Shown: positions 1 to 59,212, numbered from the stretch's first letter. The stretch is 59,212 bases of DNA from a bacterium (GCA_026706565.1 JAPOYM010000106.1:1-59212), one strand, 5' to 3'. The notes: generated from the letters alone by a model not told the origin. Numbers and translations are program-made.

Positions 1-634
1 GCACGGCTGATCGGATCGGCTCATACAGCGCCCCGGCTACGGCTATCGCGCCGAGTTGGGAGTCGGCCAGCCAATCGCCGGGCGCCGCCTCCACCACACC
101 CAGGCCGACGACCGGCACAGTGTCGTCTAAAAGGTCGTCTGAAAGGTTGTCTGAGAGGTCGTCTGAGAGCGTGGGCACGAACTCCAAGACCCTGCCCCCG
201 GCGCCGGTGAGCGCCCAGCCGCCGGGCATCGCCACCGCAGCCACGGGGACTCGTTCGGAGACCCTGAACGTCACGCTGCCGTCCCAGCCTCGGACCGAGT
301 AGACGTCCTTCACCCAAGGCAGGCGGGCGACGCGGGCGCGGGCGGCCCCCAGGTCGAGCCAGACCAACGGCTGCCCCCGGCCTATCCCGGCGGCATCCAG
401 AATCTCTGCGGGCAGCGTCCTCGCCGCGCCGCTGACCGTGACGCGCTCTACCGTGACGCGCTCCACATCGAGCAGTTCGCTGCGCGTCGCCAGGTACCCG
501 CAGACCAACACGAAGGAGACCGCCAACCCGCTCCACAGCAGGCGACGCCGGCGGCGCTCGCCCGTGCGGGCAGCGGCCACTACATCCGCGCGGCGCTGGG
601 CGATGCGCGGGTGAACCACGCCCGGTGCGGTCAT
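1..634 (-). CDS. ftsQ: Cell division protein FtsQ (partial; C-terminus lies beyond the left edge)
   Basis: Absent from the ORF track because it has no stop in the window. The minus frame is open from ATG 634 to position 1. Translation is MTAPGVVHPRIAQRRADVV..RRRRRLLWSGLAVSFVLVCGYL (basic N-terminus plus one TM), then POTRA-like VERVTVSGAARTLPAEILDAAGIGRGQPLVWLDLGAARARVARLPWVKDVYSVRGWDGSVTFRVSERVPVA. It follows murB, as expected at the end of a dcw cluster. Confidence 0.75.
   Translation of the reverse strand, partial: MTAPGVVHPRIAQRRADVVAAARTGERRRRRLLWSGLAVSFVLVCGYLATRSELLDVERVTVERVTVSGAARTLPAEILDAAGIGRGQPLVWLDLGAARARVARLPWVKDVYSVRGWDGSVTFRVSERVPVAAVAMPGGWALTGAGGRVLEFVPTLSDDLSDNLSDDLLDDTVPVVGLGVVEAAPGDWLADSQLGAIAVAGALYEPIRSAV
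123..170. repeat. 4 x 12-nt imperfect tandem repeat (gtcgtctaaaag / gtcgtctgaaag / gttgtctgagag / gtcgtctgagag), in frame inside ftsQ
   Basis: Read directly from the sequence. On the minus strand it encodes LSDD-LSDN-LSDD-LLDD. Its GC content is visibly lower than the flanks. Confidence 0.9.
435..464. repeat. 2 x 15-nt tandem duplication inside ftsQ (accgtgacgcgctct / accgtgacgcgctcc)
   Basis: Read directly from the sequence. It encodes the duplicated peptide ERVTV-ERVTV at the start of the POTRA-like region. Confidence 0.9.
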
Positions 635-663
635 GGGTCGCTCCTGGTCATGGGTCGCTCCTG
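630..663. repeat. Perfect 2 x 17-nt tandem duplication of the murB-stop/ftsQ-start junction (gtcatgggtcgctcctg x2)
   Basis: Read directly from the sequence. Each copy carries AGGAGCGACCCATGA on the minus strand, i.e. an SD-like AGGAG plus an ATGA start/stop overlap. Confidence 0.95.
631..651 (-). other. 6-codon relay mini-ORF (MTRSDP*) bridging murB and ftsQ
   Basis: ATG at 651..649 overlaps the murB TGA (650..648). Its own TGA at 633..631 overlaps the ftsQ ATG (634..632). It is created by the 17-nt duplication. Translation is not demonstrated. Confidence 0.3.
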
Positions 664-1610
664 AAGGGTTCCTCGAACCCGACGAGACGGGTCTCGGGAT
701 GCAAACGGACCCCGCTGTGCGCCTCGACTCGGCGGGCCACCTCCCGCATGAGCGAGAGCACGTCCACGGAGGCGCCCCCGTGGTCGGCCCCGATGAAGTT
801 GGCGTGGAGCTCTGAGACCGAGGCGCTGCCGTGGCGCAGACCCTTGCAGCCCGCCGCCTCCACGAGCCGCCCCGCGAAGTCGCCCGGAGGGTTCATGAAC
901 ACCGACCCCGCATTGGCGCCCCCCGGCTGGTTCCGGCGGCGCCAGCGGACTACCTCCCGGATGAGCCGCTCCTCGTGCTCGCGGTCGCCGGCGCGCAGCA
1001 TCAGCTCAACCTCAACTACAACTTGAGATGACTCCAGGACGGAGGACCGGTAGCCGAGCAGCAGGTCCTCGAGGCCGAGGCAATGTCTCTGTCCCGTCGC
1101 CAAGTCGGCCACTTCCACCCGCCGGAGCACTTCGCGCATGTCCGAGCCGTGTCCGCCGGCGTTCATGCAGACCGCGCCGCCGACGCTGCCGGGCACCCCG
1201 ACAGCCCAGCTGAATCCGCCGAGCGCGGCGGCTGCACACTGGCGGGCCAGCACCGGCATGGGTGTGGCCCCGCCCGCCGTGACGACGGGCGCCTCGATCC
1301 GGGCTACCGCGAACGCCGGGCCGAGGCGCAGCGCCAGACCGTCGAAGCCGGAGTCGCCCACGAGCAGGTTCGACCCGAGGCCGACGACGAGGATCGGCCA
1401 GTCCTTCGATGCCGTCTCGGCCGCGAGGCGCCGGAGGTCTCGCTCCGAGCCGACCTCGACGAGCAGGGTGGCGGGACCGCCGACACGGTAGGTGGTCAGG
1501 GCGCCGAGCGGCGCGCCGAGCGCGACCGTGCTGTCAGGCATCTTGGAGCGGAGCGACTCTGCAAGCCCCGCCCAGTCGGGCCGCCCGCGCGGCATGCCAG
1601 GACCGTTCAC
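648..1610 (-). CDS. murB: UDP-N-acetylenolpyruvoylglucosamine reductase
   Basis: This is the C-terminal part of ORF 648..2273: GAPLGALTTYRVGGPATLLVEV, VVGLGSNLLV, GVPGSVGGAVCMNAGGHG, SVFMNPPGD (MurB FAD-binding fold). The start is set at GTG 1610, a GTGA overlap with the murC stop as seen throughout this cluster; ATG 1595 is the alternative. Confidence 0.85.
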   Translation of the reverse strand: MNGPGMPRGRPDWAGLAESLRSKMPDSTVALGAPLGALTTYRVGGPATLLVEVGSERDLRRLAAETASKDWPILVVGLGSNLLVGDSGFDGLALRLGPAFAVARIEAPVVTAGGATPMPVLARQCAAAALGGFSWAVGVPGSVGGAVCMNAGGHGSDMREVLRRVEVADLATGQRHCLGLEDLLLGYRSSVLESSQVVVEVELMLRAGDREHEERLIREVVRWRRRNQPGGANAGSVFMNPPGDFAGRLVEAAGCKGLRHGSASVSELHANFIGADHGGASVDVLSLMREVARRVEAHSGVRLHPETRLVGFEEPFRSDP

Positions 1611-3019
1611 GACGCCAGCTCGGCCATCAGCTCGTCGGGCAGGGTCGTCAGGTCGCCGGCGTTGAGGGTGAGGCAGAGGTCGCCGGGGCGCAGCTCGCGC
1701 ACCAGGTACCGCGACAGGTCCCCGCGGTGGGGGAACCACCCCACCCGCTTGTAGGGCTCGGCGTCGAGCAGAGAGTCGACGAGCATCTTGCCGCTGACAC
1801 CCGGCCGCGGCGCTTCGCCGGCGGCATAGACGTCGGTCAGGGCGACGAAGTCGGCGTCGCGGAACGAGGCGCCGAACTCGCGCCACAGGGCCGCGGTCCG
1901 GGTGTAGCGGTGCGGCTGGTAGACGCAAACGATCCGCCGCCAGCCGCCGCTCCTGGCCGCGGCCAACACAGCGGATATCTCTCCGGGGAGGTGGGCGTAG
2001 TCGTCCACGAAGGTGACCCCGCCGGCTTCGCCTCGGAACTCGTAGCGGCGCGAGACCCCGCCGTAGTGGGCCAGGATCTCCGCGGCGCGGGCCAGAGGGA
2101 CGCCCAAGTGTTCGGCGCAGGCCACCGCCGCGGCGGCGTTCAAGGCGTTGTGCGCCCCCGGAACCGGCAGGCGGACCCTCACCGCGTCGCCGTCTCGGCG
2201 CTCCAGGCGGAACTCTGCGCCGGTCCGCGTCGCTGCGAGGTCCGAGAGTCGCAACGCCGCTCCGGCGGACCATCCGTAGCCGACCGCGTCGGCGTGGGCA
2301 GCGGCGAAACGGCTACCCCAGGGATCGTCGGCACAGACCAGGCGCAGCCCCTCGACGGGGCCGAGGAACTCCTCGAACGCCCCGTGCAGCCCCTCGACGG
2401 AGCCGTAGCGGTCCAAGTGGTCGGCTTCGACGCTCGTGACCGCTGCGGCCTCGGGGGCGAGCTGCAGGAACGTGCCGTCGCTCTCGTCGGCTTCGACCAC
2501 CAGCCACTCCCCCGATCCCCACACGGCGCCGCTGCCGACCTCGTTCACATCGCCCCCGACGATGAACGACGGCCGGCAGCCGGCTTCGTCGAGGATCAGC
2601 CCGAGCATGGAGGCCGTCGTCGTCTTGCCGTGCGTGCCGGCCACCGCCAGGGTTCGGCGGCGCCGGCAGACGGCGGCCAGGATGTCGGCGCGGGAGCACA
2701 CGGGGATGCCGGCGCGGCGCGCCGCTGCGACCTCGACGTTGCGCTCCCCCACCGCGCTGGAGCGGGCCACGAGGTCCGCCACGGCGCCCGGCGGAACCTC
2801 GGCGCCCAGCAGCGACGGCTCCGTAACGTGTTCGGCCCGGTGCCCGACGACCACGCCGAGCCCGCCCGCCCGGAGGCGCTCGAACGCCGCGGACACCTTG
2901 AGGTCCGAGCCGGTGACCAGGTGCCCGCTAGCGGCCAGCACGGTCGCTATGGCGCTCATCCCGGCGCCGCCGATGCCGACGACGTGGATGTGCCCGACGC
3001 GGTCGAGGTCTATTCTCAC
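1607..3019 (-). CDS. murC: UDP-N-acetylmuramate--L-alanine ligase
   Basis: 470 aa. VGIGGAGMSAIATVLAASGHLVTGSDL at the N-terminus, AGTHGKTTTASM P-loop, Mur ligase middle and C-terminal domains. GTGA overlap with murG. Confidence 0.95.
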   Translation of the reverse strand: MRIDLDRVGHIHVVGIGGAGMSAIATVLAASGHLVTGSDLKVSAAFERLRAGGLGVVVGHRAEHVTEPSLLGAEVPPGAVADLVARSSAVGERNVEVAAARRAGIPVCSRADILAAVCRRRRTLAVAGTHGKTTTASMLGLILDEAGCRPSFIVGGDVNEVGSGAVWGSGEWLVVEADESDGTFLQLAPEAAAVTSVEADHLDRYGSVEGLHGAFEEFLGPVEGLRLVCADDPWGSRFAAAHADAVGYGWSAGAALRLSDLAATRTGAEFRLERRDGDAVRVRLPVPGAHNALNAAAAVACAEHLGVPLARAAEILAHYGGVSRRYEFRGEAGGVTFVDDYAHLPGEISAVLAAARSGGWRRIVCVYQPHRYTRTAALWREFGASFRDADFVALTDVYAAGEAPRPGVSGKMLVDSLLDAEPYKRVGWFPHRGDLSRYLVRELRPGDLCLTLNAGDLTTLPDELMAELAS

Positions 3020-4173
3020 GGCGTCCCCCCGGCGGCGCTGCGGAGCAGGTCGGCCACCCGCTCGGCGGCCTGCGGCGGCGCGCTGGCCGCGGCGGCGCGC
3101 TCCATTGCGGCGAGCCTCTCCGGGTCGGCCAGGAGGGCGCTGATCTCAGCGGCTAGACGCTCGCCGTCCAGTTCCGCCTCGGCCACCACGACGGCGCCGC
3201 CGGCGTCGGCCACGGCCGCGGCGTTGGCACTCTGGTGGCCGCCGGTGGCCTGCGCCAAGGGCACGAGCAGCGCGGCGCGGCCCGCCGCCGCCAGTTCGGC
3301 CACGACGGAGCCGCCGGCGCGGCTGACGACGAGGTCCGCCGCGGCCAGAGCCGACGGCATGTCCTCCTCGTAGTCCACGGCTTCGTAACCGAGCGCCTCT
3401 GAGCCGCTGCGGGCCTCGCTGGCCGCGGCCGCGGGGCCCAGGACGTGGCGCACCGCGATATCGCCCCGGCCGGAGAGCCGCTCGCAGGCGTCGGAGACGG
3501 CCGCGTTGAGCCGCGCCGACCCCAGCGAGCCCCCGACGACCAGGACGAGCCGCCGGCCGGGATCGATGCCGAGGCGATCGCGCGCCCGCCGGCGCCGGTC
3601 GGCGCATCCCGCCTCGTCGCCGCCCGAGGGACCGCGCCCGGCGATGGCGGCCCGCACCGGGAGCCCGGTGACGACCACATTGGCGAGGGCGACGCTGGGG
3701 AACGCCGCCGCGCAGGCGACAGCCCAGCGCGCCGCCAGCCGGTTCGCCGCGCCGGCCACGGCGTTGGCCTCCAGCACCACGACGGGGACGCCGGCGAGGC
3801 GCGCCGCCAGGGCGCAGGCCGCGCTCACGTAGCCGCCCTGCGCCAGCACGACCCGCGGGGCGCTGCGCCGCAGCAGGCCCCAGCACTGCCACACGCCCCG
3901 GGCGAGGGCCGCGCCCGCAGCAAGGTTGGCGACGGTCAGGCGGCGCTGCACGCCGCGGGCGCAGATCGCGGTGGCCGCGAACCCGGCTGCGGCGACGGTG
4001 CCGGCGTCCAGGGGGCGCCGGCTCACGACGAAGCGGATGGCCCCGGCGCTCACGCCCCCGTCCACGAGGGCCTCGGCCACCGCCAGCCCGGGGTAGAGGT
4101 GCCCGCCGGTGCCCCCGCCGGCGACCACCGCCCAGAGGGGCGGGCGGGCCGCTGCGCCCTCAGGCCGGCTCAC
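3016..4173 (-). CDS. murG: Undecaprenyldiphospho-muramoylpentapeptide beta-N-acetylglucosaminyltransferase
   Basis: This is the C-terminal 385 codons of ORF 3016..5130: VVAGGGTGGHLYPGLAVAEAL, VVGGSLGSARLN, GGHQSANA (GT28 signatures). The start is GTG 4173, overlapping the ftsW TGA. Confidence 0.93.
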   Translation of the reverse strand: MSRPEGAAARPPLWAVVAGGGTGGHLYPGLAVAEALVDGGVSAGAIRFVVSRRPLDAGTVAAAGFAATAICARGVQRRLTVANLAAGAALARGVWQCWGLLRRSAPRVVLAQGGYVSAACALAARLAGVPVVVLEANAVAGAANRLAARWAVACAAAFPSVALANVVVTGLPVRAAIAGRGPSGGDEAGCADRRRRARDRLGIDPGRRLVLVVGGSLGSARLNAAVSDACERLSGRGDIAVRHVLGPAAAASEARSGSEALGYEAVDYEEDMPSALAAADLVVSRAGGSVVAELAAAGRAALLVPLAQATGGHQSANAAAVADAGGAVVVAEAELDGERLAAEISALLADPERLAAMERAAAASAPPQAAERVADLLRSAAGGTP

Positions 4174-5342
4174 CGCGACCTGCCCTGGCGCGCCACGTTC
4201 ATGAGGATCCCCGCCGCTGCGAGGTTCACGACCAGGCTCGAACCGCCGTAGGAGATGAACGGGAGCGGGACCCCCATCGTCGGCAGCAGGCCCTGAGCCA
4301 CCGCGATGTTGCTGAAGGCCTGCAGCACCAGCCAGCCGGTGATCCCCGCCGCCAGGAACGCCCCGTAGGGGTCCGGGGCGTCGCGGACGGCTCGGACCCC
4401 CAGCGCGCCCAGGCAGAAGAACGCCCCGACGACCACGCCCGCGCCGAGGAGCCCCAGTTCCTCCGCGACGACGACGTAGATGAAGTCGGTGTGGGCGTAG
4501 GGCAGGAAGGCCAGGCTCGCCCGCCCGCCCCCGGGCCCCAGTCCGGTGAGGCCCCCCGAGGCGATTCCAACCTGCGCCTGCACGATCTGATAGCCCACGC
4601 CGTAGGGGTCCGACCAGGGGTCGAAGAAGGACGCCAGGCGCTGCCGGCGATAGCTGAACAGGAAGGTGAACAGCAGGATCGCCCCGCCCCCCAGCGCCAT
4701 GAGCCAAGCCAGCTGGCGAGCGGGGATGCCCGCCATGAACAGCATGACGAACAGGATCCCGGCGAGCAGCACGACCGTGCCGAGGCTCGGCTGAGCGAGG
4801 ATCAGCGCCGACATGGCCCCGAAGACCGCGGCGAGGGGCAGCAGGACCGCCCTGATGCTGCTGAGGTCGTCGAAGCGACGCGACAGGAGCGAGGCTGCGA
4901 ACAGCACGAGGGCCAGCTTCGCCGCCTCCGACGGCTGCACGACGAATCCGGCCAGACGCACCCAGCGGGACGAACCGTTCACGGTGATCACCAGCGGCGA
5001 GGGGAACAGCAGGAACGCCAGCGCAGCGAGCACCGCGGCGACCGCCCCGCCCGTGAGCAGCGGGGCGCGCCAGCGGTGGTAGTCCACCCGCAAGGTCACG
5101 ACGCCAGCTACGAGCCCCATCGCCAGCCACATCCCCTGCAGGCGCGCGTGGTGGAAGGCGGTTCCGGCGCTGTCTATGGAGGTCACCGTGGAGGACGTGA
5201 GGACCATGACGAGGCCCAGGACGCAGAGAATCGCCACGACCACGACGAGGCCCACGAAGGTCCCCGAGCGGCGGCCCGCCGGCGGCCGGAGCATCGGCCG
5301 GGCAGAGCGGCCGCCCGCGGTGACCGAAGTCACCTCGCTCAT
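4170..5342 (-). CDS. ftsW: SEDS-family peptidoglycan polymerase FtsW
   Basis: 390 aa from ATG 5342 (ATGA overlap with the murD stop). Ten or so hydrophobic helices. QPSEAAKLALVLF, HTDFIYVVVAEELG and PLPFISYGGSS are FtsW/RodA hallmarks. Confidence 0.92.
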   Translation of the reverse strand: MSEVTSVTAGGRSARPMLRPPAGRRSGTFVGLVVVVAILCVLGLVMVLTSSTVTSIDSAGTAFHHARLQGMWLAMGLVAGVVTLRVDYHRWRAPLLTGGAVAAVLAALAFLLFPSPLVITVNGSSRWVRLAGFVVQPSEAAKLALVLFAASLLSRRFDDLSSIRAVLLPLAAVFGAMSALILAQPSLGTVVLLAGILFVMLFMAGIPARQLAWLMALGGGAILLFTFLFSYRRQRLASFFDPWSDPYGVGYQIVQAQVGIASGGLTGLGPGGGRASLAFLPYAHTDFIYVVVAEELGLLGAGVVVGAFFCLGALGVRAVRDAPDPYGAFLAAGITGWLVLQAFSNIAVAQGLLPTMGVPLPFISYGGSSLVVNLAAAGILMNVARQGRSR

Positions 5343-6670
5343 CGTCTCTCCCCGCCGAGGGAGGCCCGCACCACAGCGGCGAAGTGCTCGCCTCGCTGGC
5401 GGTAGGAGTCGTAGCTGTCGAAGGAGGCGCAGCCCGGCGCCAAGAGGACGGCGTCGCCCGCGAGCGCCAACTCGCCGGCCGCGGCCACCGCCGCGCCCAT
5501 GTCCTCGGCTCGGACCACAGGCGCCCGGCCCGCGAAGACCGAGCTGACCTCCGCCGCCGACTCGCCGACAGCGACGACGGCGCGCACCGACGGGGCGGCT
5601 GCGAGACAGCTGAGGTCGAGGCCCTTGTTCCGCCCGCCGGCGATGAGCACTACCGAGTCGAACGCCGAAGCCGCGGCCAGCGCCGCCGACGGGGTGGTCG
5701 CCTTCGAGTCGTTGTACCAGCGGTTCGCCGCCGTCTCGGCCACCAGTTCGAGCCGGTGCGGCAGCCCGCCGAACCCCGCCAAGGCGGCCCGAAGGTCCTC
5801 GAGGGGGGTCCCGGCGGCCAGAGCGCAGGCGGCCGCCGCCGCCGCGTTCAGCAGGTCGTGCGGGAAGCGCCGCGGCATCTCGGCGATGTCGATGACTGCT
5901 TCGCCGCAGGCCCGCAGCGTTCCGCCGACCGCCGCCACGTCGCTTCCCGGCGTCCCGAAGGTCACCGTCCGGCCCGCAGCGGGGCGGCGGGCCCGCACCA
6001 CCGGGTCGGCCTCGTTCACCACGGCGACCTGCCCTGAGCCCAGGTTCCGCCAGATCGTCGCCTTCGCCTCGGCATAACTCTCCACTGAAGCGTGAATGTC
6101 GAGGTGGTCCGCAGCGAAGTTCAGCCAGGCGGCCACACACGGCCGGAACGACCGGCTCCGCCCCAGGCGGAACGAGGAGGCCTCCACCACGAAGAGCGCG
6201 GGCGCCGGGTCCGCAATGGCGCTGACGAGGGGCAGTTCGTTGTTGCCGGCGGCCACCGCCGCTGTGGTCGGCGCCAGCGCCGCGGCCACCAGCGTCGTGA
6301 CCGTCGTCTTGCCGTTGGTCCCGGTGATCGCCACGACGGGCCGGTCGTCCCAGAGCGCGGCCAAGTCGAACTCGCTCATGGTCGCGGTGCCCGCTCGGGC
6401 CGCCGCCCGGATCGCCCGGTGGCGCTCGGGCAGGCCCGGCGTGGGCAGGAAGGCGCCGCAGCGACGCATCAGCGCGGCGAGGGACTCGTCGTCGTCGGGT
6501 GCGGCGCGCAGCGGCACGCCCATCGCCGCTGAGGCTTCGAGGCAGTGCGCCGAGGGGGCGTCATCGATGGCGATTACATCGCCGCCCCGCTCGGCCAGCG
6601 CCGCGGCCACCGCGCGGTTCGTGGCCCCCATGCCCCACAGCAGGAACGGGCCGGCCGGCAGCGTCGTCAC
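5339..6670 (-). CDS. murD: UDP-N-acetylmuramoylalanine--D-glutamate ligase
   Basis: The last ~443 codons of the 803-aa ORF: ITGTNGKTTVTTLV, NDSKATTPSA, LLAPGCASFDSYDSYRQRGEHF. The start is GTG 6670 (GTGA overlap with the mraY stop). The upstream part of that ORF is an off-frame read through mraY. Confidence 0.93.
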   Translation of the reverse strand: MTTLPAGPFLLWGMGATNRAVAAALAERGGDVIAIDDAPSAHCLEASAAMGVPLRAAPDDDESLAALMRRCGAFLPTPGLPERHRAIRAAARAGTATMSEFDLAALWDDRPVVAITGTNGKTTVTTLVAAALAPTTAAVAAGNNELPLVSAIADPAPALFVVEASSFRLGRSRSFRPCVAAWLNFAADHLDIHASVESYAEAKATIWRNLGSGQVAVVNEADPVVRARRPAAGRTVTFGTPGSDVAAVGGTLRACGEAVIDIAEMPRRFPHDLLNAAAAAACALAAGTPLEDLRAALAGFGGLPHRLELVAETAANRWYNDSKATTPSAALAAASAFDSVVLIAGGRNKGLDLSCLAAAPSVRAVVAVGESAAEVSSVFAGRAPVVRAEDMGAAVAAAGELALAGDAVLLAPGCASFDSYDSYRQRGEHFAAVVRASLGGERR

Positions 6671-7722
6671 GGTGCGGCCCCCGCCGACTGTGAGTCCAGC
6701 AGCGGGAAGTAGTCCGCATAGAACAGGCCCAGTGCCACAGCGGTGGCGAATCCGGCGAGCAGCCAGAACCGCACGATGACCCACGTCTCGTGCCAACCGC
6801 GCTTCTCGAAGTGATGGTGCAGCGGCGCCATGGCGAACAGCCGGCGTCCGTCCATCCATTTGAACACGCCGATCTGCAGGATCACCGAGAGGGCTTCCAT
6901 CACGAACAGACCGCACATGATGGGCAGCAACAGATGCGTGTTGGTGGTGAGGGCGAGGCAGGCCAGGGCCGTGCCGACCGCCAGCGAGCCCGTGTCGCCC
7001 ATGATGATCTGCGCCGGCGCGGCGTTCCACCACAGGAAGCCGACGCAGCCGCCCAGCATCGCCGCGCCGACCACGGCGAGGTCCAAGGCGTGCGGAAGCC
7101 GGTACAGGTCGACGTGGCGGAAGGCCCAGTACCCGATGATGGTGAACGCCGCGAAGTTGAAGATGCTCGAACCCGCTGCCAGCCCGTCCAACCCGTCGGT
7201 GAAGTTCACCGCGTTGGATGTTCCGGTGACGATCAGGACCGCCCACAGCACCCATCCCACCGGGCCGAGGTCCCAGCCGATGCTCCCGACGCGGGTGAAG
7301 GACAGCTCCGTGCTGACGTCGGTCCCCAGCACGGTCACCGTGGCGAAGCCCGCGCCCACCGCGCACAGGCCCAGCATCTTGGCGCGCTTGCTGAGGCCCC
7401 TGCTGTCTGCCCGGGTGACCTTCAGCCAGTCGTCCAGCAGCCCGACGCAGGTAGCGGCCAAGGTGGCCAGCATCACGAAGATCCCCGTGCGGGTGAAGAT
7501 GCCGCCGTAGATGAAGTCGCTGCCCGCGTAGCCGGCGCAGGCGCCCGCCACGATGGCGAGGCCGCCCATGGTGGGCGTGCCGTGCTTGCGGGCGTGGGTG
7601 TCCGGTCCGTCGTCGCGGATCGGCTGGGTGAGGTTGCGCGCCCTGAACAGCGCTATCAGCACCCGTGTGCCCGCTAGGGACGCCACGGTGGCGATGGCGG
7701 CGGCGAGCAGCAGCCGGATCAC
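6667..7722 (-). CDS. mraY: Phospho-N-acetylmuramoyl-pentapeptide transferase
   Basis: 351 aa. HARKHGTPTMGG, NAVNFTDGLDGLA, GDTGSLAVG, MAPLHHHFE. Confidence 0.96.
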   Translation of the reverse strand: MIRLLLAAAIATVASLAGTRVLIALFRARNLTQPIRDDGPDTHARKHGTPTMGGLAIVAGACAGYAGSDFIYGGIFTRTGIFVMLATLAATCVGLLDDWLKVTRADSRGLSKRAKMLGLCAVGAGFATVTVLGTDVSTELSFTRVGSIGWDLGPVGWVLWAVLIVTGTSNAVNFTDGLDGLAAGSSIFNFAAFTIIGYWAFRHVDLYRLPHALDLAVVGAAMLGGCVGFLWWNAAPAQIIMGDTGSLAVGTALACLALTTNTHLLLPIMCGLFVMEALSVILQIGVFKWMDGRRLFAMAPLHHHFEKRGWHETWVIVRFWLLAGFATAVALGLFYADYFPLLDSQSAGAAP

Positions 7723-9155
7723 CGCGCCGACACCTCGCGGCCGGCGGCAAGGAGTTGGCGCGCCACCTCGCGGTCGTCGAAGGGGATGACCCGATCGCCG
7801 ATTGTCTGCGTGGTCTCGTGGCCTTTGCCGGCCACGACGATCACGTCGCCGGCGCGGGCGCCGTCCAGCGCAGCCGCTATGGCCCGCCGACGGTCCAACT
7901 CGATCTCCGCCGAGCCGGCGCCGGCGCCGGCCATGATCGCCCCGGCGATGCTCGCAGGGTCCTCCCGCCGCGGGTTGTCGGAGGTGATGATCACTCTGTC
8001 GGCGCAGCGCGAGGCGACGGCGCCCATCGCCCCGCGCTTGGCCGTGTCCCGGTCGCCGCCGCAGCCGAAGACCACGGTCAGGCGAGCGCGCCCCGAGGCG
8101 AGGTCTCGCCCGGCGCTCAGCAGCTGCTCCAACGCTGCAGGAGAATGCGCGAAGTCCACGACGACCAGCGCGGGCTCCTCGGCCACCACCTCGAAACGTC
8201 CCGGCAGGCGCGGCGGCGCTTCGAGCCCCGACCGGACGTCCGCCGCCTCGGCGCCGAGGGCCTGCGCGACCGTCGCCGCCACGACCGCGTTGGCCACGTT
8301 GTGCGCGCCGCCGAGGGGCAGGGAGATCTCCGTGCCCTGCCAGCGGAACCGGCTTCCCCGGGCCGAGGATTGCAATATCTCGGCGTCGGCCAGCGAGCAG
8401 ACCCGCACGTCGCCGTGTGCCTCGGCGGCGAGGCGGCGGCCCCAGGGGTCGTCGGTGCAGATCACGCTGATCGCCGTGCGGTCCGCCTCGAAAAGCATCC
8501 GCTTGGCCCTGAAGTAGCCCTCCATGTCGCGGTGGTAGTCAAGATGCTCCGGCGAGAGGTTGGTGAAGGCCGCCGCGGCGAACGCCAGTCCGTCGACCCT
8601 CCGCTGGGCCAGCCCGTGCGAGCTGACCTCGAGGGCCACGGCCGCCGCTGCGCTGCGGCGCGCTCCCGCCAGCCGCTGCGCCAACTCGGTGGCGCGCGGC
8701 GTGGTGAGGCCCCCGTCCAGGGAGCCGACGGCGGTGCATCGCCTGCCGCCCGCGCCGAGGACGGCGCTCAGCAGATGCGTGACGGTGGTCTTGCCGTTCG
8801 TCCCCGTCACCCCCACGATCTGCAGGTGCTCCTGGGGCGACCCTGCCTGCGCTAGGGCCACGGGGCCCAGCGCCGCCGGCACCTGCGGCACTACGGCCTG
8901 CGGCAGCGCCACGGGGAGGGGCCGCTCGACCATCAGCGCCGCGGCGCCGGCCGCCGCCGCCCCGGCGGCGAAGTCGTGGCCATCGTGGGCCCGCCCCCGC
9001 ACGCAGCAGAACAGCGCCCCGGCGGTCACCTCACGGGAGTCTTCGCACACCGCCGCGATCGGCGGGTCGCTCTCCGGCACGCCGGCGGGGACTCGCAGCC
9101 GATGGGAGATCCGGCTCCGCCGCAGCAGCGCCGACAGAGCGGGGCCCTCAGCCAT
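7719..9155 (-). CDS. murE: UDP-N-acetylmuramoyl-L-alanyl-D-glutamate--2,6-diaminopimelate ligase
   Basis: 478 aa. VTGTNGKTTVTHLL P-loop. ITSDNPRREDP (the DNPR motif is MurE-specific). 4-nt overlap with mraY and 8-nt overlap with ftsI. Confidence 0.93.
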   Translation of the reverse strand: MAEGPALSALLRRSRISHRLRVPAGVPESDPPIAAVCEDSREVTAGALFCCVRGRAHDGHDFAAGAAAAGAAALMVERPLPVALPQAVVPQVPAALGPVALAQAGSPQEHLQIVGVTGTNGKTTVTHLLSAVLGAGGRRCTAVGSLDGGLTTPRATELAQRLAGARRSAAAAVALEVSSHGLAQRRVDGLAFAAAAFTNLSPEHLDYHRDMEGYFRAKRMLFEADRTAISVICTDDPWGRRLAAEAHGDVRVCSLADAEILQSSARGSRFRWQGTEISLPLGGAHNVANAVVAATVAQALGAEAADVRSGLEAPPRLPGRFEVVAEEPALVVVDFAHSPAALEQLLSAGRDLASGRARLTVVFGCGGDRDTAKRGAMGAVASRCADRVIITSDNPRREDPASIAGAIMAGAGAGSAEIELDRRRAIAAALDGARAGDVIVVAGKGHETTQTIGDRVIPFDDREVARQLLAAGREVSAR

Positions 9156-10908
9156 CGCCGCCCCCCGGCGCCGCGAGGATTACGTCGGGTTCGCCCACCG
9201 TCGGCGGTGGCACCGTGAGCCGACGCAGCGCGATCTGCGCCAGCTCGGCGAACGCGGGGGCCGCGGCGCTCCCGCCGTAGATGGTGGTCGTGGGCTCGTC
9301 GATCACTACCACGATGGAGACCTGCGGGTCCGACGCCGGGGCGAAACCGGCGAAGGTGGCGACGTAGCGGTAGTTCCCGGCCTCGTCCTCGTAACCGCCG
9401 TCAGGGTGGGGCTTGCGGGCCGTGCCCGTCTTGCCCGCCACCTCGTAGCCCTCGACCTCGGCCTGCTTGCCGGTTCCGTCGGCCACTGCCTCCCGGAGGA
9501 TCCGGCGCATGTGGACCGCCGCCGTCGTGGACATCACGCGGTGCGCCGGAGCAGTCGGCGCCAGCGCGGTGCGGGCGCCGTCGGGCGCTATTGCCTCCGC
9601 CACGATCCGCGCGGGTACGTACACACCGTCGTTGGCGACCGCGTTGAAGGCCAAGAGCAGCTGCAGCGGGGTCAGCGAGATCCCTTGGCCTATAGCGATG
9701 GTCGCCAGGGAGGTGCCCGACCAGTCGGCCACCGGCAGCAGAAGGCCCGGCGACTCGCCGAAGAGTCCGAGCCCGCTCGTCTGGCCGAGCCCGAACCGCC
9801 GGAGATAGCCGTACAGGCCCGACGGGCCGAGCTGGTCGCCCCAGAGGATGGTGCCGATGTTGGAGGACTGCACGACGATGTCGCGCACCGAGTAGTCGAG
9901 AGTCGGGTGCGGGCTGTGGTCGGTGAACTCCGCGTCGTGGACCCTCAGGCGGTCCGGCACCGGGCGGGTCGTTTCCGGCGTCGCTAACCCAGCGTCCAGC
10001 ACGGCGGAGAAGGTCAGCCCCTTGATGACCGATCCGGGTTCGAAAGCCCAGGTGAGCGCCTTGTTCTCGACACCGGTGACCACCTCGCCCGCCTCGTCCC
10101 GAGTGGCGGTGGACATCGCCAGGATCTCGCCTGTGGCCGGACGCCCGACGACGACCACGCCCCCTTTCGCGTCGGTCTGGCGCACCTGCTCGGTGAGGAT
10201 CCGGGCCGCCTCGAACTGCAGCAGCCGGTCGATCGTCAGCCGCAGATCGGCGCCGTGTACCGCGGGAGTCGCCTCGTTGCGCCCGCCGGGGATGCTGCGC
10301 CCCCCCGGGTACTCCTCACGGCTGACCGAGCCGGGGGCGCCCGCTAGGACGTCGTTGTAGAGGAGCTCGATGCCGGAGGTGCCGTTGTGGTCGAGGCTCA
10401 CCGAGCCGATGACCTCCGCGGCGGTCCGCCCCAGCGGGTAGACGCGGCGCGCTTCGGGGCGCGTGCCGATGCCCTGCAGGCCGAGCGCCTCGACCTGTTC
10501 GGCCCGCTCCGGAGAGACCTGCCGTTGGATGTACACGAACTGGCCGGGCACCGACATCTTCTGAGCCAGGGGCGTGACTTCGGCCCCCAGCACAGGCGCC
10601 AGAACCTGAGCCCTGGCCAGCGGGTCGGCTATCTGGGACGGATCGGCGAACACCGTCGCCCACTCGAGCGAGGTGGCCAGGGGCTCGCCGGAGCTGTCGA
10701 GGATGTCCCCCCGCAGGCCCATCACCTGCGTGGTGCGGATCCGATGATCCTCACCCCAGGCGACGATGCGCTCCGCCTGGCGGAACTGGAGGTCGAACGT
10801 CTTCCAGACAAGTCCCGAGGCCATAGCCATCAGAGCCAGGACTAGGACGAACCTGCGGCCCGGCGACCGGAAGCGGCCGCGCCGCGGCGCGCCGCGGGCG
10901 GAGCTCAT
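9148..10908 (-). CDS. ftsI: Class B penicillin-binding protein / peptidoglycan D,D-transpeptidase FtsI
   Basis: From ATG 10908 (MSSARGAPRRGRF..VLVLALMAMASGLV TM anchor). FEPGSVIKGL (SxxK), QSSNIG (SxN) and AGKTGTARK (KTG) are transpeptidase motifs. Confidence 0.9.
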   Translation of the reverse strand: MSSARGAPRRGRFRSPGRRFVLVLALMAMASGLVWKTFDLQFRQAERIVAWGEDHRIRTTQVMGLRGDILDSSGEPLATSLEWATVFADPSQIADPLARAQVLAPVLGAEVTPLAQKMSVPGQFVYIQRQVSPERAEQVEALGLQGIGTRPEARRVYPLGRTAAEVIGSVSLDHNGTSGIELLYNDVLAGAPGSVSREEYPGGRSIPGGRNEATPAVHGADLRLTIDRLLQFEAARILTEQVRQTDAKGGVVVVGRPATGEILAMSTATRDEAGEVVTGVENKALTWAFEPGSVIKGLTFSAVLDAGLATPETTRPVPDRLRVHDAEFTDHSPHPTLDYSVRDIVVQSSNIGTILWGDQLGPSGLYGYLRRFGLGQTSGLGLFGESPGLLLPVADWSGTSLATIAIGQGISLTPLQLLLAFNAVANDGVYVPARIVAEAIAPDGARTALAPTAPAHRVMSTTAAVHMRRILREAVADGTGKQAEVEGYEVAGKTGTARKPHPDGGYEDEAGNYRYVATFAGFAPASDPQVSIVVVIDEPTTTIYGGSAAAPAFAELAQIALRRLTVPPPTVGEPDVILAAPGGGDG

Positions 10909-10951
10909 GGCGCCGGTGTCTGGCGACCGCGGGCGGAGCTCATGGCACCGG
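10892..10951. repeat. 25-nt direct repeat (24/25 identical) with 35-nt period at the ftsL/ftsI junction
   Basis: ccgcgggcggagctcatggcGccgg at 10892-10916 and ccgcgggcggagctcatggcAccgg at 10927-10951. Each copy contains ATGA on the minus strand. Confidence 0.9.
10905..10943 (-). other. 12-codon relay mini-ORF (MSSARGRQTPAP*) bridging ftsL and ftsI
   Basis: ATG 10943..10941 overlaps the ftsL TGA (10942..10940). Its TGA 10907..10905 overlaps the ftsI ATG (10908..10906). Its first six codons duplicate the ftsI N-terminus. Translation is not demonstrated. Confidence 0.3.
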
Positions 10952-11308
10952 CGCCTGCGGCGGGACCAGGTAGACGATCGTGGTCGGCGTGACCATCCCG
11001 AGGCGGTCACGAGCCTCGGCCCCCAGGAACGCCGGCGAGAGCAGCTGGGCTCGGCGCAGACGCAGCTCGCGGTCGGTGGCGGTCGCCTCGACGATCTGCT
11101 CGTCTAGTTGGTCGATCCGCCCTTGGGCCTCGGTCACGACCGCTTGCAGGACGCCGATGACGAACAGGCCCGCGACGAGGACCGCCAGCACGGCGAGCCC
11201 GGCGCGGCCGAGGCGGACCGGCTCGGCGCGCGCCGGCGCGACGACCCGGAGCGCGGACTCTCCGCGGGACTTCGGGGCCGACGACGGCGATGGCTGCGGG
11301 CGGCTCAC
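10940..11308 (-). CDS. ftsL: FtsL-like cell division protein (single TM plus coiled coil)
   Basis: 122 aa. GLAVLAVLVAGLFVIGVL TM, then a heptad-like segment, then ARDRLGMVTP. Its position between rsmH and ftsI fits FtsL. GTGA overlap with rsmH. Confidence 0.7.
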   Translation of the reverse strand: MSRPQPSPSSAPKSRGESALRVVAPARAEPVRLGRAGLAVLAVLVAGLFVIGVLQAVVTEAQGRIDQLDEQIVEATATDRELRLRRAQLLSPAFLGAEARDRLGMVTPTTIVYLVPPQAPVP

Positions 11309-12252
11309 GACTGGGTGGCCTCGAGCTTCTCGAAGGCGCGCAGGCGGGCGCTGCGCGAGCGCGGATTCGCCTGCACCTCAGCCGCCGCAGGTCTCCGCGC
11401 ACGGCGACCGAGAAGAGCGATGCACTTCACGGCCCCGCAGACGCAGGGCAGACGCGGGGGGCAGGTGCAGCCGCCGGCGGCCTCCCCCAACGTCTCCTTG
11501 ACGATGCGGTCCTCGCCGGAGTGGTAGCTGAGGACCACTCCCCTGCCCTTGGGCGCAAGGAGGCCGATGACCTCGCTCAGAGCCGGACGGATCTGCGCGA
11601 GTTCGTCGTTGACCGCTATCCGCAGCGCCTGGAAGGTGCGCTTCGCAGGGTGCCCGCTGCGGCGGCGCCGCCGCGGCGGGACGGCCGAGCAGACGACCTC
11701 GGCCAACTCCGCGGTGTCGCGCAGCGGCCGGTTCGCTGCGACCGCCCGGGCGATCCGCCGAGCGTTGGGTTCATCGCCGTACCCCCGCAGCAGGCCCGCT
11801 AGGCGCTCGGCGGGCCATTCGTTGACGATCCCGGCGGCGCAGGGCCCGGAGGTGGGGTCCATGCGCATGTCGATGGGGCCGCCTCGGCGGTAGCTGAAGC
11901 CGCGGCCGGGATCGTCGAGTTGCATCGAGCTGGCCCCGAGGTCGAAGAGCGCGCCCGCGAGGCAGCCGACGTCCCAGCCGGCGAGCGCCTCGCCCAGAGC
12001 GTCGAAGCGTCGCTGCGCTAGCCGGACCCCGTCCGGAAGCCGCCGCGCGGCCATGGCCAACGCCTCGGGATCGCGGTCCAGGCCGACGCAAGTCAGATCG
12101 GGGCGCCGCTCCAGCAGGGCCGAGGCGTGGCCCCCGGCGCCGACGGTGGCGTCTAGGAAGATCCCCGTCGGGATCTCCTCCAGCGCCTCGACGACCTCGC
12201 GGAGCATGACCGGTTCGTGAGCGCCGCTCCCGGCGACCTCATGAGCTGCCAC
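11305..12252 (-). CDS. rsmH: 16S rRNA (cytosine1402-N4)-methyltransferase
   Basis: 315 aa. HEPVMLREVVEAL, FLDATVGAGGHASALLE, FDLGASSMQLD, LSYHSGEDRIVK. Confidence 0.95.
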   Translation of the reverse strand: MAAHEVAGSGAHEPVMLREVVEALEEIPTGIFLDATVGAGGHASALLERRPDLTCVGLDRDPEALAMAARRLPDGVRLAQRRFDALGEALAGWDVGCLAGALFDLGASSMQLDDPGRGFSYRRGGPIDMRMDPTSGPCAAGIVNEWPAERLAGLLRGYGDEPNARRIARAVAANRPLRDTAELAEVVCSAVPPRRRRRSGHPAKRTFQALRIAVNDELAQIRPALSEVIGLLAPKGRGVVLSYHSGEDRIVKETLGEAAGGCTCPPRLPCVCGAVKCIALLGRRARRPAAAEVQANPRSRSARLRAFEKLEATQS

Positions 12253-12272
12253 GGCGCCGCCGCAGTGGTCGC

Positions 12273-12398
12273 TCGCCGTTCAGCAATCCCCCGGCCTCCA
12301 GGACCTCGCGGAGATTTCTCCCGACGCAAGGGGTGTGGCAAGTGATGGGAGTAGGGGTTGGCTGTCCTCCTGTCAACCGGAGGATTGCTGAACGGCGA
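12273..12398 (-). promoter_or_regulatory. Candidate structured RNA / inverted-repeat element in the mraZ-rsmH spacer
   Basis: The 22-nt arms tcgccgttcagcaatcccccgg (12273-12294) and ccggaggattgctgaacggcga (12377-12398) are reverse complements at 21/22 positions and enclose about 82 nt. The element nearly fills the spacer between the mraZ stop (12418) and the rsmH start (12252). Confidence 0.35.
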
Positions 12399-12417
12399 TG
12401 ACGCGCCGGGTGATCGT

Positions 12418-12888
12418 TCACAGCCAGCTGCTCTCAGACCAGGGGCCCAGGCCCGTCTCATCGGTGTAGGCGCCGGCGCCGCCGACCGAGCTCAGCCAGA
12501 CATCGGCGTTCCACAGCTCGATCCGCTCGCCGACGCCGGCCACGAAGACGCCGGTCTCGCCGCCGCCGGGGTCGACGGCGAGAACCTCGCGCAGGGGCTC
12601 GGGGACGACGATGCGTCCCTGAGCGTCGGGCCGCACGGGGTACCCGTTGCCGGAGAACCAGCGCAGCAGGTTCTGCCCGTTCCCCCGCGTGCGCACCTCC
12701 TGCTGGAGCCGGCGGTACGCAGCGTCGAAGCTCTGCTGGCGCCACAGGCCCAGGCACGGGCTCCCCGGCACGCGGCCGAGAACGCAGCGGTCGTCGGCGT
12801 CGGCGCCGTGGCGGAACTCCGGGGGCAGTGAGACACGCCACTTCCCGTCGATGGAGCGCTCGTGGCTGCCGGAATATGTTCTATCCAT
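12418..12888 (-). CDS. mraZ: Transcriptional regulator MraZ
   Basis: 156 aa with two SpoVT/AbrB-like halves: SIDGKWRVSLPPEFR and PDAQGRIVVPEPLRE. It is the first gene of the dcw cluster. Confidence 0.9.
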   Translation of the reverse strand: MDRTYSGSHERSIDGKWRVSLPPEFRHGADADDRCVLGRVPGSPCLGLWRQQSFDAAYRRLQQEVRTRGNGQNLLRWFSGNGYPVRPDAQGRIVVPEPLREVLAVDPGGGETGVFVAGVGERIELWNADVWLSSVGGAGAYTDETGLGPWSESSWL

Positions 12889-12948
12889 GTCAACTCGCGG
12901 CTTGCGATCACCGTGCCGGGTGCCCCGTACTGCGACCCGACCAGCCGA

Positions 12949-12998
12949 AGTATAGGGACTAAGCCCCGCTGCTCACCACAATAACCCACTACTCCCCA
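12949..12998 (-). promoter_or_regulatory. Candidate dcw promoter (-10 TATACT) with an upstream TGGGN direct-repeat array (possible MraZ operator)
   Basis: The minus strand reads TGGGG-AGTAG-TGGGT-TATTG-TGGTG-AGCAG-CGGGG (12998..12964), i.e. pentamers with exact 10-nt periodicity. TATACT follows at 12954..12949, about 60 nt upstream of the mraZ ATG. Confidence 0.4.
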
Positions 12999-13196
12999 CC
13001 ACGCAAGGCCGGGGAGCACAAGCCGCCCCAACGAAACCCCCGCGCCGAGCCCGGCCGAGCCGCGCACCGTCAAGGCCTGTCCGGGCTGGCCCGCAGGCGA
13101 GAGACGTACGATCCGCAGCGCTGCCCCGCGATCCACGCCGACTGGGCTCTGTCGTCGCGCAGGCAGGAACTCCAATAGTCGGGCCGCGCCGCGGCG

Positions 13197-14744
13197 CTAC
13201 AGCAGGAACCAGACCAGTCGGGCCGTCCCGGAACTCCCTCCCAGTCCGCCCACGAACCACCACAGGTACATGAGAATGCCGATGGACAGGGCGGACATCG
13301 CGGTCACCTTGTACCGACGCGCTCGGTCGTTTCGGGATCGCAGTACGGCCAGCAGCAGGGCGAGCGATCCGAGCATGGAGGCGCCCCAGACGAACCACAC
13401 AAGGTACAGCATGGCATGGTAGACCGACTCGAGGTCGGGGTCTGCCGCTAGCGTCTCGTCCGCAGCCGACTCGACGTCATCCAGAACGAGCGCGAACTGC
13501 AAGCCGGGGTCTCTGTTGTACTCGATGACCCCGCTGTCCTCCAGCGCCGCCGTCGTGGCCACGGCGGCGGCCGGGACGAAGGCCAGGACGACGCCGACGG
13601 CTAGGAGTCTCCGCACGCGACGCGGGCGAGCGTCGATCCAGCGCACGGGCCGCCAAGGCTCTGGAGCCCTCCCGCCGCCGTTGAATGTCTCGCCGCCGCA
13701 GACCGAGCCCTCCTCCCCCGCGAAGGTTCCGTGCGGCGCAGCCGCGTGGTCCCCGCCGGCCTCAGGCCACCGTGACCGGCGCGCGGGCCAGAACCGTATG
13801 ACGAGCGCGATGAGGACACCGATCCCGACTACCGGCAGCCAGGGCGTGGTCAGCCCGGACAGCGCCAGCCACCGATAATGGCGGGCGCGGCTCTGGGTTG
13901 GGAGCAGCCACAGGACGCCCAGCCCGCAGGCCGCCGCGAACAGGCAGACGGCGAGGCTGAAGTTCTGAATCGTCCCGTCGGCCCACGTCGGCAGAGCCTC
14001 CGGCAGCGGCTGCTGGTCAGCCAGGACGAGACGGTCGAAGGGCCGGTCGAGCGCGTCCCACGCCCGCCACGACGCCACGAACAGCCCCGGGAACAGCCCG
14101 ACCGAGAACACCACCGCGAGAGCGCGCTTCGCCGGTCCAGGGACAGAACCGCCCCAGAAGCGAACCGCTAACCCCCCGACCCCAGACGCGGCCCCACGAA
14201 CACCACCACCGCCCAAGCCGCCGCCCCAACCATCGCCCTCACCGACAACCCCGGATTCGCCCGCCACCGGAATCGACTCGGCCCAATCTGAGTCGTTCAC
14301 CCGCCGGTCGGGCCAATAGTTGACGATGAACGCGAGCACCGCCACGATGCCGAGCAGAAGGCTCACGGCCATCACAAGTCCAGCGAGCGCCAATCCAACG
14401 TAGACATTGCGCCCCGAGCCGCGGCGCAACAGCATCAAGGCTGCGACACAGCAGCCGACCGCCAAGTAACTCGGCGACGCCAGAACGTAGACAATCACAA
14501 CCCTGGCCCACAAGGGCCCCTCCAAAGCCACCATCCCAGGCGGGTCATGCCAGCCAATCATCAAGCTATTTCCTGTCAGAGAACGGACTAAAATTACAGA
14601 TATTATACTTATCACAGACAGAATTGCTCCAATTATCACAAGTCGTTCTGCCCGCCCGGGTCGGGACTCAATCCAGCGGGCATCCGGGCGGTAGCCAGCG
14701 CGAGCAGATCGCGCCGCGGACGAGAGATCCGAACCTGCCACCAT
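13197..14744 (-). CDS. Uncharacterised multi-pass membrane protein, paralog A (three internal modules, Gly-rich loop)
   Basis: The ORF track starts at 14750 (TTG); ATG 14744 gives MVAGSDLSS... The protein has many hydrophobic helices and the loop GEGDGWGGGLGGGGVRG. I recognise no family. A near-identical paralog lies directly upstream. Confidence 0.75.
   Translation of the reverse strand: MVAGSDLSSAARSARAGYRPDARWIESRPGRAERLVIIGAILSVISIISVILVRSLTGNSLMIGWHDPPGMVALEGPLWARVVIVYVLASPSYLAVGCCVAALMLLRRGSGRNVYVGLALAGLVMAVSLLLGIVAVLAFIVNYWPDRRVNDSDWAESIPVAGESGVVGEGDGWGGGLGGGGVRGAASGVGGLAVRFWGGSVPGPAKRALAVVFSVGLFPGLFVASWRAWDALDRPFDRLVLADQQPLPEALPTWADGTIQNFSLAVCLFAAACGLGVLWLLPTQSRARHYRWLALSGLTTPWLPVVGIGVLIALVIRFWPARRSRWPEAGGDHAAAPHGTFAGEEGSVCGGETFNGGGRAPEPWRPVRWIDARPRRVRRLLAVGVVLAFVPAAAVATTAALEDSGVIEYNRDPGLQFALVLDDVESAADETLAADPDLESVYHAMLYLVWFVWGASMLGSLALLLAVLRSRNDRARRYKVTAMSALSIGILMYLWWFVGGLGGSSGTARLVWFLL
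13834..14559. repeat. 726-bp core of tandem duplication, copy 1 (appears 100% identical to 15432..16157)
   Basis: The offset is 1598 nt. Several lines were compared base by base. The shadow ORFs 13878..14171/15476..15769, 14017..14229/15615..15827 and 14239..14511/15837..16109 translate identically. The first mismatches are at 13831-13833 and 14560. Confidence 0.85.
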
Positions 14745-14809
14745 GAGCAAAACCTACTTCCCGCAAAACAGCCAGGTCAAAGAACCGACGGGGCCCCTGC
14801 GCCGCGGCG

Positions 14810-16366
14810 CTACAGCAGGAACCAGACTAACTGGGCCGTCGCGGAACTCCCTCCCAGTCCGTCCACGAGCCACCACAGGTGCATGGCAATGCCGAGGTAC
14901 AGGGCGGTCATCGCGGTCGTCTTGTACCGGCGCGCTCGGTGGTTCAGAGACCGCAGTACGGCCAGCAGCAGGGCGACCGATCCGAGCATGGAGGCGCCCC
15001 AGACGAACCAGACAAGGTACAGCATGGCATGGTAGACCGACTCGAGCTCGGGGTCTGCCGAAGTCGTCTCCACTGGATCCAGTAGGAGCGAGAGGGACAA
15101 CTCGGAGTCTTCGTTGTACTCGATGACCTTGCTCTCCTCCAGCGCCGCCGTCGTGGCCACGGCTGTGGCCGGGACGAAGGCCAAGACGATGCCGACGGCG
15201 AGGAGTCTCCGCACGCGACGCGGGCGAGCGTCGATCCAGCGCACGGGCCGCGAGGGCGCCTCGGACCTTCCGCCGCCGTCGCTGATGGTCTCACCGCCGT
15301 GGGCCGAGCCTTCCTCCGCAGGGGCCCCGTGCTGCACAGCCTCATCGTCACCGCCGGCCTCAGGCCACCGTGACCGGCGCGCGGGCCAGAACCGTATGAC
15401 GAACGCGATGAGGACGCCGATGCCGAGAGCGGGCAGCCAGGGCGTGGTCAGCCCGGACAGCGCCAGCCACCGATAATGGCGGGCGCGGCTCTGGGTTGGG
15501 AGCAGCCACAGGACGCCCAGCCCGCAGGCCGCCGCGAACAGGCAGACGGCGAGGCTGAAGTTCTGAATCGTCCCGTCGGCCCACGTCGGCAGAGCCTCCG
15601 GCAGCGGCTGCTGGTCAGCCAGGACGAGACGGTCGAAGGGCCGGTCGAGCGCGTCCCACGCCCGCCACGACGCCACGAACAGCCCCGGGAACAGCCCGAC
15701 CGAGAACACCACCGCGAGAGCGCGCTTCGCCGGTCCAGGGACAGAACCGCCCCAGAAGCGAACCGCTAACCCCCCGACCCCAGACGCGGCCCCACGAACA
15801 CCACCACCGCCCAAGCCGCCGCCCCAACCATCGCCCTCACCGACAACCCCGGATTCGCCCGCCACCGGAATCGACTCGGCCCAATCTGAGTCGTTCACCC
15901 GCCGGTCGGGCCAATAGTTGACGATGAACGCGAGCACCGCCACGATGCCGAGCAGAAGGCTCACGGCCATCACAAGTCCAGCGAGCGCCAATCCAACGTA
16001 GACATTGCGCCCCGAGCCGCGGCGCAACAGCATCAAGGCTGCGACACAGCAGCCGACCGCCAAGTAACTCGGCGACGCCAGAACGTAGACAATCACAACC
16101 CTGGCCCACAAGGGCCCCTCCAAAGCCACCATCCCAGGCGGGTCATGCCAGCCAATCGACAAGCGACCCCCTGCCAGAGAAAGAAGTAGATCCCAGCGCA
16201 AAGAACGCGATAGCAATACAGACAATGCACCTAACACTGATAGAATTGCACCAGTTATCGCGAGCCTTTCCGCCCGCCCGGGTCGGGACTCAATCCAGCG
16301 GGCACCCAGGCGCGAGGCGGAGCGGTCGGATCGCACCGCGGACGATCGATCCGACCGCGGCACCAT
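14810..16366 (-). CDS. Uncharacterised multi-pass membrane protein, paralog B
   Basis: The ORF track starts at 16372 (TTG); ATG 16366 gives MVPRSDRSS... The central 242 codons are identical to paralog A, and both termini are diverged. Confidence 0.75.
   Translation of the reverse strand: MVPRSDRSSAVRSDRSASRLGARWIESRPGRAERLAITGAILSVLGALSVLLSRSLRWDLLLSLAGGRLSIGWHDPPGMVALEGPLWARVVIVYVLASPSYLAVGCCVAALMLLRRGSGRNVYVGLALAGLVMAVSLLLGIVAVLAFIVNYWPDRRVNDSDWAESIPVAGESGVVGEGDGWGGGLGGGGVRGAASGVGGLAVRFWGGSVPGPAKRALAVVFSVGLFPGLFVASWRAWDALDRPFDRLVLADQQPLPEALPTWADGTIQNFSLAVCLFAAACGLGVLWLLPTQSRARHYRWLALSGLTTPWLPALGIGVLIAFVIRFWPARRSRWPEAGGDDEAVQHGAPAEEGSAHGGETISDGGGRSEAPSRPVRWIDARPRRVRRLLAVGIVLAFVPATAVATTAALEESKVIEYNEDSELSLSLLLDPVETTSADPELESVYHAMLYLVWFVWGASMLGSVALLLAVLRSLNHRARRYKTTAMTALYLGIAMHLWWLVDGLGGSSATAQLVWFLL
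15432..16157. repeat. 726-bp core of tandem duplication, copy 2
   Basis: See copy 1. The whole duplicated unit, including a conserved leader and about 12 nt past the stop codons (cgcggcgctacagcagg), spans roughly 13186-14795 and 14796-16398. Confidence 0.85.
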
Positions 16367-16398
16367 GGACAAAGCCTACTTCCCACGCAGAAGCCGGG

Positions 16399-17142
16399 TC
16401 AAAGCACCGAGGAGGACTGCGACGCGGCGGTTGCGCCTCTCGTCGCCGTCACCGCCGCGTAGAGGGCGGCAAGCATGCGATCCTCGGCGACGGTGACAGG
16501 GGCGGCGGAACCGGCGAGGTCCTGCGCCAGCGCCTCACGCTCCGGTGCCGACAGCGCCAGCAGCGCGGCGAACTCGCCTGGCTCCCAACGCCGCAGCAGC
16601 CCCGACTGGAATCGTGCGTAGGCGCGGCTGCGCCGCTGGGACAGTCCGACGACCTTGCGGCCTGCCACGAACACCTCGCCCGGGCCGCGGCCCGCGTAGC
16701 AGACGAGCTTGCCCCAGCGCCCGGCCTCGTAGGCGCCCTCGTACACTTCTCCGGAAATCCCGCACTCGGCCAACGCGCGCTGCCAGGCCCGGCCCAGCCA
16801 CGCGAAGGCACCGGCGGCGTCGGGATGCCACAGCGGGTCGTCCCGCGGCACCACGACGTCCACCCACAGCAGGTCGGCCGGCGACACGAGCACCGCCCCG
16901 CCGCCGGAGCGGCGCCGCAGGATCGGCAGGTCGCGTCGGCGCGCCGCCGCCGCGTCGACGGTGTCCGGCCGCTGCCCGCTGCCGAGTACGACCGCCTCGC
17001 CGACGGGACGCATGACCCAGATCGCCCGGCCCGGGCGGGGCCCCACGGCGACCGCATGGAGAGCCCGAACCGACCCGGTCCGCTCGACGACCCTCCAGGA
17101 CGCTCCCGGACCGGCCGGCGGCGAGGCGCCGCTGCGCCTCAC
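16399..17142 (-). CDS. Biotin/lipoate A/B protein ligase family protein (LplA-like)
   Basis: ILRRRSGGGAVLV and RKVVGLSQRR resemble the BPL/LPL catalytic-domain motifs (RRxSGGGAV, KxxGxAQ). The start is uncertain. 4-nt overlap with the HNH gene. Confidence 0.6.
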   Translation of the reverse strand: MRRSGASPPAGPGASWRVVERTGSVRALHAVAVGPRPGRAIWVMRPVGEAVVLGSGQRPDTVDAAAARRRDLPILRRRSGGGAVLVSPADLLWVDVVVPRDDPLWHPDAAGAFAWLGRAWQRALAECGISGEVYEGAYEAGRWGKLVCYAGRGPGEVFVAGRKVVGLSQRRSRAYARFQSGLLRRWEPGEFAALLALSAPEREALAQDLAGSAAPVTVAEDRMLAALYAAVTATRGATAASQSSSVL

Positions 17143-17723
17143 GCCGACAGGGCTCTGTCGTCGTGCAGGTAGGCGCTCCAGTGGTCGGGGAGCTCATCGG
17201 CGCTGAGGCGGATGAGAGCGGTCCAGGTCGGGGGTTGCGGCGTTCGGCTCAGGCCCATGCCGATCTCGCTGGGCAGCCGATCGCGCTTGCGCGTGTTGCA
17301 GCGTCGGCAGGCGGCCACGACGTTGTCCCAGGTGTGGCCCCCGCCGCGGCTGCGCGGGCGCACGTGATCGATGCTGTCGGCCCGCCGGCCGCAGTACTGG
17401 CAGCTGTGGTTGTCCCGTGCTAGGACGCCTCGACGGCTGAGCGACCCCCGCCGCAGGTAGGGCACGCGCACGTAGTACTGCAGCCGCACCACCGACGGGA
17501 TCTCGACGGTGAGTCGTTCCGAACGCAGAACGACGCCCGAGGGATGTACGGCGACGGCCTTCCCGTCGAGCACGAGCACGGCGGCGCGGCGCGCCGGCAC
17601 GACGCTCAGCGGCTCGTCGGTCGCATTCAGTACCAGGGCCAGGCTCACGGCCTCACAAGCTATCCCCATGTCGACCCACCGCGACTTGGGCGAGGTCACG
17701 GAGTGGGCGGCCGTGCGCAGCAT
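17139..17723 (-). CDS. HNH endonuclease family protein
   Basis: CQYCGRRADSIDHVRPRSRGGGHTWDNVVAACRRCNTRK is an HNH/zinc-finger nuclease motif. The true start may be the internal ATG giving MGIACEAV... Confidence 0.8.
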   Translation of the reverse strand: MLRTAAHSVTSPKSRWVDMGIACEAVSLALVLNATDEPLSVVPARRAAVLVLDGKAVAVHPSGVVLRSERLTVEIPSVVRLQYYVRVPYLRRGSLSRRGVLARDNHSCQYCGRRADSIDHVRPRSRGGGHTWDNVVAACRRCNTRKRDRLPSEIGMGLSRTPQPPTWTALIRLSADELPDHWSAYLHDDRALSA

Positions 17724-18063
17724 CGCCTGAAGGAGCGCGCCCAGGCGAGCCAGGCGACGACGTCGCCGACGGGCGGATGCCGGGAGGGATCCCCGTAGGC
17801 CGTCACGGAGCGGAACGACCTGTAGGGGGTGGAGACGGCCGGGCGCAGCTGCAGCAGCGACTCCCTCCAGAGCCCCGGTCGCCGGAGCACTTCCCAGCCG
17901 ACGGCTAGCGCCAAGGCGCCGAGGCGGCCACCGCGGGCGGGAATGCGACTTGTTCGGCCCACCACCGGCGTACCCTAGTGGCCGCGGCGAATCCGGTTGG
18001 GTTCAGGTCGAGCACCATCGGGACCGCCGAGAACGCAGGCGAGCACGCACCGGATCTGCCAAC

Positions 18064-19053
18064 GTGACCAACGCGAACCCCGAACCGACATCGCCCCTCG
18101 GCACCCAGGCAGGTTTCGCGTCTACGTTCGAGGCGATCGCCGCCAACGTCGAGCGCGTCGTCAAAGGCAAGCGCAGGCTCGTCCGGCTGCTGCTGCTCTG
18201 CCTCTTCGCGGAGGGCCACGTGCTGCTGCGGGATCCCCCCGGCGCAGGCAAGACCGTCCTCGCCAAGACGGTGGCCCGCACGCTCGGGCTGGAGTTCGGC
18301 CGCGTCCAGTTCACGCCGGACCTCATGCCCAGCGACGTCGTCGGCGTGTCGCTGTGGAACCCCGTCCAGAACGGCTTCGAGTTCAGACCGGGCCCCGTCT
18401 TCGCGGGCCTCCTGCTGGCCGACGAGATCAACCGCACCTCTCCCCGCACCCAGGCCGCGCTGCTCGAAGCGATGGCCGAGCGCCAGGTCACCGTCGACGG
18501 CACGACGCATGGTCTGGCCTCGCCGTTCCTGGTGATCGCGACGGAGAACTCCCAGGAGACCGAAGGCACCTTCCCGCTTCCGACCAGCCAACTGGACCGC
18601 TTCTGCATGAGCCTGAGCGCAGGGTTCCCGGACCGCGCCGCGGAGTCTGAGATCCTGGAGTCCCATCGCCGCGGGACACCCTTGGACTCGCTCCCCCCAG
18701 TCACCGACACCGCCACGGTCCGAGCCATGATCGACGCCGTCCGCTCGGTCCATGTGGCGCCCGCGGTGCGGGACTACCTCGTGGACCTGGCCCTCAGCAG
18801 CCGCGCCCACAGCGCTATTTCCGGTGGGATGTCGCCGCGGGCCACCCTGGGGCTTCAGCGCACCGCACAGGCGCGAGCCGCTGCGGCGGGGCGGACTTTC
18901 GTCCTCCCCGACGACGTGAAGGAGGTGGCTCGGCCGATCCTGGCGCACCGCCTCACCCTGGAGCAGAACGCGCAGTTCGCCGGCACCACCCCCGCCGCGG
19001 TGATCGACGAGATCCTCGCCGACACGCCCAGTCCACCGGTGAGCGTCCGCTGA
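18064..19053 (+). CDS. moxR: MoxR-family AAA+ ATPase
   Basis: HVLLRDPPGAGKTVLAKTVA (Walker A), LLADEINRTSPRTQAALLEAM (Walker B / sensor), FLVIATENSQE. The start is set at GTG 18064, giving about 329 aa; the ORF track begins at 17950. Confidence 0.9.
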   Translation: MTNANPEPTSPLGTQAGFASTFEAIAANVERVVKGKRRLVRLLLLCLFAEGHVLLRDPPGAGKTVLAKTVARTLGLEFGRVQFTPDLMPSDVVGVSLWNPVQNGFEFRPGPVFAGLLLADEINRTSPRTQAALLEAMAERQVTVDGTTHGLASPFLVIATENSQETEGTFPLPTSQLDRFCMSLSAGFPDRAAESEILESHRRGTPLDSLPPVTDTATVRAMIDAVRSVHVAPAVRDYLVDLALSSRAHSAISGGMSPRATLGLQRTAQARAAAAGRTFVLPDDVKEVARPILAHRLTLEQNAQFAGTTPAAVIDEILADTPSPPVSVR

Positions 19054-19066
19054 CCGGACCGGTGCC

Positions 19067-20236
19067 TTGACCCGAGCCGGCGTACAGACCCTCATCCCGG
19101 CGTTGGTGTCCGGGGCGGTCGCACTGCTGTTCGGGCTGCCGGAGCTCTTCTTCGTGGCGGCGACCTGCGCCGGCTTGGTGCTCGCGGCCGCCGCCGGGGT
19201 GCTGTTGCGGCCCCCCCTGCGGATCGCCTGTGCGCCGGCGCGCAGGCGCGTCCCCGCCGGCACGCCGCTCGCTGTCGGGGTGCGCGTCAGCAACGGCGCC
19301 CGCCGGCGGACCGCTCCGTCGGTCGAGATCATCGACGATTCGGCCGAGGGGACCGAGACGGTGCTGAGCCTTCCGGCGCTGCCCTCGGGGGCCGCCCTCG
19401 AGGAGCGCTACTGCCTGTCGACCGAGAGGCGCGGCTGGCGGGTGCTCGGACCGGTGTGGATGGAGGTGACCGACCCCTTCGGACTGGCGCGGCACCGGCA
19501 CCGGGCCGCCCCCCGCGACAAGGTCCTCGTGTGGCCGCGGATCGACGACCTAGCCGGCTTCGCCGCGGCCGTCGAGGACGCGACCGAGAGGCGGCGGCAC
19601 ACCCGGATCGTGCCCGGCGCCGAGACTGACCTCCACAGCCTCCGACGGTACGAGCCGGGCGACGATCCGCACCGCATCCACTGGCCGTCCAGCACCCGCC
19701 ACCGGGAACTGCTGGTCCGCCGCTTCGAGACCGTCGAGCGGCCCGAGACCCTGCTGTACCTCGAGACCGACGCCGACGCCGCCACTGCGGAAGTCTTCGA
19801 GCGGATGGTCTCAGCGGCCGCGGGGCTGGCCACCCTGGCCGCGTCCGCCGGCGGGACGGTCCGGCTGATCACCCGCGGCGGCGCCGAGGTGCGCGCCACC
19901 GGGAGCGCCGTGCCCATACTCGACGCCCTCGCGTTCGTGGCGCAGAGCCGCCCCGAGGACCTAGCCGCCCCGTTGCTCCCGGTGGGCGCCGCCCGGATGA
20001 TCCTCCTGGCCGTCGTCGGCGACATGGCGCCCCACCGTCCCGACGGCTTGCCCAGGTTCCCAGGGCGCCGCGTCATCCTGCAGTTCTGGCAGAACGAGGC
20101 GCCGTCCTCCCACCGCGACGTCGTGGCCGTCGGCCCCGAGGACTCAACGGCCCTGCGGTGGCAGGAGCACCTCGCCCGGCGCTCTGGGACCGCCCGGGAG
20201 CGGGAGGCGCCGACCGCGGCCGCCGCGGCGGGATGA
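19067..20236 (+). CDS. DUF58 domain protein (vWA-like partner of MoxR)
   Basis: LRRYEPGDDPHRIHWPSSTRHRELLVRRFE is the DUF58 signature. Two N-terminal TM helices. TTG start as given in the track, so the start is uncertain. Confidence 0.85.
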   Translation: MTRAGVQTLIPALVSGAVALLFGLPELFFVAATCAGLVLAAAAGVLLRPPLRIACAPARRRVPAGTPLAVGVRVSNGARRRTAPSVEIIDDSAEGTETVLSLPALPSGAALEERYCLSTERRGWRVLGPVWMEVTDPFGLARHRHRAAPRDKVLVWPRIDDLAGFAAAVEDATERRRHTRIVPGAETDLHSLRRYEPGDDPHRIHWPSSTRHRELLVRRFETVERPETLLYLETDADAATAEVFERMVSAAAGLATLAASAGGTVRLITRGGAEVRATGSAVPILDALAFVAQSRPEDLAAPLLPVGAARMILLAVVGDMAPHRPDGLPRFPGRRVILQFWQNEAPSSHRDVVAVGPEDSTALRWQEHLARRSGTAREREAPTAAAAAG

Positions 20237-22521
20237 GACCGACACCGCAGCCGCCGCCGCCGTCGCTGCCCGCTGAGATCCTGCTGGTCGGGGTCAGCGT
20301 CACGACCCTGCTCAGCGGGCTGCGGCTCTTCTCCGACGGGTCGTTCCTGCCGCCCGTGATCGGCGCGACCCTCCTGACGCACGTACTGGTGGCTGTCGTG
20401 CGGCGTGCCGGTCGGAGCATCGGCCTAGGCGCCCTGGTGTCGCTCGTGGGCGTCGCCGCGCTGCAACTCTGGGTCCACTACCCGCACACCACCCGCTTCG
20501 GCCTGCCCCAGCGAGCCACCCTCGAAGCTCTCTCCGACGACTTCCGGGGTGCTTGGGACCTCGTCAACTCGTCTCAGGTGCCCGTCGCCGCGCAAACCGC
20601 CCTAGTGGTCATCGCCGCGGCTGTGGCCTGGGTGATTCCGGTGCTCGCGGACTGGGGCGCATTCCGAGTCGGCGTGCGGGGCGAGGCCCTGGTGCCGGCC
20701 GCCATGGCCTTCGTGGCCGTCTCGCTGTTCGGGACCGACGAGGGAAGGATCCTCTATCCGCTCCTCGTGGTGACCTGCGCGGTGGCGTTCGGGTTGGTCC
20801 ACCATCGCAGCCAGAGGCCGGCGCGCCGGGGCCTCGGCGGCGGCGAGCGCCTGACGCATCGGGGGCCGCTGGGGCTCGCCGGAAGTGCGCTGGCGGTGAC
20901 CGGCGCAACGCTGGCCACCGTCGTGCTGCTGCCCGCGCTGTCCGACGGGCCGCTCCGGCCGCTGCTCGACCCCGCCGCGGCGCCGGCCGAGGGCGAACGG
21001 AAGGTCGTGCTCAGCCCGCTGGTGGTGCTCCCCGGGCAACTCCTGCAGAACCCCCACCTGGAGCTCTTCTCGGTCCGCAGCACGCAGCGGGCCTACTGGC
21101 GGCTGACTGCCCTCGGGGACTTCGACGGGGTCGTCTGGTCGCTCGACGAGAGGACCGCCACAGCCACCGGCGCACTCGCCAGCCGGGCCGCCACGACAGG
21201 CCCGGTCAGCGAGGTGACCCAGACCTACCGGATCGACGCCCTGGCGGCCGTGTGGCTGCCCGCCGCCTACCAGCCCGTCGGCTTCGAGGCGGCCGGGAAC
21301 TCGTTCAGGGCGAGCTTCGAACCGGTCTCCTCGACCTTGCTCGTGGGTTCGAGCCGCGGCGACTCCGACGGCCTCAGTTACACCGTGCGGTCCGCCGTGC
21401 CGCGTTTCGAGGCGGACTTCCTCGCCTCGCTGCGCAACGACCCCGCCGACGTCCCGCCCGGGTTCACCGACCTGCCGGCCGGCTTGAGCCCGGCGCTGGC
21501 CGAGCTCGCCGCCGAGGTCACCGCGGGGCACACCGGGCCGTACCAGAAGGCCCTCGCCATGCAGGACTGGTTCCGCAGCCGCTTCGAGTACGACCTCGAC
21601 GTGGCGGCCGGCCACTCCAGCGCCCGACTGGAGGATTTCCTGCTGGAAGACCGGAGGGGATACTGCGAGCAGTTCGCCGCCGCCTTCGCCACCCTGGCGC
21701 GGACGCTGGGACTGCCGGCGCGGGTGGCCGTCGGTTTCACCCCGGGGATCGAAGCAGGGCCCGACGAGGGCGACGGCGCCCTCTACAGCGTCCGAGGGGA
21801 GCACGCTCACGCCTGGCCGGAGGTCTTCATCAGCGGCGCGGGCTGGGTGGCGTTCGAGCCGACCCCCGGGCGCGGCGCGCCCGGAGCGGAGGACTACACG
21901 TTCGTGCCCGAGCAGCAGGACGCCCCCGGTCCGCCTACCACCCCCACCCTCGCCCCGCCGCAGCCGCCGCAGCCGCAGCCGCCGAGCGGCGCGCCGCCCC
22001 CGCCGGGGTCTCCCGCCGCCCCCGACGGAGGGGGCGACGTCGCCGGGACCGCGGGGCGCGTGGGGGTGCTGTTCGGCTTGGCCGCCGCGGGGCTCGCAGC
22101 CGCCGGGGGCGGGTACGCGCTGGCGACGGCAGGACTCCGCTCCGTCCGGCGGCGGCGGCGGCGCCGCTGGGCTCACGGGGATGCGGGGCGGACCGCCGTG
22201 GCGGCCTGGGAGGAGACTCTGGAACTCCTAGCGCCCCGCGGCATCAGGCCCCGCCTAGCCGAGACCCCCCTCGAGTTGGCGCAGCGAGCGGCCCTAGCCC
22301 TCGGCGCGGTGCCGGACATGTGGCGGCGGCTGGCCGTCTGCGTCTCGGCGGCGGCGTTCGGCGGCGACCCTGTGCCCGCCGAACTCGGCCAGCAGGCCGC
22401 CACCGCGGCGTCGGCCATCTCCGCGGCGCTCCGGGAGACCCGAACACCCGCCCAGCGGCTGCGCGCGCTGGTGGATCCTCAGCCGTGGGCGCTGCTGCAC
22501 GCCGGCCGCAGGACCGGCTGA
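20233..22521 (+). CDS. Transglutaminase-like membrane protein
   Basis: From ATG 20233 (ATGA overlap with the DUF58 stop). N-terminal polytopic region. RRGYCEQFAAAFATLARTLGLPARVAVGF...HAWPEVF..GWVAFEPTP is the Cys-His-Asp transglutaminase core. A Pro-rich linker and a TM follow near the C-terminus. Confidence 0.85.
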   Translation: MRPTPQPPPPSLPAEILLVGVSVTTLLSGLRLFSDGSFLPPVIGATLLTHVLVAVVRRAGRSIGLGALVSLVGVAALQLWVHYPHTTRFGLPQRATLEALSDDFRGAWDLVNSSQVPVAAQTALVVIAAAVAWVIPVLADWGAFRVGVRGEALVPAAMAFVAVSLFGTDEGRILYPLLVVTCAVAFGLVHHRSQRPARRGLGGGERLTHRGPLGLAGSALAVTGATLATVVLLPALSDGPLRPLLDPAAAPAEGERKVVLSPLVVLPGQLLQNPHLELFSVRSTQRAYWRLTALGDFDGVVWSLDERTATATGALASRAATTGPVSEVTQTYRIDALAAVWLPAAYQPVGFEAAGNSFRASFEPVSSTLLVGSSRGDSDGLSYTVRSAVPRFEADFLASLRNDPADVPPGFTDLPAGLSPALAELAAEVTAGHTGPYQKALAMQDWFRSRFEYDLDVAAGHSSARLEDFLLEDRRGYCEQFAAAFATLARTLGLPARVAVGFTPGIEAGPDEGDGALYSVRGEHAHAWPEVFISGAGWVAFEPTPGRGAPGAEDYTFVPEQQDAPGPPTTPTLAPPQPPQPQPPSGAPPPPGSPAAPDGGGDVAGTAGRVGVLFGLAAAGLAAAGGGYALATAGLRSVRRRRRRRWAHGDAGRTAVAAWEETLELLAPRGIRPRLAETPLELAQRAALALGAVPDMWRRLAVCVSAAAFGGDPVPAELGQQAATAASAISAALRETRTPAQRLRALVDPQPWALLHAGRRTG

Positions 22522-22544
22522 GCGTCGCTTCGGCGCGACGGGGC

Positions 22545-22928
22545 CTATTCGCCGCGCTGGTCGCGGTTGAAGCGGTCGCGCATCCGCTGCCCCGGCGTGC
22601 CTGTTCCGTCGCGCCAGGCGCCGCTCAAGGGATTGCGTGAGATCTCCTGCAGCCCGGCCTTGCCCACCAGGCGGGCGTTGCGCTCGAAGAACATCGCCGA
22701 GGCGAGCATGATGAGGAAACCCACGAACGACAGCCAGAACGAGGTCGACAGCGTGAAGATCATGAAGACGATGCCGGCGATGAACCCCAGCACAGACCGC
22801 CGGAGGTTGCGGAAACCGTGGCGGAACACCGTCGTGGAACGGACCTCTTCAGCAAGCTCGGGATCGGTCTCGTAGAGGTTCGCCTCGATCTCGCTGAGTA
22901 TTCGTTGTTCGTCCTCCGACAGCGGCAC
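22545..22928 (-). CDS. DUF3040-family small membrane protein
   Basis: GTG start. The N-terminus PLSEDEQRILSEIEANLYETDP is typical of DUF3040, and two TM helices follow. A GGGAGG SD lies 8 nt upstream. Confidence 0.75.
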   Translation of the reverse strand: MPLSEDEQRILSEIEANLYETDPELAEEVRSTTVFRHGFRNLRRSVLGFIAGIVFMIFTLSTSFWLSFVGFLIMLASAMFFERNARLVGKAGLQEISRNPLSGAWRDGTGTPGQRMRDRFNRDQRGE

Positions 22929-23124
22929 AGGCCCGCCTCCCTTCCCGTTACGCCTTGCGGTTACGCCTTCCCGGGTACTGCCTTCCCGGCCGGGTCGCCG
23001 TCCCCGGCGCTGTCCGACGGCTCACCGGTGTGCCCAAGTCTCGCACAACCAGCGCGCCGCGACAACACCTCCAGCGCCATCTGTGCCGCACCGACCGCCT
23101 CGGCGGGCACCTAGCCTTGTTGCG

Positions 23125-23436
23125 ATGAGCGGTTCCCGGGACGCGCCGGCGGAGCGCTCGGCCCGGCCGGGGCGGCGAGCGAGAGCCGCGGCGACCGCCG
23201 CGATCCTGCTGGCGGGGGCCTGCGGCGGGCTGATCGGCTACGCCCTCGTGGATGTGAGCTGCTCGGGCGACTGCGGCTGGCAGCTCGGGGTGGGGACCCT
23301 CACCGGCGCCGTGGTCTGCGCAGCGGGTGTCGCCATCGTCGCCTCCCTGACGCTGCGGGCCATGAGCGAGTGGCGCGAGGCCCCGAGGGGCGCCCGGTCG
23401 CCTCTGGCGCCGCGTCGTAGCCGGCGCCTGCGGTGA
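23125..23436 (+). CDS. Possible small two-TM membrane protein
   Basis: Part of ORF 23083..23436. AAILLAGACGGLIGYALV and GAVVCAAGVAIVASLTL are hydrophobic. I recognise no homology, and the composition is also compatible with a chance ORF. Confidence 0.3.
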   Translation: MSGSRDAPAERSARPGRRARAAATAAILLAGACGGLIGYALVDVSCSGDCGWQLGVGTLTGAVVCAAGVAIVASLTLRAMSEWREAPRGARSPLAPRRSRRLR

Positions 23437-23452
23437 GCCGCGGTCCCGCCGC

Positions 23453-23499
23453 GGCCGGCGGCCGGCGAGGGCGGGCCGGCGGCCGGCGAGGGCGGGCCG
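23453..23499. repeat. 2.2 copies of a 21-nt perfect tandem repeat upstream of mtrA
   Basis: ggccggcggccggcgagggcg at 23453-23473 and 23474-23494, with 5 further matching nt. Confidence 0.9.
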
Positions 23500-23530
23500 A
23501 CTCCGGGCCGAGTGCGACAAGCAGCCCCGG

Positions 23531-24229
23531 ATGGGGCAGCATGGTGGCGTGGCGACCCGCATCCTGACCGTCGAGGACGACGAGCGGATCCGAACTTCGC
23601 TGCGGCTGGCCCTCGAGGACGAGGGGTGGGAGGTGGAGGAGTCCTCCAACGGCGAGGCGGCGCTCGGCATCTTCCGGCGGAACCCGCCCGACGTCGTGCT
23701 GATCGACATCATGCTCCCCGGCGTCGACGGCTTCGAGGTCTGCCGCTCGCTGCGGCGCATCAGCAACGTGCCCATCGTGATGGTGACCGCCCGGGAGGAC
23801 ACCCACGACATCGTGGCGGGGCTGGAGGCGGGCGCGGACGACTACCTCACCAAGCCCTTCGCCCCCAAGGAGCTCTCAGCGCGCATCCGAGCGCTGCTGC
23901 GCCGGGTGCGCACCGCCGAAGGCCCGATCAAGAACTTCATCTTCGCCGACCTCGAGGTGTTCGCCGAGGAGGGCGTCGTGCGCCGCGGCGCCGAGGAGAT
24001 CGCTCTGACCAAGACCGAGCTCCGGCTGCTCGTGGAGCTCGCGTCGAGGCCCGGACGGACGCTCAGCCGGGAGGTGCTGCTCGAGCGGATCTGGGGGTAC
24101 GGCTACTTCGGCGACAGCCGGCTGGTCGATGTCCACATCCGGCGGCTGCGCACGAAGATCGAGACCGACCCGGCCAACCCCCGCCACGTCGTCACCGTCC
24201 GCGGCGAGGGGTACAAGCTGCAGCCCTAG
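23531..24229 (+). CDS. mtrA: OmpR-family response regulator (MtrA-like)
   Basis: RILTVEDDERIRTSL, DVVLIDIMLPGVDGFEVC, ADDYLTKPF, winged helix RRLRTKIE..P..V.TVRGEGY. Confidence 0.9.
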   Translation: MGQHGGVATRILTVEDDERIRTSLRLALEDEGWEVEESSNGEAALGIFRRNPPDVVLIDIMLPGVDGFEVCRSLRRISNVPIVMVTAREDTHDIVAGLEAGADDYLTKPFAPKELSARIRALLRRVRTAEGPIKNFIFADLEVFAEEGVVRRGAEEIALTKTELRLLVELASRPGRTLSREVLLERIWGYGYFGDSRLVDVHIRRLRTKIETDPANPRHVVTVRGEGYKLQP

Positions 24230-24234
24230 CCACC

Positions 24235-25614
24235 GTGGCTGCGCGCGTCTCCCTCCGTCTCCGTGTCAGCGTCGCCTTCGGGCTCGGAGCGCTCGTGCTG
24301 GCCGCGGGGCTCTCGCTGATCACCTACGAACTGACGCGGGACAACCTGCTGACCCGGCGCGAGGACACTTCGCTGGCCCGCGTCCTGTTCAACGCCACGC
24401 AGGTGAGCCGGCTCATCGACGACGAGACGACCGAAGAGGAGTTGCGGGAACTGCTGCAGAACCTCTACACGCCCTTGGGGGCGCGGCCGGTCATCCGGTT
24501 CGGCGACCTCTGGCTGTCGGCCAACCCGGTGGAGTTCAGCGAGCCGCAGATCGACCCGCTCCTCAAGGACACCGTGGCGGGGGGCCGGGCGGCGCAGATG
24601 CGGTACGTCGTGGGCGAGACGCCTTTCGCGGTCATCGGCATCCCCTACTTCGACATCAACGCCGCCTACTACGAGGCGGCGCCGCTCGACGACATCGCCG
24701 CAACGCTCAGCTCGCTGCTGATCGCCCTCCTCACCGGCAGCGCCATAACCGTGCTGGTCGGCATCGGCATCGGCATCTGGGCCGCGCAGCGGGCGGTGCG
24801 ACCGCTGACCGACATCGGCGAGGCGGCCGAGGCCATCGCCGCGGGCGATCTCAACACGCGCCTCGAGGGCGCAGACCCCGACCTCGAGCGCCTCTCGCGC
24901 TCGTTCAACCAGATGGCCAGCGCCCTGCAGGACCGCATCGAGCGCGACGCCCGGTTCGCCTCCAACGTGAGCCACGAGCTGCGCTCGCCGCTCATGACCC
25001 TCACCGCCTCCCTGGAGGTGCTGCGCAAGCGTCAGAGCGACTTGCCGGTGCGCTCGCAGACGGCGCTCCACCTGCTCAGCGCCGACCTCGAGCACTTCAA
25101 GCAGCTCGTTGCCGACCTCCTTGAGATCTCGCGCTACGACGTCGGAGCGGCCGCCCTCGAGACGGAGGACTTCGAGATCCTCGAGTTCGTCCAGCAGGCG
25201 GCCCGCGCCTCCGGTCAGAGCCCGCTCCTGACTCATTCGGTACACGCCGCGGGCCTCGTCGTGCGCGCCGACCGACGGCGCCTCGCCCAGGTCATGGCCA
25301 ACCTCTTGGAGAACGCCCACAACCACGGGGCGGGCGCTACCCAGATCCACGTCGAGCGCCTCGAGTCCACCTTGGAGATCGCCGTGATAGACGCAGGCCC
25401 GGGCGTGCCGCACGAGGACCACGACATCATCTTCGACCGCTTCGCCCGCGGGCGGCGGCAGGGACCGGGCGCACGGGCCGGCGGCACCGGGCTCGGCCTG
25501 GCGCTCGTGTCCGAGCACGTCCGCCTGCACGGCGGCTCGATCCGCGTGACCGACCGGGGCGACGGCCAGCCGGGGGCCTGCTTCGTGGTCGCGCTGCCGC
25601 TGGACGGCCAGTGA
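24235..25614 (+). CDS. mtrB: Sensor histidine kinase (MtrB-like)
   Basis: GTG 24235, in frame with ORF 23512..25614. Two TM helices, a HAMP domain (AIAAGDLNTRLE), the H-box FASNVSHELRSPL, the N-box LLENAHNHG, and the G-box GTGLGLALV. Confidence 0.88.
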   Translation: MAARVSLRLRVSVAFGLGALVLAAGLSLITYELTRDNLLTRREDTSLARVLFNATQVSRLIDDETTEEELRELLQNLYTPLGARPVIRFGDLWLSANPVEFSEPQIDPLLKDTVAGGRAAQMRYVVGETPFAVIGIPYFDINAAYYEAAPLDDIAATLSSLLIALLTGSAITVLVGIGIGIWAAQRAVRPLTDIGEAAEAIAAGDLNTRLEGADPDLERLSRSFNQMASALQDRIERDARFASNVSHELRSPLMTLTASLEVLRKRQSDLPVRSQTALHLLSADLEHFKQLVADLLEISRYDVGAAALETEDFEILEFVQQAARASGQSPLLTHSVHAAGLVVRADRRRLAQVMANLLENAHNHGAGATQIHVERLESTLEIAVIDAGPGVPHEDHDIIFDRFARGRRQGPGARAGGTGLGLALVSEHVRLHGGSIRVTDRGDGQPGACFVVALPLDGQ

Positions 25615-26228
25615 TGCCCACCTCGGCGCGGCGGTCCGCGCTGCCGGGGCGGCGCACGATGCTCGGGGTCGTGGGCCTGTTGGCGGTCGCCGCCGCGTGC
25701 GGCGTGCCCCAGGATCCGGCGCCCCGCATCCTGGACGCCTCGGTGCTGCCGGAGGAGCTGGCCGAACCCGCCACGACCACCACCTCCACCGAGGCGCCGG
25801 TGCCGCGCCAGGCGGTGTCCCTCTACTTCGTGGACGGCGAGGGCCTCGGCGCGCCCGCCGAGCGCGATCTGGCCACGCCCGCAGGGCCCGTCGCCGCCCT
25901 CGAGGCGCTCATCGCCGGGCCGACGGAGGCGGAGGCCTCCGGAGGGCTCACCTCGGTCATTCCCGCCGAGACGGTCATACTCAGCAGCGAACTCACCAAC
26001 GGAGTGCTGCGCGTCGACCTCGCGGCAGGCGCTCTGGAGCAGATCGAAGGCGAGCTTCAGCGCTTGGCGGTCGCCCAGTTGGTCTTCACCGCCACCGAAC
26101 TGGCCGGCGTCGACTGGCTCTGGGTTCTGATCGAGGGCCAGCCCCGAGCCCTGCCGACCGACGAGGGCGACGTGGAAGCCCCGGTGGGCCGGGTCCACTA
26201 CGCCTCCCTCGGACCCGCCGGCCCGTAG
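25611..26228 (+). CDS. Lipoprotein with GerMN-like domain (short LpqB-like)
   Basis: Signal peptide plus lipobox LLAVAAAC. LYFVDGEGL...ALEALIAGP..GL.SVIP...VL.VDL resembles GerMN. ATGA overlap with mtrB, at the position LpqB occupies in mtrAB-lpqB operons, but the protein is only 205 aa. Confidence 0.65.
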   Translation: MMPTSARRSALPGRRTMLGVVGLLAVAAACGVPQDPAPRILDASVLPEELAEPATTTTSTEAPVPRQAVSLYFVDGEGLGAPAERDLATPAGPVAALEALIAGPTEAEASGGLTSVIPAETVILSSELTNGVLRVDLAAGALEQIEGELQRLAVAQLVFTATELAGVDWLWVLIEGQPRALPTDEGDVEAPVGRVHYASLGPAGP

Positions 26229-26237
26229 CAGTCCCGG

Positions 26238-27269
26238 CTACGACAGGCAGGCCTGCGCCACCTCCCAGAGGTCGCCGGGGATGGGCTTCAGGGCGGCTGT
26301 GGCCTCGGCGAGGCGCACCAGCCCGATGCGCCCCTCAGCCACGGACACCATCTGCCCGAACGCGCCCTCGTGGGCGGCGTCGGTGGCCGCCACCCCGAAG
26401 GAGGTACACAGCACGCGGTCGAAGGCGGTCGGCGTGCCGCCCCGCTGGACGTGGCCCAGCACCGTCACCCGGGTCTCGAGGCCGGTCCGGGCTTCGACTT
26501 CGGCCGCGACGATGGCGCCGATGCCGCCGAGGCGGGCGTGCCCGTACTCGTCGATGCCCGGCGCCGGGACGTCCAGCGTGCCAGCGACCGGGCGGGCACC
26601 CTCGGCCACGACGACGACTGAGGACTGGGTGCCGCCCTCGTGCAGCCTCTGGAGATCCGCGCTGACGGCGCCGATGTCGAAGGGCCTCTCGGGGACCAGG
26701 ATGGCCGCCGCCCCGCCTGCGATGCCCGCCCAGAGCGCCACATGCCCGGCGTGGCGCCCCATGACCTCGACGACCATGACACGGTTGTGGGACTCGGCGG
26801 TCGTGTGGAGACGGTCGATGGCGTCGGTGGCGGTCTGCACCGCCGTCTCGAAGCCGAAGGTGAGCTGGGTCCCGCCCACGTCGTTGTCGATGGTCTTGGG
26901 CACCCCCACCAGAGCCACGCCGTGCTCGCCGTGCAGCCTGCTGGCGACGCTCAGCGTGCCCTCACCGCCCACCACGATCAGAGCCTCCACGCCGCGGCGC
27001 GCCAACACTTCGACCGCCCGGGCGGGACCGTCGTCGGTCATGTAGGGGTGGACCCGCGAGGTGCCGAGGATCGTCCCGCCCCGAGACAGGATCTTCGAGG
27101 CCCGGTCGGGGGCGATGACGAAGCACTCGTCCCCGACGACGCCGCGCCAGCCGTCGCGGAAACCCACCACCTCGTCTCCCCAGCGCCGAGCGCCGTGCAG
27201 CACCACGGCGCGGATCACCGCGTTCAGCCCCGGACAGTCCCCCCCGCCGGTCAGGATGCCCAGACGCAT
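26238..27269 (-). CDS. pfkA: 6-phosphofructokinase
   Basis: MRLGILTGGGDCPGLNAVIRAVV, VVGGEGTL, PKTIDNDV, MGRHAGHVA. Confidence 0.93.
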   Translation of the reverse strand: MRLGILTGGGDCPGLNAVIRAVVLHGARRWGDEVVGFRDGWRGVVGDECFVIAPDRASKILSRGGTILGTSRVHPYMTDDGPARAVEVLARRGVEALIVVGGEGTLSVASRLHGEHGVALVGVPKTIDNDVGGTQLTFGFETAVQTATDAIDRLHTTAESHNRVMVVEVMGRHAGHVALWAGIAGGAAAILVPERPFDIGAVSADLQRLHEGGTQSSVVVVAEGARPVAGTLDVPAPGIDEYGHARLGGIGAIVAAEVEARTGLETRVTVLGHVQRGGTPTAFDRVLCTSFGVAATDAAHEGAFGQMVSVAEGRIGLVRLAEATAALKPIPGDLWEVAQACLS

Positions 27270-27276
27270 CTCGGGC

Positions 27277-28452
27277 TCAGGCCAGCGCCGGCATCGCCTT
27301 GCGCAGGTTGCGGACCGCCTGGCCGATGCGCTGCTCGTTCTCGATGAGGGCGAAGCGGACGTGCCCCTCGCCCCCGGGGCCGAACCCGCCGCCCGGCGAG
27401 GTGGCCACGCCCGCCTCGGTGACCAGGAAGGAGGCGAAGCGCACCGAGTCCATGTGGCGGTAAGGCTCGGGGATGGGCGCCCACACGAACATGGTGCCCT
27501 TGGGCGGGGTGACGTGCCAGCCGATGCGCGCCAAGCCCTCGCAGAGGCTGTCGCGGCGGCTCTGGTAGGTGTCGTTCACCAGCTTCGGGTAGTCGGCCGC
27601 ATCGTTGAGCGTCACGGTGGCGGCGATCTGGATGGGCTGGAAGGTGCCGTAGTCCAAGTACGACTTGAGCTTGGCGAGCGCGGCGGTGGCTTCGGCGTTG
27701 CCCACCATGAAAGCCACCCGCCAGCCCGCCATCGAGAAGGACTTCGTGAGGGAGTAGAACTCCACCGCCACGTCGAGGGCGCCGTCGGCCTGCAGGATGG
27801 AGGGCGGCCGGTAGCCGTCGAAGGCGATGTCGGCGTAGGCGAAGTCGTGGACGACGAGCACCTCGTGCTCTCGGGCGAAGTCCACGACGCGCTGCATGAA
27901 GTCCAAGTCCACGCAAGCAGTGGTCGGATTGTGCGGGAACGACAGGAGGATGACCCGCGGCTTGGGCCAGGAGTACTCCCAGCGCTGGCGGAGGACTTCG
28001 TCGAGGTCGTCGCCCGTCGCTAGGGGGATGTGGCGGATCTCCGCGCCGGCGAACAGCGGCGCGTAGAGGTGGATGGGGTAGGAGGGCGCCGGCACCAGCA
28101 CTGCGTCGCCCGGCTGCAGCAGCACCCACATCAGGTGCGAGAGGCCCTCCTTGGCGCCGATGGTGTTGACGACCTGCGTCTCGGGGTCGAGCTCGACGCC
28201 GAAGCGGCGGAGGTAGAGGTCCGAGACGGCGCTGCGGAGCTTGGGGATGCCCCGGCTGAGCGAGTAGCGGTGGTTGCGCGGGTTGCGGACGGCCTCGGCC
28301 AGCTTCTCCACGGCGATGTCGGGCGAGGGGATGTCGGGGTTGCCGAAGCCGAGGTCGATGATGTCCTCGCCGCGGCGGCGGCCCTCCACCTTCAGGCGGT
28401 CGATCACCGAGAACACGTACGGCGGGAGGTTGGTTATGCGTCGGAACTCCAT
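27277..28452 (-). CDS. Class I/II PLP-dependent aminotransferase (alanine/aspartate type)
   Basis: 391 aa. LPPYVFSVIDRLK, IDLGFGNPD, YSLTKSFSMAGWRV (PLP-lysine motif). Confidence 0.88.
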   Translation of the reverse strand: MEFRRITNLPPYVFSVIDRLKVEGRRRGEDIIDLGFGNPDIPSPDIAVEKLAEAVRNPRNHRYSLSRGIPKLRSAVSDLYLRRFGVELDPETQVVNTIGAKEGLSHLMWVLLQPGDAVLVPAPSYPIHLYAPLFAGAEIRHIPLATGDDLDEVLRQRWEYSWPKPRVILLSFPHNPTTACVDLDFMQRVVDFAREHEVLVVHDFAYADIAFDGYRPPSILQADGALDVAVEFYSLTKSFSMAGWRVAFMVGNAEATAALAKLKSYLDYGTFQPIQIAATVTLNDAADYPKLVNDTYQSRRDSLCEGLARIGWHVTPPKGTMFVWAPIPEPYRHMDSVRFASFLVTEAGVATSPGGGFGPGGEGHVRFALIENEQRIGQAVRNLRKAMPALA

Positions 28453-28463
28453 CGTCTCCGAGG

Positions 28464-29450
28464 CTAGCGAGCGCGCACCGGGGGACCGTGCAACTCCGCA
28501 GACCCCAGGCGGTCCAGCGCCAGATGGGCTGCGCCGATGACGCCGGCCCGGTCGCCGTGGCGGGCTCGGCGGAGCTCCACGGCGGGTCGCCTCTGCTGTT
28601 CTGCGAATACCTTCGACAGGGCGTCGCGCACCGGCGCCACGAACACCTCGCCCAACTCAGACATGCCCCCGCCCAGCACGATCACCTCCGGGGAGGTCAT
28701 CAGGATGAGGTTGTTCAGGCCGAGCGCCGCCCACGAGGCGAACTCAGCCAGCAACCGCCGCGCCACCGGGTCGCCGGCGGTCGCCAGCTCACCGACGTGC
28801 TCGCCCCGGAGGGCCTCGATGCGGCCCGCTGCCCTGTCCCGCAGCGCCGGCGCCTTGCCCGCCGCGGCTGCCTCGCGGGCGGCCCTCCCGAGCGCCTCGC
28901 CCGAGGCGAGCTGCTCCCAGCAGCCCCGGCGGCCGCACAGGCACTCGGGCCCGTCCGGGGCGACGATCATGTGCCCGGCCTCGCCCGCCAGCCCGTGCGC
29001 GCCGCGCCGGATCTCGCCGTCGAGCAGCAGCGCCGCCCCGATGCCGGTCCCGAAGGTCACGAGCAGGGCGTCGCTCACGTCGCTGGCGGCGCCGCCCTCC
29101 ATCTCGCCGCGGAGCGCTGCCGCGGCGTCGTTGTCCACCGCCACCGGGCGGCGGAGGCGGCCGGCCAGCATCGAGCGGAGCGGGAAGTCGGAGATTGCGG
29201 GGATGTTGGGCGAGGTGGCCACGACGCCGGAGCGGTCAACTAGCCCGGCGCACCCTACGCCCACGGCGGCCACCGGGCGGGCCGACTCCTCCTCCATCTC
29301 GGCGAGCATGGCGCAGATCGCATCGACGATGCCGCCCATGGTGTCGGGCCTGTCGCGGCGGCGGGCCGCGGCGCAGGCGGCGCCGTCGCCGAGCACTTCG
29401 GCCCGGATGTTGGTCCCGCCGACGTCGAAGCCGGCGCGGCTCGGGGTCAC
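28464..29450 (-). CDS. ROK-family glucokinase
   Basis: GFDVGGTNIR, GTGIGAALLLDGE, GEAGHM, CLCGRRGCWEQLASG (ROK zinc motif). Confidence 0.85.
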   Translation of the reverse strand: MTPSRAGFDVGGTNIRAEVLGDGAACAAARRRDRPDTMGGIVDAICAMLAEMEEESARPVAAVGVGCAGLVDRSGVVATSPNIPAISDFPLRSMLAGRLRRPVAVDNDAAAALRGEMEGGAASDVSDALLVTFGTGIGAALLLDGEIRRGAHGLAGEAGHMIVAPDGPECLCGRRGCWEQLASGEALGRAAREAAAAGKAPALRDRAAGRIEALRGEHVGELATAGDPVARRLLAEFASWAALGLNNLILMTSPEVIVLGGGMSELGEVFVAPVRDALSKVFAEQQRRPAVELRRARHGDRAGVIGAAHLALDRLGSAELHGPPVRAR

Positions 29451-29489
29451 GGCGACTCCGCCGGCTGACTCGGGACGGTGCCGCGGGGC

Positions 29490-29963
29490 TCAGCCGCGCC
29501 GCTGCGCCCGCTCGGCACTGACCGACTCGATGCGGCGGCGAAGCTGGTCCAGTGCCGTCTGCATGATGCGGGACTCGGCACGACGCTTCACGAAGCCGGG
29601 CATCGCCACGGTCAGCTCGGCCAAGAGGGAGTAGGTGATGAGCGTCTTGGCCTCGTCGTCGGCGGAGGGCGCCAGCTCGTACTCGCCGTCGAGGCAGCGG
29701 AGCTGATCGCCCTCGGTCAGCCGCCACGCCACCCGCAGGGGGTTGGTGCCGTAGAAGTACTTGAGCGTGTAGTTCACACTGCGGCCCATGGCCGCGGCAC
29801 GGAAGGCCACGAGGCCGCCTGCGCCGCTGTCGTCCCGCCGCAGGACGCGGGCCTCCTTGACGTCCGCCGCCCACTGCGGGTACCGCTCGAAGTCCACGAT
29901 GACGTCGAAGCAGTCCGCCGGCGAGGCGTTCACCAGCAGCTGGCGCGTCGAGAACTCAACCAT
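29490..29963 (-). CDS. SRPBCC (polyketide cyclase/dehydrase, START-like) family protein
   Basis: From ATG 29963: MVEFSTRQLLVNASPADCFDVIVDFERYPQWAADVKE is typical of the SRPBCC fold. The ORF track starts at 30059. Confidence 0.7.
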   Translation of the reverse strand: MVEFSTRQLLVNASPADCFDVIVDFERYPQWAADVKEARVLRRDDSGAGGLVAFRAAAMGRSVNYTLKYFYGTNPLRVAWRLTEGDQLRCLDGEYELAPSADDEAKTLITYSLLAELTVAMPGFVKRRAESRIMQTALDQLRRRIESVSAERAQRRG

Positions 29964-30085
29964 CCCGCCTCCGCCGCCTGCCCGGGGGCCGGCCGGCGAC
30001 AGTGCCGAAGCCGCCGCCCCAGCGAGCGGTCGCGCCCAAGTTGTACACGCAGGCAACAATACCGAACGCGAGCGCGCCGGGGGCC

Positions 30086-31249
30086 TCAGCTCAAGGCGCG
30101 GCGCAAGTCCGCGGCCAAGCGGTCGTAGCCGAACCGCTCGACGGCGCGCCGGCGCGCCGCGGCTCCCAGGCGGCGGCGGCGCTCGGGATCGTCGAGCAGC
30201 GAGGCCAGAGCCTCAGCCACCGCCGCCGCATCGCCCGGTTCGGCCACAACGAGCCCGCCGACCCCGTCCTCGACGGCCTCGGCCGCTCCCCCGCTGGCGC
30301 CGGCCACCTGCGCCACCCCCGCCGCTGCCGCCTCCAAGAAGACGATCCCGAACCCCTCCTGCTCGAGGCCGAACCAGCGTCTGCGGCACAGCATGGCGAA
30401 CAGGTCCGCGGCGCCGTACAGGTCGGCCAGATCCCCCTCGGCGACCCGCCCGAGCAGGCGCGCCGGCGCGCCGGTGCGGCGCACGAGCCTCGCCAGCCTG
30501 CCGCTGTCGCGCCCGGTGCCGGCGATGAGCAGGCGAATCGAGGGCCGACCCGGCGCCAGTCGGGCCACCGCCTCGATCAGGCGGTCCATGCCTTTGCGCG
30601 GCACCAGCCGGCTGACGCTCAAGACCAGGGCCTCCTCTTCGCTCACGCCGAGGCGGCGGCGCGCCGCCCGCCGGCGCTCATCGGAGAGGGGCGCGAAGCG
30701 GTCGACGTCGACCCCCGGCGGCACGTAGTGCTCCGCCGCCATGTCGGGGCACAGCCGCCGCGCCTCTGAGGCTGCGTACCGGCTGGCGGATATCACGACC
30801 TCGGCGCCCCCCAGGGTGCGCCGCAGCAGCGCGGCGGCGACCGGCAGCCGCGCCGGCACGGTCACCTCGGCGCCGTGCAACACCACCCCGTAGGGCACTC
30901 CCAGGCGGGGCCCTAGGGCGCCCACGGGCACCGCCGGGTCGAAGACGACCAACTCGGCGCCGCTTCGGGCCAGCAGCCCGCGGACCTCGGCCAGCACCGA
31001 CGGCACCGGCAGCAGGAACCGCGCCCGGCTGCGCACGATGGGGTACGCCTCACCGGCATCGAACGCGTCCGAGCCGGGGTGCGGGCGCGTCAGCACGCAG
31101 AACCGGTCGGGCGACAGGCGCCGCCACAGCTCCCAGAGGTAGTTCTGGATGCCGCCCAGCTTCGGCGGGTAGTCGTTGGTTACCAGCAGGTGGCGGCGGA
31201 CCTGCGCCTCGCCGGGGCCGCCGAGCCCTTCGAGGCGTCCGGCTGTCAC
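30086..31249 (-). CDS. GT4-family glycosyltransferase (PimB-like mannosyltransferase)
   Basis: LLVTNDYPPKLGGIQNYLWEL at the N-terminus, and the C-terminal EGFGIVFLEAAAAGV (E-x7-E type) motif. Confidence 0.85.
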   Translation of the reverse strand: MTAGRLEGLGGPGEAQVRRHLLVTNDYPPKLGGIQNYLWELWRRLSPDRFCVLTRPHPGSDAFDAGEAYPIVRSRARFLLPVPSVLAEVRGLLARSGAELVVFDPAVPVGALGPRLGVPYGVVLHGAEVTVPARLPVAAALLRRTLGGAEVVISASRYAASEARRLCPDMAAEHYVPPGVDVDRFAPLSDERRRAARRRLGVSEEEALVLSVSRLVPRKGMDRLIEAVARLAPGRPSIRLLIAGTGRDSGRLARLVRRTGAPARLLGRVAEGDLADLYGAADLFAMLCRRRWFGLEQEGFGIVFLEAAAAGVAQVAGASGGAAEAVEDGVGGLVVAEPGDAAAVAEALASLLDDPERRRRLGAAARRRAVERFGYDRLAADLRRALS

Positions 31250-31274
31250 CCTCCGAGCGTAGGCGCCTGTGCCC

Positions 31275-34200
31275 TCAGGCGACGAGCCGGGAGGCCCCCG
31301 CCGGGGGCGTCAGACCGAGCCGGACCCGGCGCTGCTGCTCGTAGAGGCCGAGCGCTAGGAGGGGGAAGTACTGCCGGTACAGGACGTAGTCCAACACCGC
31401 CGTGCGGAAGAACACCCCGGCCCCGTCCTGTTCGGGCCATTGCCCGTCGGCGCGCTGGGCCTCCAGCAGGAACCGGGCGCCCCGCGCTATCGCCGCCCAG
31501 TCCCCCTCGCCCGCTTCGAGGAGGGCGAGCATCGCCCAAGAAGTCTGAGTCGCATGACTCTCGCTGTGCTCGACGTAGCGGCCCTTCAGGCAGCCGCTGT
31601 GGTGCTCGCCCCACCCCCCGTCGGACCGCTGGCGGTCCAGCAGCCAGCGGCACGCCCGCCGCAGCGCCGGGTCGCCCGGGCGGGCGCCGGCGGCGAGCAG
31701 GCCCCTGACCCCGAAGTAGGTGCCGTAGATGAACTGCACGCCCCATGCGCCGCGCCACGACCCGTCGCGCCCCTGAGTCCGGCGCAGCCAGGCCTCCGCC
31801 CGTGAGGCTGCCCGCAGCGCCTGCGGTTCGGCTAGCTCCGGGACGTGTTCCCGGCAGGCGCACAGCGCCGCTAGGCACGACGCCGTGCATTCCACATGGG
31901 AGCGCTCTGTCATCGACTCGCCGAACATCTCCGCCGGGTTCAGCCACTCGAGGCCGACCGTTGAGCGCCGCGCCTCGTAGCTGCCGAAACCGCCGTCGCG
32001 GTTCTGGCCGCGCAGCATGAAACGGGCCGCAGCGCCGAGCGCCGCCGCGCTGGCCTCACCGTCGGCGGCGAGCAGTCCGAGCACCGCCTCAGCGGTGCAG
32101 TCGGTCACCGGCCAGCCGTGCCGCCTCCCGCTGAAGCACCAGCCGCCTTCGGGGTCGCTCCGGTACGCCTCTGCGAACCCGTCGACGCCCGCCTCGATCT
32201 GTTCCCGGCGCACGAACTCACCGCCGCGCCGCAGCGCGTCCGCCACGCCGTCGAGCTCGGGCACTGTCGCTAGGGCCTGCAGCGAGAACGCGGTGTCCCA
32301 AAGGGCGCTCCTCGCTCCGGCGAGGCGCGCTCCCCCCTCGACGTCCTCCCAGATCCAGACCTCCAGCCGCGCCAGGGCGCCCCGGCAGTCGGCGTCGTCG
32401 GGGTCGCGCAGCCACAGGGCGAGGATGTTGAGCAGGCCGCTGACCGGAGAGATGCTCATGCAGTCGGTGGTCCGCAGCTCCCAGCGGATGCGGCGGAGGA
32501 TCTCCTCGGTGCAGCGGGCGCGCCGCGCCTTGCCCGCGAACCGTTCGTAAAGCCGCGCCGACCCGTAGCCGGCGCGGAGCCACACACCGGGCCGGGCGAA
32601 GAGGTCGGCGCGGCGCAGACGGTTGCGGCCCGAAGCGAAATCCACCTCGGCGAACCCCTGCGGGAACAACTCCCCCCGTATGGCGGCGACCGCGGGCGTG
32701 ACGGGGGCCCGGTGCCCGAGCGGGTGGATCACCGCCATCGCCATGTAGATGAGCCGGGTGTGGCAGTACCACTTCGACGGGTGCAGCGGCGTCCAGCGCG
32801 GCAGGCACCACAGTTCGGGCAGGACGGGGTTTACCCCGCGCCAGTCGTAGAGGCCGACCAGCGCCAGCCAGAACTTCCCCCAACTCGGGATGCCCAGCAC
32901 CCCCTCTGATCGCAGGAACCGCCCCGCCGGCTCGATGAGCGGGTCGTCCGGCTCGACGCCGAGCAGTCTGGCCGCCACATAGACCAAGGCGGTGACGAAC
33001 AGGCTGGGCGCTGCGTGCGCGTGCAGCCCCCACGAGCCCCCTTCGAGGCGCGACCGCTCGAAGTAACCCAACACGCCGCTGCGCCGGCTGCTAGCGAGCG
33101 GCCGTCCCAAGATGTGGTGCAGCAGCACGTACTGCGCGGTCAGCAGGGGGCACCACACCACTTCGCCCTCCCAGGCCCCGTCTGGGCCTTGGAGGCTCAG
33201 CAGGCGCCTGCTGGCGCTGCTCAGCGCCGGGCCGGCATCGGGCGGCGGCGGCGCCTCGGGGAGGCTGGGACGGAGGTCATCGACTCCCGACGGCATAGAG
33301 ACCAGGAAGGCGCGCGCCAGACTCTCGCGGGCCCGCTCGTCCTTGCGTCCCCCGGCGTTGCGCGCCTTGCGGAGTTGGCGAACCCCGCGGAGAACCCACC
33401 CGAGCCGAACCGCCAGCGCACGGACGATGTCGCGGGTGCGACGCCAGGCGGCCCGCTCGCAGGACCTCGGGATCTCCCCGACGACCGCCCGGGCCCCCAT
33501 GGCGCCGCACGCCAGGCCCAGGCTGGTTATCGAGGTGTCCTCGCAGGCGAGCAGGCCGACGGTGCGGTCGCGCACCGCGGGACTCTCCCGCCAGCGACGG
33601 TAGATCGCCTGCCGCAGCGCCACCGACTCGACCCGATGATCCGCGAAGATCTCATACAGCCCCATGGCGAGCAGCTCCGGGGCGCGGGTGGCCCGGAAAC
33701 GCCTGTCAGTGAAGTCGCGGAAGTTCGTTCCTTCTGCCAAGCTCAGCGCGTCGCCGAAACCGAGGGTCATCCCCACCGCCGTCAGCGGGTGGTAATGCCC
33801 GGCCGCGTCTCCGATCAGGACCCGCCGCGGGCTCCCGTAGGTGGCGCGGGGCCTCAGCGCGTTGGCCGCGCCGAGGAACCTCCGCTCTCGCAGCGCTTCG
33901 AGGAACGCCGGCCGGAGCGCTTCGGGCAACCAGCCAGCGTAGGAGTCCGACATTGCGGCTACGAGGTCCTGAGACGAGAACCCCAAGGGGACGTCGACGA
34001 TGACCCGGACGGTCTGCTCGCCCAACCGGTACAGGAGCATCGGACCCGGCCCGCCGCAGACCATGTGCCCGTATCCCTCCAGCGGCAACCCCACCCCGCT
34101 CAGGGTGATCCCCATCATCCGCGAGCAGTTCCGCGGGCTCGTCCACAGCCCCAACGATCGGCGCACGATCGAGGCCCGGCCGTCCGCGCCGACGATCAGC

Positions 34201-34754
34201 GCGGCCTGCACCGACCCCTCAGCGCCGTCGCGGCTGAAGGTGACGCTCTGGTCCTCCACCGCCCGCACCCGCGCGCCGAGCATGAAGTCGATGCCCGGCT
34301 CGTCCGAAGCGGCGGCGCGCAGCAGCGAGACCAGCGCCTCGTGCTCGCAGACCAGACCGCGGGACCCGTCCGGGTACCGCAGCACGATCGGCTCGGAGCG
34401 GTCTTCGGGGAACACCACGAACCCCTTGCCCACGGTGCTCTGGGGCTGCTCGTCCAGCGCGATGGCGAAGTCGCGCAGGATGCGCAGGGCGGGGGGATGC
34501 AGCCACTCGCCTGCGAGCCTCCGAGAGGTGTTGGGGTTCGCCTCCAGCAGGGCCACCGAGGCGCCTCGGCGGGCGTGGGCCAAGGCGCACAGGCTGCCGA
34601 CCGGGCCGGCGCCGACGACGGCGACGTCGTAACTCCGGGCAGCGCCGCTCACGGGACTGCGCCCGCCGGCGTCTCCCGCACCGGCCCGCCGGACCGTTGC
34701 CGCGTCTCGCTGCCCATGAGTCGAATGTCGTTTCCCCGAGCCTTCCGTCCGCAT
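31275..34754 (-). CDS. Fusion protein: FAD-dependent squalene monooxygenase-like domain (aa ~40-470) plus oxidosqualene cyclase, terpene cyclase/mutase family (aa ~510-1159)
   Basis: One uninterrupted 1159-codon ORF from ATG 34754. The N-terminal half has YDVAVVGAGPVGS (dinucleotide fold), RRLAGEWLHPP, IVGADGRAS and GDAAGHYHPLTAVGMT (compare eukaryotic squalene epoxidase GDA..MRHPLTGGGMT). The C-terminal half matches my recalled human lanosterol synthase sequence block after block: IPSWGKFWLA, ALWDTAFSLQAL, GGWCFS..HGWPVTDCTAEAV (catalytic Asp codon at 32100-32102), NRDGGFGSYE, LNPAEMFGESM..SHVECTAS, RDGSWRGAWGVQFIYGTYFG, DGGWGEH, DGQWPEQDGAGVFF. Confidence 0.85.
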   Translation of the reverse strand: MRTEGSGKRHSTHGQRDAATVRRAGAGDAGGRSPVSGAARSYDVAVVGAGPVGSLCALAHARRGASVALLEANPNTSRRLAGEWLHPPALRILRDFAIALDEQPQSTVGKGFVVFPEDRSEPIVLRYPDGSRGLVCEHEALVSLLRAAASDEPGIDFMLGARVRAVEDQSVTFSRDGAEGSVQAALIVGADGRASIVRRSLGLWTSPRNCSRMMGITLSGVGLPLEGYGHMVCGGPGPMLLYRLGEQTVRVIVDVPLGFSSQDLVAAMSDSYAGWLPEALRPAFLEALRERRFLGAANALRPRATYGSPRRVLIGDAAGHYHPLTAVGMTLGFGDALSLAEGTNFRDFTDRRFRATRAPELLAMGLYEIFADHRVESVALRQAIYRRWRESPAVRDRTVGLLACEDTSITSLGLACGAMGARAVVGEIPRSCERAAWRRTRDIVRALAVRLGWVLRGVRQLRKARNAGGRKDERARESLARAFLVSMPSGVDDLRPSLPEAPPPPDAGPALSSASRRLLSLQGPDGAWEGEVVWCPLLTAQYVLLHHILGRPLASSRRSGVLGYFERSRLEGGSWGLHAHAAPSLFVTALVYVAARLLGVEPDDPLIEPAGRFLRSEGVLGIPSWGKFWLALVGLYDWRGVNPVLPELWCLPRWTPLHPSKWYCHTRLIYMAMAVIHPLGHRAPVTPAVAAIRGELFPQGFAEVDFASGRNRLRRADLFARPGVWLRAGYGSARLYERFAGKARRARCTEEILRRIRWELRTTDCMSISPVSGLLNILALWLRDPDDADCRGALARLEVWIWEDVEGGARLAGARSALWDTAFSLQALATVPELDGVADALRRGGEFVRREQIEAGVDGFAEAYRSDPEGGWCFSGRRHGWPVTDCTAEAVLGLLAADGEASAAALGAAARFMLRGQNRDGGFGSYEARRSTVGLEWLNPAEMFGESMTERSHVECTASCLAALCACREHVPELAEPQALRAASRAEAWLRRTQGRDGSWRGAWGVQFIYGTYFGVRGLLAAGARPGDPALRRACRWLLDRQRSDGGWGEHHSGCLKGRYVEHSESHATQTSWAMLALLEAGEGDWAAIARGARFLLEAQRADGQWPEQDGAGVFFRTAVLDYVLYRQYFPLLALGLYEQQRRVRLGLTPPAGASRLVA

Positions 34755-34840
34755 CCGCGTGACGGTCGGCCGAAAGATGATCCTGCATCACCGTAGCAGT
34801 GATGCCCGAAGGGCTCAGCCCCCGTAGGTGCCGGAGCGCC

Positions 34841-35440
34841 TCAGAGGTCCCGGACGCTTGCCGCCACGCCGGCCCCCTCAGCGGCTGCGGCGATCTTGTC
34901 CTTGACGGCGCTGGACGCGGTGAGTTGGATCGTCATCTGGATGTGGGTGACATCGCCGTCGACGGCTTCTGCGATGACGCTGCAGAGCCGCCAGACCGCG
35001 TCGCGGCGGCCGCCGGGGCGCGGGCAGACCGAGTAGACGAACAGCGCAGTGGCGGCGCGCTCTGCGGCTCTCGGATTGTTGCTGTTCCAGCCGACAGGCT
35101 CGCGGTGCAGGTCGAGGCGGCGGGCTGTGCCCCTTTCGGGATGGTCGGGGTCGGCGACCTCCGCGGCGGCGATCTCGCGCAGGCTCGCCCCGGTGCGGTG
35201 ATCGGTGACGAGCCCCGAGTCCAACAAGGAGTCCCGCACCGACCGAGCCGACAGAGGCAGGTCGCCGGGCCCGATCAGCTGCGGCGCCCACTCCCCGCGG
35301 CCGCCGCGCTCGGCCAACTCGTAGACGGTCGCGGCGAACACCTGGATCGTGGAGCGCACCCGCTGGAACCCGGCGTGCTGGGACCACTCCTCCTCGGCCA
35401 GGCGGATCAGCGACGGGTGGAACGGGTAGCAGCGCGCCAC
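34841..35440 (-). pseudogene. Fragment resembling the middle of a DUF499/BrxC-like defence-island ATPase
   Basis: 199 codons beginning (GTG) ARCYPFHPSLIRLAEEEWSQHAGFQRVRSTIQVFAATVY. The YPFHP...FQRxR block is what I recall from DUF499-family proteins, which are about 1000 aa. No P-loop is present, so the ORF looks truncated at both ends. Recognition is from memory only. Confidence 0.35.
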
Positions 35441-35489
35441 CCGCTCGGCCCAACCACGCCGAGCAGCGTTGACCTGTCGCCCCAGCCGC

Positions 35490-36020
35490 TCAAAAGAGCC
35501 TCGCCGCCTCCCATTCCGCCATCCGTCGCCGCTCGGCAGGACCGGCGATCATTGCCACGCAGGTAACACTTACCTGCTCGGGGACGGCGAGGCGCGCCCG
35601 GTTAAGGTGCTCGACTCCCGCCCGCGCTGCCTGGATCGCCTCTTGCGCGGCCCACCCGTCCGCGGAGAAGTCGTCGGAGTAGTCAGCGGCCTCGCGCGCT
35701 CGGATCAGGCCGACGAAGTGCTCCGCGAAACCCAGCAGATCGGCGTGACACTTCGGATTGTCCTGCAGCCACGCAACGTACCTTCGGTCCACCAACTGCC
35801 TGCACACGTCGCGGGCAGCTTGGTGCCGGAGCAGGCGCCTCGCGGCAATCCGGGCACGACCCTGCCAGGGGCGGGCTATCTCGTCGCAGAGCGCGGCGAA
35901 CAGGCTGTAGTAGGCCGTCGAGACGGCTCGTCGTATGGCCTCCTCCGAGGGTGGTTCCTCGGCGGGCCCGAGTTGGATCTCGGCGGCTCTGAGCAGCCCC
36001 TCGCTGGAGGGTGCAGCCAT
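35490..36020 (-). CDS. HEPN-domain protein (UPF0332-like)
   Basis: 176 aa from ATG 36020. AIRRAVSTAYYSLFAALCDEI, an RRLLRH (Rx4H-like) segment, and LIRAREAADYSDDFS match the helix pattern and R..ADY motif of UPF0332/HEPN proteins. Confidence 0.55.
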   Translation of the reverse strand: MAAPSSEGLLRAAEIQLGPAEEPPSEEAIRRAVSTAYYSLFAALCDEIARPWQGRARIAARRLLRHQAARDVCRQLVDRRYVAWLQDNPKCHADLLGFAEHFVGLIRAREAADYSDDFSADGWAAQEAIQAARAGVEHLNRARLAVPEQVSVTCVAMIAGPAERRRMAEWEAARLF

Positions 36021-36030
36021 GTCGCGCCGC

Positions 36031-36408
36031 TCAGCCCGCTTCGACGGATTCGGGAACCGGCACGCCGAGGCCGGTTGTCGACTCAGCCAGCTCCTCCGCG
36101 GTGCGGAGCCGAACCGTCGCCATGACGCCGCGGATGTCGGAGAAGTAGTCGTTCAGCAGCTTCTTGTACCTCTCATGGGTCTCCCACTTCCGCCCCAGTG
36201 GGTTGTCCGGGTCGTCGCGGGCCGGCATCTCCAGAGTCAGCTGCAGCAGCACGAACATCGCCGGCTCCTCGTCCCAACTCGCCGAGGCGTACCGCAGCCG
36301 CGCCGGGTCGCCGATCTCGCGAAAGTGCTCGTTGAGGCGGAGCACGGCGTCACCGAGCCTCGTGACGTCCACCGGGGTGGGCGGCAGGAGAACCTCTACG
36401 AACCCCAT
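36031..36408 (-). CDS. Hypothetical protein, upstream partner of the HEPN gene (no recognisable nucleotidyltransferase motif)
   Basis: 125 aa from ATG 36408. It ends 10 nt before the HEPN start. The composition is protein-like (mixed charged/hydrophobic, W/Y/F present). I recognise no family. Confidence 0.5.
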   Translation of the reverse strand: MGFVEVLLPPTPVDVTRLGDAVLRLNEHFREIGDPARLRYASASWDEEPAMFVLLQLTLEMPARDDPDNPLGRKWETHERYKKLLNDYFSDIRGVMATVRLRTAEELAESTTGLGVPVPESVEAG

Positions 36409-36414
36409 GAGTTT

Positions 36415-36443
36415 AGCGTATCACAAGTTATGGCAATGTCCAA
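36415..36443 (-). promoter_or_regulatory. Candidate promoter producing a leaderless mRNA for the 36408 gene
   Basis: The minus strand reads TTGGAC (36443..36438), a 17-nt spacer, TACGCT (36420..36415), then 6 nt (AAACTC) directly before the ATG. It lies in the only strongly AT-rich intergenic patch of the window (about 36409-36500). Confidence 0.3.
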
Positions 36444-36480
36444 CTCTCTCCCTGACTTTCATGATGTTTCTAATATATAT

Positions 36481-36618
36481 ATGATGGCCATGGTTCTCGT
36501 TGTTGTGGCCAGCGACCGAGAACTCCGACAAAGGGCGGGCTCGCTCGGCGCGAACGTCGTCGGCGCCGAGCAACTATGGCAGGTCCTTGACTCACAGCGA
36601 CAGGGCGGAACCAGCTAG
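36481..36618 (+). pseudogene. 45-codon ORF resembling the C-terminal tail of a YacP/NYN-type ribonuclease (possible gene remnant)
   Basis: MMAMVLVVVASDRELRQRAGSLGANVVGAEQLWQVL. The V.TSD....GA.v.sa.eL pattern recalls the end of YacP/Rae1-like proteins. The ORF is very short and the evidence is weak. Confidence 0.2.
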
Positions 36619-36671
36619 CGCGGCGGGGGCGCGAGATTCGGGCTGGTTTCGCCGTTAGCGCCGTACGGGCC

Positions 36672-37748
36672 TCATTCGACGAGACGGAGTAGGCGGTCGG
36701 CGTACCACTCGAGCGGGCGACGCTGAGTCCAGGCATCGATCGGCGCCTCCCAGGACCGGATCTCCGCCGCACGGTCGCGCCAGCGTCGGGGAATCCCGCC
36801 GAGCCCGAACCGTGCGCCGAGCGCCGCCCCTGCCGGAGCGGCGTTGCTGTCGGTGTCGCCCCCGGCGTTCACGATGGCCAGAAGACCGGCCTCGAAGCTT
36901 CCCGGATGGCGCGACGACCAGAGCACCGCCCCCAGCGTCTTCGGAGCGAACCCCGTGCCCCCGCCGTCCAACTCGAGATCTTCGATCCGAGCATCGGGCG
37001 CGAGGGCCGACTCGACAGCCGAGCGCACCGAGGCGGGGGGCGTCTCGGGCAACCCGAAAGCGCTCAACCGCTCGCCGGACGCCCGGACCGCCGCCCCGGC
37101 CCGATCCAGCAGAGCACCGGACTCGGGCCGTTCTCCCCGCAGGCAGGCGGCTATGGCGAAGTCCGCCAGCAGGGTCGACCACACACAACGCCAGTCCCAG
37201 TGCGTGACCACCGCCGAGGTGACACTGTTGCGGGCCAGCGCCGCGTCGTCGCGCATCCAGCGCAGGGCCACAGGCCCGCAGCGCATCACAGAACCGTTGC
37301 CGGCACTGTTGCGGCCCGATTCCTCCCATGCGAGGCGGGACGCATCGGCTGTACCAACCCCTCGCGGCTCTCGGACCTCGCCGGTCGGCGGGCGGCCGAA
37401 CTGTGCGTAGTTGCGCAGTTCGCGGCGCGGATCTGCGCCGCCGTAACGGCGGAGCACCCGCTTCGTGTGGCCCCCCATGCCAGCGCCGTTCAACTCGCCC
37501 CACTCCCAGAAGCGGCGCGCCAGATCGGAGAGGTCGAGGTCGCCGCCCTCGATACAGGCCTCGGCGAGCAGGATCGCCTGCGCGAGGTCGTCATCGTCGG
37601 GGAATCCCGCCTCCGCGGTGATTTCGCGGACGCCGTGGGGGTTCGGGCCCGCAATGAAGGCGGCGCTTTTGCCCTCCCACGGGATGCCGAGCAGGTTCCC
37701 CACGCCGATGCCGACCATCAGCCCGGCTGCTCGTTCTCTCAAGTCCAT
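36672..37748 (-). CDS. ADP-ribosylglycohydrolase family protein
   Basis: From ATG 37748: MDLRERAAGLMVGIGVGNLLGIPWEG is a typical ARH N-terminus, and GGDTDSNAAPAGAALGA is the typical C-terminal metal site. The ORF-track start (TTG 37796) is probably too long. Confidence 0.85.
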   Translation of the reverse strand: MDLRERAAGLMVGIGVGNLLGIPWEGKSAAFIAGPNPHGVREITAEAGFPDDDDLAQAILLAEACIEGGDLDLSDLARRFWEWGELNGAGMGGHTKRVLRRYGGADPRRELRNYAQFGRPPTGEVREPRGVGTADASRLAWEESGRNSAGNGSVMRCGPVALRWMRDDAALARNSVTSAVVTHWDWRCVWSTLLADFAIAACLRGERPESGALLDRAGAAVRASGERLSAFGLPETPPASVRSAVESALAPDARIEDLELDGGGTGFAPKTLGAVLWSSRHPGSFEAGLLAIVNAGGDTDSNAAPAGAALGARFGLGGIPRRWRDRAAEIRSWEAPIDAWTQRRPLEWYADRLLRLVE

Positions 37749-37792
37749 GCCTCTCGATGCTACGCGAAGCTGCAGTCGGCCCCGGCGCCGGG

Positions 37793-38884
37793 TCAATCAC
37801 CCGCGGGGGCCAGCTCCTGTGACACTTCGATCCAGCGGGCCAGTGCGGCGGCTGCGGCGCCGCTGTCCAGCGCTTCGGCGGCGAGCCGCAGCCCCTCGGG
37901 CAGATCGGCGGCCCCCTCGCCCACTACCAGCCCCGCCGCGGCGTTCAGGCAGACGATCTCGCGCCACGGCACGGATTCCCCCGCCAGCAGCGCGTGAGTC
38001 GCCGCCACGCCCGCGGCCACGTCCGCGCCGGCGAGGTCGGACAGTTCGACTGTCGCTAGGCCGAGTTCGCCCGGCGTGACCTCATAGCGCCGGATGCGGC
38101 CCCCGCGCAGCTCGATCACCCTCGTCGGCCCGACGGTGGACAGCTCGTCGAGGCGGGGATAGCCGTACACGACCATGGCCCGCTGCGTCCCGGTGACCGC
38201 TAGGACCTCGGCCATGCGCTCGGCCATGGCTGCGTCGTTCACACCGATCACCTGACGGCGCACCCCGGCAGGGTTAGCCATCGGGCCCAGGTAGTTGAAG
38301 GCGGTCGGCACTCCGAGGCTGCGCCGAGTCGGGCCGGCGTGACGCAGCGCCGGATGGAACAGGGGCGCCAGGCAGAAGGCGATACCGGCCTGCTCGAGGC
38401 ACCCGGCGACTCCTGCGGGCCCCAGATCGACCGCCACGCCGAGGGCTTCCAGCAGGTCGGCCGAACCGCACGAGGAGGACACCGCCCGGTTGCCGTGCTT
38501 GCAGACGCGCGCCCCGGCGCCCGCCGCCACCAGCGCGGCCATCGTGGAGATGTTCAGCGAACCGCTGCCGTCGCCGCCGGTGCCGGCGGTGTCGATGAGC
38601 CTCATCTCCTCGGCGTCGACGCCCACGTCGAGCGCCGCGGCACGCAGCCCTTCCAGCAACCCGGCCAGCTCGACGGCGGTCTCCCCCTTGGTCCGCAGGC
38701 CGATCAGCAGCCCGGCCATCTGCGCCTCGGTGGCGTTCCCCGCCAGCATGGCGTCGGCGGCCTCCCGCGCTTGTGCGCGGCTGAGATGCTCCCCGGCGAC
38801 GAGCGCCTTCAGCAGCGAGGCGAAGTCCACGGCGCCCGCGCCCGGGGCAGCGGCGGGGGTGTCCGCATCAGTATCCTTGCCCAT
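37793..38884 (-). CDS. trpD: Anthranilate phosphoribosyltransferase
   Basis: GLLIGLRTKGET, DTAGTGGDGSGSLNIST, KHGNRAVSSSCGSADLLEALG. Confidence 0.95.
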   Translation of the reverse strand: MGKDTDADTPAAAPGAGAVDFASLLKALVAGEHLSRAQAREAADAMLAGNATEAQMAGLLIGLRTKGETAVELAGLLEGLRAAALDVGVDAEEMRLIDTAGTGGDGSGSLNISTMAALVAAGAGARVCKHGNRAVSSSCGSADLLEALGVAVDLGPAGVAGCLEQAGIAFCLAPLFHPALRHAGPTRRSLGVPTAFNYLGPMANPAGVRRQVIGVNDAAMAERMAEVLAVTGTQRAMVVYGYPRLDELSTVGPTRVIELRGGRIRRYEVTPGELGLATVELSDLAGADVAAGVAATHALLAGESVPWREIVCLNAAAGLVVGEGAADLPEGLRLAAEALDSGAAAAALARWIEVSQELAPAGD

Positions 38885-39060
38885 TGTGCGTCCTCGGTCA
38901 TCGGCCGCCGCAGCGGAACTCGCGCCGGCAGGGCCGTCCAGCGGCCGTCGGCAGGTCTGCCCCTAGCATGCCAACCTGCTGCGGCAGTGACGCATCCGGC
39001 GCCCCGGCGGGGCGGTAGAGCGCCGCCGCCCGGCGTTCGGGCCCCAGGAGCCTCGGCGGA

Positions 39061-40497
39061 ATGAGGATCCTCGTCATCGACGTGGGCAGCACGAGCGTCA
39101 GGGCCGCGGTCCTCGACGAGGGCGGTCACCTCCATCACGAGCACCGCGTCGCGGCGCCCCGGTCGACGCCGGCGCCGGGGTTGGTGGAGTTCGATCCGGT
39201 CGCTCTCTGGGATGCCACCCGCCGGGCCGTCGCGGCGACCCTGGCCGCGGCCCCGGGACCCGACGCGGTGGGCATCGCCAACCAGCGAGCCTCCACCGTG
39301 GTGTGGCGTCGCGCCGGCGGCGAACCGGCGGGCGTGGGCCTCGGGTGGCAGGACCTCCGGACCGCCGCCGACTGCCTGAGCCTGCAGAGCGAGGGACTCC
39401 GCCTGGCCCCCAACCAGCCCGCCACCAAGGCCGCCCACCTCGTCGCGGCCGCGGACCGGCCGCCGGACGAACTCTGCATCGGCACACTCGACTCCTGGCT
39501 GGTCTGGAACCTCACCGGCGGGACGCAGCACCTCACCGACGCCACCAACGCGGCGATCACCGGACTGACCCATGGGGATCGCGTGGAGTGGGATCTCGCC
39601 GTCGCCGAGAGGCTCGGCATCCCCGCCGCGGGCCTGCCCCGCATCGTCGACAGCAGCGGCCCGCTGGCCGAGGCCACCGCGCTGCCAGGGGGCCCTCTGA
39701 TCACCGGCCTCGCGGGCGATCAGCAGGCGGCGCTCGTCGGCGCCGGCTGTGTCGGACGCGGCGACGTGAAGATCACCTTCGGCACCGGCGGCACCCTCGA
39801 CGCCTGTCTGGGGCCCGGCGACCCGCCGGCGGAGATCCGGGGCCCCAGCGGCACCTTCCCGATCGTGGCCTGGCAGCGGCAGGGACAGGTGGTCTGGGGC
39901 ATCGAGGCCATGATGCTCAGCGCCGGCAGCTGCGTGAGCTGGCTCTGTGAACTCGGCCTGATCGAGAACCCGGGCGATTCCGATGCCGTCGCCGCCGCCT
40001 GCGCCGACAGCGGGAGCGTGAGCTTCGTCCCCGCCCAGATGGGCCTCGGCACCCCGGACTGGGACTTCGGCGCCCGCAGCGCCTTCGCCGGCATGACGAC
40101 CGCCACCGGCCACCCGCAGATGGTTCGTGCCGTGCTGGAGGGCGTGGCGCACCGCGGCACCGACCTGCTCGAAGCGGCCCGATCCGACAGTGGACTGGAG
40201 CTGGCGGCGCCGGTCGTGGACGGGGGCATGAGCGCCAATGCCACCTTCATCCAGGCATTCGCGGACGCCGCCGGATGTGCCATCCGGGTGGCACCGGAGA
40301 TCGAATGCACGGCACTCGGCGCCGGCTTCCTGGCGGGCCTGGGAATCGGATTCTGGAGCGACTGGGACGAGGTGGCTTCGCTTCGGTCGCCGCGGCGGAC
40401 CATCGAGCCGCGCCGGCAAGCTGACCGGGCCGCCTGGCAGGAGGCCAAGCAGCGAGCCGCCGGCTGGCACCCCGACCTCAGCGCCGTCTCCTTCTGA
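39061..40497 (+). CDS. FGGY-family carbohydrate kinase (glycerol-kinase-like)
   Basis: ILVIDVGSTSVRAAV, IANQRASTVVW, DSWLVWNLTGG, GDQQAALVG, DGGMSAN. Confidence 0.85.
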   Translation: MRILVIDVGSTSVRAAVLDEGGHLHHEHRVAAPRSTPAPGLVEFDPVALWDATRRAVAATLAAAPGPDAVGIANQRASTVVWRRAGGEPAGVGLGWQDLRTAADCLSLQSEGLRLAPNQPATKAAHLVAAADRPPDELCIGTLDSWLVWNLTGGTQHLTDATNAAITGLTHGDRVEWDLAVAERLGIPAAGLPRIVDSSGPLAEATALPGGPLITGLAGDQQAALVGAGCVGRGDVKITFGTGGTLDACLGPGDPPAEIRGPSGTFPIVAWQRQGQVVWGIEAMMLSAGSCVSWLCELGLIENPGDSDAVAAACADSGSVSFVPAQMGLGTPDWDFGARSAFAGMTTATGHPQMVRAVLEGVAHRGTDLLEAARSDSGLELAAPVVDGGMSANATFIQAFADAAGCAIRVAPEIECTALGAGFLAGLGIGFWSDWDEVASLRSPRRTIEPRRQADRAAWQEAKQRAAGWHPDLSAVSF

Positions 40498-40570
40498 ACG
40501 CCCGAGCCGCGCCGGCGACCGCCGGAGCGCACAGTGCCGGGGCCCGGCGACTCTGGCAGACTGTCAGCGG

Positions 40571-40938
<368 letters not shown>

Positions 40939-41424
40939 TCACCGACGCCGGGGTGGGCGGGGCGCGACCGTCAGCCTCCCGGCGCGCCGGAAATCCCGCC
41001 GGCGCGCCGGATCGGCCAGCCCGAAACGCCGCCACGACCACCACAACGCCGCCGCACCGATCAGTTCCATGATGACCGGCAGCCAGATCGGCCGCAGGCC
41101 CCTCCCGGCCACCTCGCCGGAGCCCAGCGGCCACCAGAACGTTCCGGTGCGCAGCCAGGCGCCGTCCAACACGAGATGGCAGAAGAGGCCGATCGGCACA
41201 CCCAGCCAGCGGCGCTGCACCAGACGCCTGCCCCACCCTCCAACCATGACCGCGGCCATCACCGCGATCGGCAGCAGCAGCGAGTCCATGATCCACAACG
41301 CCGCCACGGCGAGCGCCAGGGAGGGCGCCACGGTGCCGGCCAGCACGAAGCGGTAGTCCAGCCCGCGGCTTGAGAACACCGCCGCAACAGCGGGGACGCC
41401 CAGCCCGGCGAACCAGAGCAGCAC
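40939..41424 (-). CDS. Hypothetical polytopic membrane protein
   Basis: 161 aa with four or so hydrophobic helices and a basic tail. It may be related to membrane-bound metal-dependent hydrolases (YdjM/DUF457), but I cannot confirm this. Confidence 0.5.
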   Translation of the reverse strand: MLLWFAGLGVPAVAAVFSSRGLDYRFVLAGTVAPSLALAVAALWIMDSLLLPIAVMAAVMVGGWGRRLVQRRWLGVPIGLFCHLVLDGAWLRTGTFWWPLGSGEVAGRGLRPIWLPVIMELIGAAALWWSWRRFGLADPARRRDFRRAGRLTVAPRPPRRR

Positions 41425-41428
41425 AGGC

Positions 41429-42172
41429 TCAGATGACCAGGATGCGCCCGCAGGAGGGGCAGGTGGCCGTCCCCTTGTCGTCCTCTCCCGGGGAAGCCTC
41501 GCCCACCTCGGGAAGCCTTCGCAGCCGATCCACCTCCATCAGAGGCAGCGTCAGATAGCAGCCCATGCAGCTCGTCGCCTCGAGACGTGCGACGGCCACG
41601 CCGCCGATCTGGGACCGGAGGCGCTCGTAGCGTTCGAGCAGGACGGAATCCACGTCCTTGCCGACATCGGCGCGGGCGAGGCGAACCTGCTCGAGTTCGG
41701 CGTCGATCTCGGCGGCCGCGGCCTCGAGTCGCACGTTGACCGAATCCATCCTCGACCCCAGCTCCTGGTGGCTCTGGCGCAGCGCCGCCAGTTCGGTGGC
41801 GGCGACCTCCAGGTCCTCCATGACCTCCAGCAATTTGTCCTCGACGACGCGCTGACGCCTCCCGAGCGCGGCCACCTCCTCCTCGAGACCCTGCAACTCG
41901 CGGATTGCGGTGACCTCGCCGGAGTAGAGCAGGTTCCTCTCGCGATCCCGTTTCGCCAGAACCATCGCCAGATCGTCGTCGTAGCGTCGTTGGTGCCGCT
42001 CCATCTCCGCGTGCTGCTGCCGGGCCGCCTCGATGCGCTCGGCGAGTTCCTGGCTCTGGCTCTCGAGCGCCTGCAACTCGGCCCGTTCGGGCAATTGCGC
42101 GTGGCGATGCTCGAGCTGCGCGATCCGGGTGTCGTGTGCTTGGAGTTCCAGGAGGCGTTCCAGAGGGTTCAC
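41429..42172 (-). CDS. COG1579-type coiled-coil protein with C4 zinc ribbon
   Basis: LLELQAHDTRIAQLEHR, a long coiled coil, then C..C ...(CMGCYLTLP)...CPSCGRILV. Confidence 0.8.
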   Translation of the reverse strand: MNPLERLLELQAHDTRIAQLEHRHAQLPERAELQALESQSQELAERIEAARQQHAEMERHQRRYDDDLAMVLAKRDRERNLLYSGEVTAIRELQGLEEEVAALGRRQRVVEDKLLEVMEDLEVAATELAALRQSHQELGSRMDSVNVRLEAAAAEIDAELEQVRLARADVGKDVDSVLLERYERLRSQIGGVAVARLEATSCMGCYLTLPLMEVDRLRRLPEVGEASPGEDDKGTATCPSCGRILVI

Positions 42173-42642
42173 GTCTCGCCGCTCGGTTCTCGCCTGTGCC
42201 TTGTCATTGCCGTCCGCGACCCTAAACGAGACCGGCGGGGGGGCTCAACAACACCCGGCCGAACCCCGGTCCCGAATAGACGACGCCCCGCCGAGGGGGG
42301 GACTTCGACGGGGCGTCCATTCACCATCACGGCAGGCTGTGCCGGGGGTGAATTCCTGTGCCGCTGGTACGGCAAATTGTGACGGGCAGGCTAACGAGCC
42401 CGCGCCGCGCCCTCGCCGCCGGAGGTGTGACATCGGCCACAGCAGGTGATCCGCCGCGGCGCGGCCGGAACCACGTGGGGTCCCGATTGGCCGGATGGAC
42501 CGCGAAGGGTGTACACTAGGCGTCGCGACCATGTCGTCCTTCGGAGGGGATGGCGGGTCTGGAGAGAATCTCGCTGATCCCGGCTGCTCCAACAGTCCCA
42601 GGCCCGCCCCCTCCACCGCAAGCCCGCTCGCAGGAGATCCGG

Positions 42643-42717
42643 TGGGCGCTGGCGGACTCGAACCGCCGACCTCTTCCTTGTAAGGGAAGCGCTCTGGACC
42701 AACTGAGCTAAGCGCCC
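42643..42717 (-). tRNA. tRNA-Val (anticodon TAC)
   Basis: Folded by hand: acceptor GGGCGCT/AGCGCCC, D stem GCTC/GAGC, anticodon stem CTTCC/GGAAG with loop CTTACAA, T arm GGCGG-TTCGAGT-CCGCC, discriminator A. CCA is not encoded. Confidence 0.92.
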
Positions 42718-42728
42718 GGAACCGCAGG

Positions 42729-43472
42729 CTACCCACCGCACGCCTCGCGCAAGTCGGCCAGCAGGCTCCCGGTGGCCGCCGCCAGCAAGCGCCGGCGGGC
42801 GCCCGCGTCGGTCGTCGTGAGTTCTCTGCCCGCGGCGTCCACGACCCGTCCACCGGCCTCCCGGCACACCAGCATCGCCCCGAGGTAGTCCCACGGTCCG
42901 TGCGAATGGCAGTCCACGAAACCGTCGAGGCGACCGTCGGCCACGGCGCACAGATCCAGCGCGGCTGCGCCGAGCGCCCGGTACTGGCGCCAGCGCAGGT
43001 GCCGGGGCGGGTAACCGGAGAGACCGATGAGTGCCTCGGACAGGCTGCCGACCGACGAGGGCCGGACCGGCCGGCCGTCCCGGCGGGCCCCGCCGCCGCG
43101 GGTCGCGCTGTAGCGCTCACCGGAGGCCAGGTTCACCACCAGCGCCGCGAGCGCCCCCCGGTCGTCCACCGCGCAGAAACTCGTGGCATACCAGGGGATG
43201 CCCTGCGCCGCGTTGGTGGATCCGTCCAGGGGGTCGAGTACCACGATCACGGGACGGTCCTCGCCCTGTAGCCCGGACTCCTCGCTGCAGACCCCCAGTC
43301 CGGCCTCCAGCAGCGCTTCGGTCGCCACCTCGTCGGCGACGATGTCCGAGCGGTGCTGGCCGGGCCGGGTTCCTGCCGCTCCCCAGTTCGTCAGCGACGC
43401 CAAGGCATCGCTCACAGCGCGGGCGGTCTCCGCGAACAGCGACAGCAGGTCCTCCGGCGCGATGGCTGCCAC
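42729..43472 (-). CDS. Inositol monophosphatase family protein (SuhB/CysQ/HisN-like)
   Basis: SEESG, VLDPLDGSTNA, WDYLGAMLVCREAGG. The start is set at GTG 43472 (VAAIAPEDLL); the track starts at 43607. Confidence 0.85.
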   Translation of the reverse strand: MAAIAPEDLLSLFAETARAVSDALASLTNWGAAGTRPGQHRSDIVADEVATEALLEAGLGVCSEESGLQGEDRPVIVVLDPLDGSTNAAQGIPWYATSFCAVDDRGALAALVVNLASGERYSATRGGGARRDGRPVRPSSVGSLSEALIGLSGYPPRHLRWRQYRALGAAALDLCAVADGRLDGFVDCHSHGPWDYLGAMLVCREAGGRVVDAAGRELTTTDAGARRRLLAAATGSLLADLREACGG

Positions 43473-43566
43473 GCTAGGCCGACTCCGGGCACTCGGGTAC
43501 CCAGTACTGACAGGTAGGGTGGTCCCGCCCCAACGCCAGCGATCCCACACGCCGAGGAGCCGTCCA

Positions 43567-44130
43567 TTGTCCATCGTCGACTTTCCCGGATTCGTCACCG
43601 ACCTCAAATTCCATGCGGCCGAAGGGGGGTTCCACTACCACGAGGATCACCACTGCATCGACATCACCACGGGACGTCAGTGGTGGGAGATCCACCTCCA
43701 TCCGGATTACGACTGCGATGGGCCCTTGGAGTTGCACATCCTCGCCGACCTGGACCCGAGGGTTCAGATCGCCTTCGAGGACGAGGTGAACAAGCGGCCC
43801 GAGGACGCGGAGTGGCCGGAGGAGGGGTTCGACCTGATCCTGCGCTTCCACTGGCGGATGCCGCCGCTGCCCAACAGCCCCAACCTGCTGGAGTTGGCCA
43901 CCGAACTCTCCGCCATCGGCGGAACGGCGCTTCCCGTCCACGTCTGGGCGGCGGACACCATCGCCACGGTCACCGACGACGTCGCCAGGTCCGTGCACGT
44001 GGAATCGGAGCGGTCGGTGCCGCTGGCACATCTGGTCGGTGAGCACGACTTCCTCGACGAGACGTTCGGTCTGATCGGCACCGTCACCCGCTACCTGCAC
44101 GATCGGGCGCCCGCCTGGCTAGGCGAGTGA
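43567..44130 (+). CDS. Hypothetical acidic protein (start uncertain)
   Basis: This is the 3' part of ORF 43183..44130; the 5' part is antisense to the IMPase gene. The translation is protein-like: FHYHEDHHCIDITTGRQWWEIHLHPDYDCDGPLELHILADLDPRVQIAFEDE... I recognise no family. The first in-frame start clear of the IMPase gene is TTG 43567. Confidence 0.45.
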   Translation: MSIVDFPGFVTDLKFHAAEGGFHYHEDHHCIDITTGRQWWEIHLHPDYDCDGPLELHILADLDPRVQIAFEDEVNKRPEDAEWPEEGFDLILRFHWRMPPLPNSPNLLELATELSAIGGTALPVHVWAADTIATVTDDVARSVHVESERSVPLAHLVGEHDFLDETFGLIGTVTRYLHDRAPAWLGE

Positions 44131-44176
44131 CCCGCCGCGGCGCGGTTGCCGAGGCCCGGATCCGCACCTCGGGCCG

Positions 44177-44249
44177 TGGGCTCGGTGGGGATCGAACCCA
44201 CGACCGAACGATTATGAGTCGTCTGCTCTGACCACTGAGCTACGAGCCC
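44177..44249 (-). tRNA. tRNA-Met (anticodon CAT; elongator-type, but a lysidine-modified tRNA-Ile2 cannot be excluded)
   Basis: Acceptor GGGCTCG/CGAGCCC, D arm GCTC-AGTGGTCA-GAGC, anticodon loop CTCATAA, T arm GTGGG-TTCGATC-CCCAC. Confidence 0.9.
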
Positions 44250-44330
44250 GAGGACAACCTATCCCGCGGGCCGGTCCCCCCGGTTCCCCCCACCCAGCGC
44301 CCGTCCGATAGCGCCCGTCTGATCCTCAGG

Positions 44331-44403
44331 CTCCGGGGGTGGGGCTCGAACCCACGACCAACGGCTTAACAGGCCGGCGCTCTGCCAACTGAGCTACCCC
44401 GGA
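44331..44403 (-). tRNA. tRNA-Asn (anticodon GTT)
   Basis: Acceptor TCCGGGG/CCCCGGA, anticodon loop CTGTTAA, T arm GTGGG-TTCGAGC-CCCAC, discriminator G. There is one mismatch at the top of the anticodon stem. Confidence 0.88.
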
Positions 44404-44432
44404 TCGCGCCGCGAGGATACCAGCGGCAGACC

Positions 44433-45353
44433 TCAGGACTCCCTCATCAGCTCCCGCAGTTCGTCACCCAGGCCGCTGCGGCGCAGCCGGGACAACGTCC
44501 GGGCCTCGATCTGGCGGAGCCGCTCCTTCGTGACGCCGAACTGGCCGCTCAGCTCGGCCAGGGTGCGGATGCGGCCGTCCACGAGCCCGAAACGCAGGCG
44601 CAGGAGCTGTCGGACGCGATCGTCGCCCACCGAGGCGAGCGCCCCCTCCACCGCTTCCCGCACGGCCGCGCCGTGCAGGCGCTCGAGCACCAGATCGTCG
44701 GGTCCGGAGTCCGGGCCGTCGGACAGCAGGTCGCTCAACGGCACCTCCTCGCCCACGGGCGCCTCGAGCGAGACCGGCGAGGCGCGGAGCCCGCGGATCC
44801 GGGCCACCTGTTCGGGGGCGACGTCGCAGCGGCGGGCCAACTCGGCCACCGTCGGCACTCGGTGGTGCTCCTGCTCGAACTGCTGCTCGGCCTTGTAGAT
44901 CTGCGTCGCTAGGGCCGAGAGGTGGGCCGGCATGCGCACGGCGCCGCCCTGGTCGGTGATGGCGGAGAGCATGGCGCTGCGGATCCACGAACCGGCGTAG
45001 GTCGAGAACCGCCATCCCTCGTCGGGCCGGTAGCGGGTGGCCGCGGCCAGCAGCCCCACGTTGCCCTCCTGGACCAGATCGGCGAACGGCACCCCGCGGC
45101 CCTGGTAGCCGCGTGCGAGGTACACCACGAGGCGGAGGTTCGCCTCGGTCAGGCGCCGCCGCGCCGCCTCGCCGTCGCGCGCCTGGCGCTGCAGGTCGAC
45201 GCGGCGGGCCGCCTCGAGATCCTCCTCGGCGTCGAGGGCCGCCTGCGCCGCGATGCCCGCCTGCACTCTGCGGCCGAGGTCGCTCTCCTCCTCCGCGCTC
45301 AGCTGCGCCACGCGGCCGATGTCGCTGAGGTAGGTCGTGAACCCTTCGGTCAT
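44433..45353 (-). CDS. Sigma-70 family RNA polymerase sigma factor (short, lacks region 1.1)
   Basis: 306 aa. YLSDIGRVAQLSAEEE, NLRLVVYLARGY..GVPFADLVQEGNVGLL.A..RY (region 2), TLAELSGQFGVTKERLRQIEARTLSRLR (region 4). ATGA overlap with the dnaG stop. Confidence 0.9.
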   Translation of the reverse strand: MTEGFTTYLSDIGRVAQLSAEEESDLGRRVQAGIAAQAALDAEEDLEAARRVDLQRQARDGEAARRRLTEANLRLVVYLARGYQGRGVPFADLVQEGNVGLLAAATRYRPDEGWRFSTYAGSWIRSAMLSAITDQGGAVRMPAHLSALATQIYKAEQQFEQEHHRVPTVAELARRCDVAPEQVARIRGLRASPVSLEAPVGEEVPLSDLLSDGPDSGPDDLVLERLHGAAVREAVEGALASVGDDRVRQLLRLRFGLVDGRIRTLAELSGQFGVTKERLRQIEARTLSRLRRSGLGDELRELMRES

Positions 45354-47206
45354 CGGAGGCTCTCCATGGCGCCGGACAGGTCCTCGGCCTCGGGCGCCTC
45401 CTCGGCCCCCTCGGCACCGCCGGAGGGTCCGTCCAGCAGGCCCGCCAACCGCTCGGCTGCCGCCGGAGACCAGTCGCTCGCCAGCAGCTCGTCGCGCGCG
45501 AGCTGCGTCTCGGCCAAGCGGCGGCCCAGTGCAGCGTCGCCGCTGCGGCGAGCCTCCCGGGCGAGGGCGGCGATCCGGCGCGTCGCAGCGTTGTAGACGA
45601 ACTGGCCGATTACCGCGTCCGCGTTCTGCGGCGGTTCACAGACCGCTAGGCGAGCCACCGACGCGGCGGCCTCGTCGCCTGCCGCGTCCTGCAGGTCACG
45701 TAGCGACGCCCCGCGGGCCAGCGCCGTGAAGATCCGCCGTTCGATGTCGGACTCGAAGAGCCGGGCAGTCATCCAGCCGGGAACCTCCGCTGGGGCATGG
45801 ACGCGCAGCAGAAGGACCTGCTCGGCGATGCTGGGGTCGGCGGGCTCGTCGCTGCGGGCCCCGGAGGGTCCGCCGCCCCCCGAGGCGCGGCGGCCGCGGG
45901 CGGCGCGGTAGCGCTCAACGGTCGGGCGCAGCAGGTCGGGATCCAGCTTGCACCTGTCGGCCACGGTCACCAGGTAACGGTCGCGCACGATCTCGCTGGG
46001 GTGCTCGTCCAGCGCCGCGAGGGCCGCGTCGGCGAAGCGCACGCGCCCTTGGGCCGTCGCCCCCTCGACTCCTTCGAGCGCCCTGTCGATGCGGTAGTCG
46101 AGGAACGACCGGGGCTCCTCCAGCTTCTGGCGCAGCTCCTCCGGCGCCCGGCGCGCCAAGTCGTCGGGGTCGGCGCCTTCGGGCAGCTCGGCCACGAACA
46201 CGTCGAGTCCGTGGCTGCTCTCCCAGTGGTAGATGCGCTCGGCGGCCGCGGCGCCGGCGGCGTCGGCGTCGAAGGCCAGCAGGATCCGCTTGGTGAAGCG
46301 GCTGAGGATCTTGACGTGATCCTCGGTGAGGGCGGTGCCGCATGTGGCGACCGCGTGGGGCCACCCAGCCCCACGGAGCCCGATCACGTCGGTGTAGCCC
46401 TCGCAGACGATCACCTCGCCCTCCCCGTCGCGTGCGCGCACGACGGCATCCTTGGCCCAGTTCAGCCCGTAGAGCAAGCGGCTCTTGACGTACAGGGGGG
46501 ACTCGGGGGTGTTCTTGTACTTGGGTCCCGCCCGCTCGTCGTCTCCGGGCAGGATGCGCCCGCCGAAGCCCACCGGGTCGCCCCGCACGTCGAAGACCGG
46601 GAACAGCACTCGGGCCCGGAAGGTGTCGTTGAGGCCGTCGCGCTTGTTGCGGTACGCCAGCCCGGCGTCGACCAGCGCCGCAGGGGGGACCTGCTGACGC
46701 AGGGCGCGGCTCAGGGCGTCCCAGTCGCGCGGCGCCCAGCCCAGCTTGAACGCCCGCACCTGCTCGCCGTCGATTCCCCGCGAGCGCAGATAGCCGCGGG
46801 CCGCCCCGGCGTCGGCGTGGCGCAGGAGGCGCTCGTGATACCACTCCACAGCCGCCGCGACCACTTCGACCAGCTTCTTGCGGCGCCCGCTCTGAGCGGC
46901 CTCTCCCTTGTCGTCGTATCTGAGGGTGATGCCGGCCCGGGCGGCCAGCACCTCCACGCCGGCGGCGAAGTCGAGGCCCTCGGTCTCGCGGACGAACGTG
47001 ATGGCGTCGCCGGAGGCGCCGCAGCCGAAGCAGTAGTAGAGGCCCTCCTCGGCGTTGACCGAGAAGGATGGGGTCTTCTCGTTGTGGAAGGGGCAGAGTC
47101 CCTGCCAACGCCTGCCCGCCTTGCGCAGCGCCACGGTCGCGCTGATGAGGCGCACGACGTCGGTGGCCTCCCGGACACGGGCCACGTCCTCGGCCAGGAT
47201 GACCAC
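45350..47206 (-). CDS. dnaG: DNA primase
   Basis: CPFHNEKTPSFSVNAEEGLYYCFGCGASGD zinc ribbon, EGYTDV Toprim, FDADAAG. Confidence 0.95.
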   Translation of the reverse strand: MVILAEDVARVREATDVVRLISATVALRKAGRRWQGLCPFHNEKTPSFSVNAEEGLYYCFGCGASGDAITFVRETEGLDFAAGVEVLAARAGITLRYDDKGEAAQSGRRKKLVEVVAAAVEWYHERLLRHADAGAARGYLRSRGIDGEQVRAFKLGWAPRDWDALSRALRQQVPPAALVDAGLAYRNKRDGLNDTFRARVLFPVFDVRGDPVGFGGRILPGDDERAGPKYKNTPESPLYVKSRLLYGLNWAKDAVVRARDGEGEVIVCEGYTDVIGLRGAGWPHAVATCGTALTEDHVKILSRFTKRILLAFDADAAGAAAAERIYHWESSHGLDVFVAELPEGADPDDLARRAPEELRQKLEEPRSFLDYRIDRALEGVEGATAQGRVRFADAALAALDEHPSEIVRDRYLVTVADRCKLDPDLLRPTVERYRAARGRRASGGGGPSGARSDEPADPSIAEQVLLLRVHAPAEVPGWMTARLFESDIERRIFTALARGASLRDLQDAAGDEAAASVARLAVCEPPQNADAVIGQFVYNAATRRIAALAREARRSGDAALGRRLAETQLARDELLASDWSPAAAERLAGLLDGPSGGAEGAEEAPEAEDLSGAMESLR

Positions 47207-47331
47207 TCTCAGCCTCCGCAGGCGCCCGGACCAGCCGCGACCGGCGCCAGCAGCGGGCGGGAGTGGTCCATGGCGGCAAGTTACCAGCCGTCATTTTCCC
47301 CGGCGCACGCCACTACGGACGCCGGGGCGGC

Positions 47332-48702
47332 TCAGGCGAGCCGTTCGTGCAGGTAACCCGGCAGGTCGGCTATCGCTAGACGGTCCTGGGCCATCGAATC
47401 CCGCTCGCGCACGGTCACGGCGTCGTCCTGCAGGGTCTCGAAGTCGACCGTCACGCAGTACGGGGTTCCCAGCTCGTCCTGGCGGCGGTAGCGGCGGCCG
47501 ATGGACTGCGTCACGTCGAAGTCCACCATCCAGTGGGGCGTCAGCCGGCCGAGGACCTCCCGGGCCCGCTCGATGAGGTGCTCCTTCTTCGAGAGCGGCA
47601 GCACCGCGGCCTGGTAGGGGGCGAGACGATGGTGCAGGCGGAGCACGGTGCGGGTCTCGCCGCGCACCTCCTCGGTGTCGTAGGCCGCCAGCAGGAAGGC
47701 CATGAGGGCCCGCGTCGCCCCCGCCGCAGGCTCGATCACGTGCGGCACGAAGCGCTCGTCGGTGGCGGGGTCGGAGTGTTCCAGCGTCTGGCCGGAGTGC
47801 TCGGCGTGGCGTCGCAGGTCGTAGTCGGTCCGGTTCGCCACACCCTCCAACTCCCCCCAGCCCCACGGGTAGCGGAACTCCACGTCGGAGGTGGCGTCGG
47901 AGTAGTGGCTGCGCTCCTCTGGGCCGTGCTCGCGCAGCCGCAGCAGGCGACGGGGAATGCCGAGGTCGGCGTACCACCCCAGCCGCTCGGCGCACCAGTA
48001 CTCGTACCAGCGCGCCGCCTCGTCGGGAGGCACGAAGAACTCCAGCTCCATCTGCTCGAACTCCCGCGTGCGGAAGATGAAGTTGCCGGGGGTGATCTCG
48101 TTGCGGAACGATTTGCCGATCTGCGCGATGCCGAACGGGGGCCGCAGCCGGCACGCCCGCTGCACGTTGGCGAAGTTCATGAAGGCGCCTTGGGCGGTCT
48201 CAGGCCGCAGGTAGACCTCGGCGCCGGTCTCGACCACCGGGCCGGCGTGGGTGCGGAACATGAGGTTGAACTGGCGGGGCTCGCTGAGGCTTCCCGCCCT
48301 CCCGCACTCGGGGCAGCGCTGCGGGTCCTCGAGTTGGTCCTCCCGGTGGCGGCGCCCGCAGCCGCGGCACTCCACTAGCGGGTCGGTGAAGCTCTCGAGG
48401 TGGCCCGAAGCCTCCCAGACGGCCGGGGGCGACAGGACGGCGGCGTCGATCCCCACCACGTCGGGGCGCATCTGCACGACCGAGCGCCACCAGGCCTCCT
48501 TCACGTTGCGCAGCATCAGGACCCCGACCGGGCCGTAGTCGTAGGCGGACCGGAACCCGCCGTAGATCTCCGCCGACTGGAAGACGAAGCCCCGCCGCTT
48601 GCAGAGGTTCACCACGGCGTTCAGGCGTTCGCTGTCGCTGCCGGAGGCGCTCTCGGACGTCGTGGTGTCGGGCTGCGGCGCTGAGGGGTCTGTCCCGGGC
48701 AC
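47332..48702 (-). CDS. glyQS: Glycine--tRNA ligase (dimeric class II type)
   Basis: RRGFVFQSAEIYGGFRSAYDYGPVG, FRNEITPGNFIFRTREFEQMELEFF, and the C-terminal anticodon-binding domain. Confidence 0.95.
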   Translation of the reverse strand: MPGTDPSAPQPDTTTSESASGSDSERLNAVVNLCKRRGFVFQSAEIYGGFRSAYDYGPVGVLMLRNVKEAWWRSVVQMRPDVVGIDAAVLSPPAVWEASGHLESFTDPLVECRGCGRRHREDQLEDPQRCPECGRAGSLSEPRQFNLMFRTHAGPVVETGAEVYLRPETAQGAFMNFANVQRACRLRPPFGIAQIGKSFRNEITPGNFIFRTREFEQMELEFFVPPDEAARWYEYWCAERLGWYADLGIPRRLLRLREHGPEERSHYSDATSDVEFRYPWGWGELEGVANRTDYDLRRHAEHSGQTLEHSDPATDERFVPHVIEPAAGATRALMAFLLAAYDTEEVRGETRTVLRLHHRLAPYQAAVLPLSKKEHLIERAREVLGRLTPHWMVDFDVTQSIGRRYRRQDELGTPYCVTVDFETLQDDAVTVRERDSMAQDRLAIADLPGYLHERLA

Positions 48703-48711
48703 GCCCGCAGG

Positions 48712-49509
48712 CTACCGGCGCGGGTGGCGCCCCCTCGCCTTGTGGCGCTCCGGCGCGGCGACGGCGCCGAGCAGCGGCGGGACGCGCAGCCGCCGCTCGA
48801 TGTGCTGCTCGAGCACCGCCACGGCCAGTCGCTCCACCGCCTCAGCGGCGGCCGAGGGGGGACGCGACAGCGCCGCCGCTAGCTGCCCTCCTAAGACTTC
48901 CCGCAGGATCGCCACGGTCTCCTCGTCGACCGCCGTCGCCGCAGCGGGCCGGCAGGGACCGCAGGTGAGCCCGCCGTGGGCGACGTCGATAGCGACGAGC
49001 GCGTCGCCGTGGCCGCAGTACACGCAGCCCTCGGCGCTCGGCGCCACACCTTCGAGCTGCGCCAGCCGCCACAGGAAGGCGCCGACGCTGAGCGCCGACG
49101 GGTGCGTTCGCAGCGAGCGCAGACCCCGCAGCAGCCTGTCGTGCAGCTCGGGGCTCGGCGTGTACTCCAGCGCCAAGCGCTCGACGGCCTCCAACATGGC
49201 CATGGCCCGGCTGATGAGCCCCAAGTCCTCCCGCAGCGCTGCGAACTGCTCGACGCCGCCGGCGCTGTCGGCGCCCGTGATGGTGTCCAGCTCGCCCCTT
49301 CCCCGCCACAACGAGACGTTGACGCAGCTCGCCGGCTCGAGGCGCGACCCGAAACGGCTGCGGGTCCGGCGCACCCCCTTCGCCACGCCGCGGATCTTGC
49401 CGTGGTCGCGCCCCAACAGCACGACGATCCGGTCGGCCTCGCCCAAGCGATAGGTCCGCAGCACCACCGCTTCGTCGCGGTAGGGCCCCGTCCAGTCAGG
49501 CGCGCCCAC
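48712..49509 (-). CDS. recO: DNA repair protein RecO
   Basis: YRDEAVVLRTYRLGEADRIVVLLGRDHGKIRGVAKGVRR (OB fold), and the zinc motif C..CG...C..C. Confidence 0.9.
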   Translation of the reverse strand: MGAPDWTGPYRDEAVVLRTYRLGEADRIVVLLGRDHGKIRGVAKGVRRTRSRFGSRLEPASCVNVSLWRGRGELDTITGADSAGGVEQFAALREDLGLISRAMAMLEAVERLALEYTPSPELHDRLLRGLRSLRTHPSALSVGAFLWRLAQLEGVAPSAEGCVYCGHGDALVAIDVAHGGLTCGPCRPAAATAVDEETVAILREVLGGQLAAALSRPPSAAAEAVERLAVAVLEQHIERRLRVPPLLGAVAAPERHKARGRHPRR

Positions 49510-49584
49510 GGCCCCGCCCGCTCGGCGCCTCGCCCTCTCGGGGCCAGCGAGCGGTCGCAGCGCCCCGGCGGCCCCACGGCGGCC

Positions 49585-50304
49585 TCATTGGTCCACCCCT
49601 CCGAAACGGCGCTCGCGCCGCTGGTACTCGGCTACGGCCTCGAACAGGTGCCGCCGGCTGAAGTCGGGCCACAGCACGTCCAGGAAGACCATCTCGCTGT
49701 AGGCCACCTGCCACAGCAGGAAGTTCGACAGCCGGTACTCGCCCGAGGTGCGGATGAAGAGATCCGGGTCGGGCATGTCGGGGGTGAAGAGGTGCGAGCC
49801 GACGGTGTCCTCGGTGATCTCGCCGGGCTGAATGCCCGCGGCCACTATCCGGCGCACCGCCTCGGTGATCTCGGCCCGGCCGCCGTAGTTGAAGGCCACC
49901 GTGAGCGTGAGGCGGCGGTTGGCGGCGGTGAGCTCGGCTGCGGTGTCCATCTCCTTGAGAAGGCCCCGGGCGAGGCGCCGGTCGCGCCCGCCGACGAAGC
50001 GCAAGCGGACGCCGCGGCGGTGCATCTCATCGCGTCGGGCGCCCAGGATGGAGCGGTTGAACTCCAGCAGGAAGCGCACCTCGCTGCGGGGCCGGCTCCA
50101 GTTCTCAGTCGAGAAGGCGTAGACGGTCAACCATTGCACGCCTATCTCCAACGCCCCGTCCACAGCGTCGAACAGCGCATCGAGTCCGGCCTCGTGTCCT
50201 GCGGTGCGCGGCAGGCCGCGGCGCTCCGCCCAGCGCCCGTTGCCGTCCATGACGCACGCCACATGCGCCGGCACGGCGGAGAGGTCTATGTCGGGGAGGC
50301 TCAT
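49585..50304 (-). CDS. uppS: Isoprenyl (undecaprenyl/decaprenyl) diphosphate synthase
   Basis: From ATG 50304: HVACVMDGNGRWA, TVYAFSTENWSRP, IRTSGEYRLSNFLLWQ. The longer ORF 49585..50961 is an N-terminal artefact. Confidence 0.92.
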   Translation of the reverse strand: MSLPDIDLSAVPAHVACVMDGNGRWAERRGLPRTAGHEAGLDALFDAVDGALEIGVQWLTVYAFSTENWSRPRSEVRFLLEFNRSILGARRDEMHRRGVRLRFVGGRDRRLARGLLKEMDTAAELTAANRRLTLTVAFNYGGRAEITEAVRRIVAAGIQPGEITEDTVGSHLFTPDMPDPDLFIRTSGEYRLSNFLLWQVAYSEMVFLDVLWPDFSRRHLFEAVAEYQRRERRFGGVDQ

Positions 50305-50378
50305 GGGGCACTCGGCGGCCAAGTCGGCTCGGCACCGTTCATCGATGCCATTTGTAGCAGTCGGCGCCTCGGCGCCGG

Positions 50379-51236
50379 TCAACCCTCGCAGTAGCGCTCG
50401 ACGGCGCTGGGCCGGTCCTGCCAGTCCCGGTCCACGGCGACGTGCAGTTCGAGGTAAGCGCCCGGCGGCAGCTGCCGGCGCACCCGCGTTCCCACCTGTT
50501 TGAGCACCTTGCCGCGGTGGCCGATCACGATGCGGCGCTGCGAGGCCCGCTCGACGAGGATCTCGCAGCGGATGCGCGGCCAGTGCCACTCGGTGACCCG
50601 CGTGGCGATGGCGTAAGGCAGCTCGTCGCGCACCACCGCTAGCAGCTGCTCGCGCACCAGCTCCGCCACGGCCGTCTCGTCGGGGACCGCGCTCACCGTC
50701 CCCTCGGGGTAGTAGGGAGGCCCCGGGGGCATGCGCTCGAGGAGGTGATCCACGAACGCCTCGACCCCCTCGCCTGTCCGCGCCGACAGCGGGAAGTACG
50801 CCTCCGCCGGCACCTGAGCGGTCCTCGCGAGCTGCTGGAGGATCCGCGCCGGCGCCGCCGCGTCGATCTTGTTGACGACCACCACGCCGTCGGCGGGGAG
50901 CTTGGCGGCCACGAAGCGGTCGCCGGGGCCGAAGGGCGCCGTGGCGTCGACCACCAGGCATGACACGTCAGAATCGACGAGGGCATCGGCGGCGGTGGCG
51001 TTCAGCCGGGCGCCCAGCGCAGTGCGCGGCTTGCCGATGCCGGGCGTGTCTACGAAGACGACCTGGACGCCGGGGCGGTGCAGGACGCCTTGGACGGCGC
51101 GCCGCGTGGTCTGCGGCTTGTCGCTGACGATGGAGACCTTCTCGCCGCACAGCCGGTTCAGCAGCGTGGACTTGCCGACGTTCGGCCGACCGGCGAGCGT
51201 CACGAAGCCAGACCGGAGGCCCTCCTCAGGTCTCAC
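50379..51236 (-). CDS. era: GTPase Era
   Basis: GFVTLAGRPNVGKSTLLN, DKPQTTR, DTPG, NKID, and a C-terminal KH domain. Confidence 0.95.
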   Translation of the reverse strand: MRPEEGLRSGFVTLAGRPNVGKSTLLNRLCGEKVSIVSDKPQTTRRAVQGVLHRPGVQVVFVDTPGIGKPRTALGARLNATAADALVDSDVSCLVVDATAPFGPGDRFVAAKLPADGVVVVNKIDAAAPARILQQLARTAQVPAEAYFPLSARTGEGVEAFVDHLLERMPPGPPYYPEGTVSAVPDETAVAELVREQLLAVVRDELPYAIATRVTEWHWPRIRCEILVERASQRRIVIGHRGKVLKQVGTRVRRQLPPGAYLELHVAVDRDWQDRPSAVERYCEG

Positions 51237-51261
51237 GCGGCGCCCCGGCCCCCGACCGGGC

Positions 51262-52512
51262 TCACGCCGCCGGCCCGCTGTCGATCCCCGTGACCAGCAC
51301 CCGGGCGATGCGCCGCCGCTGCACCCGCTCCACCAAGAAGCGATGGCCGTTCACGTCGAGGCTCTCGCCCTCGGCGGGCACACGGCCCAACATGGTGAAA
51401 ATCAGGCCTCCCACGGTGCTCCAGCGCCCCGAGGGCAGCTCTGCCTGCAGGACCTCCGACAGGTCGCTCAACGGCACCCGGCCGCTCACCCGGAACGCCC
51501 CCTCCCCCACGTCCTCCACGAGCGCTTGCTCGACGTCGAACTCGTCGGTGATCTCGCCCACCATCTCTTCCAGCAGGTCCTCCAGGGTCACGAGGCCCGC
51601 CGTGCCTCCGAACTCGTCCACCAAGATCACGAGGTGCGACCGGCCGCCCTGCATCTCTCGCAGCAGTTCGGCGGTGCGTTTGGTGTCGGGCACGAAGCCG
51701 GTCTCGCGCATCACCTCGCCCACGGGCCTGTCGTCGCCCTCGTCGCGCACCGCGGCGATGAGGTCGCGCACGTGCGCTAGCCCCACGATGTCGTCGATCC
51801 CCTCGCCGTAGACGGGGATGCGGGTCAGGCCGTTGAACAGAGCCACCTCCAAGGCCTCCGACACGCTGAGGGTCGCCTCGATAGCCACCATGTCGGTCCT
51901 CGGCACCATGACCTCGCGCGCGATGGTGTCGCCGAAGGAGATGACGGACTCGATGAGACGATGCTCCTGCACCTCGATGCTCTCATCGGCGGCCGCCCAC
52001 TCGGCCACGGCCAAGAGCTCCTCCTCCGAGACCGCCTCCGGCTCGACGCGCTCGCTCTGGCCGAACCGCCCCGAGAGCCCCACGCCCATCAACAGCCGCA
52101 GCGGGGTGAACACCACCAGCACTCGCAGGATCGGGGCGACGAACCGGGCGACGCGCTCGGGCCTGCGCATGGCCACCGACTTCGCCCCGATGGCCGTGGC
52201 GAGGTAGAGCACGGCAAACTCGACGGCGAACGCCGCAGCGAGCGCGCCGGGCCCCCAGCGTCGCTGCGCCAGGAACGCCACCAGGGTGGCGACGCCCAGA
52301 TGGCAGGCCAGGACCAGCCCGGCCACGACGGCGAGCGTCTGCCGGCGCCTCCCCAAGAGCCAGCCGAGAGGGCTCGTACCGGTGGGCTCCTCCTCGATGA
52401 GCACCCGCGCCTGGCTCTGGCGCAGACGGGTGAGGCTCGTCTCCGCAGCCGACAGCACCACGGCGCAGAGGCTCAGGACCCCGACCGCCACGAGCGCTAG
52501 GACTTCGGTCAC
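51262..52512 (-). CDS. HlyC/CorC-family protein (DUF21 + CBS pair + CorC_HlyC)
   Basis: 416 aa. An N-terminal four-TM DUF21, VMVPRTDM, the CBS pair, and C-terminal GGLI....GR.P..GE. Confidence 0.9.
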   Translation of the reverse strand: MTEVLALVAVGVLSLCAVVLSAAETSLTRLRQSQARVLIEEEPTGTSPLGWLLGRRRQTLAVVAGLVLACHLGVATLVAFLAQRRWGPGALAAAFAVEFAVLYLATAIGAKSVAMRRPERVARFVAPILRVLVVFTPLRLLMGVGLSGRFGQSERVEPEAVSEEELLAVAEWAAADESIEVQEHRLIESVISFGDTIAREVMVPRTDMVAIEATLSVSEALEVALFNGLTRIPVYGEGIDDIVGLAHVRDLIAAVRDEGDDRPVGEVMRETGFVPDTKRTAELLREMQGGRSHLVILVDEFGGTAGLVTLEDLLEEMVGEITDEFDVEQALVEDVGEGAFRVSGRVPLSDLSEVLQAELPSGRWSTVGGLIFTMLGRVPAEGESLDVNGHRFLVERVQRRRIARVLVTGIDSGPAA

Positions 52513-52581
52513 GGCCCGCTCACGACCCGGCTCGGCCGCCCCGGAGCGGGCGGTCCTCCGAGAGCGGCGCCGGCAACCTGC

Positions 52582-53178
52582 TCACACCCGGTCGTGGCGG
52601 GCGAGCAGCGCCCTAGTGCGGCGTCGCATGCGTCGGGACTCGATGCGGCCCGCATGGTCGTGGCCCAGCAGATGCAGCACGCCGTGAACGACGAGCAGCG
52701 CCAGCTCGTCCTCCGGCGGGCGCCCGGCCGCGCGGGCCCCGCGGGCCGCCACCGACGGGCACACCACCACGTCGCCGACCAGCAGCGGAGGCCCCCCGCC
52801 GATTCGGCGGCCCGGCCGGCGCGACGGCGCCTCCACGGGGAAGGCCAGGACGTCGGTGGGACGAGGGCTGTCGAGCCAGCGCCCCGCCAGCTCGGAGATC
52901 ACAGCCTCGTCCACGAACCTCAGCCCCATCTCGGCGGGGCGGCGGACCCCCTCATCGTGGGCGGCGGCCGCGGCCAGGCGACCCCAGCGGTCGAGCTCCA
53001 GGACCATCGGCGGGCGGGCCTCGGAGGCGGCAGCGCGCTCGTCGGCCACGTCGACGGTCACCGGCCCGTGGCTGATCCGCCGCCGCGGCGCTGCGGGCGA
53101 CTCGGCGGCCCCGGAACCGTCGGCCGCCGGCCGCGGCCCGCTGCGGCTCAGTGGGCCCGCAGCCGCATCGTCGCTCAC
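52582..53178 (-). CDS. ybeY: Endoribonuclease YbeY
   Basis: HGVLHLLGHDH zinc motif. The GTG start overlaps the phoH TGA (GTGA). There is a low-complexity N-terminal extension. Confidence 0.88.
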   Translation of the reverse strand: MSDDAAAGPLSRSGPRPAADGSGAAESPAAPRRRISHGPVTVDVADERAAASEARPPMVLELDRWGRLAAAAAHDEGVRRPAEMGLRFVDEAVISELAGRWLDSPRPTDVLAFPVEAPSRRPGRRIGGGPPLLVGDVVVCPSVAARGARAAGRPPEDELALLVVHGVLHLLGHDHAGRIESRRMRRRTRALLARHDRV

Positions 53179-54173
53179 CGCGGCCGACTCCCGAGCGGCT
53201 CGTCGCCTGCCTCGCTGCTGGCCTTCTCGTAGGCGTTGACGATGTCGGCCACGATGGGATGGCGGACGACATCCCGGCTGGACAGGTGGACGAAGCGCAC
53301 TCCCTCGATCCCGCCCAGCAGAGTCTCGAGCCCGTCGAGCCCGCAGCGCCCGCCGGGCACGTCCACCTGCGTGACGTCGCCGGTGACGACGGCCCGAGAC
53401 TCGAACCCGATGCGGGTGAGGAACATCTTCATCTGCTCCGGGGTGGTGTTCTGCGCCTCGTCCAGGATGATGAAGCTGCGGTTCAGTGTGCGGCCGCGCA
53501 TGAACGCCAGCGGCGCCACCTCCACGACCTCCTGTTCCAGCAGCCGCTGCACACCGTTCAGGTCCAGCATGTCGTATAGGGCGTCGTACAGGGGCCTGAG
53601 GTACGGGTCCACCTTCGCGGCCACGTCGCCGGGCAGGAACCCGAGCCGCTCGCCTGCCTCGACCGCCGGGCGGGTAAGGATGATCCGCTCAACCTCCCGC
53701 GCCTGCAGAGCGGCGATGCCCGAGGCGACCGCCAGCCAGCTCTTGCCCGTGCCCGCGGGGCCGATGGCGAAGGTGACCACCGCAGAACGGATGGCGTCCA
53801 CATAGGTCTTCTGGCCCCGCGACCGGGGCCGCACGGCCGCGCCGCGGGCGTGGCGCAGCACCTCGTCGCTCAGGACTTCGCTGGGGCTCTCGTCCGCCGC
53901 TACCAAGTCGATCACGTGGACGATGGCCCGCGAGTCCACGGGGTGCCCCCCGCGGACCAGCGTGACGAGCTCCTCGAAGACTCGGGCCACGACCGCGGCC
54001 TCGGGACCGTTGAGGGTCACCTCGTTGCCGCGGACGTGGATGTCGGTCTGCGGGAACGCCGCCTCCAGCAGCCGCAGGTGGCGGTCCGCCGGGCCCAGCA
54101 GGCCAGCGAGGAGGTGGTTTCCGGGAACCGTGACCCGGGACCGGCTCACGGACTGCTCAGTCGCGGGCGTCAA
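53175..54173 (-). CDS. phoH: PhoH-family ATPase
   Basis: AIGPAGTGKSWLAVA Walker A, FIILDEAQN Walker B, GD.TQVD. Confidence 0.92.
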   Translation of the reverse strand: MTPATEQSVSRSRVTVPGNHLLAGLLGPADRHLRLLEAAFPQTDIHVRGNEVTLNGPEAAVVARVFEELVTLVRGGHPVDSRAIVHVIDLVAADESPSEVLSDEVLRHARGAAVRPRSRGQKTYVDAIRSAVVTFAIGPAGTGKSWLAVASGIAALQAREVERIILTRPAVEAGERLGFLPGDVAAKVDPYLRPLYDALYDMLDLNGVQRLLEQEVVEVAPLAFMRGRTLNRSFIILDEAQNTTPEQMKMFLTRIGFESRAVVTGDVTQVDVPGGRCGLDGLETLLGGIEGVRFVHLSSRDVVRHPIVADIVNAYEKASSEAGDEPLGSRPR

Positions 54174-54263
54174 CGCTGCAGACGGCTCGTGGCGAGGTTC
54201 CCGCGTGAGGAGCGGCGCGGACGCACGCTGATGCGCCGGCGGTGCGGAGGTGCAGCCAAGCGA

Positions 54264-54530
54264 CTAGCTCTCCTCCGGGGCCTCTTCCTCGCCGGAACTG
54301 CTCGACTGTGCAGGAATCGGATCGGGGTAGAGATGCTTGAGCGTTCCCGGCTCGACGCGGGACTGCTCGATGAACAGGTCGACGTCGCTCGCCTTGAAGC
54401 GGAACACGCGCCCGAACCGGTAAGCCGGAAGCTGGCCGATGTCGACGAAACGATAAATCGTCCTCGTCGTGAGGCCGAGGCGCCGCGCCGTGTCTTCTGT
54501 GCTGAGCCAATCGATTTCCGACTCTACCAT
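54264..54530 (-). CDS. Excisionase/MerR-like helix-turn-helix DNA-binding protein
   Basis: 88 aa from ATG 54530. WLSTEDTARRLGLTTRTIYRFVDIGQLPAYRFGRVFRFKASDVDLFIE is the HTH_17 pattern. The rest of ORF 54264..54779 is non-coding read-through. Confidence 0.7.
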   Translation of the reverse strand: MVESEIDWLSTEDTARRLGLTTRTIYRFVDIGQLPAYRFGRVFRFKASDVDLFIEQSRVEPGTLKHLYPDPIPAQSSSSGEEEAPEES

Positions 54531-54789
54531 TTCGTGATCCTCGCAATTCCCTGGGGTTCCGCCCTTCAGGCGGACCGAAGGCCAAACCACCGAGAACAGA
54601 GCGCCGGTACAGCTCGCACCGAGTGCCCGCCCCCTGTCCACAGGTGCCAGCGAGCAGATGCTAGCGCACCGAGCGGCGCCAAAGGCAAGGAACCGAATCC
54701 GACCCGTCATTCCGGCGAAGGCCGGAATCCAGGACTCGGCCACCCGACCGGCGGTGACCGTGGACTGCTCGGCACGCACCTAGCCGGGC

Positions 54790-55617
54790 CTACCGCTGCC
54801 GCCGCGGGGGCGGCGGGGACCGGTCGTGCGGGTCGGCGGACTCGCGGAGCAGGTCGCGGATCATGCGCAGTGCGATCACGATGAGCAGGCCGGCGAACAG
54901 CCCCGAGGAGACCGACGACGGGATCACACCCGCCAGCATCCCGCCGCCGAACGCCGACAGCATGCCCCCTGCCCCGATCACCAGCGCGCCCCGGAGGTCG
55001 ACGTTGTCGTTGCGCAGGTTGCGCAGCGTCCCGACGACGGCGGTGGGGAGCACCACCGAAAGTGAGGTCCCCTTGGCGGCCACGTCGCCCATCTCGAAGA
55101 GGATCACGAGCGCCGGAACGACGATCACGCCCCCTCCCACACCCATCAGACCGGCCACTAGGCCGACCAGCACGCCGCACCCCGCGAGCCCGAACGCCAC
55201 GGCCACGCTCAGCGACAGCTCGCCGGCGGCATCGGCAGTGCCGGCCAGCATGCGTCCCGCGGTCACCGCCAGCAGCACGACGAAGGCCACCTGCAGCGTG
55301 CGGATGCGCACACGGTCGAGCAGTTCCACCCCCGCCAGCACGCCCACTGCTGAGCCGGCGAAGATCAGCGCGCCGGCCACGGCGTCCACCGAGTCGTTGA
55401 GGGCGTAGGCGACGAGCCCGGCGGCGGCGAAGAGAGCGGAGGTGGCGAGCGAGGTGCCGTGCGCCACCCGCTGGCGGAAGCCCCCCAGCAGCATCAGACC
55501 GGGGGCGATGAAGATCCCCCCGCCGACGCCGAACAGCCCGGCTATGAATCCGGCGGCCACGCCGACTCCGAGCAGAACCCACCGCGGGCGGGCCCGCTCG
55601 CCGGTGGCCCCCTTCAC
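54790..55617 (-). CDS. TauE/SafE (TSUP) family anion permease
   Basis: 275 aa from GTG 55617 (GTGA overlap with the upstream stop). Two repeats of G.F.G..G.GGG....P.L.. (GLFGVGGGIFIAPGL and GLMGVGGGVIVVPAL). About eight TM helices. Confidence 0.85.
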   Translation of the reverse strand: MKGATGERARPRWVLLGVGVAAGFIAGLFGVGGGIFIAPGLMLLGGFRQRVAHGTSLATSALFAAAGLVAYALNDSVDAVAGALIFAGSAVGVLAGVELLDRVRIRTLQVAFVVLLAVTAGRMLAGTADAAGELSLSVAVAFGLAGCGVLVGLVAGLMGVGGGVIVVPALVILFEMGDVAAKGTSLSVVLPTAVVGTLRNLRNDNVDLRGALVIGAGGMLSAFGGGMLAGVIPSSVSSGLFAGLLIVIALRMIRDLLRESADPHDRSPPPPRRQR

Positions 55618-56522
55618 GCCCGCGGGCTCACATCCGCCGGATCGGTCCCCTTCGGCCGCTCCCGGCGGCCCGCGTACTCGAATCCGAAGCGGCCCTTGAT
55701 GCAGAGATGGCCGGAGGTCACCTCGTGGTCGTCCGGGGAGGTGACCCGGAAGATCACGTCGTCCTGGGTGTGCAGCTCCAGGTTGCAGCCCACCCCGCAG
55801 TACGGGCAGACCGTCGTGGTGACCGTCTGGGCCTCGGGGTCGAACCGGCCCGAGCGGCGGAGGTCGAACTCCCGGGTGAAGATCAGCGCGCCCGTGGGGC
55901 ACACGCCGATGCAGTTGCCGCAGTAGACGCAAGCCGATTCGGGGAGCTCCACGTCGTACTCGGTGGAGATGCGGGCGTCGAACCCCCGACCGGCCACGGC
56001 GATGGCGAAGGTGTGCTGCGCCTCGGCGCCGCAGGCGTCGACGCACTTGTAGCAGAGCACGCAGCGGTCGTAGTCCCGGACGTACAACTCGTCGTGGCGG
56101 CGCACCGGCTCGGAGACCCGCGCCCGGTCTGCGCCGTGGCGCTCGGGGTCGGCGCCGTACTGCTCGAGCCACTGGAGGATGTCCGCGTCGGCGCCGGATA
56201 GGTCCACCGAGGAGGCGAGCAGCTCCAGGACCATCCGGCGCGCCGCCTGCACCCGCTCGCTGTCGGTGCGGATGCTCATACCCGCCTCGACCCGGCGCGA
56301 GCAGGCAGGGACCAGCGTGCGGGCCCCGTCGAGCTCGACGACGCAGACCCGGCAGGCGTTCGCCGGAGTGATCGTCGGCGCCCAGCAGATCGTCGGCACC
56401 TCCACACCGGCGGCCCGGCAGAGGTCCAAGACGGTGCTGCCCTCGGGGGCCGCGTGCTCTGTGCCGTTCAGTTCCACGCTGATCTTGCGGCGGGGAGGCC
56501 CCACCGGCACGGGAGCGCTCAT
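55614..56522 (-). CDS. Fe-S protein homologous to the N-terminal part of NuoG / formate dehydrogenase alpha (2Fe-2S, 4Fe-4S ferredoxin and MopB-type 4Fe-4S domains only)
   Basis: 302 aa from ATG 56522 (ATGA overlap). ACRVCVVE (2Fe-2S), CVLCYKCVDAC and CVYCGNCIGVCPTGA (2x 4Fe-4S), CPYCGVGCNL...HLCIKGRFGFEY (MopB N-terminal cluster). The ORF then ends with no molybdopterin-binding catalytic domain. Confidence 0.8.
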   Translation of the reverse strand: MSAPVPVGPPRRKISVELNGTEHAAPEGSTVLDLCRAAGVEVPTICWAPTITPANACRVCVVELDGARTLVPACSRRVEAGMSIRTDSERVQAARRMVLELLASSVDLSGADADILQWLEQYGADPERHGADRARVSEPVRRHDELYVRDYDRCVLCYKCVDACGAEAQHTFAIAVAGRGFDARISTEYDVELPESACVYCGNCIGVCPTGALIFTREFDLRRSGRFDPEAQTVTTTVCPYCGVGCNLELHTQDDVIFRVTSPDDHEVTSGHLCIKGRFGFEYAGRRERPKGTDPADVSPRA

Positions 56523-58288
56523 CGGCCCGCGCCGGCGGCGGCCTTCGCTGTCAGGAGCCCCAACCGCAGCGCCGAAGTGACCGCCGAGGCCGCGGTGTGG
56601 CCCAGCCCGCAGATCGAGGCGTCCCCCATCACCTCCGCCAAGTCGTCCAGCAGACCGGCGTCGCCCGGCAGCGTCGAGCCGTTCCGCAGGCGGACGACAG
56701 CCTCGTTCTGGCGCACGGTCCCCACGCGGCACGGCACGCACTGCCCGCAGGACTCGTCGCGGAAGAAGGCCGTGATCCGCTCCACGATGTCGGCCATGTC
56801 CACCGAAGCGTCGAAGACCGTGACCGCGCCCGACCCGAGGGTGAGGCCGGCGGTGCGCACGTCCTCGAAGCTCAGCGGCACGTCGGCGGCCGCGGGCGGG
56901 ACGAACGCCCCGGCCGCGCCGCCGAGCAGCACGGCGCCGGGGGCCGCGCCGCAGAGCCCCAGCAGTTCGTCGAGGCGCGTGCCGAAGGGCACCTCGTAAG
57001 TGCCGGGGCGCTCGACGCACCCCGCCACCGAGAAGAGCTTGGTGCCGGGGCTCTCGGCGGTGCCCACTCGGCGGAACGCCGCCGCCCCCCGGTCGAGGAT
57101 CACCGGCACGTTGTACAGGGTCTCGACGTTGTTCACCACGGTGGGCCGGCCGAACAGTCCCGCCTCTGTGGGGAAGGGCGGCTTGGAGCGCGGCTCGCCG
57201 CGGAAACCCTCCAGGGAGTTGAACAGGGCGGTCTCCTCGCCGCAGATGTACGCCCCCGCCCCCCGGCGAACCTCCATGTCGAAACTCAGGCCGCTGCCCG
57301 CCACATCGGCACCGAGGAGCCCGCGGCGGCGGGCCTGCTGAACGGCGTGGGCCACCCGCTCCTCGGCTTCGGGGTACTCGCCCCGGATGTACACATAGCC
57401 CTTGGCGGCGCCGACGGTCAGCGCGGCGATGGTCATCGACTCGACGAGGGCGTAGGGGTCGCCTTCCAGCAGCACCCGGTCCTTGAAGGTGCCCGGCTCG
57501 GACTCGTCCGCGTTGCACACGACGTAACGCTCCGGGCGCGGCGTGGACGCCACGGCGCGCCACTTCACCCCGGTCGGGAACGCCGCTCCTCCCCTGCCCC
57601 GCAGCCCCGAGTCGGCCACCTCTCGAAGCACCGCCTCGGGCCCCATGGCCAGAGCAGCGCGCAGCGCCCGATAGCCGCCGCGCGCCCGGTAGTCCTCCAG
57701 GCTGGCGGGGTCGACGAGGCCGATGCGCTCCGTCAGCCAACTGGGGCCCGACGCGACGACGCGGGCGCCGTCGGGCCGGCCGGCGCCGCCCTCCACGGCT
57801 GCCGCGACCGGCGCTGTGGCGCACCAGCGAGCCTGATCCTCGCCCGAGCGCTGCACGAACAGGGCGGGCGCCCGGTCGCACTGGCCTAGGCAGGGGCTGG
57901 GGTGGACGCCGACCGACTCGCCGCCCCGATGACCGTTGTGACCTCGGGGCTCGCGGAACTCGGGGCTGACGCGGCAGGCGATGTCGTCACAGACGTGTAC
58001 CGCGGTGCCCGGACCCTCCTCGGTGCGCAGCAGCGCGTAGAACGTGGCGACGCCGAACGCCTCGGCGCGGGGCACCTCGAGGCGCGCGCACAACTCGGCC
58101 AGCGCCTCGGGGCTGATCCAGCCGACCCCGTCCTGCAGGGCGTGCAAGGCGGGCAGCAGCAGGTGGCGACGGTCTGGGCCGCGCCGGATCACCCGGGTGT
58201 CGAGGGCATCGCTGCGAGGCCCGACGGCCTCGTCGAGGACTCGCGCCTCCGCCGCGGTCGGCGCGGCGGCCGGCGGTCTCGACTCCAT
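56519..58288 (-). CDS. NuoE-NuoF fusion (HoxF / FdsGB-like NAD(H)-binding flavoprotein subunit)
   Basis: 589 aa. The N-terminus is a thioredoxin-like 2Fe-2S domain (LLPALHALQDGVGWIS, VHVCDDIACR). The NuoF part has GLRGRGGAAFPTGVKW, YVVCNADESEPGTFKDR and ESCGQCVPCRVGT. Confidence 0.9.
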   Translation of the reverse strand: MESRPPAAAPTAAEARVLDEAVGPRSDALDTRVIRRGPDRRHLLLPALHALQDGVGWISPEALAELCARLEVPRAEAFGVATFYALLRTEEGPGTAVHVCDDIACRVSPEFREPRGHNGHRGGESVGVHPSPCLGQCDRAPALFVQRSGEDQARWCATAPVAAAVEGGAGRPDGARVVASGPSWLTERIGLVDPASLEDYRARGGYRALRAALAMGPEAVLREVADSGLRGRGGAAFPTGVKWRAVASTPRPERYVVCNADESEPGTFKDRVLLEGDPYALVESMTIAALTVGAAKGYVYIRGEYPEAEERVAHAVQQARRRGLLGADVAGSGLSFDMEVRRGAGAYICGEETALFNSLEGFRGEPRSKPPFPTEAGLFGRPTVVNNVETLYNVPVILDRGAAAFRRVGTAESPGTKLFSVAGCVERPGTYEVPFGTRLDELLGLCGAAPGAVLLGGAAGAFVPPAAADVPLSFEDVRTAGLTLGSGAVTVFDASVDMADIVERITAFFRDESCGQCVPCRVGTVRQNEAVVRLRNGSTLPGDAGLLDDLAEVMGDASICGLGHTAASAVTSALRLGLLTAKAAAGAGR

Positions 58289-58361
58289 AGCCTCAGCCTA
58301 GGTGCGCGTCCCGCCGCCGCAGGGTCGCCTGGGCCGCCCGACGGGAGCGCCGCCCGATCCC

Positions 58362-59212
58362 CTAACCGCCATTGGACGGCCAGTGCCGCTCGTAGCGGGT
58401 CACCAGCCAGCGGTTGAACTGCGCCAGGGTCTCCTCCTGCCAGGAGTAGCGGCCGCGCGGCGCGAACACCGAGTTCAAGCCCTTCTGCACCATGCGGTCG
58501 GCGTAGACGTCCTGCACGTTGAAGTTGTCCACCCCCTGCTCGGCCTGCTCGAACAGGTACTCGAACATGGGGTCCGCCAGCGCCGAGGCCTCGAAGCAGT
58601 AGCCGATGTGGATGGTGATCTCGCCCGGCCCGTCCGGGCTGATGATGAAGTAGGCGATCTCGTCCGGCACGATCGCCAGCGACAGCGTCGGCGGGATCAG
58701 CACGAACGAGCCGCGCCTGCGCTGCGCCTCGGTGAGGTTCGGGAACACGGGCAGGATGCACTTCTTGGTGGGGTTGAAGGAGCCGTCGATGTCAGTGAAG
58801 TGCTGGATGCGACCGATGGCCCCGTCGTCGGGGTCCCACGGCAGGTAGTCGTTGAGGTGGCTCGGGGCGAACGTCTGGAGCGGCCCGTGCAGCCGGCTGG
58901 CGTGGTACGGGTCGTTGAAGTTCTCCATCATGACCTTCCAGTTCCACGGCAGGTCCGGCAGCGTCTTGCCCTCGCGGGTCACGGTGTCGGGAAGGCCGAA
59001 GTTCTCCAGGATGTCGTCGATCTTCCCCAGGGTGGGCCCCAGCGGCTGCGCCTCGGCGTCGAAGTTGCAGAACACGAACCCCTGCCACAGCTCGGTGCGC
59101 AGGCGCGGCAAGCCGTAGTCGGCCTTGTCGAAACTGACGGCGCGCTCCATCGCCGGGGCGCCCAGCAGCGCCCCGTCCAGACCGTAGGACCAGTGGTGGT
59201 AGGGGCAGGTGA
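58362..59212 (-). CDS. Rieske non-heme iron oxygenase alpha subunit (partial; N-terminus beyond the right edge)
   Basis: The frame stays open to the window end. The last codons read TCPYHHWSYGLDG (second half of the Rieske CxH...CPYHxW motif). The catalytic domain has NWKVMMENFNDPYHASRLHG (the 2-His part of the iron site). Confidence 0.85.
   Translation of the reverse strand, partial: TCPYHHWSYGLDGALLGAPAMERAVSFDKADYGLPRLRTELWQGFVFCNFDAEAQPLGPTLGKIDDILENFGLPDTVTREGKTLPDLPWNWKVMMENFNDPYHASRLHGPLQTFAPSHLNDYLPWDPDDGAIGRIQHFTDIDGSFNPTKKCILPVFPNLTEAQRRRGSFVLIPPTLSLAIVPDEIAYFIISPDGPGEITIHIGYCFEASALADPMFEYLFEQAEQGVDNFNVQDVYADRMVQKGLNSVFAPRGRYSWQEETLAQFNRWLVTRYERHWPSNGG

Follow-up and report, generated by a model that had tools for sequence, protein, structure and literature searches.

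The window analyzed here is a 59,212-nucleotide stretch of bacterial DNA (GCA_026706565.1 JAPOYM010000106.1:1-59212). The host is an Acidimicrobiales bacterium, an actinobacterium as the first-pass annotation had recognized, and is probably sponge-associated. On its minus strand, the window carries a gene made up of an N-terminal squalene epoxidase (SE) and a C-terminal oxidosqualene cyclase (OSC) in one frame. The mechanical open reading frame (31275..34754) starts with an ATG at 34754, encodes 1159 amino acids without interruption, and has a GC3 of 0.90. The uninterrupted frame and its length agree with the first-pass annotation; as the length of the protein, however, 1159 residues is probably too long. 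Codons 1-34 can be aligned to no relative and have a dN/dS of ~1, while V35 (GTG, 34652-34650) is the position of the Met start in relatives. The real coding sequence is thus most likely 31275..34652, with a GTG start and a product of 1125 amino acids, which is also the length of P0001, a protein 99% identical to the window protein.

The SE module (33435..34652, minus strand; aa 35-440 in the 1159-residue numbering) is a flavin monooxygenase identified by Pfam, by the solved structure of human squalene monooxygenase, and by its motifs. It contains FAD_binding_3 (residues 42-340, E = 1.5e-20, above the cut-off) and SE, PF08491 (residues 184-385, E = 5e-20; 72.1 bits vs a cut-off of 20.1). The human enzyme 6c6n matches the SE half alone at 1.1e-24 and the whole protein at 4.6e-24; the next flavin monooxygenases reach only 3e-6 or weaker, and UbiH-family NCBIfam models score far under their cut-offs. 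Judged by these matches, the N-terminal half resembles SQLE more than it does other group A flavin monooxygenases. The GxGxxG dinucleotide fold is present, as are the SE-type motifs GE[FW]LxP, DGxxSxxR, and GDAxxxxHPLTxxGM. Their counterparts on the minus strand, GAGPVG (34593-34619 with its flanks; aa 48-53, within VVGAGPVGS at aa 46-54), RRLAGEWLHP (34494-34523), GADGRASIVRR (34158-34190), and GDAAGHYHPLTAVGMT (33765-33812, aa 315-330), line up with the human SQLE motifs and are invariant or nearly so across 37 fused homologues. Y195 of human SQLE is replaced by Phe.

The OSC module (31320..33224, minus strand; aa 511-1145) is defined by Pfam, TIGRFAM, and human lanosterol synthase (LSS). 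It is composed of two alpha-alpha toroid domains, SQHop_cyclase_N (residues 512-804, E = 2.2e-48) and SQHop_cyclase_C (residues 816-1139, E = 3.7e-58), and carries canonical QW repeats in three places (aa 985, 1033, and 1091). Human LSS 1w6k matches this half at 1.9e-125 across residues 516-1141 (423.6 bits), whereas the A. acidocaldarius squalene-hopene cyclase reaches only 4.6e-55 (190.5 bits). The top model match is the oxidosqualene cyclase model TIGR03463 at 727.5 bits, yet under its curated cut-off of 851; the broader TIGR01787 passes (491.6 bits vs 322.7). The catalytic motif is VTDCTAE (32088-32108, minus strand; aa 883-889, within HGWPVTDCTAE at aa 879-889). A squalene-hopene cyclase identity was rejected, as there is no DxDD(T)A, the motif has a single Asp followed by Cys, and the hopene cyclase model TIGR01507 stays under its cut-off (271 vs 431). 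The equivalents of human LSS D455, C456, C533, H232, Y503, W387, F444, W581, Y587, F696, and Y704 are all conserved, so that the acid motif, the Cys pair that supports it, and the His/Tyr base region are present. By structure matches and model scores, the C-terminal half groups with OSCs and not with squalene-hopene cyclases, and a neighbor-joining tree places it among bacterial OSCs. The first-pass annotation had named both halves, the cyclase type, and the three quoted strings correctly.

The modules are connected by an inter-domain region (33225..33434, minus strand; aa 441-510) of Arg-rich amphipathic helices followed by the Pro-rich tether SMPSGVDDLRPSLPEAPPPPDAGPA (33225-33299, minus strand; aa 486-510). 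The earlier placement of the linker at about 33200-33400 was roughly right. The Arg-rich region covers approximately aa 430-482, with peaks of hydrophobic moment at aa 430-462, and a hydrophobicity scan found no transmembrane-grade segment anywhere in the fusion protein. In an AF2 model (1125-residue numbering), helices at 375-448 are followed by residues 449-473 with a pLDDT of 39-55. Because the pTM of the model is 0.50 and the tether is of low confidence, the model holds no usable information on channeling, and a fixed interface between the modules was dropped on the same grounds. Direct channeling of 2,3-oxidosqualene, suggested in the first-pass annotation, finds neither support nor refutation in the model or in the six genomes whose halves are separate adjacent genes.

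A GT4 glycosyltransferase of the PimB type (30086..31249, minus strand; Pfam Glycos_transf_1 and Glyco_transf_4) begins 25 nt past the fusion stop. On the other side, a variable islet (34841..37792, minus strand) of small ORFs without family separates the fusion gene from trpD (37793-38884). Pfam and NCBIfam searches of the islet ORFs 34841-35440, 35490-36020, 36031-36408, and 36655-37503 returned only a weak DUF499 fragment, and the GC of the islet falls to 0.69. Together, the islet and the fusion gene occupy a trpD-to-GT4 insertion slot. In 12 relatives the fusion is flanked by trpD and GT4, and the slot cargo differs in L086 and in L081, a 99%-identical relative. A scan of 29400-37900 found no promoter-like site and a single terminator-like site, located after GT4 and below chance expectation.

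There is no CYP51, ERG24, Rieske, 3β-HSD, or SMT gene near the fusion gene, and neither an electron donor or reductase partner for the epoxidase nor squalene supply genes (SQS or HpnCDE) were seen in the 59-kb window. Homologues of the oxidoreductase-Rieske-ERG24-CYP51 set are likewise absent from the window and from the 10 kb on either side of the fusion in 12 clade members. With the cluster-borne CYP51 of L083 as query, no window-clade contig was among the matches listed (at least 79% identity), and a CYP51 may lie elsewhere in these genomes; as a positive control, the search recovered at least 10 cluster-type fusion carriers. Most relatives have a 3βHSD-Rieske-ERG24-CYP51-fusion operon.

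More than 120 full-length fused homologues with the same architecture are found in databases, where they form 13 separate clusters at 50% identity. A relative is encoded by each of 123 species-level genomes from about ten phyla, chromosome-level assemblies included. The SE is N-terminal to the OSC in one frame in 74 of the 80 genome loci kept. In the other six genomes the halves are separate adjacent genes, broken at the inter-domain region, and fused and naturally split versions share 64-72% identity in the cyclase half. In the tree, built by neighbor joining only and without named reference sequences, the window clade has a bootstrap of 99 and is nested in a 56-leaf multi-phylum clade with a bootstrap of 100. 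The members of this larger clade are probably sponge-associated bacteria.

Within the window clade, at a dS of ~0.5-0.8, dN/dS is 0.11-0.15 for the SE module, 0.21-0.28 for the linker, whose sequence is kept across phyla, and 0.19-0.27 for the OSC module. All three parts are under purifying selection. The fusion, proposed from the window sequence in the first-pass annotation, is genuine. Its novelty did not hold: the fusion is published (2020 and 2023) and widespread. The annotation had held that novelty would be lost if the fusion were common and annotated; it is common, and most database entries are labeled merely 'FAD-dependent monooxygenase'. Sterol genes, described as unexpected in this lineage, had also been reported before, as SQMO/OSC in Actinobacteria in 2020 (PMC7306690) and as gene clusters of sponge-associated Acidimicrobiia in 2022 (PMC9531527). 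What is new here is only the stand-alone position of the gene.

The product of the gene is probably an MsbE-type enzyme with two modules that works at the membrane surface and converts squalene to a protosterol, most likely lanosterol. The FAD-dependent SE would use squalene, O2, and reducing equivalents to form (3S)-2,3-oxidosqualene. In the class II cyclase, D885, held by C886 and C956, would protonate the epoxide to give a tetracyclic protosterol. Since Arg-rich amphipathic helices and a proline-rich tether of ~25 residues connect the modules, the fusion is expected to enforce 1:1 stoichiometry and co-localization at the membrane; a rigid inter-site tunnel is not indicated. Counting against this reading are the Phe at human SQLE Y195 and the squalene supply and electron donor genes not seen in the window. 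Horizontal transfer appears to have carried the clade of fusion genes across many phyla of probably sponge-associated bacteria. In the Acidimicrobiales lineage, the fusion was probably inserted without demethylase or reductase partners into the slot that separates trpD from the PimB-type glycosyltransferase, and then inherited vertically under purifying selection.

The choice of lanosterol depends on a single residue. The equivalents of human LSS 381/449/453 are G813/H879/V883, as the first-pass annotation had read them. It concluded that the product could not be predicted, and under the three-residue rule for eukaryotes the triad is indeed a mixed one. That conclusion is too strong, since among bacterial enzymes the product follows position 453 alone, with Val for lanosterol and Ile for cycloartenol (Wei 2016, PMC4919349). 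The eukaryotic rule was dropped for this bacterial one because column 381 is Gly in nearly all bacterial sequences and because MAFFT does not reliably align eukaryote-length sequences there. Because the residue equivalent to V453 is valine, as in 85 of 89 fused or split relatives, lanosterol is the most likely predicted product. It is unlikely that the fused enzyme yields cycloartenol, parkeol, an arborinol-type or another triterpenol instead. Relative to eukaryotic lanosterol synthase, the fused clade carries five substitutions in the active-site region (Y98 to V/M, W230 to Y, I524 to S, T381 to G, and C449 to H), and therefore its product could be other than lanosterol. The mixed H449/V453 pair, the TIGR03463 score under its cut-off, and the lack, in the window clade, of an adjacent CYP51/ERG24 that would imply a 14-methyl sterol point the same way. 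Against this, the bacterial rule rests on lipid analyses in which V453 went with lanosterol without exception in the bacteria tested (PMC4919349), and MsbE was given a valine-based lanosterol call too (Mohanty 2020, PMC7074536). Moreover, relatives embedded in clusters share the G/H/V triad and V[ST]DCTAE, and they directly follow, in an operon, CYP51 and ERG24, enzymes acting on 14-methyl sterols. The searched literature contains no biochemical data on any fused member. Sandaracinus amylolyticus produces lanosterol and zymosterol, and the fusion is present in a Sandaracinus MAG; the species was set aside as indirect product evidence when the fused OSC form could not be confirmed in the cultured strain.

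Two further explanations were weighed. The fusion and the GT4 could form a functional operon for a steryl glycoside or saponin-like lipid, as the genes are co-directional and are 25 nt apart, with nothing resembling a terminator in the gap; the sarasinosides of sponges, ascribed to a symbiont, are glycosylated norlanostanes (PMC7074536). This operon is very improbable, since L086, L087, and L088, Acidimicrobiia whose slot contains other cargo and no fusion, keep GT4-SRPBCC-ROK-aminotransferase-PFK as a conserved core block. The order Fer4_16-GT4-hyp-SRPBCC is kept in relatives that lack the fusion at this site, and relatives at 80% identity have a Fer4_16 gene between fusion and GT4. GT4 identity (82-85%) tracks organismal relatedness, and JGI names the homologues phosphatidylinositol alpha-1,6-mannosyltransferase or PIM2 synthase, i.e., PimB-type mannosyltransferases. 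After the synteny comparison, a functional partnership with the GT4 was rejected; the GT4 belongs to the core genome and is tied to the fusion by position, not function. Less probable still is that the solitary gene is what is left, in decay, of a sterol cluster since lost, or that faulty assembly or a frameshift has joined two genes. The absent partner genes and the six genomes with separate halves would fit such an origin, which is largely refuted by the dN/dS of 0.11-0.28 across halves and linker, the intact set of catalytic residues, and a frame that is unbroken in independent short-read and chromosome-level assemblies.

As such, the fusion contributes little, being already published and frequent in MAGs of sponge symbionts. 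With a single compact ORF leading from squalene to a protosterol, it could be expressed directly to determine the products of fused SE-OSC enzymes. The fused and split versions offer a natural experiment on whether fusion brings a gain in flux or less leakage of oxidosqualene. A bolder and rather doubtful proposal is that the fused gene, sitting in its core-genome insertion slot, is the entire sterol pathway of the Acidimicrobiales clade, a one-gene module running from squalene to protosterol with no 14-demethylase, reductase, or C-4 demethylase in the genomes. If so, the symbiont would accumulate unmodified lanosterol, like Gemmata, or pass it to the sponge host or to neighboring symbionts with downstream enzymes. 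Such a hand-over would amount to a division of labor in sponge sterol synthesis and bear on the sponge sterane biomarker debate. The solitary Acidimicrobiia gene touches on how the making of sterol intermediates is shared out within sponge holobionts, a question that matters when steranes in the rock record are attributed to sponges (Brown 2023, PMC10070321). Sterols go unmentioned in a 2025 comparative-genomics paper on sponge Actinobacteriota and in Robbins 2021.

Among known systems, the human enzymes 1w6k and 6c6n are the best solved-structure matches to the two halves, with catalytic residues and signature motifs conserved. LSS and SQLE are separate ER-membrane proteins, whereas the window protein is one fused chain that lacks the first ~80 LSS residues and the N-terminal regulatory/transmembrane region of SQLE. 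Gemmata obscuriglobus, a planctomycete, produces lanosterol and parkeol. Its SQMO and OSC form a minimal pathway (Pearson 2003; Rivas-Marin 2019, PMC6606645), and these activities alone yield an unmodified protosterol, a precedent for a demethylase-free pathway, although they are encoded by two adjacent genes and not by a fusion. The adjacent SQMO/OSC genes of Methylococcus capsulatus, MCA2872/MCA2873, likewise encode separate proteins. Domain fusions do occur naturally in bacterial sterol enzymes, as in the CYP51-ferredoxin of this species (PMC7947880), which joins other partners than the SE-OSC described here.

Kelly 2022 (PMC9531527) described ERG24-CYP51-LSS 'clusters of steroid genes' in Ircinia sponge MAGs from 11 host classes, Acidimicrobiia among them. 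The LSS alignment of 3765 nt fits the fused length, though the SE half is unmentioned there. The horizontal transfer and strong purifying selection reported (omega 0.17 for LSS) agree with the tree and dN/dS of the window clade. The genes of that study are clustered; in the present analysis, each of the 18 Acidimicrobiia loci examined has a solitary fusion gene. Brown 2023 (PMC10070321) trimmed "fused SMO/OSC homologs".

The closest described system is MsbE, explicitly called bifunctional in 2020 (Mohanty 2020, PMC7074536). The msbA-E operon is composed of an oxidoreductase, a Rieske protein, a sterol reductase, CYP51, and the fusion, with MsbE last, and the gene order of cluster-embedded relatives agrees with it (PMC7074536). 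MsbE and the window protein both have an N-terminal SE and a C-terminal OSC in one ORF and valine at position 453. MsbE (MT026193.1) itself is not in the tree; gammaproteobacterial loci of msbA-E-like order share the bootstrap-100 clade of the window gene, and the window protein is about 55-60% identical to gammaproteobacterial members. MsbE closes its operon, whereas the gene described here has no such partners in its slot of the Acidimicrobiales core genome.

The squalene epoxidase (SE) and oxidosqualene cyclase (OSC) reported by the first-pass annotation as one reading frame are borne out by the ORF, Pfam domains, structure matches, motifs and catalytic residues, and the functional assignment of both parts is supported. 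The ORF (31275..34754, minus strand) encodes 1159 amino acids without interruption. Its codon usage (GC3 0.90) is that of a genuine gene in sequence of 72% GC. In the N-terminal part, Pfam identifies FAD_binding_3 (aa 42-340) together with SE, the domain of squalene epoxidases (aa 184-385, 72 bits), followed in the C-terminal part by SQHop_cyclase_N (aa 512-804) and SQHop_cyclase_C (aa 816-1139). Among solved structures, human squalene monooxygenase is a match for the N-terminal half (1.1e-24), with the signature motifs in the alignment. For the C-terminal half, human lanosterol synthase (LSS) scores 1.9e-125 and squalene-hopene cyclase only 4.6e-55. The motif peptides cited earlier lie at aa 46-54, 315-330 and 879-889. 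The CDS is most likely the shorter 31275..34652 (1125 aa), because the first 34 codons do not align to relatives and evolve neutrally, and the window has a GTG codon where relatives start with Met.

In the cyclase, the equivalents of human LSS D455, C456, C533, H232, Y503, W387, F444, W581, Y587, F696 and Y704 are all kept. The triad at human positions 381/449/453 reads G/H/V, the same residues as noted before. Position 453 alone tracks the product of bacterial OSCs, with V for lanosterol and I for cycloartenol (Wei 2016, PMC4919349), and the same valine-453 argument was applied to the published fusion MsbE (Mohanty 2020, PMC7074536). The window has V at this position, and of 89 relatives, fused or split, 85 share it. 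A caveat on this product call comes from other human LSS residues that are replaced in the fused clade: Y98 (V/M), W230 (Y) and I524 (S). T381 to G and C449 to H are also common to the whole fused clade relative to human LSS (OSC, 31275-33224), and Y98 is also missing from about one third of unfused bacterial OSC representatives.

The epoxidase would form 2,3-oxidosqualene, which the cyclase would convert, via D885, to a protosterol. The fusion protein contains no transmembrane-grade segment. It has an Arg-rich amphipathic helix (aa 430-462) and, after it, a Pro-rich tether. In the AF2 model (pLDDT 74.6, pTM 0.50), long helices lead into a stretch with pLDDT 39-55, which is followed by the cyclase. 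The best reading is a tethered SE/OSC pair kept together at the membrane surface, and substrate channelling between the two may plausibly occur.

An artefact or a pseudogene can be excluded for practical purposes. A protein search returned more than 120 full-length fused proteins (1091-1181 aa, 66-99% identity), and when each species was represented by a single genome, 123 genomes proved to hold a relative. Both halves lie in a single frame at 74 of the 80 loci kept, several of them from chromosome-level assemblies. Within the window clade (the close Acidimicrobiales relatives), dN/dS, obtained at dS of ~0.5-0.8, is low (epoxidase 0.11-0.15, linker 0.21-0.28, cyclase 0.19-0.27). At the sequence level, both catalytic modules are shown to be intact and under constraint.

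A neighbor-joining tree of 168 cyclase domains recovers the window clade (bootstrap 99), an all-Acidimicrobiia group (69), a multi-phylum clade of 56 leaves (100) and a group of ~92 leaves, nearly all fused (74). Unfused bacterial and eukaryote-length OSCs fall outside the latter. In a library clustered at 50% identity there are 13 fused representatives, and the nearest unfused proteins are 48-51% identical. The halves are separate adjacent genes in six genomes from Thermoanaerobaculia, Ca. Multivorans, Tepidiformaceae and Dehalococcoidia; the modules are therefore separable. At these loci (L055, L057, L059, L066, L069, L073) the break falls inside the Pro-rich tether, with a 4-nt stop/start overlap in L066, and the cyclases are 64-72% identical to that of the window. 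By their gene structure, the six are natural fission (or pre-fusion) forms.

In another Acidimicrobiales fusion (L008/L085, 10001-13345), the cyclase half falls within the window clade (distance 0.26, bootstrap 99), and the epoxidase half lies at 0.50, equal to the other Acidimicrobiia group. A mosaic with recombination at the domain boundary is suggested for this protein. The window-clade epoxidase half (33435-34652) is nearest to a cluster-embedded protein of L083 (0.37), and the other solitary Acidimicrobiia group lies at 0.47-0.52. There are hints that the window clade made its own, separate acquisition, with a cluster-bearing genome as donor.

Most of the other carriers have the fusion at the end of a 3βHSD-Rieske-ERG24-CYP51-fusion cluster, often with sterol methyltransferases close by. 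Among these carriers are Nitrospira, Nitrospinaceae, Gamma- and Alphaproteobacteria, Longimicrobiales, Chloroflexota, Ca. Poriferihabitans and some cyanobacteria. The cluster of a 72%-identical relative (L083/L084, 14800-23390) contains a tandem array of three sterol methyltransferase genes and a second Rieske/3βHSD pair, along with genes for an amine oxidase and a GPP34-cytochrome P450 fusion. In Sandaracinus and Sandaracinaceae MAGs (L056, L075), a second, stand-alone squalene epoxidase (13570-14767, ~40% identity) directly follows the fusion. Neither the window nor the 10 kb flanking window-clade loci contains any of the 3βHSD, Rieske, ERG24, CYP51 or sterol methyltransferase partners, and no CYP51 from window-clade genomes is among the matches listed, which reach down to 79% identity. 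In the second Acidimicrobiia group the fusion is also solitary, at a different site, with an ERG2-like gene 5 kb off. In L085, SRPBCC (Polyketide_cyc2) and ERG2/Sigma1R-like genes (17686-18731) lie 5 kb downstream of the solitary fusion, which suggests dispersed downstream sterol enzymes in some Acidimicrobiia. The window end cuts through a gene (58362-59150, minus strand) for the alpha subunit of a Rieske-type ring-hydroxylating oxygenase, of which the catalytic domain is present; it does not resemble the SdmA-type Rieske proteins found in sterol clusters.

The remaining window is core chromosome, with an mraZ-mraW-ftsI-murE/F-mraY block, dnaG, a sigma-70 factor, glyS, recO, era, ybeY and phoH. 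An HNH endonuclease gene (17139-17723, minus strand) lies in core surroundings, with a lipoate-ligase-like gene on one side and a MoxR/DUF58/transglutaminase trio on the other. The closest loci come from MAGs with an Acidimicrobiales or Acidimicrobiia label. The sample code of the 99%-identical copy is ROBB21, and the prefixes APA_, IRC, COS, CAR and RHO of relatives fit sponge species in Robbins 2021; judging by these sample and MAG names, the window clade would be of sponge origin.

On one side of the fusion is trpD; on the other is a GT4 glycosyltransferase gene and then genes for SRPBCC, ROK kinase, aminotransferase and PFK. The trpD/fusion/GT4 arrangement is repeated in 12 relatives (77-99% identity). 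GT4 homologues carry the name PimB-type mannosyltransferase. Acidimicrobiia without the fusion at this site keep the order trpD-(variable cargo)-Fer4_16-GT4-hyp-SRPBCC, with either an NYN protein or a 1516-aa fn3/Calx-beta protein as cargo. Gene order thus indicates that the fusion sits in a variable insertion slot as cargo and that its adjacency to GT4 is positional. Between the fusion and trpD, a variable islet (34841-37792) of lower GC (0.69) holds small ORFs without a family match except a weak DUF499 fragment. Other cargo takes its position in the 99%-identical L081 (ADP-ribosylglycohydrolase) and in L086 (the 1516-aa fn3/Calx-beta protein), and the islet looks like an insertion hot spot.

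Two premises are outdated: that SE and OSC are always encoded separately, and that Actinobacteria never have them. SQMO/OSC genes occur across several actinobacterial orders (Santana-Molina 2020, PMC7306690), and fusions are already reported. Kelly 2022 (PMC9531527) recorded ERG24-CYP51-LSS clusters, with HGT and low omega, in 115 out of 537 MAGs of Ircinia; the carriers span 10 phyla and include Acidimicrobiia. The fusion itself is not novel; a description of a solitary Acidimicrobiia fusion in a core-genome slot was not found in the literature. The LSS alignment of Kelly 2022, at 3765 nt, has the length of a fusion. The window gene belongs to the known MsbE-type fused SE-OSC, but MsbE is the last gene of msbA-E and the window gene stands alone, which is its distinctive part. 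If downstream sterol genes are truly absent, the window clade would have a one-gene protosterol pathway, comparable to the two-gene version of Gemmata.
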